A stretch of DNA of 64,000 nucleotides from Macrostomum lignano (Eukaryota). The notes below the pieces were generated by a model. It was not told where the DNA came from. It did not search any database and saw nothing but the letters and a program-made list of their open reading frames with translations. Positions 1 to 64,000 of this stretch are shown here, in pieces; within the stretch, counting starts at the first letter, position 1, and each line of letters begins with the position of its first letter. The translations under genes and the position numbers were made by a program. The DNA is taken from positions 316,303 through 380,302 of the forward strand of contig NIVC01000302.1 of the NCBI GenBank assembly GCA_002269645.1, written 5' to 3'.

Positions 1-1262
1 GTGTATCTAATATACTATGATATATTTCTAGTATATAATATAGTATTAGCATGACCAAGATAGCCACACACCAAGATGGCCATAGCTTTAAATTTGATAT
101 CAATAAGAATAGGCCTAGGTTTTCTCTTTCCTCATTTCTTATTAGTAGTGATTAGTATTAGGCCTAGGTATAAATCTTCAAATCTTATGTGACAGATACT
201 ATATTAAAGAAGTAAATTAACCAAACAAAAAACATTTTTTCTTTATCTTTATTGTAAGATATATATTTACTAAATAAAGAAAATAAGGTCTAGATTAGTA
301 TAAAATCAATACCTTGTTACTTATGTATCCCAAGTATTCTTGTAGGCCTATACCCATGGCCCTATGGTCTATACAGTATACTATAATATTAATAGTTACT
401 TTTGGTTAAACTTATAGATATAGATGACTCAATGTTAAACTTTTTTAAATGGTATCAATTAGTAAGGCTTGCAAAAACTAAAAAATATTGAAATATTAGG
501 CCCTATAAATAATTTGTTTCAAATATATTATTGGATAGGCCTAGTATTTATAGTTGGTTAAAATATAGAGACTATTTGATAATGATATTACAATAGACTA
601 GGCCCTAGTTCAGTTTATTTATATGCAAAATGAATAGGTCTAATCTTGTTTTTTTATTAAAGCTTATAAGATATATGATCATCAATATAAAATTAATATC
701 CAGAAAAGAATATTTTCCAATCTATAATATGATATGAACACAAAAATAGGGCTTTGGCCTATTTTTGGCCCATATTTACGCTATTTTAAAACCATAGGTA
801 TAACTATATTAGGCTAGGCCTAGTATAGACTAGGCCTAGATTAAAATAGGCCACCCTGGCCTAGAAAGCAACTTGAAAAGCAGCACCTAGCCTAAAATCC
901 TTCAACCTTAGGTCTACATTACAATATATCTTCATTGAAAGTAACACTCTATGTTTTTGTGTGGATGGATAGGCCTAGAAAGGCGATGGCTAAAATATGA
1001 AAATTGCACTCTGAAATTTAGTAGTTAGGGCCTAGCCCTATTTTGTCAGACTAGGGCATAAAGTGTGTATTGCACAATAATGCCTTCAAGAACATTTTAT
1101 TAGTAGTAGTAAGTTGGCTCAGGCAGTTAGCCTGTTTGGCCAATATAAGTCTATATATAATAATGTTCCGAAAAGTGTGTATTGGGTTATAAATACAATT
1201 TTTGTAAATATATTGGATGTTAGGATGTAGATCGCGTCGAGTTTATGTAGGATGCCAAATCA

Positions 1263-1659
1263 TTTTAAAAGGGTCTCCCTAAAACACGCCCCGCACCGCC
1301 CTGCAGCGCTACACATTAAAACAAATTGGACTGTAACTGAAGACACTTAAAAATGCGTTTTCTGTTAAGCTCTAAATTTTTTATTAAATTTAGTTTTTTT
1401 TATTATGAAATATAAAATTCGGTGAATAATAAGTGATAATAATAATAATATTATTAAAATAATAATAATGTAATTTAATAATGAAAACGAGAATATAAAA
1501 AATAATAATAATATTGATGATAATAATTAAAGATATTTATTCCGTTACTCTTACAACAAATAGTTTTCTTTGCAATCAAATACTGCATTGACAAAAAAAG
1601 TTATAATGTGTAGCGGTTCGGGGCGGTGCGGTGCGTGTTTTAGGGAGACCCTTTTAAAA
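1263..1659. mobile_element. MITE-like non-autonomous DNA transposon with ~55-bp terminal inverted repeats (Kolobok/T2-like ends possible)
   Basis: 1263-1318 (ttttaaaagggtctccctaaaacacgccccgcaccgccc...acacatta) is the near-perfect reverse complement of 1604-1659; AT-rich non-coding interior; TTAA next to both ends. Confidence 0.75.
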
Positions 1660-2059
1660 CAATGATGAACTTAACGAGTTTTTTTAACAAAATATGAATC
1701 CACTGGCCCAATGCCTCGATGAAACATGGTCAAATATAAAATATTTAGCTCCATGTAACTGAATAATATTTGCTTTTATATAAAAAAGAACAACCAAGTT
1801 ACGGTGTATTAACGTTGTCATCTAAGTTACGGTGCATCCAAGTTACGGTGCATCCAAGTTACGATACCGCATTAGTAGCCGTCAGATTCATGAGCACGTC
1901 TAGAAAAATAAATTTGCTTCATATAAGCTACGTGACCTTCTCTCTCATTTGACGCCTCCTTCCTCTGTCCCTAAAGTTGCAATTGTTTTAAGCGAGTTTG
2001 TTAAAAGCTGGCATTCTTGTGTTGGCTATACGATTAAGATGACAGATGACAAATTTTGT

Positions 2060-2236
2060 ACACTGTTCCCTGGGGACACTGGGGAATGGGGGTTGACTAT
2101 CATGGGTTTGAATCGCATAAAAAATCCAACCTGAACCAATTCTCGTGCACAAACCCCAAATGAATTTGCCCGCGCACGGAATCGAACCAACCGTGTCGTG
2201 GCGCGAAACCAAGACGCGTTTACCACTGAGCTGATC
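2060..2236 (-). mobile_element. tRNA-derived SINE (family A), degenerate copy
   Basis: Minus strand has A-box-like agctcagtggtaaa and B-box ggttcgattcc, followed by a body resembling the copies at 3610-3750, 8230-8440 and 40968-41270 (caaccccc...agtgtaca). Confidence 0.55.
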
Positions 2237-2862
2237 TTTCTACTAATTAGGGCCAAGACGAAACGACTACATTTTTGTACTTTTTCACAATTCCAATGAA
2301 AGATAAGATGCCAATTCTCTCGTTATTAATGCTACAATACTTTAATGCAATCTGAAAGATTGAAGGAGACTAAGATGGTACGGGAGCCCAACAATCACTG
2401 CCTAAATTAGTGCAACGCCAATGTGACAATTTTTTTAGCTAATCAAAAAGCATAGATACTGAATCTGCAAAATCTTCTAGAGAGCTCGATTTATTACGAT
2501 AAACGTTATTGCTCGTCAATTTCTTAGCACAAACAAATTACCCGCCAACAGTTTTTTTGCCATACATTCCGAGACTATATAAAATGAGCGATGATATGTG
2601 TATAGAAGGACCATCAAATTTTACTCGTATAATGCACAATTTTTACACACTGCAGTCGTATCAGCCTTTCCGCGGGCGCAGTAATGAGCAATTTAATATT
2701 ATTTTCCGAAACATTTAAACAAATTTAGAAACTGATACTATAGCAGCACATAATTGAAACGAATTCATTAAAAATGCATTCGAAAGTGACTGACACAAGC
2801 AGACAGAAATTTTACAATATTTGCTAGAGATAACCGTAATTAGCAGGCTGGCGGCAGTCAAA

Positions 2863-5800
2863 TTAGATCAGGTGCTCCTGGCCGTAGTAACGATAGCACG
2901 CCCTGACAACCTGGCGCAGAGCGCTAGTATAACAAAGGTCCCGCCGATCATCCTTAATGCTAAGGAACGGCATGACGTCCAGCGGCCACCAGGCCGGCCG
3001 CTTGTCGCTGCAGCCCCAACGAATCCGACGCGGCCTACGGCGACGCGGTTCAACATCTTCGGTACCCCAGTTCCACAGGCCGACCAGGTGGAGCAGTAGT
3101 CTGCGGATTGAATTAACGTCCAGTTCGTCAAGGCGAGCCGGACGGCCGCGACGGACCAGAACAGGCAGGCGAACATTCGCTGCGCGTTGGCTGCTGCTGT
3201 CAGAGTTTGACGGACTTCTTGACGGGTCGTCCTGTAATTGGGAGACATCAGTGACTCGACGACGATGGTCAACAATGTCTGGCGATCGAGGTCCCGATGC
3301 ACGAGCTGCAGTCTGATCCGATAGCTGTTCTTGCAGCTCCGGCAGCGTTGGTTGATGCGGCTGAGGATCCGTAGACCGCGACTCCAGCTTCACGATGCAG
3401 GTTTTAGCGCACCTATGCGGGTGGATTCAGACAGTCGTGAATTTACAGCTAGAAAGTAAAATGACACTGTCATAATCGCTAGTGCTACGAGATGCCTGTG
3501 GGCACCCTGGCATAACGCCTTTGGTAACATCGTCCCGCAACCAGTGCTGAGGCGATTCTGCCCATTCCACTGACTCCTGAGCTACGAGTACATAAAAGTG
3601 CGCCAATACTGTACGCAGGCAGGCACTCACGCACACGCTCACACAGGGTGTACAGCGGCCCTGACTATCTAATCGTCAGGCTTGTACACTCTATGTGCCT
3701 TGAAACAACCCACCGCGACCAATTTTCGCACACAAGATCCAAATAATCCAAATGAGCACCTGGAAGCAATCGGGGCCGAAATAGACAGAGTTTTCGCTGG
3801 TGCACGAATCCACATTGCGCTCTGCTGCGGCTGTGGCGGCGGCGGAGGCGGTGGATCTGCGACCGCTCCAGTCTGAGTGCCAAGAGACCGCAGCTGTACT
3901 GGGAAAACTGGAGCCTCAACCAGTTTAGAAAGATTTCGAAACTCAACCAGTTCAGAAAGATTTCGAGACTCAACCAGTTCAGAAAGATTTCGAGACTCAA
4001 CCAGTTCAGAAAGATTTCGAGCCTCGCCAGCCGCCACGTCAACTGGGTGCAGCTCCGATTCAGGTAAAACTTCCTCAGCTTCTAAGCAGGGCCCAAAGTC
4101 TGACTCAGACACTAGCCGCTGCTGATTAGACTCAATGATTGGCAGTTCTAATAAGTGAGATTGGCCATAGAATTTGTAACAATGGCGCACAACTTCGCGC
4201 AGAGCGTCCGCGTGGTGACGGATCAGGGCGCGTTGGTCCGATGTGCGCCAATCCTGCGGGAGCACGGGAGGTGTAGCGGAGCCAATACTTTCATAGTCGT
4301 ACAGAGCAAACGAATTTACTTAATGGTTTCGTTGTTAATTTGTTAAGGGCTGTTTTGATAGTTAGAGTATTAACTGTCATTGTAACTGTATTAACTGGAC
4401 GATGAATCAAAACACTGTATGGTTTGAAGGAACTGCACATGTACTGCATTGATCTGCATTTTTTCAAGCCAGCTAAAAGATTGGTTAGAGACAGGTTACA
4501 GACAGGTATGACTTTCTATTCGTAAATTTGAACGTGACCCAACCTTAACTCGAGCTGACTTAGCGTCCTTCTTCCTGCCAAGGCGTTTGGTAGAAGTTTT
4601 TAACTTAAAGGTCAGGTATAGAATCTAGCGCGTGACTGCGGGTCAGAGAGAGAAGAAAAAAGAGAGAAGAGGGGAGAGGAGGGGAGATGAGAGAGGAGGG
4701 AGAAGATGAGAGGGAAGATGAGAGAGAGGGAAGAGGAGGGGAGAGAACGGAGATAATAAAGGAGAGAGGAGGAAAGAGGAGAGAAGAGATAAGAGAGGAG
4801 ATGGGAGAGGAGGGGAGGGGAGGGGAGATAAGAGAGGACATAAAAAAGGGAGCTGAAGAGACACAAGAATTTGTGAAGCTTCAAAAGAACCCGAGGGCCG
4901 GATATTGAAAACCCTGATCTATACCCACCCGGTAGCATCTTCTTATTAAGCGTAATTTGAACGAACCAGAGAAACCATATGCTGACCTAAGTCGAATCGA
5001 AAAGTGATAATTGAGAATGATGCATGCAGCATATTGTACTCAAATGGGAAAAAGCCCAGGTGCTAGTTATCTGTAGCCGTGGGTTGACTATGAGACACCA
5101 TCAGAACAATTAAGGTACACAGTTTAATTAACGTCTTTCGGCCCATTTTCACCCTGGTATATGTTGAAGAATATCTGAAAAGTCAGAATAACTGGCAATT
5201 GTTGGAGTGGTGCAGAACAGATGGTTTCAATATATTCTTGAATTTCTTGTGCCTGAGTTACTAGGCTCCGATGCAGCAACAAAAATTGTCAAGAGGCAGG
5301 CGGGGGTGAATTCCAACCACTCCTTGGTCGTTCTGCTGTTAACGACAAGATAGGCATTTGACGAAAAAATGGCAATGGTAGAAATGTAAAAAAGGAATAG
5401 AGAAAGAAATTAAAAAATTCCTTTTCAAGAGGCCAATTAGGAGCGAGAACGAAGCGCATTAAGGAAGGCTGGGAGGGGTGCTGGGTTGAGTTGCATCGCT
5501 GTCAGTTTTCTCTCTCTCTCTCTCTCTCTCTTTCAGTATAAAGATGGCTTCTCGGCCTGCAAAGTAGTTATGGGTTTTGTCTCAATAAAGTTCTGACTTG
5601 ACTTGCTTTTTCAGATACTAAATTACCTCAATTAACAAGCACGCCTAGCTAGAAAAGCAGCAAATGTTGAAGCTCTACGCTTTCATTTTGCTAACTAACG
5701 CGGTTACAGCCGTCTTCGCCAGCTGCAGAACGAAGTGGTGCAAACTCGGCGACCGCTGCCTCAACGAGACCGTCGCTCAAGGCTGCTGGAAGGCGCCCAG

Positions 5801-8800
5801 CGTGGCGCCCTGCATGATGAAGGCGGGCGCCAGTCCCGGAGACCTGGTTGCGCAGTGGAATGAGCGCACCGCTGCGTGCTGCCTCTTCCGCTACCAGACG
5901 GTGTGCCGGCACATTCAGGCCCGCAACGCGACCGAGTCTCTGAGCGACAGCCGGTGCAGCGTGTACCGCTTCTCGTCTCTGTCGAGATGCTCCGAGTCGG
6001 TCGGTGCGCGCTTTGTGGCCGCGTGGCTGGCAGGAGGCGGCAGCCGGTTTGACAACCTCGTGTGCCAGGCCGAGCCCGGCAACTACCGGCTGCACAGCGA
6101 GAACGTGGACTGGACTGAGGACGGAGCCAAGTTCAACGGGGCGTGTTCGTACGCGGCTACCGAGGATGTGGGAAACGTAGTGAACGGGGGCTCCTTCACC
6201 TGGCTTCTGCGGCTGAAGAGGCAGCCGAGACTCCAGCCGTTCATGGAAGCCGGCCAGTGCGACAACTTAGGGAATTTTGGCCCGCATTTCTGGGAGTACA
6301 GCATGCCGAACATGCTGTTCAATCGTTCTCCAGGCCTAACAGGTGCAAAAGCATCTCAAATTCTCCCAAACAATCCGAACACTTGGATCGACATCGGACT
6401 GAGCCAATCAGAAACAGATAGGCAAATGTTTTTCAATGGCTCATTTGTGCTGTCAACTGGAGCGACCGCTCCGACCTCGAGCTTCTGCTACATTATTCAA
6501 ATTGGTCGGCGTTGGCCAAATCATTTTCTACAGGGCACCGTTAGGGCCGTTGCGATCGCGAACTTCTCCATGACAGCGGCGGAGATTCAGCGGTTCTTTT
6601 CAACGCTGCCCTGAGCCTTGAAAAACGCTGAACTTATAAAGGATTAAATTTTGTTGCTTAACAAATTTAAAATAATTTTAATACGCGTACAGCGCCTACA
6701 ATACTTATCTAGCAATCTTAGCCCCTTATAGGGCAGGTAATAAAGAAAGTAGAATATTTTTAAAAACTAAACAAAAAAGCTTGCAGGGCGTACACTGCAC
6801 TCTGTGGCCCTCACTATCCATGACCCACTCTTTTGCCAAAATTTATTTTACCAATTATCGACCAATCACGTTTTATTCCCCAAAACTCAATATCGACTAA
6901 TAAGTATACTGAGCAAACAAAGTCATATAGAAGCCACCTTTTTCGGCACGCAAAACGTGCATTATTAGAAAATTCGAAGTGAGCAGCAACCCCACTGCGA
7001 GCCTTGGCATTCTCCATTGAGGCACAAATTAACCCCCTACTCCTTAAAAGTTATGGTCTAACCGTACCAAAGTAAGCCTAACTCTCCTTTTGATGCTTGG
7101 CATCGCAACAACCCCCCGTGAGCCTTGGCATCTCAGCAACCCTCTCCCCGTGAGCCTTGGCATCTCAGCAACCCTCTCCCCGTGAGCCTTGGCATCTCAG
7201 CAACCCTCTCCCCGTGAGCCTTGGCATCTCAGCAACCCTCTCCCCCCGTGAGCCTTGGCATCTCAGCAACCCTCTCCCCCCGTGAGCCTTGGCATCTTAG
7301 CAACCCTCTCCCCGTGAGCCTTGGCATCTCAGCAACCCTCTCCCCGTGAGCCTTGGCATCTCAGCAACCCTCTCCCCGTGAGCCTTGGCATCTCAGCAAC
7401 CCCTCCCCCCGTGAGCCTTGGCATCTCAGCAACCCTCTCCCCCCGTGAGCCTTGGCATCTCAGCAACCCCTCCCCCCGTGAGCCTTGGCATCTCAGCAAC
7501 CCCTCCCCCCGTGAGCCTTGGCATCTCAGCAACCCTCTCCCCGTGAGCCTTGGCATCTCAGCAACCCTCTCCCCGTGAGCCTTGGCATCTCAGCAACCCT
7601 CTCCCCGTGAGCCTTGGCATCTCAGCAACTCCCTCCCCCGTGAGCCTTGGCATCTCAGCAACCCTCTCCCCCCGTGAGCCTTGGCATCTCAGCAACCCTC
7701 TCCCCGTGAGCCTTGGCATCTCAGCAACCCTCTCCCCGTGAGCCTTGGCATCTCAGCAACCCTCTCCCCCCGTGAGCCTTGGCATCTCAGCAACCCTCTC
7801 CCCGTGAGCCTTGGCATCTCAGCAACCCTCTCCCCCCGTGAGCCTTGGCATCTCAGCAACCCCCACACCGTGTGACTACGAACTATGAGCATGTCTTCAC
7901 GAAGGGACAATGCTGACAGTTCTATTCTATTCAAGTAATGCTAAAAACGCAGTCCATATAGTCTCCAATTATTCTTTCAGAGAACAGTTGGCTTAAAAAG
8001 CAAATGGCTGTAAGGACTAGCTTACTGAGAGAGAAGCATCAGATGAGAGACTGTTTTGTGAACTTGCTGGGCCACAGTTACTCGCCTATTGTGTCTATTT
8101 CCAGTTCTTTGTAAATGAAATATTAATACACACACAATTCTCTAATTACGAGCTAGAACGACACTGTTCCTTTTAAGTCCTACACAATGAAAACGCTCCC
8201 ATCTAAGGAATTAAGAAGCCACTGGAGCAGACAGAACATCTCAGCGGCAAACGCGTCTGACTCGATCGCGTCGCGACCCTTTTGTTGGTTCGAATCCGTG
8301 CTTCGGCCACATTCATTCGGGACCCATGAGGGCCAGCCCCCAAGGCACAGAGTGTACATGCCTGACGGTTAGAAAGTCAGGACCGCTGTACACCCTGTGT
8401 GAGCATGTGTATGAGTGCGTACCAGCGTACAGTATTAAACTGAACTCATTGACCGCCTGACCTGCTTGACATTCCGCCAGGGCAGCAGGCAGTCTGGCCA
8501 CCACAGCGGCATGGCTGCGGGATCGTCCCAGCGCAGCTGGGTCCGGCCAGTGACCAACTTGAGCAGGTCCGGCACAAACCGGCGCAATTCGTTAATTGGC
8601 ATGTCCTCTAATTGTACCCGACCGCCTTTAACTATCGGCTCGGGCAGCTGCAGTATCGGCTGCGGCCCGGCCTCGGAGGCTGAGGCAACGGCAGCGGCGT
8701 CGGTCGATAGAGTCGACAGCGACTCGCGCGTCAGAGCCTCAATGTCGGGCCCAAGCAGACGGAGGTGGCTGCGCAGCGGTTCGCTTCCGGCCACCCTCAG

Positions 8801-9094
8801 CCGCCACTGGAATGCGTCGTCGTCGTTGTCATCGCCGTAGATTTCGCTGATGCTGCCGCCACCGCCGCCGTCGCCTCCTCGACGACGCGGCCGACGCTCC
8901 AGCATGACAACGGCGCACAGGCGCACCGTGGCGCCATCGTCGGCGTCACTGCAAGTCAGCAGGCTGGCCCGACGGGCGAGATCGCGAAACGACCCGGAGG
9001 CGGCTTCGCTGTCGTTTTTCTGCCGACGACGGGCTGCGACTCTACAGCGCCGTTTGGCAGCGCCGCCGACCTCAGCGACCAACGGACGCTTAGA
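2863..9094 (-). CDS. NRF1/Ewg/P3A2-like transcription factor, spliced model with two NRF1-type DNA-binding domains
   Basis: Exons 9094-8462 (donor CAG|gtcagg, phase 0), 4253-3760 (acceptor cccgcag|GAT; putative donor AG|gtgctc, phase 2) and 3412-2863 (acceptor catag|G). Exon 1+2 join gives LEDMPINELRRFVPDLLKLVTGR..WDDPAAMPLWWPDCLLPWRNVKQ|DWRT..ADALREVVRHCYKFYGQSHLL, matching the NRF1 DNA-binding domain. Exon 3 has a second copy (LDELDVNSIRRLL..RPAWWPLDVMPF..SALRQVVRACYRYYGQEHLI). The exon 2-3 join is less certain than exon 1-2; no in-frame ATG at the 5' end. Confidence 0.75.
3610..3750 (-). mobile_element. SINE family A, 5'-truncated copy in the putative NRF1-like intron 2
   Basis: caaggcacatagagtgtacaagcctgac...gtcagggccgctgtacaccctgtgtgag matches 8341-8402, 41113-41182 and 61713-61775. 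Confidence 0.7.
4610..4925. mobile_element. Degenerate hAT-MITE-like element with GA-rich interior
   Basis: Right part (atttgtgaagcttcaaaagaacccgag) and the GA-rich core resemble the element at 11665-11950; termini are not clean. Confidence 0.4.
5664..6614 (+). CDS. Secreted 316-aa protein: Cys-rich PAN/apple-like N-terminus plus LamG/concanavalin-A-like C-terminus; intronless, nested antisense in the NRF1-like intron
   Basis: ATG at 5664, hydrophobic signal peptide MLKLYAFILLTNAVTAVFA, many Cys, C-terminal FLQGTVRAVAIANFSMTAAEIQRFF resembling the LamG-like F.G...V.I.N...S..EI motif; TATA-like tataaa near 5538. Confidence 0.75.
   Translation: MLKLYAFILLTNAVTAVFASCRTKWCKLGDRCLNETVAQGCWKAPSVAPCMMKAGASPGDLVAQWNERTAACCLFRYQTVCRHIQARNATESLSDSRCSVYRFSSLSRCSESVGARFVAAWLAGGGSRFDNLVCQAEPGNYRLHSENVDWTEDGAKFNGACSYAATEDVGNVVNGGSFTWLLRLKRQPRLQPFMEAGQCDNLGNFGPHFWEYSMPNMLFNRSPGLTGAKASQILPNNPNTWIDIGLSQSETDRQMFFNGSFVLSTGATAPTSSFCYIIQIGRRWPNHFLQGTVRAVAIANFSMTAAEIQRFFSTLP
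7097..7866. repeat. Minisatellite, 29-32 bp unit (gtgagccttggcatctcagcaaccctctcccc), ~25 copies, in NRF1-like intron 1
   Basis: Direct tandem repetition visible; unit length varies with the poly-C tract. Confidence 0.97.
8230..8440 (+). mobile_element. tRNA-derived SINE family A copy
   Basis: tRNA-like head (tctcagcggcaaacgcg...ggttcgaatcc) followed by the conserved caaggcacag-gtgtaca-cctgac/gtcagg-tgtacac body. Confidence 0.7.
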
Positions 9095-9183
9095 CTGAAG
9101 ATGCGGGATATTCAATGCGAGTGCCTGATTGGACTCGGAGTTTGGAAACCTAAATATTTTAAAACTGAGTTGCTCTCATTTTA

Positions 9184-9822
9184 GACTCAGACTAGACACA
9201 GTGAGATAGATAGTAGAGAGACTGAGACTAGACACACTGGATAGATAGTTGAGAGACTGTGAGACTAGACACACTGGATAGATAGTAGAGAGACTGAGAC
9301 TAGACACACTGGATAGATAGTTGAGAGACTGTGAGACTAGACACACTGGATAGATAGTTGAGAGACTGTGAGACTAGACACACTGGATAGATAGTAGAAA
9401 GACTGAGACTAGACACACTGGATAGATAGTAGAGAGACTGAGACTAGACACACTGGATAGATAGTTGAGAGACTGAGACTAGACACACTGGATAGATAGT
9501 TGAGAGACTGTGAGACTAGACACACTGGATAGATAGTAGAGAGACTGAGACTAGACACACTGGATAGATAGTTGAGAGACTGTGAGACTAGACACACTGG
9601 ATAGATAGTTGAGAGACTGTGAGACTAGACACACTGGATAGATAGTAGAGAGACTGTGAGACTAGACACACTGGATAGATAGTAGAGAGACTGTGAGACT
9701 AGACACACTGGATAGATAGTAGAAAGACTGAGACTAGACACACTGGATAGATAGTAGAGAGACTGTGAGACTAGACACACTGGATAGATAGTAGAGACTG
9801 AGACCAGACACAGTGAGATCGA
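9184..9822. repeat. Minisatellite, 35-37 bp unit (gagactagacacactggatagatagtagagagact), ~17 copies
   Basis: Tandem repetition immediately upstream of the NRF1-like first coding exon. Confidence 0.97.
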
Positions 9823-10391
9823 CAGCAGAGACCGTGCCGGAACCCAATATTGTCTCATATGCAAAGAAACAAAAAATTAGAATCAAGATAAATTAATTGT
9901 TTTATATTTTGTACTGAAATCTTCGATTTAACTGAAACAAGACAGACAATAAAAACAGAAAATATGAGCAATAAAAGAGCAGACAATACTATTTACAGCT
10001 ATAAAATCGAAAGCAAAACTTCTACAGTAAAGAAACGGGCGGAGATATGGCAGAAGCAGTCAGCTAATAAGCTTTAAACAGCTCAATAAAAAAGAGCCAT
10101 TAGATTAGCTAAAAGAAAATCTACAAAGAGCATTCTATTCGTAAATGAACAATTTCTCGAATAATAAATTACAATCGAATGACTTCAATCTTTGTTAAGT
10201 TAAGTGGATCAGGTTAGATTAGAAATTGGAATGCAAACAGCTATAAAGCACTCTGTATTAAATAAGAACAAAAAGACGCCATCGATTGAGTCTCATTTTC
10301 TGTCTTTACTGAATCGTTTATTAGTGCACTTTTAATATCAGTTAATGACAGAAAGAACAATACGATTTGAATTGTTAAATTGCTAGATTTC

Positions 10392-10587
10392 AAAGGGCCT
10401 GTCAACTTAAGCTCATAGAGTGGAGTCCTTAATTTCCCCTTGCTTGTTCTCTCCCATCTCAGGTCCAATTTTTGTAACTGTTTTGCCAAATCCAGCTTCC
10501 TGGTGTCACTGTGAGCAGGATGACGTATCATTTGTGTACATGTGTTACTCGGGCTCCACTTTTTGAGCTTAAGTTGACAGGCCCTTT
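10392..10587. mobile_element. Small MITE-like element with ~37-bp terminal inverted repeats
   Basis: aaagggcctgtcaacttaagctcatagagtggagtcc (10392-10428) versus gggctccactttttgagcttaagttgacaggcccttt (10551-10587). Confidence 0.7.
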
Positions 10588-11664
10588 ATTTTTATCCTGG
10601 TTACTGCAGAGCGGGCGTTTTATAAGCTGTGCGCTTCACAACCTCGAAATTTCACAAGCTAAGAACTTCACAAGTTCAAAAAGTTTCGCAAGCTCAAAAT
10701 TCTATTAAAAGTTGAAATTTCAAACAAACGGTAGCTCTCAATTTAAACATTCAACGCGAATTTATAGGCTAATTAAAGCTACTTAGTTTTCTAAGTTCGA
10801 ATCGCTTAACACGCCAGCCTTCGGTGCAGACAGACAATTGCTTAGTCTACAGTTCTAACAACAGCAAGTACATAAGAGCACGAAAGCTGAGAAATGCAAT
10901 AAAAAGCACACACACACACACACACACCCAAAGCTAAGAACAATATTTAGCAGCAATATTAGGCACTGGTAATAATTAGTTAACGGACAGAAAATTGACT
11001 CGAAGAGTTGTTAAATTATCAATCAATTTGAATGCAATTAATCAATCACACGTATTGGGACCTGACTTCTGAGATTTGCTTCTTCTATTAACCTGTAATT
11101 TCATGTGCTAAATACACAGCTTTGGCTGGAAACTACAAACAGTTAGGAATTATACTGGACTCCTAGATAGAAGCGACACAGTTTGGCACAACGCATAGAC
11201 GCAGTAAGAAAGAAAATCATCTAGGAAATACTACTTATGTCAGTAGTACACATAAATCAATTAGACTATTGGTTGTAATCCAATATTACCAATACACACA
11301 GGGAACCAATGTAAAACAGGCAAATACTTATCAAGTATGTGCAATTAAAATACAGGTAAATAAAAACCGCGCTAAACAATGCGATTATTTTACAGGAAAC
11401 TAGAGTTAGCTAAAAGACATCTAGTAATAAAGTAGTAATCATGAGACAAATAAAAGCAGAAAGATTACTTAAATTAGCCAGACAGAAAGTCTTCAGTTAT
11501 TTTTAGCACTAAACAAAAATTATCACCTTCTAAACTTTCGAGTTTAAAGTAAAGGAAGCGACAGCGACTTTCTAAACAAAATATCAGCTGCTCAAAGCGT
11601 AGCTGTTTCTTGGCCCGAGTTTTGTCTATGGTACAAACCCACTTTTTGCTATATCGGTTTAGAG

Positions 11665-11950
11665 CAGGGGTCGGCCAACTCTTGTTTACCTTAAGAGTCA
11701 TATAAAATGGCTGCAAGCCAGGTAAAATAGAGCCAGAATAAGAGAAGAGGAAACAAAAGGTAAGATGAGATGACATATAAAAGGATAAAGAAGAGGATAG
11801 AAGACAGAGAGGGGAGAGGAGGGGAGATGAGAGGAGAGGAGAGGAGAGACGAGGGGAGATGAGAGAGAAGAGACAAAGCATGAGTGGGCCGGATTGATTT
11901 TGTGAAGCTCCAAAGGACACCCGAGTGCGGGAGAGAGAGGCCGACCCCTG
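11665..11950. mobile_element. hAT-family MITE
   Basis: TIR caggggtcggcc...ggccgacccctg; 8-bp target-site duplication gtttagag/gtttaaag (1 mismatch). Confidence 0.85.
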
Positions 11951-12263
11951 GTTTAAAGAACACAGCGGCATTACTACGAGCGCACGTTTTTCCCGTCAAA
12001 AGGCGACACTTTTTGTCAATTTAGTGTTGAAAATACTTACAGTTTTGCTAGTGTGAGTGTGGCATCCTTTACTTCTATTGTCCATAATAATCAATGAAAT
12101 AAAAGACGAGAACTTTGGCATTTTGCCAGCCACGAGCATTTGCACTACTCAGAAAAAAATTAATATCAGTAGTAAGAAGGAGAAATCGTATGTTAGTTTC
12201 TTTGCATAGAATTTGGCAATTACCTGGTAGTATTTATTTGACTAAATTTGGGGCCTAGGGATG

Positions 12264-15200
12264 CTACAGACCGGGTCGCATCTCGGCTTTGCGCACCACT
12301 AGCTCAGTTTTGTAAGCCGGGAACAGGCCATTCCTGCCTAGCCGCCTGCTCTGGCCAAGACTGTAGCCGTCCCAATGGTTGCCAGCCAGACCTATCACAT
12401 CGCCTGGGCTCAGGTCCAGCTCCGATGAGTCGCGAGATTTGTGCGCAAATCTGGCCGTCACCTCTAGGGGCAACTGGCCACCGAAATAGTACACATCGTC
12501 TAGGGAGTGAAAGCGGTCAGAGGAGTCGTCGCGGCCAACCTTGCAATGTTTTAAGTTGGTTGGATTGGAAATAAACTATTTTTCAAGGCTAGGCGATTGA
12601 TGGCTATGCTGTGACATAGGAAGTGCAGTGCGTACCAGCTTTGAAAACCTTTATTATTGAAACTGGTGTGATCTAGGGCAGGAGTGATTCCTAATTGTTT
12701 GACCGGGTACAGGTGTGACCGGATACAGGTGTGACAGAGGTAAGGTGTGACTGGAGACAGGTGTGACTGGGGATAGGTGTGACTGGGGACAAGTATGACT
12801 GGGGATAGGTGTGACTGGGGACAGGTGTGATCGGGGACAGGTGTGATCGGGGACAGGTGTGATCGGGGACAGGTGTGATCGGGGACAGGTGTGACCGGGT
12901 ACAGGTGTGACCGGATACAGGTGTGACCGGAGACAGGTGTGACCGGGTACAGGTGTGACCGGATACAGGTGTGACCGGATACAGGTGTGACAGGGGAAAG
13001 GTGTGACTGGGGACAGGTGTGGCTGGGGACAAGTGTGACCGAGGATAGGTGTGACTGGGGACAGGTGTGAAAGGGGATAGATGTGACCAGGGATAGGTGT
13101 GACTGACCGAGGATAGGTGTGTGACCGGAGACAGGTGTGACCGAGGATAGGCGTGACCGAGGATAGGTGTGACCGGGGACAGGCGTGACCGGGGACAGGT
13201 GTGGTCGGGAACGCCTGGTAATCTAAAACCTCGAACAAAGCTTACTAGTAGTCCAGTTCCCCTCTAAAACATCGCAGCCTCTCACCTGCATCAGTTCGTA
13301 CGCCAGTCGGCACACCTGAGAAGAGAACGTGCAAACCAGATAATCAGTTTTGCTAAGCAACAACACGTCGCTAATAACGCCGCGCAGTCCGCCGTCGGAG
13401 TATCGGTCTCGAACGCTGGCAGATCTGGAGCTGGACGTGTCAGACAGAAACGTATAGGCCGGGTAACGTCTGGCGGCTTCGTTTAACAAATTGGCATCGT
13501 CTGTGGCCAGAAGGACGCGCATCTTGTCCGGCCGGCCGTGGCGCAGTTCGTACGTCTTGTAGAACTCTTCTACCCAGACCATGTACTCGCTGATGTCGTG
13601 GAACGCCGCTTCGCTGCCGATTTTGTCGGTACGTCTGACCTGAATGAGCGGCGGTAAGTCGAGAGGTCATTCTTGATATCTGATCATTCCGAGGTCATTC
13701 CTGATCTGATCATTCTGAAGTCATTTCATTGGTGATCTGGTTAGTAATTCTGAGGTCATTCCTGATCAGATCATTTTGAGGTCATTCTTGATCTCATCAT
13801 TTTGGAGCCATTTCCCATCTGTTCATCCACAATCAGTTCATAGTTAATCTGACTATTCTGCTCAAACCCAATCTGACCCATTCTGCTCATACCCAATGTG
13901 ACCCGATCTGCTCATACCCAATCTGACCCGATCTGTTCATAGCCAATGTGACCCGATCTGCTCATACCCAATGTGACCCGATCTGCTCAAACCCAATCTG
14001 ACCCGATCTGCTCATACTCAATCTGACTCATTCTGCTCATACTCAATCTGACCCGATCTGCTCATACTCAATCTGACCCGATCTGTTCATACCCAATCTG
14101 ACCCGATCTGCTCATACCCAGTCTGACTCATTCTGCTCATACTCAATCTGACTCATTCTGCTCATACTCAATCTGACCCGATCTGCTCATACTCAATCTG
14201 ACCCGATCTGCTCATACTCAATCTGACCCGATCTGCTCATACTCAATCTGACCCGATCTGCTCATACTCACTCTCACACATTCGTCAAACACCGGCTCAT
14301 TTGAGCAGCAGCTCACCTGAACGCCAACAATAGGCTTGGCAAATCCCAATCGAATCGCATTATCGTCCAGCTGGCGTTGAAACGCGGCGTTAGGCCGCAT
14401 AATATAGTTTAATAAAACGCCGGCAAACCAAACAAACGGATTTCCGTGCAGTCCGGACAGCTCCTCGTACAGATCGGCCGGTATCGCCTGCGGCAAGTAG
14501 GGCGGCTTGTGCGCCATGGCGTCAATGATGGGTACTTCGACTAGCTGAGCGTCCTCGGCTCCTGTGGCTGGAAAGGATGGGATATTTCTGAGAGGCTGTC
14601 GTAGGTGCGGGATTTCTGCGCGTCATCAATACATAATTTGCGTCAAGATCAACAATAGTAATGTGCAGATTAATAATTATATCATACATACATGGCGATT
14701 GGATTACCCGAGTCAATATCCATGAAGAGTGTGAAATACCCAAATGAACACGTGAATAAACAAGTGAACATCTACCTGTGAAGAGTGTGAATAAACAAGT
14801 GAACATCTACCTGTGAAGAGTGTAAATAATCAAGTGAACATCTACTTGTGAAGAGTGTGAATAATCAAGAGAACATCTACCTGTGATTAGTGTGAATAAT
14901 GAAGTGAACATCTACCTGTGAAGAGTGTAAATAATCAAGTGAACATCTACTTGTGAAGAGTGTGAATAATCAAGAGAACGTCTACCTGTGATTAGTGTGA
15001 ATAATGAAGTGAACATCTACCTGTGAAGAGTGTGAATAAACAAGTGAACATCTACTTGTGAAGAGTGTGAATAATGAAGTGAACATCTACTTGTGAAGAG
15101 TGTGAATAATGAAGTGAACATCTACCTGTGAAGAGTGTAAATAATCAAGTGAACATCTACTTGTGAAGAGTGTGAATAATGAAGTGAACATCTACCTGTG

Positions 15201-15861
15201 AAGAGTGTAAATAATCAAGTGAACATCTACTTGTGAAGAGTGTGAATAATCAAGTGAACATCTACTTGTGAAGAGTGTGAATAATCAAGTGAACATCTAC
15301 CTGTGAAGAGTGTGAATAATGAAGTGAACATCTACCTGTGAAGAGTGTAAATAATCAAGTGAACATCTACCTGTGAAGAGTGTGAATAATGAAGTGAACA
15401 TCTACTTGTGAAGAGTGTAAATAATCAAGTGAACATCTACTTGTGAAGAGTGTGAATAATCAAGAGAACGTCTACCTGTGATTAGTGTGAATAATGAAGT
15501 GAACATCTACCTGTGAAGAGTGTGAATAAACAAGTGATTAACTACTTGTGAAGAGTGTGAATAAACAAGTGATTAACTACTTGTGAAGAGTGTGAATAAA
15601 CAAGTGATTATCTACTTGTGAAGAGTGTGAATAAACAAGTGATTATCTACTTGTGAAGAGTGTGAATGATGAAGAACACCTGTGAAGACTGTGACTACTA
15701 AGAATGAGCAGATTAATGATGTCAATATTCGACAAAGCAATAAATGATCATAAAAATATGAATACACTAATGCCGCAGTTATTAGGGAAAATGCTTACTA
15801 GCTCTCTAGAATAAAAAATCACACCCTCCGCCGCAGACCATGACGCACAAACCAAGTGGAG

Positions 15862-15946
<85 letters not shown>

Positions 15947-18900
15947 CTTAGAAGAGCTGCTTCCCATCGTTCGCTTCACAGGATAAGGAAATTGATTTTG
16001 GCACGGCAACGCAAATCAAGTGGAGAAGCCGCCCCGCGGAATTGTGTGTCAGGTCAGCCTCAAGCTTCTCAGTCGTGGGATTTTAAAAGTAATCCCAACT
16101 CGGGAAAATTGATGCATTTGACAGGCGAAATTGTTTCTATTTCTATAAAATATATAACCATGTATTATATAATCTAATTAAAAGGCCTACCGAGATACAG
16201 TTTTGCATAAAATACATTATTTTAAGCCAGCTTTACTACTAAGGCCCAACCCAAGTGGAATGGATAGCATTGAACAATTTCATCTAATTTGTGCTCGTCT
16301 TGCCTTGAATTTTAATCTGCAACAAATTTCGTTAAGCCAAAGTGCACACGTCGAAGAGAGGCATCGAAAAAAACCAGGAGAAGCTGAGAAGGGTCACAGG
16401 GGCATGGAAGAGAGGGGTCAGATAGACATGGAAGAGAGGGGTCAGATAGACATGGAAGAGAGGGGTCAGATAGACATGTAAGGGATGGCTCAGATAGACA
16501 TGTAAGGGATGGCTCAGATAGACATGGAAGGGAGGGGTCAGATAGACATGCAAGAGAGGGGTCAGATAGACATGGAAGAGAGGGGTCAGATAGATATGGA
16601 AGAGAGGGGTCAGATAGACATGGAAGAGAGGGGTCAGATAGACATGGAAGAGAGGGGTCAGATAGACATGGAAGAGAGGGGTCAGATAGACATGGAAGAG
16701 AGGGGTCAGATAGACATGGAAGAGAGGGGTCAGATAGACATGGAAGAGAGGGGTCAGATAGACATGGAAGAGAGGGGTCAGATAGACATGGAAGAGAGAG
16801 AGGGGTCAAATAATCATGAGAGGGGTCCGATAGACATGGAAGAGAGGGGTCAGATAGACATGGAAGAGAGGGGTCATATAATCTTGGAAGAGAGGGGTCA
16901 GACAATCATGAGAGGGGTCAGACAATCATGAGAGGGGTCAGAGAAAGTCAGTACCGATAGCTAAATGAACAGAATCAACCAAAAGCAAGGCACAAAAGGA
17001 AGCAAAAAAGCCCTAGCAACTCACAGCCCCACTGCTTGGCGCCAGCCGAGCCCCGCTCTGTGCAAGTTTTACTCAGCGGCTCAAACACGGAGGTCCATCC
17101 GCCCCTAGAATAGCGCCAATTGACGCTGTCCAACACGAAGGTGCGGCCAGTGGCGTAGGCAAGGGTCATGCAATAAAGCACGTGATGCGCCTGGCAACCA
17201 AAACCGCAGCCTTTATTTAGATTGCAAATTAACTTTTTAGCCGATTGGCACTGCTGAGGATTCTGCAGTTTGACAATCCGATTGACCAGCTCCGTTTGCA
17301 GGCGGGAAAGTCGACGGCGACGCCAATCGGCAGCTCCGCCAGCTTCGGCGAGAGCTTCGCCCTCGACGCCGACTAGTCGAATAATTTCGTTGACAGACTC
17401 GGCCAGGCCCTCTAGACGGCCGTCGATCTCGCTGGCTGACGGTCGCTTCTCCGAGAGCTCCTTGCGCAGCTTGGCCAGCTGGCCGTTGAGCATGAAGCGC
17501 ACCTCCCGGATGCCGTCTTGAACCCGCCGGCGCAGCCGCTCGTGACCCCAGTCGAGCCTGGGCGCAGCCATTGAATCGCCGTTGCGGCTGGCTGTAGCAA
17601 ATTGGCCGCCTATTGATGAAGCCGGCAGCTGAGAACTGAGCGCTGAGTGCCTTAATCTGAGTAGCTCCTCGTACATCGGCCTGAGGGGGGGGGCGTGGTG
17701 AGATAAATTGGGTAACTCCAGGAAGCGATTAACCTGGTTATATTAGAAATTTTGGGGTGAATAGAAAGCGAAAGTGAGAGTTCACACGAAGAGACAGCTA
17801 AATGAGAGGCCGGTGACACAGAGAGACAGGTAGATTAGAGAGGCTGCACTGAGAGAGAGAGAGACAGGTAGATTAGAGAGGCTGCACTGAGAGAGAGAGA
17901 GACAGGTAGATTAGAGAAGCTGTACTGAGAGAGAGAGACAGGTAGATTAGAGAGGCTGCACTGAAGAGATACAGGTAGATTAGAGAGGCTGCACTGAGAG
18001 AGAGATACAGGTAGATTAGAGAGGCTGCACTGAGAGAGAGACAGGTAGATTAGAGAAGCTGTACTGTGAGAGAGAGGCAGGTAGATTAGAGAGGCAGCAC
18101 TGAGAGAGAGACAGGTAGATTAGAGGCAGCACTGAGAGAGAGACAGGTAGATTAGAGAGGCAGCACTGAGAGAGAGACAAGTAGATTAGAGAGGCAGCAC
18201 TGAGAGAGAGACAGGTAGATTAGAGGCAGCACTGAGAGAGAGACAGGTAGATTAGAGAGGCAGCACTGAGAGAGAGACAGGTAGATTAGAGAGGCAGCAC
18301 TGAGAGAGAGACAGGTAGATTAGAGAGGCAGCACTGAGAGAGAGACAGGTAGATTAGAGAGGCAGCACTGAGAGAGAGATACAGGTAGATTAGAGAGGCA
18401 GCACTGAGAGAGAGACAGGTAGATTAGAGAGGCAGCACTGAGAGAGAGACAGGTAGATTAGAGGCAGCACTGAGAGAGAGACAGGTAGATTAGAGAGGCA
18501 GCACTGAGAGAGAGACAGGTAGATTAGAGAGGCAGCACTGAGAGAGAGACAGGTAGATTAGAGAGGCAGCACTGAGAGAGAGACAGGTAGATTAGAGAGG
18601 CAGCACTGAGAGAGAGATACAGGTAGATTAGAGGCAGCACTGAGAGAGAGACAGGTAGATTAGAGAGGCAGCACTGAGAGAGAGACAGGTAGATTAGAGG
18701 CAGCACTGAGAGAGAGACAGGTAGATTAGAGAGGCAGCACTGAGAGAGAGACAGGTAGATTAGAGGCAGCACTGAGAGAGAGACAGGTAGATTAGAGAGG
18801 CAGCACTGAGAGAGAGACAGGTAGATTAGAGGCAGCACTGAGAGAGAGACAGGTAGATTAGAGAGGCAGCACTGAGAGAGAGACAGGTAGATTAGAGGCA

Positions 18901-19916
18901 GCACTGAGAGAGAGACAGGTAGATTAGAGAGGCAGCACTGAGAGAGAGACAGGTAGATTAGAGGCAGCACTGAGAGAGAGACAGGTAGATTAGAGGCAGC
19001 ACTGAGAGAGAGACAGGTAGATTAGAGAGGCAGCACTGAGAGAGAGACAGGTAGATTAGAGGCAGCACTGAGAGAGAGACAGGTAGATTAGAGAGGCAGC
19101 ACTGAGAGAGAGACAGGTAGATTAGAGAGGCAGCACTGAGAGAGAGACAGGTAGATTAGAGAGGCAGCACTGAGAGAGAGATACAGGTAGATTAGAGAGA
19201 AGCTGCACTGAGAGAGAGACAGGTAGATTAGAGAGGCAGCACTGAGAGAGAGACAGGTAGATTAGAGAAGCAGCATTAAGAGAGAGAGGCAGGTAGATTA
19301 GAGAGGCTGCACTGAGAGAGAGAGAGAGAGGCCAGGTAGATTAGAGAGGCTGCACTGAGAGAGAGGCAGGTAGATTAGAGAAGCTGTACTGAGAGAGAGA
19401 GGCCAGGTAGATTAGAGAGGCCGCACGAAAAGAAAAAGGAAAATAAGAGGCCACATGGACAATTAAATTTCAAATATAACAGCTGAAACAGTCCTGAGAA
19501 GAGGGAGATCGCCAGATCGGTGAAATAGATACAAAGAGGTCATGCAGAAGAGATAATGAATAGGCAGTCAAACAGAAAATGCATGTTTAGGAAGCCACCC
19601 AGGCATCCTCATGGTTCAGTTCCCCTTGCTTCGCACAAAAGATACACAGCACTACAGTAGTCAGTTCTGTCTGAAATACTCACTTTAACTGATCCGAAAA
19701 CAAAACAATTTTATCTGACTGCAGCTTCAGATCGTTAATCCTTTCCCGCAAATCTTTCAGGGTCCAAGAGAAGGACTTTTCGTCTTCTGCTGGCGCCTCG
19801 AATCGTTGATTGCTCATGTAGATAAGCGCCAATGACCAGATGGCCAGACAGACAAAGATGAAATGCTTCCCAGTGAACAGCCTGAGTCGCATTGTATTAC
19901 AGCTGCAACTCATCAT
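12264..19916 (-). CDS. FUT8: Alpha-(1,6)-fucosyltransferase (core fucosyltransferase), ~589 aa
   Basis: Exons 19916-19684, 17680-17025, 14567-14317, 13639-13286, 12539-12264; all GT-AG and phase-consistent. N-terminal TM anchor, [31 protein letters not shown]|[51 protein letters not shown] and a C-terminal SH3-like region. Confidence 0.95.
12690..13210. repeat. Minisatellite, 16-bp unit (gtgtgaccggggacag), in FUT8 intron 4
   Basis: Tandem repetition; spurious 16-aa periodic ORFs. Confidence 0.95.
13862..14270. repeat. Minisatellite, 25-bp unit (atctgacccgatctgctcatactca), in FUT8 intron 3
   Basis: About 16 tandem copies, preceded by a degenerate gaggtcattc repeat at ~13665-13800. Confidence 0.95.
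14750..15680. repeat. Minisatellite, 35-bp unit (caagtgaacatctacctgtgaagagtgtgaataat), in FUT8 intron 2
   Basis: About 26 tandem copies. Confidence 0.97.
15863..15945. repeat. (GA)n microsatellite
   Basis: Interrupted GA dinucleotide run. Confidence 0.95.
16404..16935. repeat. Minisatellite, 24-bp unit (gaagagaggggtcagatagacatg), in FUT8 intron 2
   Basis: About 21 copies; source of the spurious EERGQIDM ORFs. Confidence 0.97.
17818..19425. repeat. Minisatellite, 32-36 bp unit (gagagagacaggtagattagagaggcagcact), in FUT8 intron 1
   Basis: About 47 tandem copies. Confidence 0.97.
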
Positions 19917-20078
19917 AATTTGATTGTTAAGTAGGACTAAACTACTAAGAGAGTTTTGCGATATAGAGAGTAATAGAAGACTATTTTTCACTTCAAGTCC
20001 TTTTCCAAACAATATGTCTATATGGCCAGAAGTCTCATTCTCTATGTAAAGAGAAAGTCTTTCACATTAATAACTACA

Positions 20079-21114
20079 CACCACTTTACCTCCTATTTTG
20101 AACAAAGTCTTGTTCAAAAGAAACAAGCAGAACTTCAATTTACAGACTGCCTGTGGCCAAAATTGTCCCCGAGTGACGCGCATGCGCAGATTTGAAATTC
20201 AAAAGAAACAATGATATTACATTCTATTTAGACAGAGATTTTTGCACATAGATCCGAGTACATTTTCAGTACATTAATCTAACTTTTTGTTTTTCCTGTA
20301 CTGCAAAACTGCAAAATCGTTGCGCAAAAAGAAACGATATGAATGCTGAAGATCAGATTGAAGAAGACGATGAATTGCTGTAAGAAGATGGAATCGATGA
20401 ATTTGAAGCAGAATTCGATGAAGATATCATGAAACAGCAGCCTCGGCAGTGCGCTATTGTTTAAGCAACAGTGACGAGACCGTATTATCAGCGCTGCTGA
20501 TCATGGAGATGACTTGTGGAACTGGCGCGCCAACTTGGAGTCAAGAGGTCAAACAGCGAACACGATTGTGAGGTCAGGGAGAGCGGAAAAGCAGCCTACG
20601 AGATTCTGGACACCATTCAGGTCAAGCGGCTTCCACCATACAGTCCATTTTTTGAGTCCCGTGAAGAACTTAATCTCCTGTTGGAAGGCCACTCTAAAGA
20701 GAGAACTGGCAGCAGACCAGCAAAATTTCATTGCTCCAATAGCTGAGCAGCATGGGAATCAGTCAATGGCGGCCTATTGGTGAGACATTCTGTACAACAT
20801 GGTGGACAGAACTGTTGGCTGCATCTCTGTGGACAAGTGCACCAAGTGGTTCAACCATGTGTTTACATACATCCCTCACTGTCTTGGTGGACAGGCAATT
20901 GATGGCTAGGTGTCTCAAGTTGGCCAACTGAAATTGCCTTGTTCCTGTTTTATTTTCATTTTACTCTTATGTTTGTCAATATGTTGTGTTTTATCCCTTT
21001 GTTGAAATAGAATGTAACAAATTGTTTTTTGGAATTTCAAATCTGCATATGCATGTCACTTGGGGACAATTTTGGCCACAGACAGTCTGAATAAAAATAG
21101 AAGGTAAAATGGTG
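20079..21114 (+). mobile_element. Internally deleted Tc1/IS630-like DNA transposon
   Basis: Inverted termini (caccactttacctcctatttt...cagactgcctgtggccaaaattgtcccc at 20079-20230 versus the reverse complement at ~21020-21114), TA on the right; internal degenerate coding KRLPPYSPFFESREE resembles the LPPYSPDLNPIE motif of DDE transposases. Confidence 0.7.
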
Positions 21115-23141
21115 TACTCAATTGATATAGTGGTGACAAATTAGTCATATTGAATTGTCTAGAATCCAAATAGAGCTAGTCTCTACTCTATCTTCTTACC
21201 TATTGTTATTACTATCAACTGATTGCTCTGTCTAGCTAATTATCTCATTTGGTCATTAGTAAAGAAGCATCTTTTCCAATAGGTATCATAAATATGATGA
21301 CCCAATAGTAAAGCATTACCTTTGATATCTTCTACCTAGGACCCTATATTGCATTTCTTATAAGTAGACATATATGATAGGATAATGAAAATAATAAAAT
21401 CTAGTTTTGTATCCTAAACTAGAAAAAATTTTATCTTTAAAGATAAAAGTAAAAACTTATCTATGACCAACCAACTGCTAATATAACGTATTAAAGGATT
21501 AAGGCAGTTATATTTAAAATGCATTCTTAGTCAATAATTTTGTTTGAAATTTACAAAAGTTTAATACTCTTAACACTAAACAACTTTTTAGCCATAATAT
21601 ATATGTATTCATTGAAAAAAAAATTATTTAATAATGCAAGTTTGATGAAAATTGGTTGAGCCATTTGTATTAGTTAACGTGTTTAAATTTTTTTCCTATA
21701 GACCCTTAGTTAGACTTTTATGATTGCCTTTTCCTACTCTTCCCAATTCTTCAATAAGCATATATATATAAAGACCTACTAGACCCTTCCCCTTGATGTC
21801 TAAGAATCTTATCATTATATTATAGATACTATCATCATCATTATACTTTTAGTTTTATATAACATATATTGAGTTTATATTGAGTTTATGTTATATAAAT
21901 AAGTTTAACCAAAAGGTTTTTTAAAAAGCATCCAATATTCCAATATAGAGTTTTTATTACTATTAAAGTGATATAGATTACTATATTTATAACTATAACC
22001 AATGAAATTCTATGCATTATAAATCTATACCTCTGTATACATATTTAGCATAGTAATCCATGGCACAGACACAGTCTCTAACAAATTGAATTGGCTTATA
22101 TAAAGGCCACTTTCTTAAGTAAAAGAATAGCAAAATACATTTTGTCTTCATTTTGTCTTAATATAATATCATAAGTGTCTAATGTAATAATAATATAATA
22201 AATAAATATATCGAGGTAATACAGATAGCCCTAGAGTCTAGACAGATAGGAAATATATTTAATATGCATACTACTACTACTACTATATCAATAAAGGCAA
22301 AGCCTTAAACCTTAAACCTTGAAGGTATAAAATTAAGAGGTAGAATTGGATCTTAATCAAACTGATACTAAAACTCTAAATATCTTTTCTAAAATATAAC
22401 GATTCTAGAAAAATTATAATCCTAATCCTATAGTCAGGTCAAGACAATTACTATTTTTAGAGAATTTTCCCATGCAAAAATGGATTTTCGACTCAAAATT
22501 TCTTGCACAGATGCTGCGGAGAGCAGGATATCAGGATGCCGGGCATACACATTGCAGGCGTAGCTAGCAAGGTAGATAGGCTTGGGACTTGTTCTTAAGG
22601 GCAAAAGCTGAGACAAAGTTCTCTATAATTAGGCATGGAAAGATATTAAATTTTGCAGGAACATACAAGTTAAAAACGCGTGCCACGCACGAATTTTTTT
22701 ACAGGTGTTTAACAACAAAAATCAGCATGAGTTTAGAAAAATAAATACACAAAAATGTGTATTTTAGCAATATAATCTATTTTATAGCAAAATCTTTTAT
22801 TTAAAAAAGTTACTTTGTTATAATGATTATTGTGGAACATGCCAATATATTTAACTTCATAAAATGCCTTGCATTTAAAAAATCTTGCTTCTGAATTTAC
22901 CTTCGACATTTAATTGTATTGTTTTTTGTATTTACATCAGGTATCGGCTTAAATTTTTGCGATTTACAAGTTTGATTTACGATTAATTCCGTTCCTCAGT
23001 GTCTCTGATCTGAGACTTCCATTACCTTTAAGAGTTGTCTCCTTACATTGCAGAGTTATAAGTCAAGTCAAATTTAGATAGAAGAAAACGTGGATTGTAA
23101 TACAAAAAAATTGTTTCGTCGACTTCTATAACTGTATTAAA

Positions 23142-24088
23142 ATGGTAGGAGCATTACGTATAAGCAACTGTTAACTGGTGGCACAAAGAACATGTGTAGC
23201 CATTTGAAAATCTTATTGTCTTCATTTTCAGATGCACTATATGCTTCTATTCAGTCGACAAGGGAAATTGCGTCTCCAAAAATGGTATACATCTCACTCG
23301 GAGAAAGCTAAAAAGAAGATAATTCGCGATGTGATGACCATGGTGCTTGCGCGGAAGCCCAAGATGTGCGCCTTTATTGAGTGGAAAGATTTAAAGATTG
23401 TGTATAAAAGGTGAGGCAGAAAAGAGATGATTTTTGTATATTTTTCATCTTCACGGCAAAATTTAATTAATTTCAGATATGCCAGTTTGTACTTTTGCTG
23501 CGGCATCGAGCAGCAGGACAACGAGCTTCTCTGCTTGGAAATTATTCATCGCTATGTTGAACTGTTGGACAAATACTTTGGCAGTGTAAGCGTGAAACGT
23601 TTGCATTTTTACATCCTTTTTAATTGATATATTTTATATAAATTCTTATAATATAAGTTCCATAGCAACATGCAATAAATTATGCGCAGGTGTGCGAGCT
23701 GGACATCATATTTAATTTCGAGCGGGCCTACTTCATGCTAGACGAATTCATGCTGGCTGGCGAGGTTCAGGAGACCAGCAAGAAGAATGTGCTGAAAGCA
23801 ATTGCTGCGCAAGATCTCCTGCAAGAAGTACGTGTTTGAAATAAGAATTTAAAATCAGATTATCAAAAGTATACGTGCCAGCTGGGACTCTTCCTATGCA
23901 CGAGAAGCCAGTTTGTTATAATGGATTGTCAACTGTCTTTCACAATTGCTTGAGAAAGTTTTAAACTACTGGCGTATATTATTCAGCTAAAAGAACTCTT
24001 AGAATTTCCGAATTAAAATTTTCAGGAATGCGACGAGCCGAAATCGCTGCTAGAGGAACTGGGAGTCATCAGCACCGGCCTTGAATGA
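23142..24088 (+). CDS. AP1S: AP-1 adaptor complex subunit sigma, ~163 aa
   Basis: Exons 23142-23144 (ATG|gtagga, putative), 23232-23410, 23477-23585, 23690-23827, 24026-24088; [70 protein letters not shown]. Confidence 0.95.
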
Positions 24089-24669
24089 TCAAATTATTTC
24101 ACAATGATACTTTGATTGACAGCTGCACCGACACAATTATATCCATGACTAATGCTCTTGCAGTTGCATTACCCATTTTTTATCATTAGTAGCCTTTTTT
24201 ACAATTCCTTTTTAAGTCTTCCCTCTTATTCATTGTTTTTTCCCTCGCGTGTTTGCTAAATTTCAGTTTACGAGTAAGCGATTATGCCACTTTATGTGGC
24301 CATGCACCACATTCCCGCAGTTTATGCGCAATACTACGCAATACTCGTATTTTGTGAAATTGTAATCTTCCTCACACAAGTTTTGCCTTAACACCTAGCC
24401 TCCTTTAAGAGTTTTTATAGTATATTTAGATTGAGTAGTTACCAGCTATTATAAGTTTTCTAATTGCCTAAAAATGATGCTCACCATAAAGTCACAACAA
24501 TACACTCGAGTCCGTCGCCTTGATTGCCTTAATATGTTCCGTTTCAATACGAACTATTAGCCCTTAATGAACTAAAAATTAATGATAAAAATCGCATTTA
24601 GGATTTTGTCCAACAGCTTGTCAAATATTGTGCTTAGTCAAAAATACAACTTTTCATTCAAAATTCATG

Positions 24670-24782
<113 letters not shown>

Positions 24783-25396
24783 CATCCGGTGTTCTTCACC
24801 TGTTAATTAGCTCCTTGTAGCGCCTTCTTGGGAGTTTTCCGGGCTCTGATGGCGCACACATTTGAGCTACTGCTCCGAGAGGCGCCTTGCCTGTACGCGA
24901 GTCCTCATCAAAACCGTTCGTTTGACAGCGCAATGACAGACCCGGAGTTCCTGCAGACGCTGAGAGACAACTGCAGTCAGACCAAGCCTGATCTGTAACT
25001 GTCTGCTTCAGCGCCTCCCGAATCACCAAAGAACCGCTGAAGTTTGCAAACCTGCCTGCGAGCCCGCCGTTCGCAACCATTTACTTGATGAGCTGCAAAT
25101 CCAATGTTGATTCCGCCTTCATATTTTGGTTTATTTAACTGACCAAAGCTCTCCCTATCGACCATTTGATAGTTCGATTTTGTAAACACCTGCAAAGGTT
25201 TTTAAAACTGCATGCGCATAAAATGCTTAAAATCAGCCAGTCTCACTGCCTTAGCTACTTGTAGCAGTATGCTGAGCGCGTCGCCAGCTTTCTAATCGGT
25301 ACACAAGCAGCCTCTCCTGCACCGTCCCGTGCTTAGCTTTGCTCCCGCTGCAGCACAGTGTTGCTATTCAATTAGCATGTTTTCAATAGAAGCATC

Positions 25397-28300
25397 TGTA
25401 ATGAAGTCAAGTCGCTTATTCTGGAGTAAACTCAGTTGAGGCAAAACCCTCCACGCTCTGTTTATTTTATAGGCCAAGGGGCACGGTGGCCCGCGCATGT
25501 ACATTACCGTACGTACTGCTAGCTAAGCTTACTAAACAAGCTCCACCCCTACCACGCGGCCCCACCCCATAAGTCATGACACTTTTCCCCTCTCAGAAGA
25601 AGTCCGCTCCCTATCAATCACAGCTCCCGAATTTCGAGTAGGTCAGCTTCTCAGGTGGCCGTCGCCGCGTACAGGCTGCAGTCCGCAGGGCGCGTCTGGC
25701 GGCTCCGGCTCCGGGTGCTCCGCGCCGGTCCCGGTCGAGTCCGCAGCTTCAGCTGGCTTGGTCCCGGCTGCTGGACCGTCAGGTTCGTCGCTCTCGACTC
25801 GCCGGCCCCGCAGTTGGTCGGCATGACGGCGCCAGGTCAGGCCGTCGCTTGTTTCGACTCGGAAGCTCAGCGGCCCAGTCTGCTCGAGAACTTTTGCTGG
25901 TTGCCAGGCCGCCGCATTAGGCCGGTAGTCCCAGGCCTCCGACCACGGCTCCTCTGGCAGCTCCCGCGACCGCCGGTCGTGCTGTCGTTTCTGGGTAGAT
26001 TGCTCCCGCAGTACTCGATCCCGGGCTGACGGCCGCAGCAGGTCCATTCGAGTCCGGAGCTGCCGCTTCAGGAAGAGCTCCGCTGGTGTCCGACCGGTCG
26101 TTGGGTGCGGGCTAGCTCGATAGCCCAGCAGTCAGTTGCACAGCCGGATGTCGAGGTCCGGCTGACTGCTCCGTGACGCCTCCATGGCCATCTTGAACGA
26201 CTTCACCAGCCGTTCCACCAGTCCGTTGGTCTTGGCGTGATATGGACTGCTTCTTGTGTGGCGAATTCCATTTGCTTTGCAGAAATCGCTAAATCCTTGA
26301 CTGATACCAGTTCTCTCGGCAGGCCCCATTGTGCAAACAACACTCGCAGCTTGCGAACCAGCTCGGCTGATTCGAGTGTTGACACGGCCTCCACATGCGG
26401 CCACTTTGAGTGCGCGTCGACTACGAGGAGAAACTGGCGGCCTCGAACCGGCCCGGCAAAGTCAACGTGGATGCGGTCCCAGGGCTGGTCTGGCCACACC
26501 CAGGGGTGCAGTGGAGCCAGCACCGGATGCAACTTAACGGATTGGCAGGCTTGGCAGCTGCTGGCAACCGACTCGATGTCAGCATCCATTCCTGGCCACC
26601 AGACGAAGGTTCTGGCGACACTTTTCATCCGGGCCATGCCGAAATGTTCCACGTGTAACTCGCGCAGAACTCCAGGTCGCAACGCTTCCGGAACCAGTAC
26701 GCGAGTTCCCCAGATCACGCAGCCGTCTTCCACGCTTAGTTCTAGTCGACGACGAAAGTAGGGCTCGAGCCGCGGCGGAACCGACTCTGGCCAGCCAGTC
26801 ATTATCATCCGGAGAACATCTCGAAGCTCGTCATCTCGCCTCGTTGCTGCCGCTACATCCGCCGCCGTCAATGGGAACTCGCCCGTCAGCTGACAGAACC
26901 GATCGTCGTCGTCTGGGCTGTTGTCCTTCATCTGCAGGGGCAAGCGAGACAGGCCGTCTGCGTTGCTGTGCTGAGCAGTCTTGCGGAACCGGATGCTGTA
27001 GCTGTACCCTGACAGCAGCAGTGCCCATCTCTGAAGTCGCCCTGCTGCAGTCGGGGAGATGCCAACCTTCGGTCCGAAAATCGTCGTCAACGGCTGATGA
27101 TCCGTAATTATCGTGAATCTCCAGCCGAACAGGTACTGGTGGAACCGCTTGATAGCAAACACAATGGCGAGGGCTTCTTTCTCAATTTGCGAGTAATTTC
27201 GCTCCGCTGCTGACAGCGTCCTTGAAGCAAAAGTCACCGGCCGTTCCGAGCCGTCCTCCATCGTGTGGGACAGCACCGTGCCGATGCCGACCGATGAAGC
27301 ATCCGCGGCCACCACCACTGGAAGCTGCTCGTTGAAATGCGTCAGCACGCTGTCCGAACTCAGTTCTTGCTTAAGATTGTCCCAGGCTCGGTCCTCCGTC
27401 TCAGCCCACCGCCAGTCCGTCGCCTTCCTCAACAGTTGATACAGAGGAGCAGCGATCGTGGAGAAGTCCTTGACATGTCGAGCATAGTAGTTTGCGAGGC
27501 CCAAGAATGATCGCAGCTCTGATACTGTCACTGGCTTCGGGCTGTTGACTATTGCTTCCACCTTCTGAGGCAGCTTCTTGACTCCGTCCTTGCTCAGCAA
27601 CGAGCCCAGGTATTCGACTTCTCCTTGCAGAAATTTGCACTTGATTCGCTTCAACCGCAAGCTCGCCGCTCTCAGCCTGGTCAGTACCTCGCGAAGCGCT
27701 GCTAGGTGTTCACTCATTGACGGACCGGAGACTAGGATGTCATCAATGCGGCAACAGACTCCCGGCACGCCCTTCAAAAGTGTTTCCATCAGCCTCTGGC
27801 AAATCGCAGGAGTCGAAATGACGCCAAATGGCAACCGGAGGTACTCGAAAAGCCCTTTATGCGTGTTGATGGTCGTCAGCTTGCAGCTCTCTTCGTCGAG
27901 TGGAAACTGAAGATAACATTGTGACAGATCGAGTTTTGAGAACAGCTGACCCTGTCCCACCTGCTCGTAAAGCTCTTCAGGCGTAGGCAGCGGGTACTGG
28001 TCGATGTGGAGCTGAGGGTTCAACGTCAGTTTATAGTCGCCGCACAGTCGGACTGAGCCGTCCGCCTTGAGTACCGGAACCACTGGCGTACCCTTTGTTG
28101 AGCATGTCCTGGAGCTCGAGCTCCAGCTTGTCCCGCACTGCGAATGGCACGGGTCTGGCCTTGCAGAATCGAGGCTGTGCGTCACTTTTAAGTCTCAGTG
28201 CGACTGTCTGATCCTTCAACTGCCCCAGGCTCTCGTCGAAAACATCAGCGAACTCCTCCAGCATCTGGTCGAGAGGCCCGCTGTTCTGCGCCGGCGCCTG

Positions 28301-29637
28301 GCTGATCTGGTTGGCAAACAACTGAGTCCAGTTGAGTCGCACTTTTTCCAGCCAATTGCGTCCTAGCAATGGGCAGGCTCCGGTCTGACTGGTGACCACC
28401 AGCGGCAGCTTATGATGCTGTCTTCCGTCGTAGTTGACCATGACCTCGGCTGTTCCCTTGACTTGTATTGGCTCGCCCGTCCAGGTCCGGAGTCGCAGGC
28501 GTGTTGGTGTCAGCTGAGGTCGGCCGAGCTGCTTCCACAACGACTCTGATACGAGGCTGACGCAGGCACTGGTGTCCAGCTGCATGGTGAGGGGCTGGTC
28601 ATTCACCAGCAGGCTTACGCTGATCTTCTTGGCCGATGCAGTGACTTGCGAAATCCGGCCTGTTGCTGCTTCCTCCTCCTCTTCCGTTTGCATTGCGTGC
28701 GCTGGTCCGTTCTCTGGCCGTCCGGCTTTCGTTGTGCTGGAGGCTTTCTTGGCTGAGCGGCAAACTTTCTGCAGGTGTCCAAATTTCCCGCAGTTGTGGC
28801 ACTTTGCGGTCCTGAAGTGGCACTGTGGCAGGCTGCCGACAGGTGGCCTTTGAATCCGCACCTGTAGCACGCCTTCGAGTCTGGCGCTACCTGCTGGATT
28901 GAGCTGACCTCTGAGCTCGATTTCCACTGCTCAGTTTCCGACTTTGCAATCTCCGCCGCGAGGGCAATTTTCTTGGCCGCATCCAGCGTGAGCTTCTCCT
29001 CCATCAGGAGTCGCTGCTGGGTCCGCTGGTCTCGAAGACTGCAGACGAAACAGTCTCGGAGAGCTTCTTCTCGAAACCCCTCGAACTCGCACGAATCGGC
29101 CAGATTCCGCAGCGCAGCCAGAAATTGAGCAGCCGTCTCTCCGTCCTTTTGTGCTCGCTTGTAGAACTTGAACCGTTCAGCGATTACTGGCTTCTTCGGT
29201 TTGAAGTACTTTTGAAGGTGCTCGGTGAGGGCGCTGTATTGCAGATCTGTTGGCTTGGTCGGACTGCAGAGATCCCGCAGGACTGCGTAGCATCGTTCGC
29301 CAATCAATGTCAGAAACACTGCCTTCTTCTTGTCGTCGCCTTCTATGCCGTTTGCAAGCATGTAAGAGTCCATTCGCTCTTGATAGGCGTCCCAATCTTT
29401 GCCTTCTTCGTAAGGCTCTAGTTGTCCAACTGAAGCCATTCTCGTCGCCAATTGTAATGAAGTCAAGTCGCTTATTCTGGAGTAAACTCAGTTGAGGCAA
29501 AACCCTCCACGCTCTATATATATTATAGGCCAAGGGGCACGGTGGCCCGCGCATGTACATTAACGTACGTACTGCTAAAAAGGCTTACTAAACAAGCTCC
29601 ACCCCTACCATGCGGCCCCACCCCATAAGTCATGACA
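25397..29637 (-). mobile_element. Ty3/Gypsy LTR retrotransposon (Mag-like), defective
   Basis: LTRs 25397-25581 and 29453-29637 (TG...CA, ~185 bp, several differences); 5-bp TSD GCATC; PBS TGGCGACGAG next to the 5' LTR (complementary to a tRNA-Ser(GCT)-type 3' end); PPT gagaggggaaaag; gag with CCHC knuckles, protease LDTSAC, RT YIDD-like CRIDD, RNase H DASSVGIG, integrase; frameshifts near 28830 and 28090 and a deletion at the integrase LVSDNG motif. Confidence 0.95.
26203..29439 (-). pseudogene. Gypsy gag-pol, frameshifted
   Basis: Gag ATG at 29439 (MASVGQLEPYEEG); protease, RT, RNase H and integrase spread over three frames (28615-29466, 28031-28927, 26203-28185); the integrase C-terminal part continues in another frame down to ~25643. 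Confidence 0.88.
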
Positions 29638-31039
29638 GCATCTGCCGAAGATTGTGACTGACCCCAACTGGTTCTTGGTCCATTGCTTACAAATTTTCTT
29701 GTACATAATATGAGTCCAGTCTCGACTTCTGCCCCTTCTGATAATAGTATCCCAGAATTCTGACTATCGACTGAATTTATTAATTAGCTCTTTGCTCATT
29801 GAAGCAGCGCGTTGCGAGTTGCGACACACAGATTCGGCACCAAATGCGTTGGACTGGTGGGCCGCAACAGTGCAATCCTTATTCTAGCACAATTTTTGGA
29901 CAATATGGTTGCGCGCTCTGCCCCACTGACAAAACTTATTTAAGCGCACAGGACAGTTTGGAAGCTGCATTGGCGCGGCGCAGTCACAATTTTAGCTAGT
30001 TCGTCTTGTAGCGACTGGCTGCAAACTACGAGCGTAGTTATGTCGCAGCATTCACTAGCCTTTCCTAGGGACTGTGTTCCGCTGCACAGCAGTCCAGTCC
30101 GCCTGATCTAGGGAGAGATGCCCTGTGCTGGGCCTAAGTGTTTACTGCCCGATCGCCCGAGCAGGCGTGCAGGTGGCCACACACAATGATTTCCCCACCC
30201 GCGTTGAAGAGGAGAAGCAGGATGACTCACCCCCTGCTCACCCGCGTGCAGAGTGTAATGGCTGTCTGGAGGGAGTAAACAGGATGACTCATCCACCCAA
30301 ATATTTTTAGCATATAAAAGCACGTGACTGTGCATGCATAGAGTGAGGCATTTGACCTTGAGTCACGCCAATGTTGCCTGACAGTTTGCCTTATTTGGAA
30401 GTTGGCCTTGAATCACGCCTCTCTTGCATGACTCTGAGGTCCAAATAAGAAAGTTTCACGCGCTCATCGCATGGAACTCACGTGACTTTCGGGGCTCGCT
30501 CGGCTATAAATACGGAGCACCTGGAAGCTGTTTTTCCTCAACCGGAGTTTCCTCCCTGCCTCCGCCGGCAAGGAGCTCCCCCTCTCTCATTTCAGGCTTA
30601 CAGGTTCGCACAGCAATTGTAGGAACATCTCCGATCAACTGTCGAGACATTTTCAGATTTGTCTTGCTCCGAGCGACTTTTTATTTATTTCAGGTTACGG
30701 ATATACAAATCTTCCGACGAGTCGAGTCCGCAAACCAAGGTGGCAGCAGCCCTACCAAGTCTAAGGCTAACGTTTTAGGTTCTTCTCAGGCAAATCGATA
30801 GATAGTACTGCGGTACTATCTAGCAACTCCCAGAGCAGCGAGTTCAATTTAGGTACAACTGACAGAACTCGGGAAGGAGCGCAACAGCCTTATTTGCGTT
30901 TTTCACATATTTGCAAGTAAAAAGCTATACTACTGTCTACCTAACAAAGGCTCTGGGCATCGTTTTAGGTCTTTTTTGTCAGAAACGCTACAGATAATTG
31001 GACGTTTATAGCATGCAGTGTTGTAGCCTAGGAGGGGGT

Positions 31040-31200
31040 TGCAGTAGCCTAGTAGTGATTAGAGCGTCGGGGGTTCGATTCTCGACCCACTCGGAGCAAT
31101 TTGTGTCCTTGAACAAGACCACTTAACTCTGCATTGCTTCAGTTCATCCAGCTGTAAAAAAATGGGTGCCAGCATTAGCTGGGGTAATTGAGGGCGTGTG
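31040..31200 (+). mobile_element. tRNA-derived SINE (family B), partial
   Basis: B-box ggggttcgattc followed by ccttgaacaagaccacttaactctgcattgcttcagttcatccagctgtaaaaaaatgggtgccagcattagct; matches the minus-strand copy at 43235-43420. Confidence 0.8.
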
Positions 31201-31480
31201 GCGTGATCTACTGCGCCGTCGGCGACTCCAGCTCGCAGGCCATCTCATCCGCGCCGAGTCGTACTGCCCACAGCCGATGCAGGAGGTGCTGCTGCTCACG
31301 CTGCAGGCACCCTACCGGCGAGGTCAAGCGCGAACTCGGCGTTATGTCGACTGTCTACTAGCTAGCGCCGGCGCCCCGGACACTGCCGGTGGCGCGGCCT
31401 TTGTTCGCGCCTAAGCCATGAAGAGCGCCCTGTGACGCTGACTTTTGCCATCCTGACAGCGTATTTTGTTGTTGTTGTTA
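31200..31480 (+). mobile_element. 5'-truncated RTE-like LINE 3' end
   Basis: RRRRLQLAGHLIR..VLLLT..RRGQARTRRYVD resembles the C-terminus of RTE-clade ORF2; ends in a short (TTG)n tail. Confidence 0.65.
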
Positions 31481-31617
31481 TATGAGTATGATTCTTATAA
31501 CCCACAAGTCTAGCTTAGAGCACCAAGCAGACAAGATCGCAAACAGTTCACTTCTTCTGTGTTCTCTGGATCTTTTATTTCTTTCTTCAAATTAAATTGT
31601 CAATTGAGTTATACAAG

Positions 31618-31752
31618 ATGCCGACGAAGTGTTGCGTTCCAGGCTGCACCAGCAACTACAAAAGCGGTAAAAGGTGCACCGTGTATACTTTTCCGAAAGA
31701 AGAGGCTGAAATTGACTCCTGGATAAAGGCTTTGACCATTGCTTCTATATAA
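31618..31752 (+). pseudogene. Truncated THAP-domain fragment (P-element-like transposase remnant)
   Basis: MPTKCCVPGCTSNYKSGKRCTVYTFPKEEAEIDSWIKAL matches the THAP N-terminal CxxxxC...FP...W pattern; stop after 44 codons, before the distal C/H ligands. Confidence 0.6.
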
Positions 31753-32530
31753 ATATAAATATTTTGTCGGAACACATGCATATAAAAAGCTTTATTCATT
31801 AGACTTTAATTTCTATTCATGTATTATACACATTGCTTCAAATAGCAAACAGGCCACTAAAACCATAGACACACATTCAAATCGGCCTTTTAGAATTCTG
31901 CCAATATTTCCAAGTGTAACGTCCTGTGTTCTTAAGTAGTCCTTGGTAATCAGTTGATATTATTATTACAATTCATACTACTTAAAATTGCGCCAATACA
32001 CAGAAATGTACGATCCTGGTCCGCACTTACGCATGCAGTTTCTTTCAGATTATCTGAATTGAAATATTCAGAAAATCATAGATTTGCGAGTTTACAAACT
32101 GAGAAGAGAAGGTAAAGAACAGAAAATAACTTTTCAAACAATTTTGTAACTTGTAGGTGACAAATTTTCCAAACTAGAATCCAAACATAGCATAAAATCA
32201 AGTCCGCGCTGACAACTAAACCTCTTTGACGCCTCGCACATGCCAGTGTCCCACGAACTGTTTTGAACTCTACACAATTTAGTAGCCTAAAAACCAAGGA
32301 AAATCTGCACTGCATGCCAGAGTTCGATTCGCAGCCAGGTGACCTCGGACAACCAATTAATTGACAAGTTTGACGGGCCGTGGGCGAAGCAGGAGTGTCC
32401 GAGACAGCGTCACCTGCAGCGGCACAGCGGTATTATAAATAAAGGCACGGCTGGCCGAGTCAAAACCATATTCATCAGCTAACTAGAACAAGCCTTCCAC
32501 ATCAGCGCCAAAGCACACAACAGCACAGCC

Positions 32531-32818
32531 ATGTACAAGCTCGCCTGCCTGTTCGCTCTCGTGGCCTTCGCCGCCGCCTCCTACACCCCTGAGCAGAAGA
32601 ATGAGGTCATTAACGACATCATTCACGAGGTCGTGCCCGTGCTGAGCATCGACACCAACTGCCTGAAGCAGAACGGCATCAGCTCCGCGACCTGCCTGAT
32701 CTCCAACCTGATCACCTGCTTCTTCTCCGGCGGCACCAACATCAGCAAGCTGGCCACCTGCCTGGCCAGCAAGTGCGGCGGCAGCGCCATCCAGATCATC
32801 AGCTGCATCAAGCTGTAA
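32531..32818 (+). CDS. Small secreted cysteine-rich protein (95 aa), family unknown
   Basis: Signal peptide MYKLACLFALVAFAAA, six Cys in the mature part, strongly C/G-ending codons, TATA box tataaataaa ~32434, AATAAA ~32851; single exon. Confidence 0.85.
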   Translation: MYKLACLFALVAFAAASYTPEQKNEVINDIIHEVVPVLSIDTNCLKQNGISSATCLISNLITCFFSGGTNISKLATCLASKCGGSAIQIISCIKL

Positions 32819-33815
32819 AATAGTTCGAATAACCCGAACTGTCCTGTGCTAAATAAACAAACGCGATCAAGATTTGTTTGGCGTTTGATCGGAGGCACCG
32901 GTTAAAACAAAAACATTTGTGTTTGTTATTTGCATACTTCTCTTCCTGCTAGAAGCTTCGTTTTTATAGTAGCAATCTACTTAAGAGATGAGCCCATAGG
33001 ATAGTTAATAATATTAATGAGATCCTATCCTATTTACCGGGAATTGAGATAGAATTCAGCAGTTTAAAGCTGAAGCTGAAAGTAGAATTCTATTTTCTAC
33101 TTACAATAGTAGAAAATAGAAATATAGCATGGGGTGCCCATCCAAGGGCTGTGTGCTAATGTGTTCAGTGTACTTTTCGTGAAAAAAAACTTGCATTTCC
33201 ACTGGAGCTAAGACCCATCACAGTAAGATGAGTTCATGGACAACTGACGAAGATTGGAAGAATGACGCTAAACTGGGTTTTCTTAGAAATCTGCTGCATG
33301 GAGGCCCGTCAGGAACGTATATAATGATATATTCTTCTGTAGAAACATTGCTATGCGCTTTCGTCTATGGCATTAATTGGCGCCGGAAGGAGTCTAGGAG
33401 GGGGGAGAGTGAGAATGGGGGTGTGGGGGCGAAGGCCCCACTTTCTACAATGAAATGTAAATAAATTTTTGTCTATGGCCCACATCGACATTAATATGCA
33501 CTGTAGTTTTTTGACCCCATAAAGAGGGAGACAGAAGGTTTAAGAGAGCTATTATAAGAGAGTCGTATATTGCTAGTGCATTTAGTATGCTCTTCTTTAT
33601 ATAGAGAACGCATAGCCCTGAATTGCCATAGGTTTTGCCATAGACAAGTTCGGTCAACAACTCCTTGTGAGCGTCATTTCACTTTCAGTATTTTTACGAT
33701 AAATAAACAAACAATAGCGGGGTGGCGTTAACAAGTCACTCAAGCATTTATTGCCCTAGCACTGGTATAAATGGGGAGTATATACCATATTTTTCTATTA
33801 TTTTTATGTTGGCTA

Positions 33816-34330
33816 CTACACCATTTTACCCTCGATTTTGAACAAGGAGAACTTCGAAACTGACAAACTCCTCTTCAATATTGACACTCTATGGTCGGGC
33901 ACTCAAAATCTACAATCAATATTGACAGATCAAGCTTCAATTTTGACAAACTCTGGTTCAATTTTGACAATGCACGTTTAGTCAACTTTTCCTGGGAGAA
34001 TTCGGTAACAAAGTAATCCAATGAAAGCCTGAACGGGGCTGAAGTGAGCTGTGCAAAATCAGCTTATTCTGACTTTGCTTTTTGGATCTACAAGTATTGA
34101 TAAAATTTATTTTTCTCCATCCTTTAGACACCCAGACTAAAATAGCCTGACTGGTTGGGCTGCAAAGTCCGATTCTATTTTGACAGAGTTGCTTCAAAAC
34201 TGACACTCTATGGTTTGTGTACCCAAAAAGTCCGCTTCATTTTTGACAACTCCGAATCAATATTGAACAGTTTACAATCGATTTTGACTAAGACATTTTT
34301 AAAATTAGATTTGACCATTTGCAGGACAAC
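33816..34330. mobile_element. Remnant carrying the same terminal sequence as the Tc1-like element at 20079, followed by a degenerate short repeat
   Basis: tacaccattttaccctcgattttgaacaa resembles the 20079 terminus; ttttgaca-based repeats follow. Confidence 0.4.
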
Positions 34331-34724
34331 CCATTACCTACAGTTAAAACTCTAACCCGTTCAGTAATTGGCTATCGCCATGTTCTAAGTGAATTCCAAA
34401 TCCTGGCTCACCCTCCTCCCCAGCATTCTCGTCGTCGTAGTCGCTTCCATGTTCGAGCTCGTCGGCGAATGCAACTGATCCTCGGCTCGCCTTGTGGCGT
34501 CTCTTTGGCGCGTCCGGCCTCGTTGACGCCTGCTCCATCATCTGACGCTGCGTGACGCTGCACAAATATGCAATCGCCGTTCTTCAGACCCTTTCGAGTG
34601 TTGGAAAGGAATATAGAATTAAAATTATAGTAGTTGTAATAGTAGTAGTGCTCTTTTACCTTGGGGTTGCGATAGGGGCCTCGCGGCCTATTCGCGGCGC
34701 CTGCGCCCCCCGTCAGTAGTAAGT

Positions 34725-34976
<252 letters not shown>

Positions 34977-34977
<1 letters not shown>

Positions 34978-35739
34978 CATCCGCGCCGGTGTTCTTCACC
35001 TGCTAATTAGCTCCTTGTAGCGCCTTCTTGGGAGTTTTCCGGGCTCTGATGGCGCACACATTTGAGCTACTGCTCCGAGAGGCGCCTTGCCTGTGCGCGA
35101 GTCCTCATCAAAACCGTTCGTTTGACAGCGCAATGAGAGACCCGGAGGTCCTGCAGGCGCTGAGAGACAACTGCAGTCAGACCAAGCCTGATCTGTAACT
35201 GTCTGCTTCAGCGCCTCCCGAATCACCAAAGAACCGCTGAAGTTTGCAAACCTGCCTGCGAGCCCGCAGTTCGCAACCATTTACTTGATAAGCTGCAAAC
35301 CCAATGCTGATTCCGCCTTCATATTTTGGTTTATTTAACTGACCAAAGCTCTCCCTATCGACCATTTGATAGTTCGATTTTGTAAACAACCTGCAAAGGT
35401 TTTTAAAACTGCATGCGCATAAAATGCTTAAAATCAGCCAGTCTTACTGCTTAGCTACTTGTAGCAGTATGCTGAGCGCATAGCCAGCTTTCTAATCGGT
35501 ACACAAGCAGCCTCTCCTGCACCGTCCCGCGCTTTGCTCCCGCTGCAGCACAATGTTGCTATCCAATTCGCATGTTTTCAATAGAAGCATCTGCCGAAGA
35601 TTGTGACTGACCCCAACTGGTTCTTGGTCCATTGCTTACAAATTTTCTTGTACATAATGTGAGCCCAGTCTCGACTTCTGCCCCTTCTGATTGTAGTGTC
35701 CCAGAATTCTGACTATCGACTGAATTTATTGATTAGCTT
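34977..35739. repeat. Dispersed ~760-bp repeat, copy B (uninterrupted; empty site for the Gypsy element)
   Basis: Contains a single GCATC at 35587-35591 where copy A has the LTR element. Confidence 0.9.
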
Positions 35740-35971
35740 AAAGTGAACTCAGACAAGCCGTGTTAATCTTTATGTGACACACGAAATTTATCAGAATCCA
35801 CCAGATGTAGCTCTTAGCTATGCAGTTTCAAAGATAGAATCTTAACCGATTTTCTGGCATTGCAATTTACTGTTTCAAGAAATATGATTTTCTGTGACAA
35901 ACATAATATTGTCAGTTTGAGACTTTTATTGAGATCAAAGTTTGGCAGTCTTCTCAGTCCGATGAGAATCA

Positions 35972-38588
35972 TCAGTCGTCATCCTCTTCTCCGCGAGGCA
36001 TGCCCTTGCCCTTGCCCTTGCTCTTGCCCTCGGAGCCGCGCTTTTTGTTGAGCCTGCAATATTTGGGGGGCAGCGTGGTTCAGTATGGTTCAGTATGGTT
36101 CAGTATGTTTCAGTATGGTTCAGTATGGTTCAGCATGGTTCAGTATGTTTCAGTATGGTTCAGTATGGTTCAGCATGGTTCAGTATGGTTCAAAATGGTT
36201 CAGTATGGTTCAGTATGGTTCAGTATGGTTCAGTATGGCTCATTTGATGGAGATGTAGGGTTTACTCACACAAGGAGATGTAGGGTTTACTCACACAAGG
36301 CTGTAGTTGATGGAGATGTAGGGTTTACTCACACAAAGGCTGTAGTTGATGGAGATGCAGGGTTTACTCACACAAGGCTGTAGTTGATGGAGATGCAGGG
36401 TTTACTCACACAAGGCTGTAGTTGATGGAGATGCAGGGTTTACTCACACAAAGGCTGTAGTTGATGGAGATGCAGGGTTTACTCACACAAAGGCTGTAGT
36501 TGATGGAGATGCAGGGTTTACTCACACAAGGCTGTAGTTGATGGAGATGTAGGGTTTACTCACACAAGGCTGTAGTTGATGGAGATGCAGGGTTTACTCA
36601 CACAAGGCTGTAGTTGATGGAGATGCAGGGTTTACTCACACAAGGCTGTAGTTGATGGAGATGCAGGGTTTACTCACACAAGGCTGTAGTTGATGGAGAT
36701 GTAGGGTTTACTCACACAAGGCTGTAGTTGATGGAGATGTAGGGTTTACTCACACAAGGCTGTAGTTGATGGAGATGCAGGGTTTACTCACACAAGGCTG
36801 TAGTTGATGGAGATGTAGGGCTTACTCACACAAGGCTGTAGTTGATGGAGATGTAGGGTTTACTCACACAAGGCTGTATAGTTGATGGAGATGTAGGGTT
36901 TACTCACACAAAGGCTGTAGTTGATGGAGATGCAGGGTTTACTCACACAAGGCTGTAGTTGATGGAGATGCAGGGTTTACTCACACAAGGCTGTATAGTT
37001 GATGGAGATGTAGGGTTTACTCACACAAAGGCTGTAGTTGATGGAGATGCAGGGTTTACTCACACAAGGCTGTAGTTGATGGAGATGCAGGGTTTACTCA
37101 CACAAAGGCTGTAGTTGATGGAGATGCAGGGTTTACTCACACAAGGCTGTAGTTGATGGAGATGTAGGGTTTACTCACACAAGGCTGTAGTTGATGGAGA
37201 TGTAGGGTTTACTCACACAAGGCTGTAGTTGATGGAGATGTAGGGTTTACTCACACAAGGCTGTATAGTTGATGGAGATGTAGGGTTTACTCACACAAGG
37301 CTGTAGTTGATGGAGATGTAGGGTTTACTCACACAAGGCTGTATAGTTGATGGAGATGTAGGGTTTACTCACACAAGGCTGTAGTTGATGGAGATGTAGG
37401 GTTTACTCACACGAGGCTGTATTTGATGGAGATGTAGGGTTTACTCACACAAGGCTGTAGTTGATGGAGATGTAGGGTTTACTCACACGAGGCTGTATTT
37501 GATGGAGATGTAGGGCTCCGGGCAGCAATCGTAGTAGGTTTCGACCCTCTTGGCGGTGGCTCTGGCCACGTCCCAACCGGCCAGAGGCTCAAAATCGGCG
37601 ATATTGAAGGGGCTGGAGCTCAGCGTCGTGTTCAGCAAGAGTCCGCTGTACACCCAGCTGCCCAGCACCGGGCGGCAGCTCATCGACTGGTTTCGCAGAC
37701 GGTCGCAGGGAGCCCGCAGCCTGGCCGGCAGTACGTAGATGACGTCAGAGCTGCTCATGGCGACCACTCGGACTGGGGAGACCCGGTCCGGTATGTAGTT
37801 CCCACTGAGGTGGTCGGGTGGCGGAGGGAATACTTTGTAATGATGGAGCAGAGCGGGCAGATGGAAGCTTTATCTTAGAAGCCTGTCACGAGACACTTAC
37901 GCATGGAAAGGTCGAACATCCGGAATCCACAGCAGATCGGAGGGCAGGGCGATCTGGCTCAGACCACCGAATTCGGCCGGGTCCCAGCTGAGTCTCGGGT
38001 CCTTCCAGAACTGCGGAGTGGCGATTGAGAATAAGAGAGTCTCCCACGTTTTCAGGCCCGAGAATCTCTGCCAGCTCGTCCGCTACCGAAGGGCTACCGG
38101 GCGAGCAACCATCCACCTGCTGGACTCTTCGGAGGGGGACCGCGCTGCGGACACCTCTGTGTCCCGGTTTCTCCATCAGCAACCCCTCAACACGAAACCT
38201 TCAATCGTCCTGGGCCCCCACCTACGCTCGAGTGTGAAGAGAATTCTCTCACCATCTGGATCCACACGTCCATCTCAGCAGACGATTCCTTCAGTGACGC
38301 CACTCGCAGCAGAGACAGGCCCAGAGACAAGTCCACTGTCTGGCTTCCGTTGCCGGGAGCGATAGGCCGAGCGATGGAGCCAGTTTTGCCCAACCGCCTC
38401 AGCAGGTAGCTCGCAAGTCGGTCTTCATCGGATTGGCCTAAGGCGATGGCATGACAAAGCAACAATGAAGTTTGAATTCAAACTGCTCAGAAGCATAAAA
38501 TAGTTACGACAAACATTTAAGCTAGATCACCTTGCACCAGACAGGTGGACGCGGCCAGCAGCAGCAGGAGGGCAAGAGAATTCTTCAT
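35972..38588 (-). CDS. Acetylcholine-binding-protein-like secreted Cys-loop ligand-binding domain (250 aa, no TM helices)
   Basis: Exons 38588-38531, 38437-38253, 38010-37901, 37804-37487, 36053-35972, phase-consistent; signal peptide; DVWIQM|FWKDPRLSWDP, WIPDV, GSWVYSG, YYDCCPEPY; stop after a short charged tail and AATAAA ~42 nt downstream (35925-35930). Confidence 0.85.
36076..36240. repeat. 10-bp tandem repeat (cagtatggtt)
   Basis: About 16 copies in the AChBP-like intron 4. Confidence 0.95.
36241..37515. repeat. 38-bp minisatellite made of the exon 4 end plus 5' splice site of the AChBP-like gene, ~33 copies
   Basis: Sense-strand unit ccctacatctccatcaactacagccttgt|gtgagtaaa equals the last 29 nt of exon 4 plus the first 9 nt of the intron. 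Confidence 0.95.
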
Positions 38589-39274
38589 GACCTTCTTTTG
38601 GTCGAAAATGATGTTGAACTTCTTGCCTGTAAAACAGGCTCGCATTTATGCACGTCTGATGTAAACAAACCGGACCTCCCAGGTGTCACAGAATATCACC
38701 ATCGCTAGAGAACGGCTTCGCCAGCTTTTCATGTTGGAATTTTCCAGTTTATTTACCGAATTTCGGCTTTGAGCGACTTATTTTAGATTTTGACGATTTT
38801 AATCAGCCCAGGGACCGCAGCTGCTGTCAATCAACTTATTGTTTATAACCAGATTTTACGGTTAAGGGCTTGTTCTGACTACTTGCATGACTGCAGGTAA
38901 CTCAGCATCACCTGCTTAGCTTTGCTGATGTGAAAAGCATAAATTGACCCAATATTACACTTACATGTAGGCTCTGATTGCTCAAAACTTTTACTGTATT
39001 TCACTTTATCTTTAGGAATTCCAGAATCTGATGGAAAATTTGTGGTCTTTTAAATGAATAACATTGAACATTCTAATTACTATCTAAACCTATCTTTTTC
39101 AGCCGAGAAAATGAACCAGCAAGAAAAATTGAACTTTTTCCTCCACAAATTGAAATTTGGCAGTTCAGCCGCTGCTGCAGCGGGGCTTGGGAGGTGCTGG
39201 CGCGGACCCAGCTACAGCCTAAACATTTGATCAGCAAAAAGCTCGCAAACTAAGACGGATTGTCTGTTCAATCG

Positions 39275-40852
39275 GCCCCATCGCATTTCAAACACTGAAT
39301 CCATTTTCTGTTCAATCATCTGCATTGCATTTCAAACACTGAATCCATTTTCTGTTCAATCGGCCCCATCGCATTTCAAACACTGATCCATTTTCTGTTC
39401 AATCATCTGCATTGCATTTCAAACACTGATCCATTTTCTGTTCAATCATCTGCATTGCATTTCAAACACTGATCCATTTTCTGTTCAATCATCTGCATTG
39501 CATTTCAAACACATCATTTTCTGTTCAATCATCTGCATTGTATTTCAAACACTGATCCATTTTCTGTTCAATCATCTGCATTGCATTTCAAACACTGATC
39601 CATTTTCTGTTCAATCATCTGCATTGCATTTCAAACACTGATCCATTTTCTGTTCAATCGGCCCCATCGCATTTCAAACACTGATCCATTTTCTGTTCAA
39701 TCATCTGCATTGCATTTCAAACACTGATCCATTTTCTGTTCAATCATCTGCATTGCATTTCAAACACTGAATCCATTTTCTGTTCAATCATCTGCATTGC
39801 ATTTCAAACACATCATTTTCTGTTCAATCATCTCCATTGCATTTCAAACACATCATTTTCTGTTCAATCATCTCCATTGCATTCAAACACATCATTTTCT
39901 ATTCAATCATCTCCATTGCATTTCAAACACATCATTTTCTGTTCAATCATCTGCATTGTATTTCAAACACATCATTTTCTGTTCAATCGGCTTCATTGCA
40001 TTTCAAACACTGAATCCATTTTCTGTTCAATCGGCCCCATCGCATTTCAAACACTGAATCCATTTTCTGTTCAATCGGCTTCATTGCATTTCAAACACTG
40101 ATCCATTTTCTGTTCAATCATCTGCATTGCATTTCAAACACTGAATCCATTTTCTGTTCAATCATCTGCATTGCATTCAAACACATCATTTTCTGTTCAA
40201 TCATCTGCATTGCATTTCAAACACATCATTTTCTGTTCAATCGGCTTCATTGCATTTCAAACACTGAATCCATTTTCTGTTCAATCGGCCCCATCGCATT
40301 TCAAACACTGATCCATTTTCTGTTCAATCGGCTTCATTGCATTTCAAACACTGATCCATTTTCTGTTCAATCATCTCCATTGCATTTCAAACACTGAATC
40401 CATTTTCTGTTCAATCATCTGCATTGCATTTCAAACACTGATCCATTTTCTGTTCAATCATCTGCATTGCATTTCAAACACTGAATCCATTTTCTGTTCA
40501 ATCATCTCCATTGCATTTCAAACACTGATCCATTTTCTGTTCAATCATCTCCATTGCATTTCAAACACTGATCCATTTTCTGTTCAATCATCTGCATTGC
40601 ATTTCAAACACTGAATCCATTTTCTGTTCAATCATCTGCATTGCATTTCAAACACATCATTTTCTGTTCAATCATCTCCATTGCATTTCAAACACATCAT
40701 TTTCTGTTCAATCATCTCCATTGCATTCAAACACATCATTTTCTGTTCAATCATCTCCATTGCATTTCAAACACATCATTTTCTGTTCAATCATCTGCAT
40801 TGTATTTCAAACACATCATTTTCTGTTCAATCGGCTCCATTGCATTTCAAAC
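39275..40852. repeat. Minisatellite, 42-44 bp unit (cattgcatttcaaacactgatccattttctgttcaatcatctg), ~37 copies
   Basis: Tandem array between MED20 and the AChBP-like ATG, possibly within a 5' UTR intron (acceptor-like ttttacag near 38630). Confidence 0.97.
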
Positions 40853-40967
40853 GCTCCAGTTGAGACCAGAACTCTATTTGTACAACAAATACACTTGCAA
40901 AGTGCACCGGACCGCATCAGCAGCCAATCAAGTCACCCATGCTTCTCGGTATACATTCTGCCAGAGG

Positions 40968-41270
40968 GGGGCGAAGCCAAGTGGTCAAGCGCGGCGCTCT
41001 GATATGCCAGCGGCCCAGGCTCGATTCCAAGTGCCGTCACATTAATTTGTGGTTAAATTAGAATCTCGGCTTGGCTCTGCTCGTGCAATTAACGGCCTTG
41101 AGAGCCAACCCCCAAGGCACAGTGAAGTGTACATGCCTAATGATAAAATAAAGTTAGGGCCGCTGTACACTCCTGTGTGAGTGTGTGCCTGCGTACGTAT
41201 CCGCGCGCTTGTGTGCCTGCTCAGGGGAGGCAGTAATGCCTCTCGCCTGTTGTGCCACAATGTCGCTTAA
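40968..41270 (+). mobile_element. tRNA-derived SINE family A, most complete copy
   Basis: Head ggggcgaagccaagtggtcaagcgcgg...ggctcgattcc (A and B boxes), hairpin body, 3' end gtcgcttaag shared with the 61712 copy. Confidence 0.8.
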
Positions 41271-41489
41271 GGCTCGTTCACACTGCTATCAAATAAGGCA
41301 AGATCTGTTATTATAAAGACCCTAGCAAGACAGACTTAACACGACGCTGCGATAGTTCGGCATTGTGCAAGCGGCGCGCTTCAATAAAAAAGCCTGCTGA
41401 TTAAAGTCAGTTGTATTTTAAGCTGACAGAGTACTAACCAAACTGTACACACTAGTTGCTCAGTCCAAAGAAATGCTTTCTACTTTGAT

Positions 41490-43160
41490 TCAGCGTCCAA
41501 TTAGCTGACTTGGCGGTCCAGGCAGGGGGGCGCGGCCCCAGGACTGCTGCTGCTGCATGGAGACGGGCACTGCAGCATCGGCTGCGGAGGATGGCGCAAC
41601 AGCTGATCTCATCTGCTGTCTGGAAGAGCCCAGCTGATAGGCGAGCAGCAGGTATTGCTGTACAGTGACGGGATAGGTGTAGTCGATCGGTCCGGTAGCG
41701 GCCTGGGCCTGCAGGTGAGCCTGCAGAGCTTCGTTCGGATGTTCAACAGCGAAGGCGCGGTCGGGGAAAACTCCGCTGAAAAACTCTTTCAACAATGGCC
41801 AGCCGAATTGCAGCCGGTTGCAGGGCCGGTACTCCGCTTCGACAAATACGCCTTTGACGCTGTTCGACTGCAGAGGTTGGTGGTTAACAGCATGTTGCCG
41901 GTTGTGCAATCATGTTGGATAGCAACTTTGTTGTGAGGGATCTGAGAGCGATCCCAGATAGGGGCACTGGAGGAGACTCTAGATGCAGCTGTTAGATTAG
42001 AGGGCGATTCTAGATGCAGCTGTTGGATTAGAGGGCGATTCTAGATGCAGCTGTTGGATTAGAGGGCGATTCTAGATGCAGCTGTTGGATTAGAGGGCGA
42101 TTCTAGATGCAGCTGTTGGATTAGAGGGCGATTCTAGATGCAGCTGTTGGATTAGAGGGCGATTCTAGATGCAGCTGTTGGATTAGAGGGCGATTCTTGA
42201 TGCAGCTGTTGTTGGATTAGAGGGCGATTCTTGATGCAGCTGTTGTTGGATTAGAGGGCGATTCTTGATGCAGCTGTTGTTGGATTAGAGGGCGATTCTT
42301 GATGCAGCTGTTGTTGGATTAGAGGGCGATTCTTGATGCAGCTGTTGGATTAGAGGGCGATTCTTGATGCAGCTGTTGGATTAGAGGGCAGCTAGATGCA
42401 GCTGTTGCTGGATTAGAGGGCGATTCTAGATGCAGCTGTTGGATTAGAGGGCAGCTAGATGCAGCTGTTGCTGGATTAGAGGGCGATTCTAGATGCAGCT
42501 GTTGGATTAGAGGGCGATTCTAGATGCAGCTGTTGGATTAGAGGGCGATTCTAGATGCAGCTGCTAGACTAAGGGGTGATTCTAGATTAAGGGATGATTC
42601 TAAATGGAGAACCAGAGGCTATCCAAGCTGCATGCATCAGAAGATCAGGGAGAACACATTATAATTAAACGCAATCTAATAGAGCCACTCGCCTGTCCGA
42701 ACACGGCCGTGGCCAGCCGGACAGTGAAATCGGCCAGCCGGTATTTCGGACCCCGGCAGTGCACAGCCTGGCCGGGCTTGGCCTGGTACAGGGCGCGCAG
42801 CTGGCCAAGCAGCAGGCCGAACATGGAGTCGGCGCTGACTAGCGGGCCGGCCGCGGCTTCAATTGAAGATCCCGACGGCAAAATATAGGACGACACCGGC
42901 GCCTCCGATGAGGCCACAACGTGAAGAGTGCGCGGCTGCGGCTGCTGCTGGGAGGCCGGCTGCTGCTGTTGCTGCTGCTGCTGTACAGGCGTGTACACCT
43001 CCATGTCCAGACTGAACTGTCCGGACTCGCGCTCAGCGCCTAGGCGTTCTAGACGGCCAGACAGATCCTCGATTAGTTGCTGTCCGGACAGAGCTGGGCC
43101 GCTTGACAACGGCTGCTCACCGGCTGAGCCGGACTCAATGAAAGCCACAACAGTGACGCC
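41490..43160 (-). CDS. MED20: Mediator complex subunit 20
   Basis: Exons 43160-42693 and 41867-41490; (M)GVTVV..LERLGAE..GQFSLDMEVY, GPKYRLADFTVRL, KGVFVEAEYRPC; intron has a GC donor (CAG|gcgagt); start Met not found in cis. Confidence 0.85.
41975..42600. repeat. Minisatellite, 31-34 bp unit (gattagagggcgattctagatgcagctgttg), in the MED20 intron
   Basis: About 19 copies. Confidence 0.97.
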
Positions 43161-43234
43161 CTGGAGTTTACAAATTTATACGTGAATTTTCTTTGCACCT
43201 TTTTAGAGAATTATTATTATTATTAACTGATTAC

Positions 43235-43420
43235 ACCTGGGCAGGACTGGAGGGTCGTCACACCCTCAATTACCCTAGCTAATGCTGGCACCCATTTTAC
43301 AGCTGGGTGAACTGAAGCAATGCAGAGTTAATTGTCTCGCTCAAGGGCACAAATTGTTCCAGTAGGATCGGGAATCGAACCCCCGACCTTCCTGTCCGAC
43401 GTCCATTGTCGATTGACCAC
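43235..43420 (-). mobile_element. tRNA-derived SINE family B
   Basis: Reverse complement ggggttcgattcccg...ccttgagcgagacaattaactctgcattgcttcagttcacccagctgtaaaatgggtgccagcattagct matches 31040-31200. Confidence 0.8.
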
Positions 43421-44356
43421 GCGTGCAAGATTTCATTCCTGCACACTTATGCGTGCAGGATTGTAAGATAAGAACTGAGGACCAATAGATAAAGTAGACA
43501 GTATACTATCGTGGAATTTAATGTTCTTCAGGCCGTCTCGCTTACTGTACATTTCACAGCCATCAATTATCGATCGTGCCCTAGATCCACCTCCCCCAAG
43601 CCCTTCTGCGTCTGCCATAAAATATTTTCTACCCTTAGCCGCGCCTCTCTGTCTGACACCCCCTTCCGTGCACAGCCAGCCCGAAAAATTAAGTTTTTTA
43701 AATCTACCTCCTAGACCTTATCCGATCGAGATTCATACCAGAGAGAGAGGGGCCCTCTGACATAGTCAATTATTTTGATAAGCGCAGCATTTTGATAAAA
43801 ATTCTTAATGTTACTATTTCGCCCCCTTGACCCCTCTCTATGCACTCACTCAAATTTATGATGCAACTTAATAGTCAATCGACAATGGGATTCCAGACAA
43901 CGTGCCTGAGTACAGTATTGGCGCCTGTGTGCTCAGGAGTCTGCGGAATGGGCAGAATTTCCGTCATTGCTAATTAAGGGTCGGTAAACAAGTATCGAGT
44001 GCTGCCATGCAAAACAGGTAAAGTAAATAAATTTTTTAAATCGAATAGCTCAGATAGGGTCATCGGACTGGGCCGCGACATAACTGCCATTTTTCTCTTC
44101 ACGCTTTTTTATTGATTCACTCTGTCACTGATCCTACTTCCACAAGTTCAATCAAGACACAACAGTAACAGGATAGAAGAAACCAGTAATATTTATACAG
44201 TAGCTTACTAACAAAATTGCCAATAAGATGGAATACGAAGCTTTTTTAGACAATTAAAAAATAATAAAGCGGATGCGCGCACTCACTACTGCTATCAGTA
44301 GTTGAATCAGATTTTCTAGGTAATGCAGATTAATTATTAATTAAAGAGTTGAGAAG

Positions 44357-44572
44357 CTACATAGGCGGCGGGGCGGCATCGCTGATGGGGCTGATGATGC
44401 TGAGCAGAGTGACTGGCGGATGGCCGGGCTCAGAGCCTTGCATGTAGCCCAGCACCATGACTAGCGGGATGTAGCCGTAGTAGAAGGCCAGTCGGCACAG
44501 GCCAACCAGGTTCATGATGCGCTTAGCGATGGTCTGAGTGACTGACATGTCCGGGTTCGAATTTCTGAGCAT
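44357..44572 (-). CDS. TOMM7: Mitochondrial import receptor subunit TOM7
   Basis: AFYYGYIPLVMVLGYMQGSEPGHPPVTLLSII matches the Tom7 motif xGFIPLVIYLGxxxGxxPGxP; start at 44572 or 44548. Confidence 0.85.
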   Translation of the reverse strand: MLRNSNPDMSVTQTIAKRIMNLVGLCRLAFYYGYIPLVMVLGYMQGSEPGHPPVTLLSIISPISDAAPPPM

Positions 44573-44664
44573 GAATGTGCGCGCGATTTTTATATTATTA
44601 ATATACTAATACAAAATATTCATAGCGACATACAATCCCAAACAAAAAATCAAATGGGATAAAA

Positions 44665-45115
44665 TCCCTAAAGTTACCCCGGCCAGCAGGACAAAATCCC
44701 TAATGGGATAAGATCCCTGATGAGATAAGATCCCTAATGGGATGAGATCCCTAGTGAGATAAAATCCCTAATGGGATAAGATCCCTAATGAGATAAGCCC
44801 TAATGGGATAAGATCCCTAATGAGATTAATGGGATAAGATCCCTAATGAGATTAATGGGATAAGATCCCTAATGAGATAAGATCCATAATTGAATGAGAT
44901 CCCTAATGAGATAGGATCTCTAATGGGATAAGATCCCTAATGGGATAAGATCCCTAATTGGATAAGATCTCTAATGGGATAAGATCCCTAATGGGATAAG
45001 ATCCCTAATTGGATAAGATCCCCAATGAGATAAGATTCCTAATGGGATAAGATCCCTAATGGGATGAGATCCCTAATGAGGTAAGATCCCCAATGGATAA
45101 GATACATAATTAGAC
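44665..45115. repeat. Minisatellite, 17-bp unit (taatgggataagatccc)
   Basis: Tandem array upstream of TOMM7. Confidence 0.95.
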
Positions 45116-45641
45116 AAAATCCAAAGCCATCATATATATATCTCTAATAGAATAAAATCTCATCCTAATGCCTAATAGGATAAAATGGAACCAACCAGTG
45201 ATTACACCCGCAGTGCTATCAGCAGTCGCAATCTCGCAGTTCGCAATCAGACCAGGTCAAAGGATATATTTATTGTACAATAAAACTGGTTCCAACGAGT
45301 ACACGCTAATAGGATGAAGACGAAAATGCATAATTATAAATAAACTATTAGTTTCAACCAGACAATACGGTAGCAGGTTTACATAAGAATACTCTATTAT
45401 AAAATAATTTAACTAACCAGCCAGCAACTGCAGCGTACAGCACACTGTTGCATTGCATAAATGCTGGGTTTTTATTAAAGCACACAAAAAGGCATACCAC
45501 TGTAGCTAAAATGGCTCAGTAGGTATATTAACAATAGCCATTCTACACAAATATTCAATAGTTCCCTAAATTATTTTCAGCATCAAAATACTACACTTCG
45601 ACAGTTTGAAAACGTACGAGTAGTTAGGCCAAGCTTGAGGA

Positions 45642-46075
45642 TGGAACTCACTCTGGAACTGATTCCGAACTCACTCGAACTGATTCCGAACTCACTCTGG
45701 AACTGATTCCGAACTCACTCGAACTGATTCCGAACTCACTCGAACTGATTCCGAACTCACTCGAACTGATTCCGAACTCACTCGAACTGATTCCGAACTC
45801 ACTCTGGAACTGATTCCGAACTCACTCTGGAACCAATTCCGAACTCACTCTGGAACCAATTCCGAACTCACTCTGGAACCAATTCTAAACGCACTCTGGA
45901 ACCAATTCCGAACTCACTCTGGAACCAATTCCAAACTCACTCTGGAACCAATTCCGAACTCACTCTGGAACCAATTCCGAAGTCACTCTGAAACAAATTC
46001 CGAAATCGGTCTGGAACCAATTCCAAACTCACTCTGGAACCAATTCCGAACTCGGTCTGGAACCAATTCTGAACT
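45642..46075. repeat. Minisatellite, 21-23 bp unit (ggaactgattccgaactcactct)
   Basis: Tandem array just downstream of the NVL stop codon. Confidence 0.95.
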
Positions 46076-46175
46076 GTGAAATCAACTCCCTCAATTTTTG
46101 CACAAAGTTGAATTCGCGCGCAAAAATATCTAGCTATAAGAGCAATCCGTTATCGATCGATAATCGCATCCAATT

Positions 46176-49100
46176 TCAATCCGCATCGGCGCCGCTATTT
46201 GCCGCATTCCCGTCTTCGCCGTTCAGCTGCAGTCGTCGTCGCCGACTAGCCGTCGCCTGGGCCAACTTTACCGACAGCGCCGCTAGCGCCACATTGAAGT
46301 CCTCGTCAGTCACGTAGCGCCTACCACCGGCCAGCCTGGCGTTGAGCTTGGCCTCCTCAACCAGCTGGCTGAGCTCGGCGCCGCTCAGTCCCCGGCACCT
46401 GCCATCGTCGGCAATCCTAGCCAGCGTAGACATCCGGTCGACACCGTCGCCGAATGGCGGCTTAGTTCGAGTCAGCGCGGCTAGAACTTCGAGACGTTCG
46501 GCGGAAGACTGCGGCTTTCGCACGACGATAGTCTTACCCAGGCGGCCCGGCCGGCGGATGGCCGCGTCAATCAAGTCCGGCCGGTTGGTGGCCGCCATGA
46601 CGAACACCTGGCCGCGGCACTCCAGCCCGTCTAATAGAGTCAGCAGCTGGTTAACCACCTGAGGTTTGTTTGGTGATAGCTTGAAGCAGGTTTATTGTAT
46701 CAACCCGACGATGAAATTAAATTAGCCTTGTGGCTTTCGGCGTTCCACCAATTAAAGACGACATCGTCTTTTCTTTTGCTCACTGCGCCAGCCAATAGCA
46801 ACCCTGGCCCACCCCAATCTTTCCTACCCATCCATTTGCTCACTGCGCCAGCCAATAGCAACCCTGGCCCACCCCAATCTTTCCTACCCATCCATTTGCT
46901 CACTGCGCCAGCCAATAGCAACCCTGGCCCACCCCCATCGTTCCTACCCATCCATTTGCTCACTGCGCCAGCCAATAGCAGCCCTGGACCACCCCCATCT
47001 TTCCCTACCTTGCTGCTTGCCAGCCAATCATAATTAAGAAAACTCACCGTAGAATGAGCCCCTGTGTCGCTGCCCCGATGGGCGCAAACCGCGTCGATCT
47101 CATCGAAGAACACTAGACAGGGCTGGCAGGCTCTGGCATTCTCGAACAGCACGCGCAGCGCCCGTTCGCTTTCGCCCAGATATTTATCGAATATCTCCGG
47201 CCCTTTCACGCTCATAAAGTTCAATCCGGCTTCGTTGCTCAACGCTTTGGCCAGTAAAGTTTTGCCACAGCCGGGCTCGCCAACTAGTAGCAGACCGTCG
47301 GCTTTTTGGCCAATAGCCTCAGCGCCTTCTGGGTCCAGCACCAGCGACATGAATGTCTGGCGGATCTCGCGCTTAGCTTCGAAACAGCCGCCAATATCCT
47401 CCCAGCTGACGTCCGGGATGCGAACAAAGTGCGGCTTCTGCTTGGCCAACGGCAGCACCCGATCGAAGGCAGACTGGAGGCGAGCCGAGTCTAATTCGAG
47501 AGCAGCTGGCTCGGTGCCAGGTGAGGCTGCAGCGGCTGGTTAGGGCGAGGGAGGGGTGGGGGCGGCTCTGATAGGCTTTGTGTGACTGGTTCGGTTTTTA
47601 AGGGGCTTTTATCCCGATATTCAGCACGCGAATGGAAGAATCGCCCTTTACTCTCAATCTCTCATTGAATAATCGCCCTCTACTCTCATTGGAGAATCTC
47701 CCTCTGCTCTCATTGAAGAATCGCCCTCTACTCTCATTGGAGAATCTCCCTCTGCTCTCATTGAAGAATCGCCCTCTACTCTCATTGGAGAATCGCCCTC
47801 TGCTCTCATTGAAGAATCGCCCTCTACTCTCATTGATGAATCGACCTCTGTTTTCATTGGAGAATCGCCCTTTACTCTCTTTGAAGAATCGCGCTCTACT
47901 CTCATTGATGAATCGCCCTCTACTCTCTTTGAAGAATCGCCCTCTACTCTCTTTGAAGAATCGCCCTCTACTCTCTTTGAAGAATCGCCCTCTATTCTCT
48001 TTGAAGAATCGCCCTCTACTCTCTTTGAAGAATCGCCCTCTACTCTCATTGATGAATCGACCTCTACTCTCTTTGAAGAATCGCCCTTTACTCTCTTTGA
48101 AGAATCGCCCTCTACTCTCTTTGAAGAATCGCGCTCTACTCTCTTTGAAGAATCGCCCTCTACTCTCTTTGAAGAATCGCCCTCTACTCTCTTTGAAGAA
48201 TCGCGCTCTACTCTCTTTGAAGAATCGCCCTCTACTCTAATTGATGAATCGCGTTCTACTCTCATTGGAGAATCGCCCTCTAATCTCATAGGAGAATCGA
48301 CATCTACTCCCACTGAAGAATTGCCCTCTAATCTCATTGGAGAATCGTCCTCTACTCTCCTATAATTTAGCACAATGGACTCACAAAGAGAATCGCCAAA
48401 GTCTCGCATCAGCTTGGCGATCCGCTGGTAGCCGCTATCTTCGCCGTCAACGCCGCCGCCACCGCTGTGAGGCAGTCGCAGGGAAACGTGCGCATCTTCC
48501 ACCGCCTCCCGGACCAGCTGTTTCAAATCGCCAACATTGAATCCAACAGTTCTCAGAGAGCAGGATTCCAACAAATCGGAGCCGCTGCAGTCCAGCAGTC
48601 GGACCCCGGCCGAAGCGAACAGCTGACTGAGACAGGCGGCGCGTTGGCGCCGATCCAACAAGCCGAGGCGGACAACTTTGCGGAAGGCGCACAACAGACC
48701 GTCGTCCATGTCGGTCAGGGCGGAGCTGGACTCGCCAATTAACAATACGCGGGTGCCGACGAACTCGGGCAGACAGTTGAGCAGAGCTCGGCGGCAGGCG
48801 GCCAGAGGCTTGTTGGCCTCGGAGACGGTGGACAGTCGGTCGACGCTGTGCAGCAACAGCAGGCAGGGCTGGGCGGCAGTGGCTTTGGACAGCACAGCTT
48901 GCCACATCGCTGCCGCGGCTTCGGCAGTTTTGCCAGCGAACCAGTCTAGGTGCAGCTCGCATAGGGGCATGCCTGAGAGCTGGTTAAAATTTCAGTGAAG
49001 CTGGGGATCAATGGGGAATAGTGCTCAGATAAAGCTGGGGATCAATGGGGAATAGTGCTCAGATAAAGCTGGGGATCAATGGAGAATAGTGCTCAGATAA

Positions 49101-52100
49101 AGCTGGGGATCAATGGGAAATAGTGCTCAGATAAAACTGGGGATCAATGGAGAATAGTGCTCAGATAAAGCTGGGGATCAATGGGGAATAGTGCTCAGAT
49201 AAAACTGGGGATCAATGGAGAATAGTGCTCAGATAAAGCTGGGGATCAATGGGGAATAGTGCTCAGATAAAGCTGGCGATCAATGGGGAATAGTGCTCAG
49301 ATAAAGCTGGTGATCAATGGGGAATAGTGCTCAGATAAAACTGGGGATCAATGGGGAATAGTGCTCAGATAAAGCTGGGGATCAATGGAGAATAGTGCTC
49401 AGATAAAACTGAGGATCAATGGAGAACAGTGCTCAGATAAAACTGGGGATCAATGGAGAATAGTGCTCAGATAAAACTGAGGATCAATGGAGAATAGTGC
49501 TCAGATAAAACTGAGGATCAATGGAGAATAGTGCTCAGATAAAGCTAGCAATTGATGGAAGATCTATGCCACAATAGAAAACACAATCATCAGACGATTT
49601 TTTGAAAGACTTACAGCGGCTACGGCCCGAACCAGAGTGGTTTTTCCGCTCTTTGGCGAGCCGAGCACGAAGCAGCCCTGCAGCTCTTCGGTGACCAGCG
49701 AGGGCGGGCAGGACAGGGCGGCCACTGCTACGCGACACAGGGCCTGCGGGTGAGCAATGAGGTGGCGGAGGTGAACTTAAGCTAGGTGTTTAAAAGAAGA
49801 GTTGTTGGAAGACTAATTCTGGCCTTTTGGGGTGGTTGAGGCACCATTTCTGCGACTATTTTATAGCTGATGCGCGATTTCTGTGGGGATAATTCATGGG
49901 ATATTTCCATGGGGATAATTGATGGGGCGATTTCCATGGGGAAAAAATGGGAAATTTCCATTGGGATAATTAATGAGCGATTCCTATGGAGATAATTAAT
50001 GGGAAAATCCCATGAGGATAACTGATGGGAAATTTCCATGCGGATATTTATGGGGGAGATTTTCCATGGGGATAATTGATGGGAGATTTCCATGGGGACA
50101 ATTGATGGGAGATTTCCGTTGGGATACTTGATTGGAGATTTCAGTTGGGACAATAGACGGGCAATTTTACGGGAATTTCCATGGGGATAATTGATAGAAG
50201 ATTTCTATGGATAGAAAGGGTTAACTTCTAGACTGGAGCAGCTTAAGGAAGATTTCTAACATCTAAACCGATAAGATTAGGGAAGATCTGATAATTATTA
50301 ACCGCCCAATCATCGACGCAGCCCCAGCGCTAAGAACTTGCCATCAGCTCGTCGTGGAACAGGTCCTTGAACAGCGCCTCCGAATTCAACTGCGGCACGC
50401 TAAATTCCAGCTCCATCTCGTCCACCAGCCGAGTGGCCAGGCTTCTCCGTTCAACTGACGAAACCGCCGCCGCCGCTCCTGCTGGCTCGTCGGATTTGCG
50501 CAGACGACGCCGACGCTTCGACGGTGGAGGCAGCGGTGTAGCCGACGATGACGCGATGTCGTCGCCGTTGTCCACCGGCTCCAGATCGTCGTGTACATCG
50601 CCGGTAGTTGCTATCGAAGTCGGCGTGGCGTGATTGCCGGAGGCGGCTGCTGCGGTTTCGCGAATTCTGCGCAGACTGGCTTCGTTGAGACTGCTGCGGT
50701 AGTCCTGGGGAAAACAGCAGAAAAATAGATTTGTTCTTTAATTTCTTCCGCTTAATCATCAGCTTTAAAACACAGTAGGAATACCAAAACAAGAGAGAAT
50801 CCCCCCTCAGCTTAGTCGCCAGCCCTTCGGACCGTCTAGATATTCAACAATTCTGCCAGAGGGTCGAATTTTTCCAATAAGCGCCAGTGTATTCGCCCCT
50901 GTGCAGCGTGCACCAATCAGCACTGCGCCTCAGTGCGGCCTCCAAAGTTCACCAGCACGTCGACCACAGGTGTCTGCACTAGAGATGCCATCGCCTTCCC
51001 AGGGGTGCCATCGCTATCCCAGGGGCGCCATCGCTATCCCAGGGGCGCCATCGCTATCCCAGGGGCGCCATCGCTATCCCAATGGCGCCATCGCTATCCC
51101 CAAGAGCGCCATCGCTATCCCCAAGAGCGCCATCGCTATCCCCAAGAGCGCCATAGCTATCCCCAAGAGCGCCATCGCTATCCCCAAGAGCGCCATCGCT
51201 ATCCCAAGGGGCGCCATCGCTATCCCCAAGAGCGCCATCGCTATCCCAATGGCATCATTGCTATCCCCAAGAGCGCCATCGCTATCCCCAAGAGCGCCAT
51301 CGCTATCCCAATGGCATCATTGCTATCCCCAAGAGCGCCATCGCTATCCCCAAGAGCGCCATCGCTATCCCCAAGAGCGCCATCGCTATCCCAAGGGGCG
51401 CCATCGCTATCCCACTGGCGCCGTTTCCAGAGCGCTTCTCCAAGGGCACCAAAGCTATTGCGATGGGGTAGCCATATGATTTTCCCAGTCCTACATCTCC
51501 AGGTAGATCTCATAGGCAAAATTTTCGAAGTGAAATCGGTAAAACTAATCAACAGAATGGGTCAACCAGCGCATTAGAAAAAAGAACCTTTTGACTCGAA
51601 TAGATTCGTGAGAAAGTCTAATTTTTGCATCGAAAAATTTAACCGCATGAACCGCAAGAAGTAGAACTAGACGCTACAGGCTAGTAAGACATCGTTAACT
51701 ATCACAGCATAAAGTTAAGTAATCCGCGTACTAACCGCGATCAACCCTGCTTAACTTAACAGCTCTGAACTTGGAATTTCGTCGTTAAGAACTCACCGGC
51801 TCTTCAATATATTCGCCGCCAGAGAAGTCCATATACCAGTCTCCGCCATCATCGCCATTATTATTATCGCAGCCGGAGCCGGGCAGACGCCAGCCCCGTT
51901 GCTTAGCAACCTGAACAAATTTCAATGCTTTAATCGCGTCCTTGCGCCAGTGCTTCTCTTTGCGACGGTGAAATTCGCTGGACAAGAAAATTACGCGCAA
52001 TTGCATAAAAAGATGCCAATAAATCATACATGCTACTGTCATTAGTAGCGCAGTTGCGCAAAGTTAAAATAAATAAATATATTTATATATTGTTAAAATT

Positions 52101-52899
52101 TGCACACTTACGCGTTGTTTCCGTGAATGTAGTTGATAAATGCTTGCGTATCACCAGTAGGATGCTTTATAACAAACTGCGGGGTTAACAAAAAAATGTG
52201 GTAATGTTTTTATAATGCTATATGTTATTTTATTTAGTTATTCCGCTATTTAAGACACTGCATAGCTCAACGCGACTCTTGGGCCTCGGCTCAAACTAAC
52301 CACTTCATAATACTTTCATTGGGCATCTGTTCAGCGCTTTTTGTTTAAATTTGCGCGTACCAAAAAAATTAGATTCTTAGACTATTAATAAAAATTATAA
52401 TTTTTGTCTACTCCATGGCACCAAAAACCAACAGATCTAAGGTGTCACATTGAGGATCTAGGAAGGTAACAGAGGATCTAGGAAATTGATTGAGGATCTA
52501 GGAAGGTGATTGAGGATCTGAGAAGGTGATTAAGGATCTGTGAAGATGATTAAGGATCTGGGAAGATGATTGAGGATCTGAGAAGGTGATTAAGGATCTG
52601 TGAAGATGATTAAGGATCTGGGAAGATGATTAAGGATCTGTGAAGGTGATTGAGGATCTGAGAAGATGATTGAGGATTTGGGAAGATGATTGAGGATCTG
52701 GGAATGTGATTTGAGGGTTCTGGAAAGGTGATTGAGGATCTTGGATAGCGAGTGGCAAATCTGGTGACTGCTGATTACATACCTGTATGTGAAAAAAGGT
52801 TCAAAATAAAAAATTTCATTCACTCACCTGATGCGCCACTCGCAACAGGCCCCGATTTTTATCGTTAATCTGCGGCGGCTTATAGCTGGACGGGGTCAT
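46176..52899 (-). CDS. NVL: Nuclear VCP-like AAA+ ATPase (NVL/Rix7), ~791 aa
   Basis: Exons 52899-52828, 52176-52112, 51977-51797, 50704-50342, 49743-49615, 48979-48385, 47535-47048, 46658-46176, phase-consistent (one GC-AG intron). D2: PDVSWEDIGG, GEPGCGKTLLAKA, NFMSVKGPE, LVFFDEIDA, VVNQLLTLLDG, AATNRPDLIDAAIRRPGRL; N-terminal EFHRRK segment like the NVL nucleolin-binding domain. Confidence 0.88.
46775..47010. repeat. 60-bp tandem repeat, ~4 copies, NVL intron 7
   Basis: ttgctcactgcgccagccaatagcaaccctggccccacccc... repeated with 60-nt period. Confidence 0.95.
47635..48350. repeat. 24-bp minisatellite (ctctttgaagaatcgccctctact), NVL intron 6
   Basis: About 29 copies; open in frame with the upstream exon but lies after the T|gtgagt donor at 48384. 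Confidence 0.95.
48998..49552. repeat. 34-bp minisatellite (agctggggatcaatggggaatagtgctcagataa), NVL intron 5
   Basis: About 16 copies. Confidence 0.97.
49870..50215. repeat. Degenerate minisatellite (atttccatggggataattgatggga-like), NVL intron 4
   Basis: Recurring tttccatgggga/aattgatggg motifs. Confidence 0.8.
50985..51425. repeat. 21-bp minisatellite (gcgccatcgctatccccaaga), NVL intron 3
   Basis: About 20 copies. Confidence 0.97.
52450..52745. repeat. 20-bp minisatellite (gaggatctgggaagatgatt), NVL intron 1
   Basis: About 14 copies; same family as 54355-54700. Confidence 0.95.
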
Positions 52900-53399
52900 T
52901 TCATTAATAATTTTAATTAATGAAAAGCAACAGACAGAATTCGGGCTTTAAACTAGCTTAGCAACCAGCTGAAATTGTGATTGTGATAATTATTGATATT
53001 GAACATACACAATATTAGTTGCTATAATATATTATAGTATATTACTACGTATCAATAATTGAGTTAAACTACGAAAGCAAAGTCGGAAAAGTAATAAACA
53101 CAATATATCGCATTTATTATTGATTAAAAACGTTAACAAAATGCATGAAGTTTAAAAAATAGGGACGGAAACTGCAGATTATACACATTATACACAGACT
53201 CAATATACGAGTCTGTGTCGTATAAGTCTCGTATAAGCAAGTGTGGAAATTTTGATCATCTTCGATGCAAACAGAATGGTAAGTTTTATTTATCCCTTTA
53301 GGTTTAAACAATGACATCAATAAAGCTGTTGAGCTATATGCTACAGATTGCTTCAGATTTTTTTCAATGATTTATGGTCAACATTTTAACTTTTAACTC

Positions 53400-53900
53400 G
53401 TTAAGGATGTGCCACTCGAGTTTATGATGTCCGAATCTAGTTTAGGATGTCCCATTCTGATTTAGGATGTCCCACTTTAGTTTAGGATGTCCCACTCCAG
53501 TTTAGAATGTCCCATTCAGGTTTAGGAAGTCCCACTCCAGTTTAGAATGTCCCATTCAGGTTTAGGATGTCCACTCCAGTTTATGATGTCCCATTCAGGT
53601 TTAGGATGTCCACTCCAGTTTAGGATGTCCACTCCAGTTTATGATGTCCCACTCCAGCTTAGGATGTCCCACTCCAGTTTATGATGTCCCACTCCAGTTT
53701 AGAATGTCCCACTCCAGTTTAGAATGTCCCACTCCAGTTTATGATGTCCCACTCCAGTTTAGAATGTCCCACTCCAGTTTAGAATGTCCCACTCCAGTTT
53801 AGGATGTCCCATTCTGGTTTAGGATGTCCCATTCTGGTTTAGGATGTCCCACTCCAGTTTAGGATGTCCCATTGTGGTTTAGGATGTGCCATTCTCAGTC
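53400..53900. repeat. 20-bp minisatellite (gtttaggatgtcccactcca) between TUBD1 and NVL
   Basis: About 24 copies. Confidence 0.95.
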
Positions 53901-53932
53901 CCATAGTAGCTATCGTAAAAACGCAGGCTCAG

Positions 53933-56900
53933 CTAAAGATTTCGATAATTAAAGACCGTCTGCTCGGCCGCGGCAAAGCAGTCTAAGAAGGCGGCCTCCT
54001 CCAACCCGAACCGGGCATACTGATGCACGAACGCTTTGGCGGCGAACATTGACCAGGCTCTGGCTATGGACCGGTCCAGCGTGTCCGCTCCGGTTGCGCA
54101 ATTGGACACCAGGGCGCAGGCGCGCTCGTAGCCTCGATAGGGCCGGCCAGTGCGGCACACTGTCAGCCGGTCAGACTGCGGCAGCCAGGCTGGGTGCAGC
54201 TCCGGCAGTAGCAGGTGCTGCTCCCAGTCGGCTGGGCACAGGCTGTCGGCGCCTGGAGAATCAGTATTGGAATTGAGCAGAGCTAACTTTTTTATGGGTT
54301 AATTTTTTGCTGTTTAGAAGGGAAGGTTTGGGTAATCTTGGAATATCTGGGAGGGTGGCTGAGGATCTGGGGAAGTGATTGAGGATCTGAAAAGGTTTTT
54401 GAGGACTTAGGAAGAAGATTGGGGATCTGGGAAGGTGATTAAGGACTTAGGAAGGAGATTGGGGATCTGGGAAGGTGATTAAGGATCTAAGGTGATTGAG
54501 GATCTGGGAAGGTGATTGAGGATCTAGGAAGGTGATTGAGGATCTAGGAAGGTGATTGAGGATCTAGGAAGGTGATTAAGGATCTAAAAAGGTCTTTGAG
54601 GATCTGGGAAGGCGATTGAGGATCTGGGAAGATGATTGAGGATCTGGGGAGGTGATTGAGGATTTGGGAAGGTGATTGAGGATCTTGGAATGTTTTTGAG
54701 ATTTAGGAGAGCAATACCCGACAAAGGGGAGATCCGGCATCCCACACGTAGGCCAGCAACTCAAACCTACCAAGTCCGCGAAGCCACAGCCGGCTAGCAA
54801 AGCATCTCTGCCTGCCGGAGGCGGCTGTTAGAGCGGCATCCTGCCGCCAGTCGAGGCCCTCCTCAACGGCGGCGCCGGCCAGCAGCATCTGGCGCAGATG
54901 GCGCAGCAGACCCGGCCAAGCGAAGCCGGAGAACTCCTTGGCCCGCTCGGAAGCGTAGGGCAGGCAGCGCAGCTGCAGCAGCCGCAGGTCCGGATGCGGG
55001 CAGAGACTCGCCGCTATGCCGCCAAGCGCCGGGCCCTGAGCCGCCGCGGACTGGACACCGCAGGCTGGCTGCAGGATAGCTCCAAGCTGGTGGCCAATCA
55101 TCGCGTTGAGGTGGCCGACGTCGACGCGGGCTAGACCGAGGCGTCGTTCGCAGGCGTCCTGCAGGCGATCGTTTTCAAACAAAAGCAAAGCGTCACAGGC
55201 GGCAGTGAGGTGAGCTGTGGTCAGCACGCTGTTGTAGGCCTGGACAGAGACTTCGCCTCGGCTGTGCGGCCACACCAGGCCGGAGATCTGGCGGACAGGT
55301 TAAACAGCTGCGGCGTCATTGATTGCTGTTTAATAATCAACCAGATAGAGGCTGAATTTTTTTTACATTTCTAAGAAATTAACAACCTTCCACTGACATT
55401 TCTATAGAATCAACAATCTTCCGTCTGTCATTTCTATAGAGTCAACAGCCTTCCTATGGGCAGTTTTAAAGAATTATTAACTTTTCATTTCACATTTTAA
55501 TAAAAATCAACAACCTTCCATATGACATTTCTATAGAAACAACCACCTTCCATATGACATTTCTATGGAATCAACAATCTTCCATATGACATTTCTGTAG
55601 AATCAACAACCTTCTATATGACATTTCTGTAGAATCAACCACCTTCCATATGACATTTCTGTAGAATCAACAACCTTCTATATGACATTTCTGTAGAATC
55701 AACCACCTTCCATATGACATTTCTGTAGAATCAACAACCTTCTATATGACATTTCTGTAGAATCAACCACCTTCCATATGACATTTCTGTAGAATCAACC
55801 ACCTTCCATATGACATTTCTGTAGAATCAACCACCTTCCTTCTGACATTTCTGTAGCATCAACAACCTTCTGTCTGACATTTCTGTAGCATCAACAGCCT
55901 TACGCTATATTTTAAAATCAACATTTCGAACGATATGTCTATAAAATTCTATTACAACTGAAATCTTACGTCAGGCAGTTCTCTAAAGGACAACATCTCT
56001 GGTTCTACTTATTCCGAAAGCGATGATACGAAGACCAAATAATTACCAAATTAGCCTGAGGATACTCGTCTCGGACTTGTTCGCATACAAACGTGCCCAG
56101 CCCGGACCCGGTGCCGCCGGCCAGGCTCATTAACGCTAGGAAGCCGTCTAGACGATCGCTGGCTTCGGCCTGACGACGGACAATCTCGGACAGATTGGGC
56201 CAACATTTTGGGCCGTGGTGACGATAGCCCTGAAAGGCAAAATACGAGTAGATAATGGAAAATTCTGTTTTGCATAGAATTGTGCGCTATCCCTCCATTC
56301 CGTCTCAGATCTCCTTTATTCTTCTGTCCTAGAGGGTGTGCCGTCACTTCTATTCTTCGGTATTAGAGGGTGTGCTATCCTATTCTGTACTAGAGGGTGT
56401 GCTATCCTATTCTGTACTAGAGGGTATGCTATCCTATTCTGTACTAGAGGGTATGCTATCCTATTCAGTATTAGAGGGTGTGCTATCCTATTCTGTACTA
56501 GAGGGTATGCTATCCTATTCTGTACTAGAGGGTGTGCTATCCTATTCTGTATTAGAGGGTGTGCTATCCTATTCTGTACTAGAGGGTGTGCTATCCTATT
56601 CTGTATTAGAGGGTGTGCTATCCTATTCTGTACTAGAGGGTGTGCTATCCTATTCTGTATTAGAGGGTGTGCTATCCTATTCTGTACTAGAGGGTGTGCT
56701 ATCCTATTCTGTACTAGAGGGTGTGCTATCCTATTCTGTATTAGAGGGTGTGCTATCCTATTCTGTACTAGAGGGTATGCTATCCTATTCTGTACTAGAG
56801 GGTGTGCTATCCTATTCTGTATTAGAGGGTGTGCTATCCTATTCTGTACTAGAGGGTGTGCTATCCTATTCTGTATTAGAGGGTGTGCTATCCTATTCTG

Positions 56901-58765
56901 TACTAGAGGGTGTGCTATCCTATTCTGTATTAGAGGGTGTGCTATCCTATTCTGTATTAGAGGGTGTGCTATCCTATTCTGTACTAGAGGGTGTGCTATC
57001 CTATTCTGTACTAGAGGGTGTGCTATCCTATTCTGTACTAGAGGGTGTGCTATCCTATTCTGTACTAGAGGGTGTGCTATCCTATTCTGTACTAGAGGGT
57101 GTGCTATCCTATTCTGTACTAGAGGGTGTGCTATCCTATTCTGTACTAGAGGGTATGCTATCCTATTCTGTACTAGAGGGTGTGCTATCCTATTCTGTAC
57201 TAGAGGGTATGCTATCCTATTCTGTATTAGAGGGTGTGCTATCCTATTCTGTACTAGAGGGTATGCTATCCTATTCTGTACTAGAGGGTGTGCTATCCTA
57301 TTCTGTACTAGAGGGTGTGCTATCCTATTCTGTACTAGAGGGTGTGCTATCCTATTCTGTACTAGAGGGTGTGCTATCCTATTCTGTACTAGAGGGTGTG
57401 CTATCCTATTCTGTACTAGAGGGTGTGCTATCCTATTCTGTACTAGAGGGTATGCTATCCTATTCTGTACTAGAGGGTGTGCTATCCTATTCTGTACTAG
57501 AGGGTATGCTATCCTATTCTGTATTAGAGGGTGTGCTATCCTATTCTGTACTAGAGGGTATGCTATCCTATTCTGTACTAGAGGGTGTGCTATCCTATTC
57601 TGTACTAGAGGGTATGCTATCCTATTCTGTACTAGAGGGTGTGCTATCCTATTCTGTACTAGAGGGTATGCTATCCTATTCTGTATTAGAGGGTGTGCTA
57701 TCCTATTCTGTATTAGAGGGTGTGCTATCCTATTCTGTACTAGAGGGTGTGCTATCCTATTCTGTACTAGAGGGTGTGCTATCCTATTCTGTACTAGAGG
57801 GTATGCTATCCTATTCTGTACTAGAGGGTATGCTATCCTATTCTGTACTAGAGGGTGTGCTATCCTATTCTGTATTAGAGGGTGTGCTATCCTATTCTGT
57901 ACTAGAGGGTATGCTATCCTATTCTGTACTAGAGGGTGTGCTATCCTATTCTGTACTAGAGGGTGTGCTATCCTATTCTGTACTAGAGGGTGTGCTATCC
58001 TATTCTGTACTAGAGGGTATGCTATCCTATTCTGTACTAGAGGGTATGCTATCCTATTCTGTACTAGAGGGTGTGCTATCCTATTCTGTACTAGAGGGTA
58101 TGCTATCCTATTCTGTACTAGAGGGTGTGCTATCCTATTCTGTATTAGAGGGTGTGCTATCCTATTCTGTACTAGAGGGTGTGCTATCCTATTCTGTATT
58201 AGAGGGTGTGCTATCCTATTCTGTACTAGAGGGTGTGCTATCCTATTCTGTATTAGAGGGTGTGCTATCCTATTCTGTATTAGAGGGTGTGCTATCCTAT
58301 TCTGTACTAGAGGGTGTGCTATCCTATTCTGTATTAGAGGGTATGCTATCCTATTCTGTACTAGAGGGTGTGCTATCCTTCTTATCTATCATACAAACTG
58401 ACAAGCTCCATAGTGCATACCTGAGCCCAGTTGTTGCCAGATCCGCGTTTCAGACACACCTTGGCATTATTTGCATAGGCCCAACAGCCAGACTTGGCGG
58501 CATCCTCAGTTACCATAGCAACAACTTTCTCTTCGGCATCGCACAGGACAGCTCTAGCCCGCATTGCCTGTTGCTGGCCAGCTTCGGTGCAGTGAAAGAA
58601 TCTATTTCGCGACACCTCCGAATATGCATCGTCTGTTTCTGTGACAGCTCTGCCACTAGTAGCGCGCCTGCAGTCTCCGCTGGCAAGATCTTCAATTATG
58701 CTGGAGAAAAATGCATGACCGACCTGATTGCCGCACTGGCCAAGCTGCAGTGTTACTATTGACAT
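53933..58765 (-). CDS. TUBD1: Tubulin delta chain, 454 aa
   Basis: Exons 58765-58421, 56229-56047, 55287-54771, 54252-53933; MSIVTLQLGQCGNQVG, ARAVLCDAEEKVV, GSGNNWAQ|GY, SLAGGTGSGLG, VWPHSRGEVSVQAYN, ENDRLQDAC, AFVHQYARFGLEE. Confidence 0.95.
54355..54700. repeat. 20-bp minisatellite (gaggatctgggaaggtgatt), TUBD1 intron 3
   Basis: About 16 copies. Confidence 0.95.
55370..55910. repeat. 32-bp minisatellite (aatcaaccaccttccatatgacatttctgtag), TUBD1 intron 2
   Basis: Core near-perfect, flanks degenerate. Confidence 0.95.
56332..58382. repeat. 27-bp minisatellite (gctatcctattctgtactagagggtgt), ~76 copies, TUBD1 intron 1
   Basis: Highly homogeneous array; source of the spurious 808-aa and 687-aa ORFs. 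Confidence 0.98.
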
Positions 58766-59111
58766 ACCGGCCTTGAAACTTCTTTGATAGACTGCAGTGT
58801 TGACAGGTATACACCAATTATATTATTTGACTAATTTTTTTCTATACATTATAGCTCAAGATAGCCTACTTTAAAAAATGTATTATGCTAAACATATAAA
58901 TGAGTCATATCAATGACTCATAGGAATAGCATTGGGTATTTTGTCTTAATGAAACAAAAATATTGTATTATTATATAACAACAATGTTCTTTGGCCAATG
59001 TTGGAAAATAGTTCTGTCTGTTGTGTGGCTTGTGTGCACTAATATTGCTATTTTATTGACACGCATAGTTTCATGTACTTTAGTGTACACTGCTCACGCT
59101 GCTTCTATGTA

Positions 59112-60768
59112 CAGTCATGCACAAAAGTAAGCACACCCCAAGCAAAAATTGAGAAAAACTGTTAAAATTTCTGAACCGTCAGCTGCACCACAACAAAACT
59201 GCATCACAATGATCCTTATTGACTGGCATTTATTTTGACACATCAAGCTTTGAAAAACTCTTTGTGGCTACGGAGCTATGGCAAAAAATGCTCAAACACA
59301 CCTGTGCAAAAGTAAGTACACCCTGTCTTAATACTTTGTAGCTCCACCTCGTGCAGCCACCACAGCCAAGAGCCGCTTGCGGTAGCCATTCACCAGCGCA
59401 GCGCACCTCTCAGCGGGCACTTTCTGCCACTCCTCGATGCAGAATTCGGCCAATTCCCGCAGATTCTTCGGCTTCCTCGCGTGAACCATCTTCTTGAGAT
59501 CCGTCCACAGCATCTCGATCGGATTCAGGTCAGGGCTCTGGCTTGGCCACTCCATGACTTTGATGCGCCTCTGCTGCAGCCATCGCCGAGTTGCAGCGCT
59601 CGTGTGCTTGGGGTCATTGTCCTGCTGCAGTGTCCAAGCTCGTCCAAGACCGAGGTCATGCACTGATGGCTGCAGGTTTTCATCAAGGATCTGCTGATAC
59701 ACAGCCGAATTCATCTTCTCGGTGATGTGCATCAGCCTGCCGGTGCCAGCAGCTGCAAAGCAGCCCCACAGCATGATGCTGCCGCCTCCGTGCTTGACTG
59801 TCGGCTTCAGGTGTTTCTGCTCAAATGCGGTGTTCGGCTTGCGCCACACGCGCTGCTTCTCATTCCTGCCGAACAGCTCAATCTTGGTTTCATCAGTCCA
59901 AAGCACTGACTGCCAGTAGCTGTCTGGCTTGCTCAGCATCGCATTAGCAAACTGCAGCCTGGCATCGCGATGTCGCTGCTGCAGCAGAGGCTTTTTTCTT
60001 GGAATGCAGCTGCGGAGGCCCGCGCGGTTCAGGGCTCGGCGAACAGTAGTCCTGTGCGGCAATAAGCCAGCTGCATTCAGCATCTGCTGCAGCTCGCCTG
60101 ATGTTGCATTCGGGTTTTGGCTGACCTCTTGCGTGAGTTTGCGCAGCGCGCGAGCTGAAATTTTACTCGGCCGGCCACTGCGAGGCAGAGATGCTGTGGT
60201 GCCGTGCTGCTTGTACTTTGCGATGATGCGCCTAACCGTTGATACATGCACATTGAAGGCAGTCGATATCCGCTTGTAGCCATCGCCACTATCGTGAGCT
60301 GCTACAATGCGATTTCTTAACTGAACTGACAGCTCCTGGCCTCTTGGCATTGTCCTGGCGTGTATCAAGTCAATGACGAAGCGGCTGCATTGCACATAAG
60401 CTTTATAGTAGCATGAAAACCAGTAGCTGAGCCGATTGAGGGCAGGGGCAAGCAGGACTAAAGTTGCTGGTGACGTAACAGGCAGTGAGGCGGCTGGCAA
60501 TGTACTTATGGTGGCTCGCATCTGCACAGAGGAGGTTATACTGGTAGTAAAGGGCAGGGTGTACTTACTTTTGCACAGGTGTGTTTGAGCATTTTTTGCC
60601 ATAGCTCCGTAGCCACAAAGAGTTTTTCAAAGCTTGATGTGTCAAAATAAATGCCAGTCAATAAGGATCATTGTGATGCAGTTTTGTTGTAATACAGCTG
60701 ACGGTTCAGAAATTTTTACCGTTTTTCTCAATTTTTGCTTGGGGTGTACTTACTTTTGTGCATGACTG
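59112..60768 (-). mobile_element. Full-length Tc1-family DNA transposon, IR/DR type
   Basis: About 214-bp TIRs (59112-59325, 60555-60768), each with two direct repeats caaaagtaag(c/t)acacc; TA on both flanks. Confidence 0.96.
59328..60350 (-). CDS. Tc1 transposase (DD34E), 340 aa, uninterrupted
   Basis: MPRGQELS, GRPSK, WTDETK, HGGGSIMLWGCF, QQDNDPKH, SPDLNPIEMLW, GGATKY. Confidence 0.95.
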   Translation of the reverse strand: MPRGQELSVQLRNRIVAAHDSGDGYKRISTAFNVHVSTVRRIIAKYKQHGTTASLPRSGRPSKISARALRKLTQEVSQNPNATSGELQQMLNAAGLLPHRTTVRRALNRAGLRSCIPRKKPLLQQRHRDARLQFANAMLSKPDSYWQSVLWTDETKIELFGRNEKQRVWRKPNTAFEQKHLKPTVKHGGGSIMLWGCFAAAGTGRLMHITEKMNSAVYQQILDENLQPSVHDLGLGRAWTLQQDNDPKHTSAATRRWLQQRRIKVMEWPSQSPDLNPIEMLWTDLKKMVHARKPKNLRELAEFCIEEWQKVPAERCAALVNGYRKRLLAVVAARGGATKY

Positions 60769-61055
60769 TATATTGGTGTTCTCAACAAAGTATATATTGG
60801 CTTGTTTACCGAGTGTCTGGGTCTAAGAGTTTTCATAGCTTGCAACTAACATGACTTGGCTTATTTATAACACTCTCTGGAATGCCACTCCGAAAGTCTT
60901 TAGCCTAACACCCTTCTCGCTTAGGCATAGGTCTGAAACTTGACTTACGCAGCCTTCCACATGCCTGCAGCCAATGCATTAAATTTGCGGCGCACACGTT
61001 CAAGTTGAAATATTTTATCAGCAGAAGAAAATTGCTTTCGTGCGACAACCCGAAA

Positions 61056-61712
61056 ATGAGTGTTCAACTTGAAAATCGCAACTTCCGAGCGATGATTTTT
61101 TACGACTTTATGCGCGGCTTAACGAGGCAGCAGTGCCATGAGCAGTTTGCAACCACTTTCGGGGATCAAGCTCCATCCCTGGCCACAGTCAAGAACTGGT
61201 ACCGCGAGTTTACCAGTGGCCGGACGAGCCTGTCCAACGAGGAGCGAAGCGGCCGACCTGTCACTGCTGTGACGCCAGAGAACGTAGAGCGGACGGAGCA
61301 GCTGCTGCTGGCAGATCGCCGAATAACCACGGCACAGCTTCAGGAGGCCAGGTGCAGAGCATCCTGCACCAACACCTGCGTGTCCGGAAGCTCTGCGCCC
61401 GATGGGTGCCTCATTCACTCACAGAGCCGCAGAAGGCAGCTCGCGTACAGTGGTGCCATCAGATGCTTGCTGACTTTGATGGAGGCGCTAGTCGTGACGT
61501 TCTGGACAAAGTCACAGGCGATGAGACATGGATCTACCAGTTTGATCCAGAAACAAAGCGCCAGTCAGCCGTCTGTTGCTTCGAGGGCGAGTCATCACCT
61601 TCGAAGTCACGGAGGTCGCAGAGCGCCGGCAAGAAGATGGTGGCGACTATTTTCTCGAAAAACTGGCCACATCGCCACAGTGGCGCTGGAAGATCAACGG
61701 ACAGTTTTGGCG
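61056..61712 (+). pseudogene. Mariner transposase remnant, frameshifted and 3'-truncated
   Basis: RAMIFYDF..G.T..QCHEQ, WYREF..GRTSL..EERSGRP, RKLCARWVPHSLT, VTGDETWIYQFDPETKRQS split over frames; cut off by a SINE at ~61712. Confidence 0.85.
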
Positions 61713-61880
61713 CAGTGAAGTGTATACATGCCTAACAATAAAATAAAGTTAGGGCCGCTGTACACTCCTGTGTGAGTGTGTGCCTGTGTACGCATCCACG
61801 CGCTTGTATGCCTGCTTAGGGGAGTCGGCGGAATGGGCAGTAATGCCTCTCGCCAGTTGTGTGCCCATGTCGCTTAAAGT
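61712..61880 (+). mobile_element. SINE family A, 5'-truncated copy
   Basis: gcagtgaagtgtatacatgcctaac...gttagggccgctgtacactcctgtgtgag...gtcgcttaa matches 41118-41270. Confidence 0.8.
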
Positions 61881-64000
61881 GCGCCAGGTGCACACAACCC
61901 CCTGCTTCTAATCTAATAAAAAAATAGCTAGTCTCACTGAACCAAAGATTTCTGCCTCATCAGCTGAGTCATCTCTCATACTCTCTCATGTCTCATACTA
62001 TAGGCCATATAGATTACATCTTCCATCTGGACCTCCTACTGCTTTTTAGCCTATCACTACTCTATACAAACAAACAATGATTTGGAGGGGTGGCATCCAA
62101 GGCTGAACCACAAAGCCCAATGAAATGACATTTTGTTCTATTTGCTTGTATGCCTCTTGTATGAAGAAGCCAGATTGGTGGCTTTTGATGCATAGCTTAT
62201 ATCACAGTGTGCCCTTTGGTACAAGCAGCACACAGCTATCTACTATTGACAGACCATTTATGACAAAATATAGGACAAACATGAGGCAGACATAAGAACA
62301 GACCAAGCTTTGCTTGAGGCCTGCAGTCAGTTAAATGCCCCCATGTGATTTAATCACTGCTATAATTTTACCATTCACAGTTTACAATTTTACCATATTT
62401 AACCATTTTTTTATAAACCTTCCATTTTAACCTTGTGAAACTAAACAAAATTAATGTCACTTTGTGCTCTTTTTACATTTTAGAGTTTGTTTCTTGTTGC
62501 AGAGTTGCAGTGATTTTTATACTTAAGCCCATATGACATTTGAAATAAATTGAACATTGTATAACTTTAGGAAAAAAATGAATGAATTTTCTTGGAAAGC
62601 ACATTTGAAAAGCATCGGATAAATAGTATTGTTGCTGAATTTGCTTTTGCCAAATTTGTCCATAGGCCTAGTGAATATCTATTGCCTAATTTGCTTGTCA
62701 CCAAATTGGTTAGCACCTTATTAGACATAGCCACTGTCTCTATAAGCTTTAATGTTATAGACACAGCCACTGTTTCTAGTCTAAGTGTGACAAAAAATAG
62801 AGCCATAGATTGGGCCTTTAAGTATTAAAATGATAGTGACAACAATAATAAATGAAAAAGCCCTCAATATTAAATATTATAATGCTTTGCAAAATATTAG
62901 TTTGCCTAAACTTTGCCAAAACATCATTGGACTTGTTGCACTTAAAATATTTAGTAGAGCCTAGATCTGCATGAAATATAAAATGGTTTCTAACCTTACA
63001 CTGGGCCTAATTAATGAACAAAAATAAGTATAAGCTATAACTATTGCTTTCATGGCTGCCTATAGCTTCCCACTAATTTTCAATTTACTATAGTAATAGT
63101 AATAATTTTGGCTCAGGCAAAAAGCCTATTTGGTCAATATAAGTCAATGCATTTAATATTTATTAAAAAGGTTAGATAATTTTAATTGATAAATGGAATG
63201 AATACGAGTCAGGGGTGTCAGAACCAGGGGGCATAGGAGACTGGAGCCCCCCCCCCACTTTTTAAGCATGATCTTGCATGTGCCCTTTTGAATTTTAAAC
63301 AAGTGTTAGGTTTTTAGGCCTTGGCTTTTCTGAGTCTTGAGAGCTATAAGTATAACAAGCTAGAGCAAGAGGGCACCATTGCTATTTACACCCTAGAAAT
63401 CAATGTACATATAAGAATAAATAAAGTACAGTAAGTAAGGGTATTCACATAGCGTTGTGCTCCTCTTTCCTCAAGCAACAACCCTTCTTTCCTTTCTCTG
63501 CCCCTTTCCATCACCGCTTGGTTATATAGGCCCCAGCCCCATCAATGAGGTCTGTGGACATATAATAGTTTATGTTGTTCTCAATCTTATTTCACTACAG
63601 TTTTTTATCTAATGTGCCTAAGCCTAGTGCTTTAGTATTTATTTAGCCCTTTTGCTTTGGCATTTCTAATCAACATTCTCAGTCTGCCATAATCCCAAGA
63701 CTTAAACCACTATTGTTGCTACAATCAACATCTCTAAAATGCTATCAGCTAAAAGATTAAAAAGACAGCACCAAGAGGAACTCAAGGAGGCAGGCAAAAG
63801 ATCAAAAAATTAAATGATTAGTACTGGTAAGTACATGTACAATTTTAGTTTTTTAAAGTGAAACGAAAAAATTATATGGTTTTTTTTCCCATATTATCGT
63901 TTCCTTCTGCCAACAGTTCAGGAAGACAACAAACAATGGACCTGATGGTAACTTTCTCTGTGTGATCTCTAGAGTCACATTCTCAAACTTCAGGCGAGGA

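Follow-up and report, generated by a model that had tools for sequence, protein, structure and literature searches.

Acetylcholine-binding proteins (AChBPs) are standard structural surrogates for nicotinic acetylcholine receptors (nAChRs), and little is understood of where they occur in nature and what they do there. The molluscan AChBPs (from Lymnaea, Aplysia, Bulinus and Biomphalaria, together with the ACCBPs of Haliotis and Pinctada) consist of a signal peptide and a single ligand-binding domain (LBD) without transmembrane (TM) segments. Non-synaptic roles have been described in this family, including hemolymph dodecahedra and CaCO3 binding (PMC3423370), and what AChBPs do physiologically is described as unclear (PMC4569296). 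Outside the molluscs, the annelid Capitella teleta has a soluble spiralian LBD protein, and an LBD-only transcript coding for 246 aa, the putative CsAChBP, was obtained by sequence mining from the spider Cupiennius salei; the latter has an atypical Cys-loop of 16 residues and a phylogenetic position that is not settled (PMC4569296).

The gene analysed here has the same architecture and lies in a window of 64 kb, the whole stretch of DNA under study, which is 100% identical to the Macrostomum lignano contig NIVC01000302.1; the original prediction, made from the sequence alone, had thus rightly placed it in a probable flatworm. The gene is on the minus strand and comprises five exons (58, 185, 110, 318 and 82 nt) with GT-AG borders at every intron. 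Exact reconstruction of the spliced sequence, from the ATG at 38588 to the stop codon ending at 35972, yields a product of 250 aa. The features of the locus are the following.

38643..38645, minus strand: in-frame ATG 5' of the start codon; the GenBank model (269 aa, PAA85864.1) begins here
38531..38588, minus strand: exon 1, 58 nt; start codon 38588-38586; predicted signal peptide MKNSLALLLLLAASTCLVQ(G); donor in phase 1
38253..38437, minus strand: exon 2, 185 nt; N-terminal helix, beta1-beta2 and the loop-D Trp (DVWIQM)
37901..38010, minus strand: exon 3, 110 nt; FWKDPRLSWDP...WIPDVRPFHA, with loop A, in which Phe replaces Tyr
37487..37804, minus strand: exon 4, 318 nt; loop E, the C-x9-C Cys-loop, loops B, F and C, and beta10, ending in ...IKYSLV
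36274..37515, minus strand: 38-bp minisatellite, about 32 copies, forming most of intron 4 and starting within the last 29 nt of exon 4
36076..36242, minus strand: 10-bp microsatellite-like repeat TGGTTCAGTA, 16.7 copies, in intron 4 just 5' of the acceptor
35972..36053, minus strand: exon 5, 82 nt; charged tail (L)NKKRGSEGKSKGKGKGMPRGEEDDD and stop codon TGA at 35974-35972
35925..35930, minus strand: poly(A) signal AATAAA, 42 nt past the stop codon, kept in a paralog locus

The gene is already in GenBank as the hypothetical protein BOX15_Mlig011179g1 (PAA85864.1, UPI0007A30767). The upstream ATG of that model is probably not the true start, as the signal peptide would then be buried. It lies just 5' of a pyrimidine-rich acceptor-like site, 'ttttacag', which may have a role at this position. 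The Met encoded at 38588 also opens the paralogs and the cDNA of a related species (sp2, see below), in which an in-frame stop codon is found six codons 5' of this Met.

Intron 4 is occupied mostly by repeats. Each minisatellite unit duplicates the end of exon 4 together with its splice donor (PYISINYSLV, followed across the junction by GTGAGTAAA), so that 33 GTGAGTAA donors are present; read-through, or the use of any later donor, leads to an in-frame TGA right after ...SLV. Within the 64-kb window the minisatellite was found in intron 4 alone, and in two paralogous loci (L004 and L005) it gives 17-19 motif matches, compared to 33 in the window. At the position of the 10-bp repeat, the paralogs have unique sequence without the repeat. 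The region as a whole is rich in repeats and transposons, with a retroelement 6 kb downstream of the gene.

The N-terminus of the protein is hydrophobic, MKNSLALLLLLAASTCLVQG being the predicted signal peptide, and Pfam gives a single match, to Neur_chan_LBD (PF02931; residues 42-228, E = 3.1e-25). The loop-D Trp is residue 78, in DVWIQM, loop B reads GSWVYSG and loop C reads YYDCCPEPY, with the YxCC motif. The Trp of loops B and D and, in loop C, the two Tyr and the vicinal Cys are therefore all present, and only loop A (WIPDVRPFH) departs from the usual set: alignments place a Phe, which is aromatic without the Tyr hydroxyl, at the position of the Tyr of alpha7 and AChBP. The Cys-loop, C151-DRLRNQSMS-C161, is a hydrophilic C-x9-C without FPF motif, and its nine residues carry an N-glycosylation site; the 13-residue FPF(D) Cys-loop typical of nAChR subunits is absent. 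The stop codon follows 25 residues past beta10, after the tail NKKRGSEGKSKGKGKGMPRGEEDDD, which has 8 basic and 6 acidic residues. The motif check and the Pfam search thus recovered everything that had been predicted for the domain, namely the signal peptide, a complete LBD with the loop B, C and D motifs, the loop-A Phe and the C-x9-C, and the predicted end at 250 aa with a Lys/Asp tail and a poly(A) signal was found as well (stop at 35974-35972, AATAAA at 35930-35925).

The molluscan AChBPs share several of these features. Loop B is identical in the Aplysia AChBP, loop C of the molluscan proteins is likewise YxCCPEPY, the Cys-loop is hydrophilic and not of 13 residues, the fold is the same, and a short basic stretch (KKR / RERR / RKK) is found at the pre-M1 position. 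Identity between the flatworm protein and the molluscan AChBPs is about 28-34%, similar to that of AChBPs among themselves (PMC3423370, Table 2). The flatworm protein differs from them in belonging to the Platyhelminthes (Macrostomorpha), in its loop-A Phe, in its 9-residue Cys-loop with an N-glycosylation site, and in a longer Lys/Gly/Asp tail on its own exon. The Capitella AChBP is only about 25% identical to it in the Foldseek alignment; it is said to have no aromatic residue in loop D, where the flatworm protein retains the Trp, and in 2010 McCormack et al. reportedly found the Capitella Cys-loop to be shortened too.

Cys-loops were compared among relatives drawn from a scan of 1.84 billion proteins, in which the Cys-loop could be scored in 64 LBD-only and 65 TM-bearing domains. 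In the LBD-only proteins it spans 8-15 residues, mostly 12 or fewer, and exactly 9 in 10 of the 64; a C-x13-C is present in 60 of the 65 scorable TM-bearing relatives. The short Cys-loop, which had been put forward as unusual, is therefore within the range of the type, and variation in its length among AChBPs was already known (PMC4569296). The charged tail, also proposed to be unusual, proved to be ordinary among LBD-only proteins and without novelty. About half of the 163 closest public LBD domains are LBD-only, a few of them with hydrophobic tails resembling GPI signals. Those short relatives that carry a name are of the mollusc AChBP type, one being a 'soluble acetylcholine binding protein' of Pleurobranchaea. 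When further named LBD-only proteins of flatworms were sought with a profile, only mollusc and unnamed proteins came up, a result that depends on the word index and does not imply absence.

The paralogous (homeologous) loci L004 and L005 have five matching exons, a matching tail exon and the AATAAA, and the next annotated gene in them lies about 1.7 kb downstream on the opposite strand. At least three loci of M. lignano carry an unbroken ORF and canonical splice sites. Transcript support comes from RNA-derived assemblies of two related species (samples SRR28338164-6 and ERR6349729), which contain contiguous intronless cDNA ORFs of 252 aa (sp2, 67% identity) and 236 aa (sp3, 47% identity). Both stop right past beta10, with a 3'UTR and a poly(A) signal behind the stop codon, and the tail of the sp2 cDNA is homologous to the exon 5 tail. 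Judging from these identities, from an exclusive clade with a bootstrap of 100 and from consecutive run numbers, both species are presumably macrostomid flatworms; the cDNA contigs begin without any visible spliced leader in common. The dN/dS ratios between species are 0.20, 0.42 and 0.29, with dS > 1, and the gene is under purifying selection. Compared to CsAChBP, which comes from an arthropod, the flatworm gene also has genomic, paralog and cross-species support.

An AlphaFold2 monomer model (pLDDT 91.8, pTM 0.83) has the LBD fold, and Foldseek aligned it to the isolated alpha1, alpha7 and alpha9 ectodomains and to the Capitella and Lymnaea AChBPs with TM-scores of 0.84-0.88 (TMt of 0.84-0.85 for the Capitella structures 4afg and 4b5d). 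The best sequence matches among solved structures are Aplysia AChBP chimeras, alpha7 and AChBPs (1e-26 to 1e-19), and loops A, B, C and D align residue by residue with the solved AChBP and alpha7 structures. Homomeric alpha7-like nAChRs provide the best full-length matches (1e-23) and rank first in Foldseek; their LBD shares with the flatworm gene the aromatic box except for the loop-A Tyr, the vicinal Cys and the introns around the 110-nt exon, but the flatworm protein lacks M1-M4 and the FPF Cys-loop, and no channel is possible. The pLDDT of the tail is about 60-65 in the model, and the tail is therefore probably disordered.

We conclude with considerable confidence that the M. lignano gene codes for a secreted, predicted-glycosylated, AChBP-like protein of the nicotinic type that is made of the LBD only. 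It may bind acetylcholine (ACh) and form pentamers. After cleavage of the signal peptide it would assemble into a pentameric ring like other LBDs, with inter-subunit pockets lined by the Phe of loop A, the Trp of loop B, the two Tyr and the vicinal disulfide of loop C, and the Trp of loop D. Such pockets could bind ACh or other quaternary or tertiary amine ligands extracellularly, in which case the protein would act as a soluble buffer or decoy rather than as a channel. The Cys-loop, released from coupling to a pore, would have shrunk to nine hydrophilic residues with an N-glycosylation site, and a disordered Lys/Gly/Asp tail would take the place of pre-M1/M1.

It is possible, though we consider it the less likely reading, that a secreted LBD-only protein of this kind has a ligand or role other than ACh buffering, such as the binding of other amines or of dietary or algal toxins, ACCBP-like binding of mineral or matrix, or a function in reproductive or adhesive secretion. 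In M. lignano a Phe stands in for the loop-A Tyr, and in sp3 (P0011), the most distant ortholog, an Ile; sp3 has also lost both Cys-loop cysteines and with them the disulfide, so that the conserved ligand may not be ACh. Moreover, ACh evokes no response from Alpo4, an nAChR-like channel of an annelid in which the box is likewise Phe/Trp/Tyr/Tyr/Trp (PMC10338036), and the non-synaptic functions of the molluscan relatives (PMC3423370) and the unclear roles of AChBPs (PMC4569296) point in the same direction. However, the ACh-binding AChBPs and alpha7 have the same residue at four of the five positions of the aromatic box and the same vicinal Cys pair, loop B is that of the Aplysia AChBP, and M. 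lignano and sp2 agree in these residues.

The soluble AChBP-like reading also had to be weighed against the proposal that the gene covers only the 5' portion of an ordinary nAChR gene, with TM exons past the retrotransposon or outside the window and a tail exon that is alternative or mis-predicted. Three introns share position and phase with introns of canonical nAChR genes, intron 4 falls right at the LBD/pre-M1 boundary and the retroelement lies 6 kb downstream, all of which would fit such a gene. However, no TM1-TM4 exon was detected anywhere in the 64 kb, in any frame, by tblastn (E >= 0.5), and HMMs of pre-M1-M3 and of M4, with which every stop-to-stop segment in the window was searched, gave TM-part scores of at most 6.3 bits. 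They hit significantly only at the end of exon 4, which matches the beta10 residues at the start of the profile; as a positive control, the LBD HMM recovered exons 2-4 at 7e-7 to 5e-28. The 250-aa protein contains no hydrophobic segment C-terminal to the signal peptide, and Pfam, hydrophobicity, tblastn and HMM analyses all failed to reveal Neur_chan_memb or M1-M4 after the LBD. Furthermore, the opposite-strand gene 1.7 kb downstream in the paralog loci, the cDNAs of two species that end past beta10, and a Cys-loop without the FPF and the 13 residues of the TM-bearing relatives all argue against a truncated view of a receptor gene, which we regard as very improbable. A minor isoform might in principle splice into exons beyond the 64-kb window. 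To learn whether intron 4 is an ancestral intron of the LBD/TMD boundary, a TM-bearing nAChR of M. lignano was sought with P0016, the nearest TM-bearing relative, but the search returned no Macrostomum proteins; P0187 (Patella) gave no genomic record.

Least probable of all is a decaying receptor pseudogene fragment, truncated by minisatellite expansion or transposon insertion, which the 1.2-kb minisatellite copying the exon end in intron 4 and the repeat- and transposon-rich surroundings might suggest, but against which stand the intact ORFs and canonical splice sites in at least three loci, the dN/dS of 0.2-0.4 across species at dS > 1 and the orthologous mRNAs. Both this reading and that of distant TM exons were rejected, the former on the ORFs and dN/dS, the latter on the lack of TM exons and the cDNA ends. 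The claim that TM1-4 are missing was therefore borne out, with the same short ending in the paralogs and in the cDNAs of related species. Since the absence of TM exons, the last exons of the homeologs, the cDNAs, the purifying selection and the modelled fold agree, the reading as a soluble AChBP-like protein rather than an nAChR subunit is well supported, and on architecture the original prediction was confirmed.

A neighbour-joining tree of 163 LBDs recovered the flatworm clade with a bootstrap of 100, and every deeper node had a value of 0-3. A grouping of this clade with the molluscan AChBPs, or a common origin with them, has no support in the tree; published AChBP trees likewise lack resolution (PMC3423370, PMC4569296). 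The intron map offers a handle on single versus repeated origin of the soluble LBD proteins. Exon 3 is the canonical 110-nt nAChR exon, whose flanking introns match those of a fish alpha5 gene in alignment column and phase (0 and 2), and exon 2 corresponds to the canonical 152(140)- and 45-nt exons fused, whereas in the Haliotis short forms the 45- and 110-nt exons are fused. Canonical introns have therefore been kept, the intron loss is unlike that of the abalone short forms, and the intron exactly at the LBD/TMD junction is unique. Tentatively, the macrostomid proteins might represent an independently truncated nAChR lineage, cut at this lineage-specific intron, and may be part of a much larger, mostly unrecognised set of non-channel LBD proteins whose ligands and roles may reach further than the buffering of ACh. 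In that case 'AChBP' would name a solution reached repeatedly in evolution rather than one family.

The protein had been suggested to be undescribed. The literature search retrieved no paper describing a flatworm AChBP and no mention of the gene ids Mlig011179 and Mlig018664, which agrees with that suggestion, but the protein itself was already deposited (PAA85864.1, UPI0007A30767). The gain is incremental, since databases already list the sequence as a hypothetical protein and none of its features leaves the known range of the type. Nevertheless, the AChBP type, so far reported from molluscs, one annelid species and, as a putative case, a spider, is extended to flatworms, and the conserved multi-copy AChBP-like gene of M. 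lignano adds a third spiralian phylum. M. lignano is a flatworm model open to transgenesis and RNAi, and would therefore allow genetic tests of what a soluble ACh-binding protein does in the living animal.

The AChBP-like gene (deposited as BOX15_Mlig011179g1) was obtained by exact spliced reconstruction, in which the translation was forced to match the deposited protein:

38588-38531, minus strand, exon 1
38437-38253, minus strand, exon 2
38010-37901, minus strand, exon 3
37804-37487, minus strand, exon 4
36053-35972, minus strand, exon 5
35930-35925, minus strand, AATAAA, 42 nt past the stop codon

All introns have GT-AG borders. Positions 48645-25972 of the window align to contig NIVC01000302.1 of GCA_002269645.1 with 100% identity. 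An upstream in-frame ATG (38645) serves as the start of the 269-aa GenBank model, whereas the models of the paralogs and the orthologous cDNA begin at the MK... methionine, just 5' of which an in-frame stop is present in the cDNA of sp2; this makes the 250-aa form the likelier product. It begins with a hydrophobic signal peptide and has three N-x-S/T sites (N49, N156 and N176), the loop-D Trp, GSWVYSG in loop B, YYDCCPEPY in loop C, a C151-x9-C161 Cys-loop, and WIPDVRPFH in loop A, where Phe stands in place of the Tyr of alpha7 and AChBP. A 25-residue tail, NKKRGSEGKSKGKGKGMPRGEEDDD, follows beta10 (...IKYSLV). Every element of the gene described in the original prediction (exons, motifs, tail and AATAAA) was found in its place.

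The sole Pfam match of the product is Neur_chan_LBD (3e-25, residues 42-228), and among solved structures its sequence is closest to Aplysia AChBP and chimeras thereof, to alpha7-AChBP chimeras and to alpha7 (1e-26 to 1e-22). An AlphaFold2 model based on a 66-sequence alignment (pLDDT 91.8, pTM 0.83) shows an N-terminal helix and a ten-strand beta-sandwich; low confidence (61-65) is limited to the last ~20 residues, consistent with a disordered C-terminal tail. When the model was compared to the PDB using Foldseek, it matched the alpha7, alpha1 and alpha9 ectodomains and AChBPs, including those of Capitella and Lymnaea, with target-normalised TM-scores of 0.84-0.88 for isolated ectodomains and AChBPs; the predicted fold is that of a ligand-binding domain (LBD).

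Transmembrane (TM) segments were searched in two ways. In a tblastn search of the whole 64 kb, the best E reached by the TM regions of alpha7, alpha1, GlyR and two TM-bearing homologs was about 0.5. HMMs of the pre-M1-M3 region and of M4, built from 48 TM-bearing relatives, were searched against the 2599 stop-to-stop segments of the window; the sole real match was the end of exon 4, which reflects beta10 residues included at the profile start, and the best E was otherwise 0.66 (at most 6 bits). A control LBD HMM of the same construction, with the Macrostomum sequences left out, recovered exons 2, 3 and 4 (7e-7, 1e-13 and 5e-28). Downstream of the gene on the same strand, only the following are found:

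25643-29466, minus strand, Ty3/gypsy-like LTR retroelement with long open gag, protease, RT, RNase H and integrase-zinc-finger ORFs
16975-17676, minus strand, FUT8 exons

Two homeologous M. lignano loci, L004 and L005, show 96% protein identity, the same 5-exon structure, a homologous terminal exon of 73 nt (LDKKRKGKDGKGKGRPRGEEDDD, then stop) and a common AATAAA; the next annotated gene lies 1.7 kb downstream on the opposite strand. RNA-derived intronless contigs of two other samples, sp2 and sp3, presumably macrostomid flatworms, encode proteins of 252 aa (67% identity, tail NPKRNNDEEKRKGDKRRGDDQDDD, then stop) and 236 aa (47% identity, tail NPIDGSERK, then stop), with a 3'UTR after the ORF in both and AATAAA in one. 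The dN/dS ratio is 0.20 versus sp2, 0.42 versus sp3 and 0.29 between homeologs, with dS > 1 between species, and the short LBD-only form is therefore maintained by selection. Several independent lines of evidence thus indicate that the M. lignano gene encodes a truncated, LBD-only protein; the predicted lack of TM1-4 is confirmed both by the absence of a TM exon from the 64 kb and by the same ending in homeologs and cDNA contigs. The sp3 protein (P0011, locus L007, SRR28338166) retains the loop-B Trp, loop-C CC and loop-D Trp, but both Cys-loop cysteines are replaced (PTDRLRNESRLG) and the loop-A aromatic residue is changed to Ile; judged by its sequence, it is a Cys-loop-family LBD devoid of the Cys-loop disulfide.

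The splice donor of exon 4 is part of a tandem array:

36274-37515, minus strand, 38-bp minisatellite of about 32 units (96% matches), beginning inside exon 4

Each unit comprises the last 29 coding nucleotides of exon 4 and the donor (…CCCTACATCTCCATCAACTACAGCCTTGT followed by GTGAGTAAA), and there are therefore 33 tandem GTGAGTAA donors. Use of any later donor or retention of intron 4 leads to an in-frame TGA directly after ...SLV, so that the protein is soluble whatever the splicing outcome, and only the presence of the tail differs. Within the window the array is confined to intron 4, and it is also present, with fewer copies (17-19 motif matches), in L004/L005 (11073-11857). In most units the codons are those of the paralogs (INYSLV), and IKYSLV is found at the window's exon 4 end and in one internal unit. 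These variants point to unequal exchange within the array as a way in which the final codons of exon 4 are replaced, and this may account for the K/N difference among homeologs.

Of 3194 matches from a scan of 1.84 billion representative proteins, the best 150 were surveyed together with the non-Macrostomum matches of the first homology search (163 LBD domains). At least two TM segments follow the LBD in 74 of the 163, and the Cys-loop is C-x13-C in 60 of the 65 of these with a scorable loop. LBD-only domains are also 74 in number, with Cys-loops that span 8-15 residues, usually no more than 12 and exactly 9 in ten cases, and three domains have a single hydrophobic C-terminal segment. The named LBD-only members are molluscan, such as the Pleurobranchaea 'soluble acetylcholine binding protein', and LBD-only proteins of Saccostrea and Haliotis carry automatic names as nAChR subunits. 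Contrary to the original prediction, the C-x9-C loop is thus not unusually short, differences in Cys-loop length among AChBPs having already been stated (PMC4569296), and the charged tail is not unusual either, as short basic or acidic tails are common among LBD-only relatives. Set against the C-x13-C of TM-bearing relatives, the short loops of LBD-only proteins make C-x9-C good evidence that the M. lignano protein has evolved for a long time without a pore to gate.

Other LBD-only relatives with Cys-loops of 8-11 residues (P0003, from locus L003 of ERR6349729, P0025, P0034 and P0090; 31-33% identity for P0003 and P0025) end in one hydrophobic segment preceded by a run of small residues (e.g. 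...KSLVAASSSAAVTASACLALLVAAVGRALWI). This segment resembles a GPI-anchor signal or a single TM anchor, and these may be membrane-tethered AChBP-like proteins. Also among the best database matches, P0012-P0015, P0022, P0074, P0088 and P0094 (580-1215 aa, 2-5 LBD matches, repeated TM blocks) are probably tandem nAChR genes fused by gene prediction.

The proteins of M. lignano, sp2 and sp3 group together with 100% bootstrap support in a neighbour-joining tree, but every deeper node has 0-3%; published trees likewise lack resolution (PMC3423370, PMC4569296). The flatworm gene has retained the signal-peptide intron (phase 1) and the two introns on either side (phases 0 and 2) of the canonical 110-nt nAChR exon; these two fall in alignment columns shared with a fish alpha5 gene (exons 73/152/45/110/178/687/156). 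The intron between the 152- and 45-nt exons is lost, hence the 185-nt exon 2. Two abalone LBD-only genes (exons 46-55/134/155/364-370) show the opposite, having kept this intron and lost that between the 45- and 110-nt exons. From these differing losses, the flatworm and abalone genes descend from an ancestor bearing both introns, as in nAChR genes; the intron map is compatible with one truncation or two. Intron 4 (phase 2) falls precisely at the junction of beta10 and the pre-M1-equivalent KKR, without counterpart in the fish alpha5 and two abalone genes compared.

The window also contains the following:

46176-48970, minus strand, AAA-ATPase, upstream of the AChBP-like gene
about 44357-44569, minus strand, Tom7, upstream
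about 41490-43160, minus strand, Med20, upstream
54703-55275 and 58382-58765, tubulin-family gene exons
59328-60602, minus strand, Tc1/mariner transposase (Sleeping-Beauty-like HTH and DDE_3), intact-looking 424-aa ORF
61005-61735, plus strand, second ORF beside it, mariner-type transposase likeness by eye, apparently frameshifted
39259-40852, 41978-42587, 34715-34977, 44696-45000, 16312-16931, 18524-18970, 47632-48240, 50901-51479 and 56336-58400, minisatellites

No neighbouring gene in the window, including FUT8, is tied functionally to cholinergic signalling. The retroelement lies ~6 kb downstream of the AChBP-like gene and appears to be missing at the matching place in the paralog loci, where downstream homology resumes differently. 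The window is unusually rich in long minisatellites (e.g. 43 bp x 38, 31 bp x 19 and (AGT)87), several of which sit in introns of neighbouring genes; the ~2-kb array at 56.3-58.4 kb generates artefactual ORFs of 700-800 aa in two frames.

The M. lignano protein is of secreted type, LBD-only and selectively maintained, with a largely intact nicotinic aromatic box. By analogy with what the Smit/Sixma work established for AChBPs (summarised in PMC3423370 and PMC4569296), it would assemble into a soluble pentamer, may bind ACh or related amines at the subunit interfaces and might serve outside the cell as a buffer or decoy. Less probable, but a serious alternative, is that the ligand is not ACh or that the protein has another role, as the loop-A Phe is also found in Alpo4, an annelid nAChR-like channel unresponsive to ACh (PMC10338036), and the sp3 ortholog has dispensed with the Cys-loop cysteines and loop-A aromatic residue.

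AChBPs have so far been reported in molluscs, one annelid and, putatively, a spider (PMC3423370, PMC4569296). No description of a flatworm AChBP was found in the full-text literature on AChBPs, flatworms and Macrostomum nicotinic genes, and a lophotrochozoan nAChR survey mentions neither AChBPs nor flatworms. The suggestion that the gene may be undescribed holds for this literature but not for the databases: UniParc already contains the identical 250-aa sequence, whose 90% cluster consists of M. lignano hypothetical proteins (PAA85864.1 (BOX15_Mlig011179g1), PAA75741/PAA79548, PAA56211 and A0A1I8I0E5), and its status there is only that of a hypothetical or 'Neur_chan_LBD domain-containing' protein. 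Since public data hold many LBD-only proteins, a flatworm AChBP-like gene is not surprising, and it is of moderate interest for Cys-loop receptor specialists and the flatworm community.
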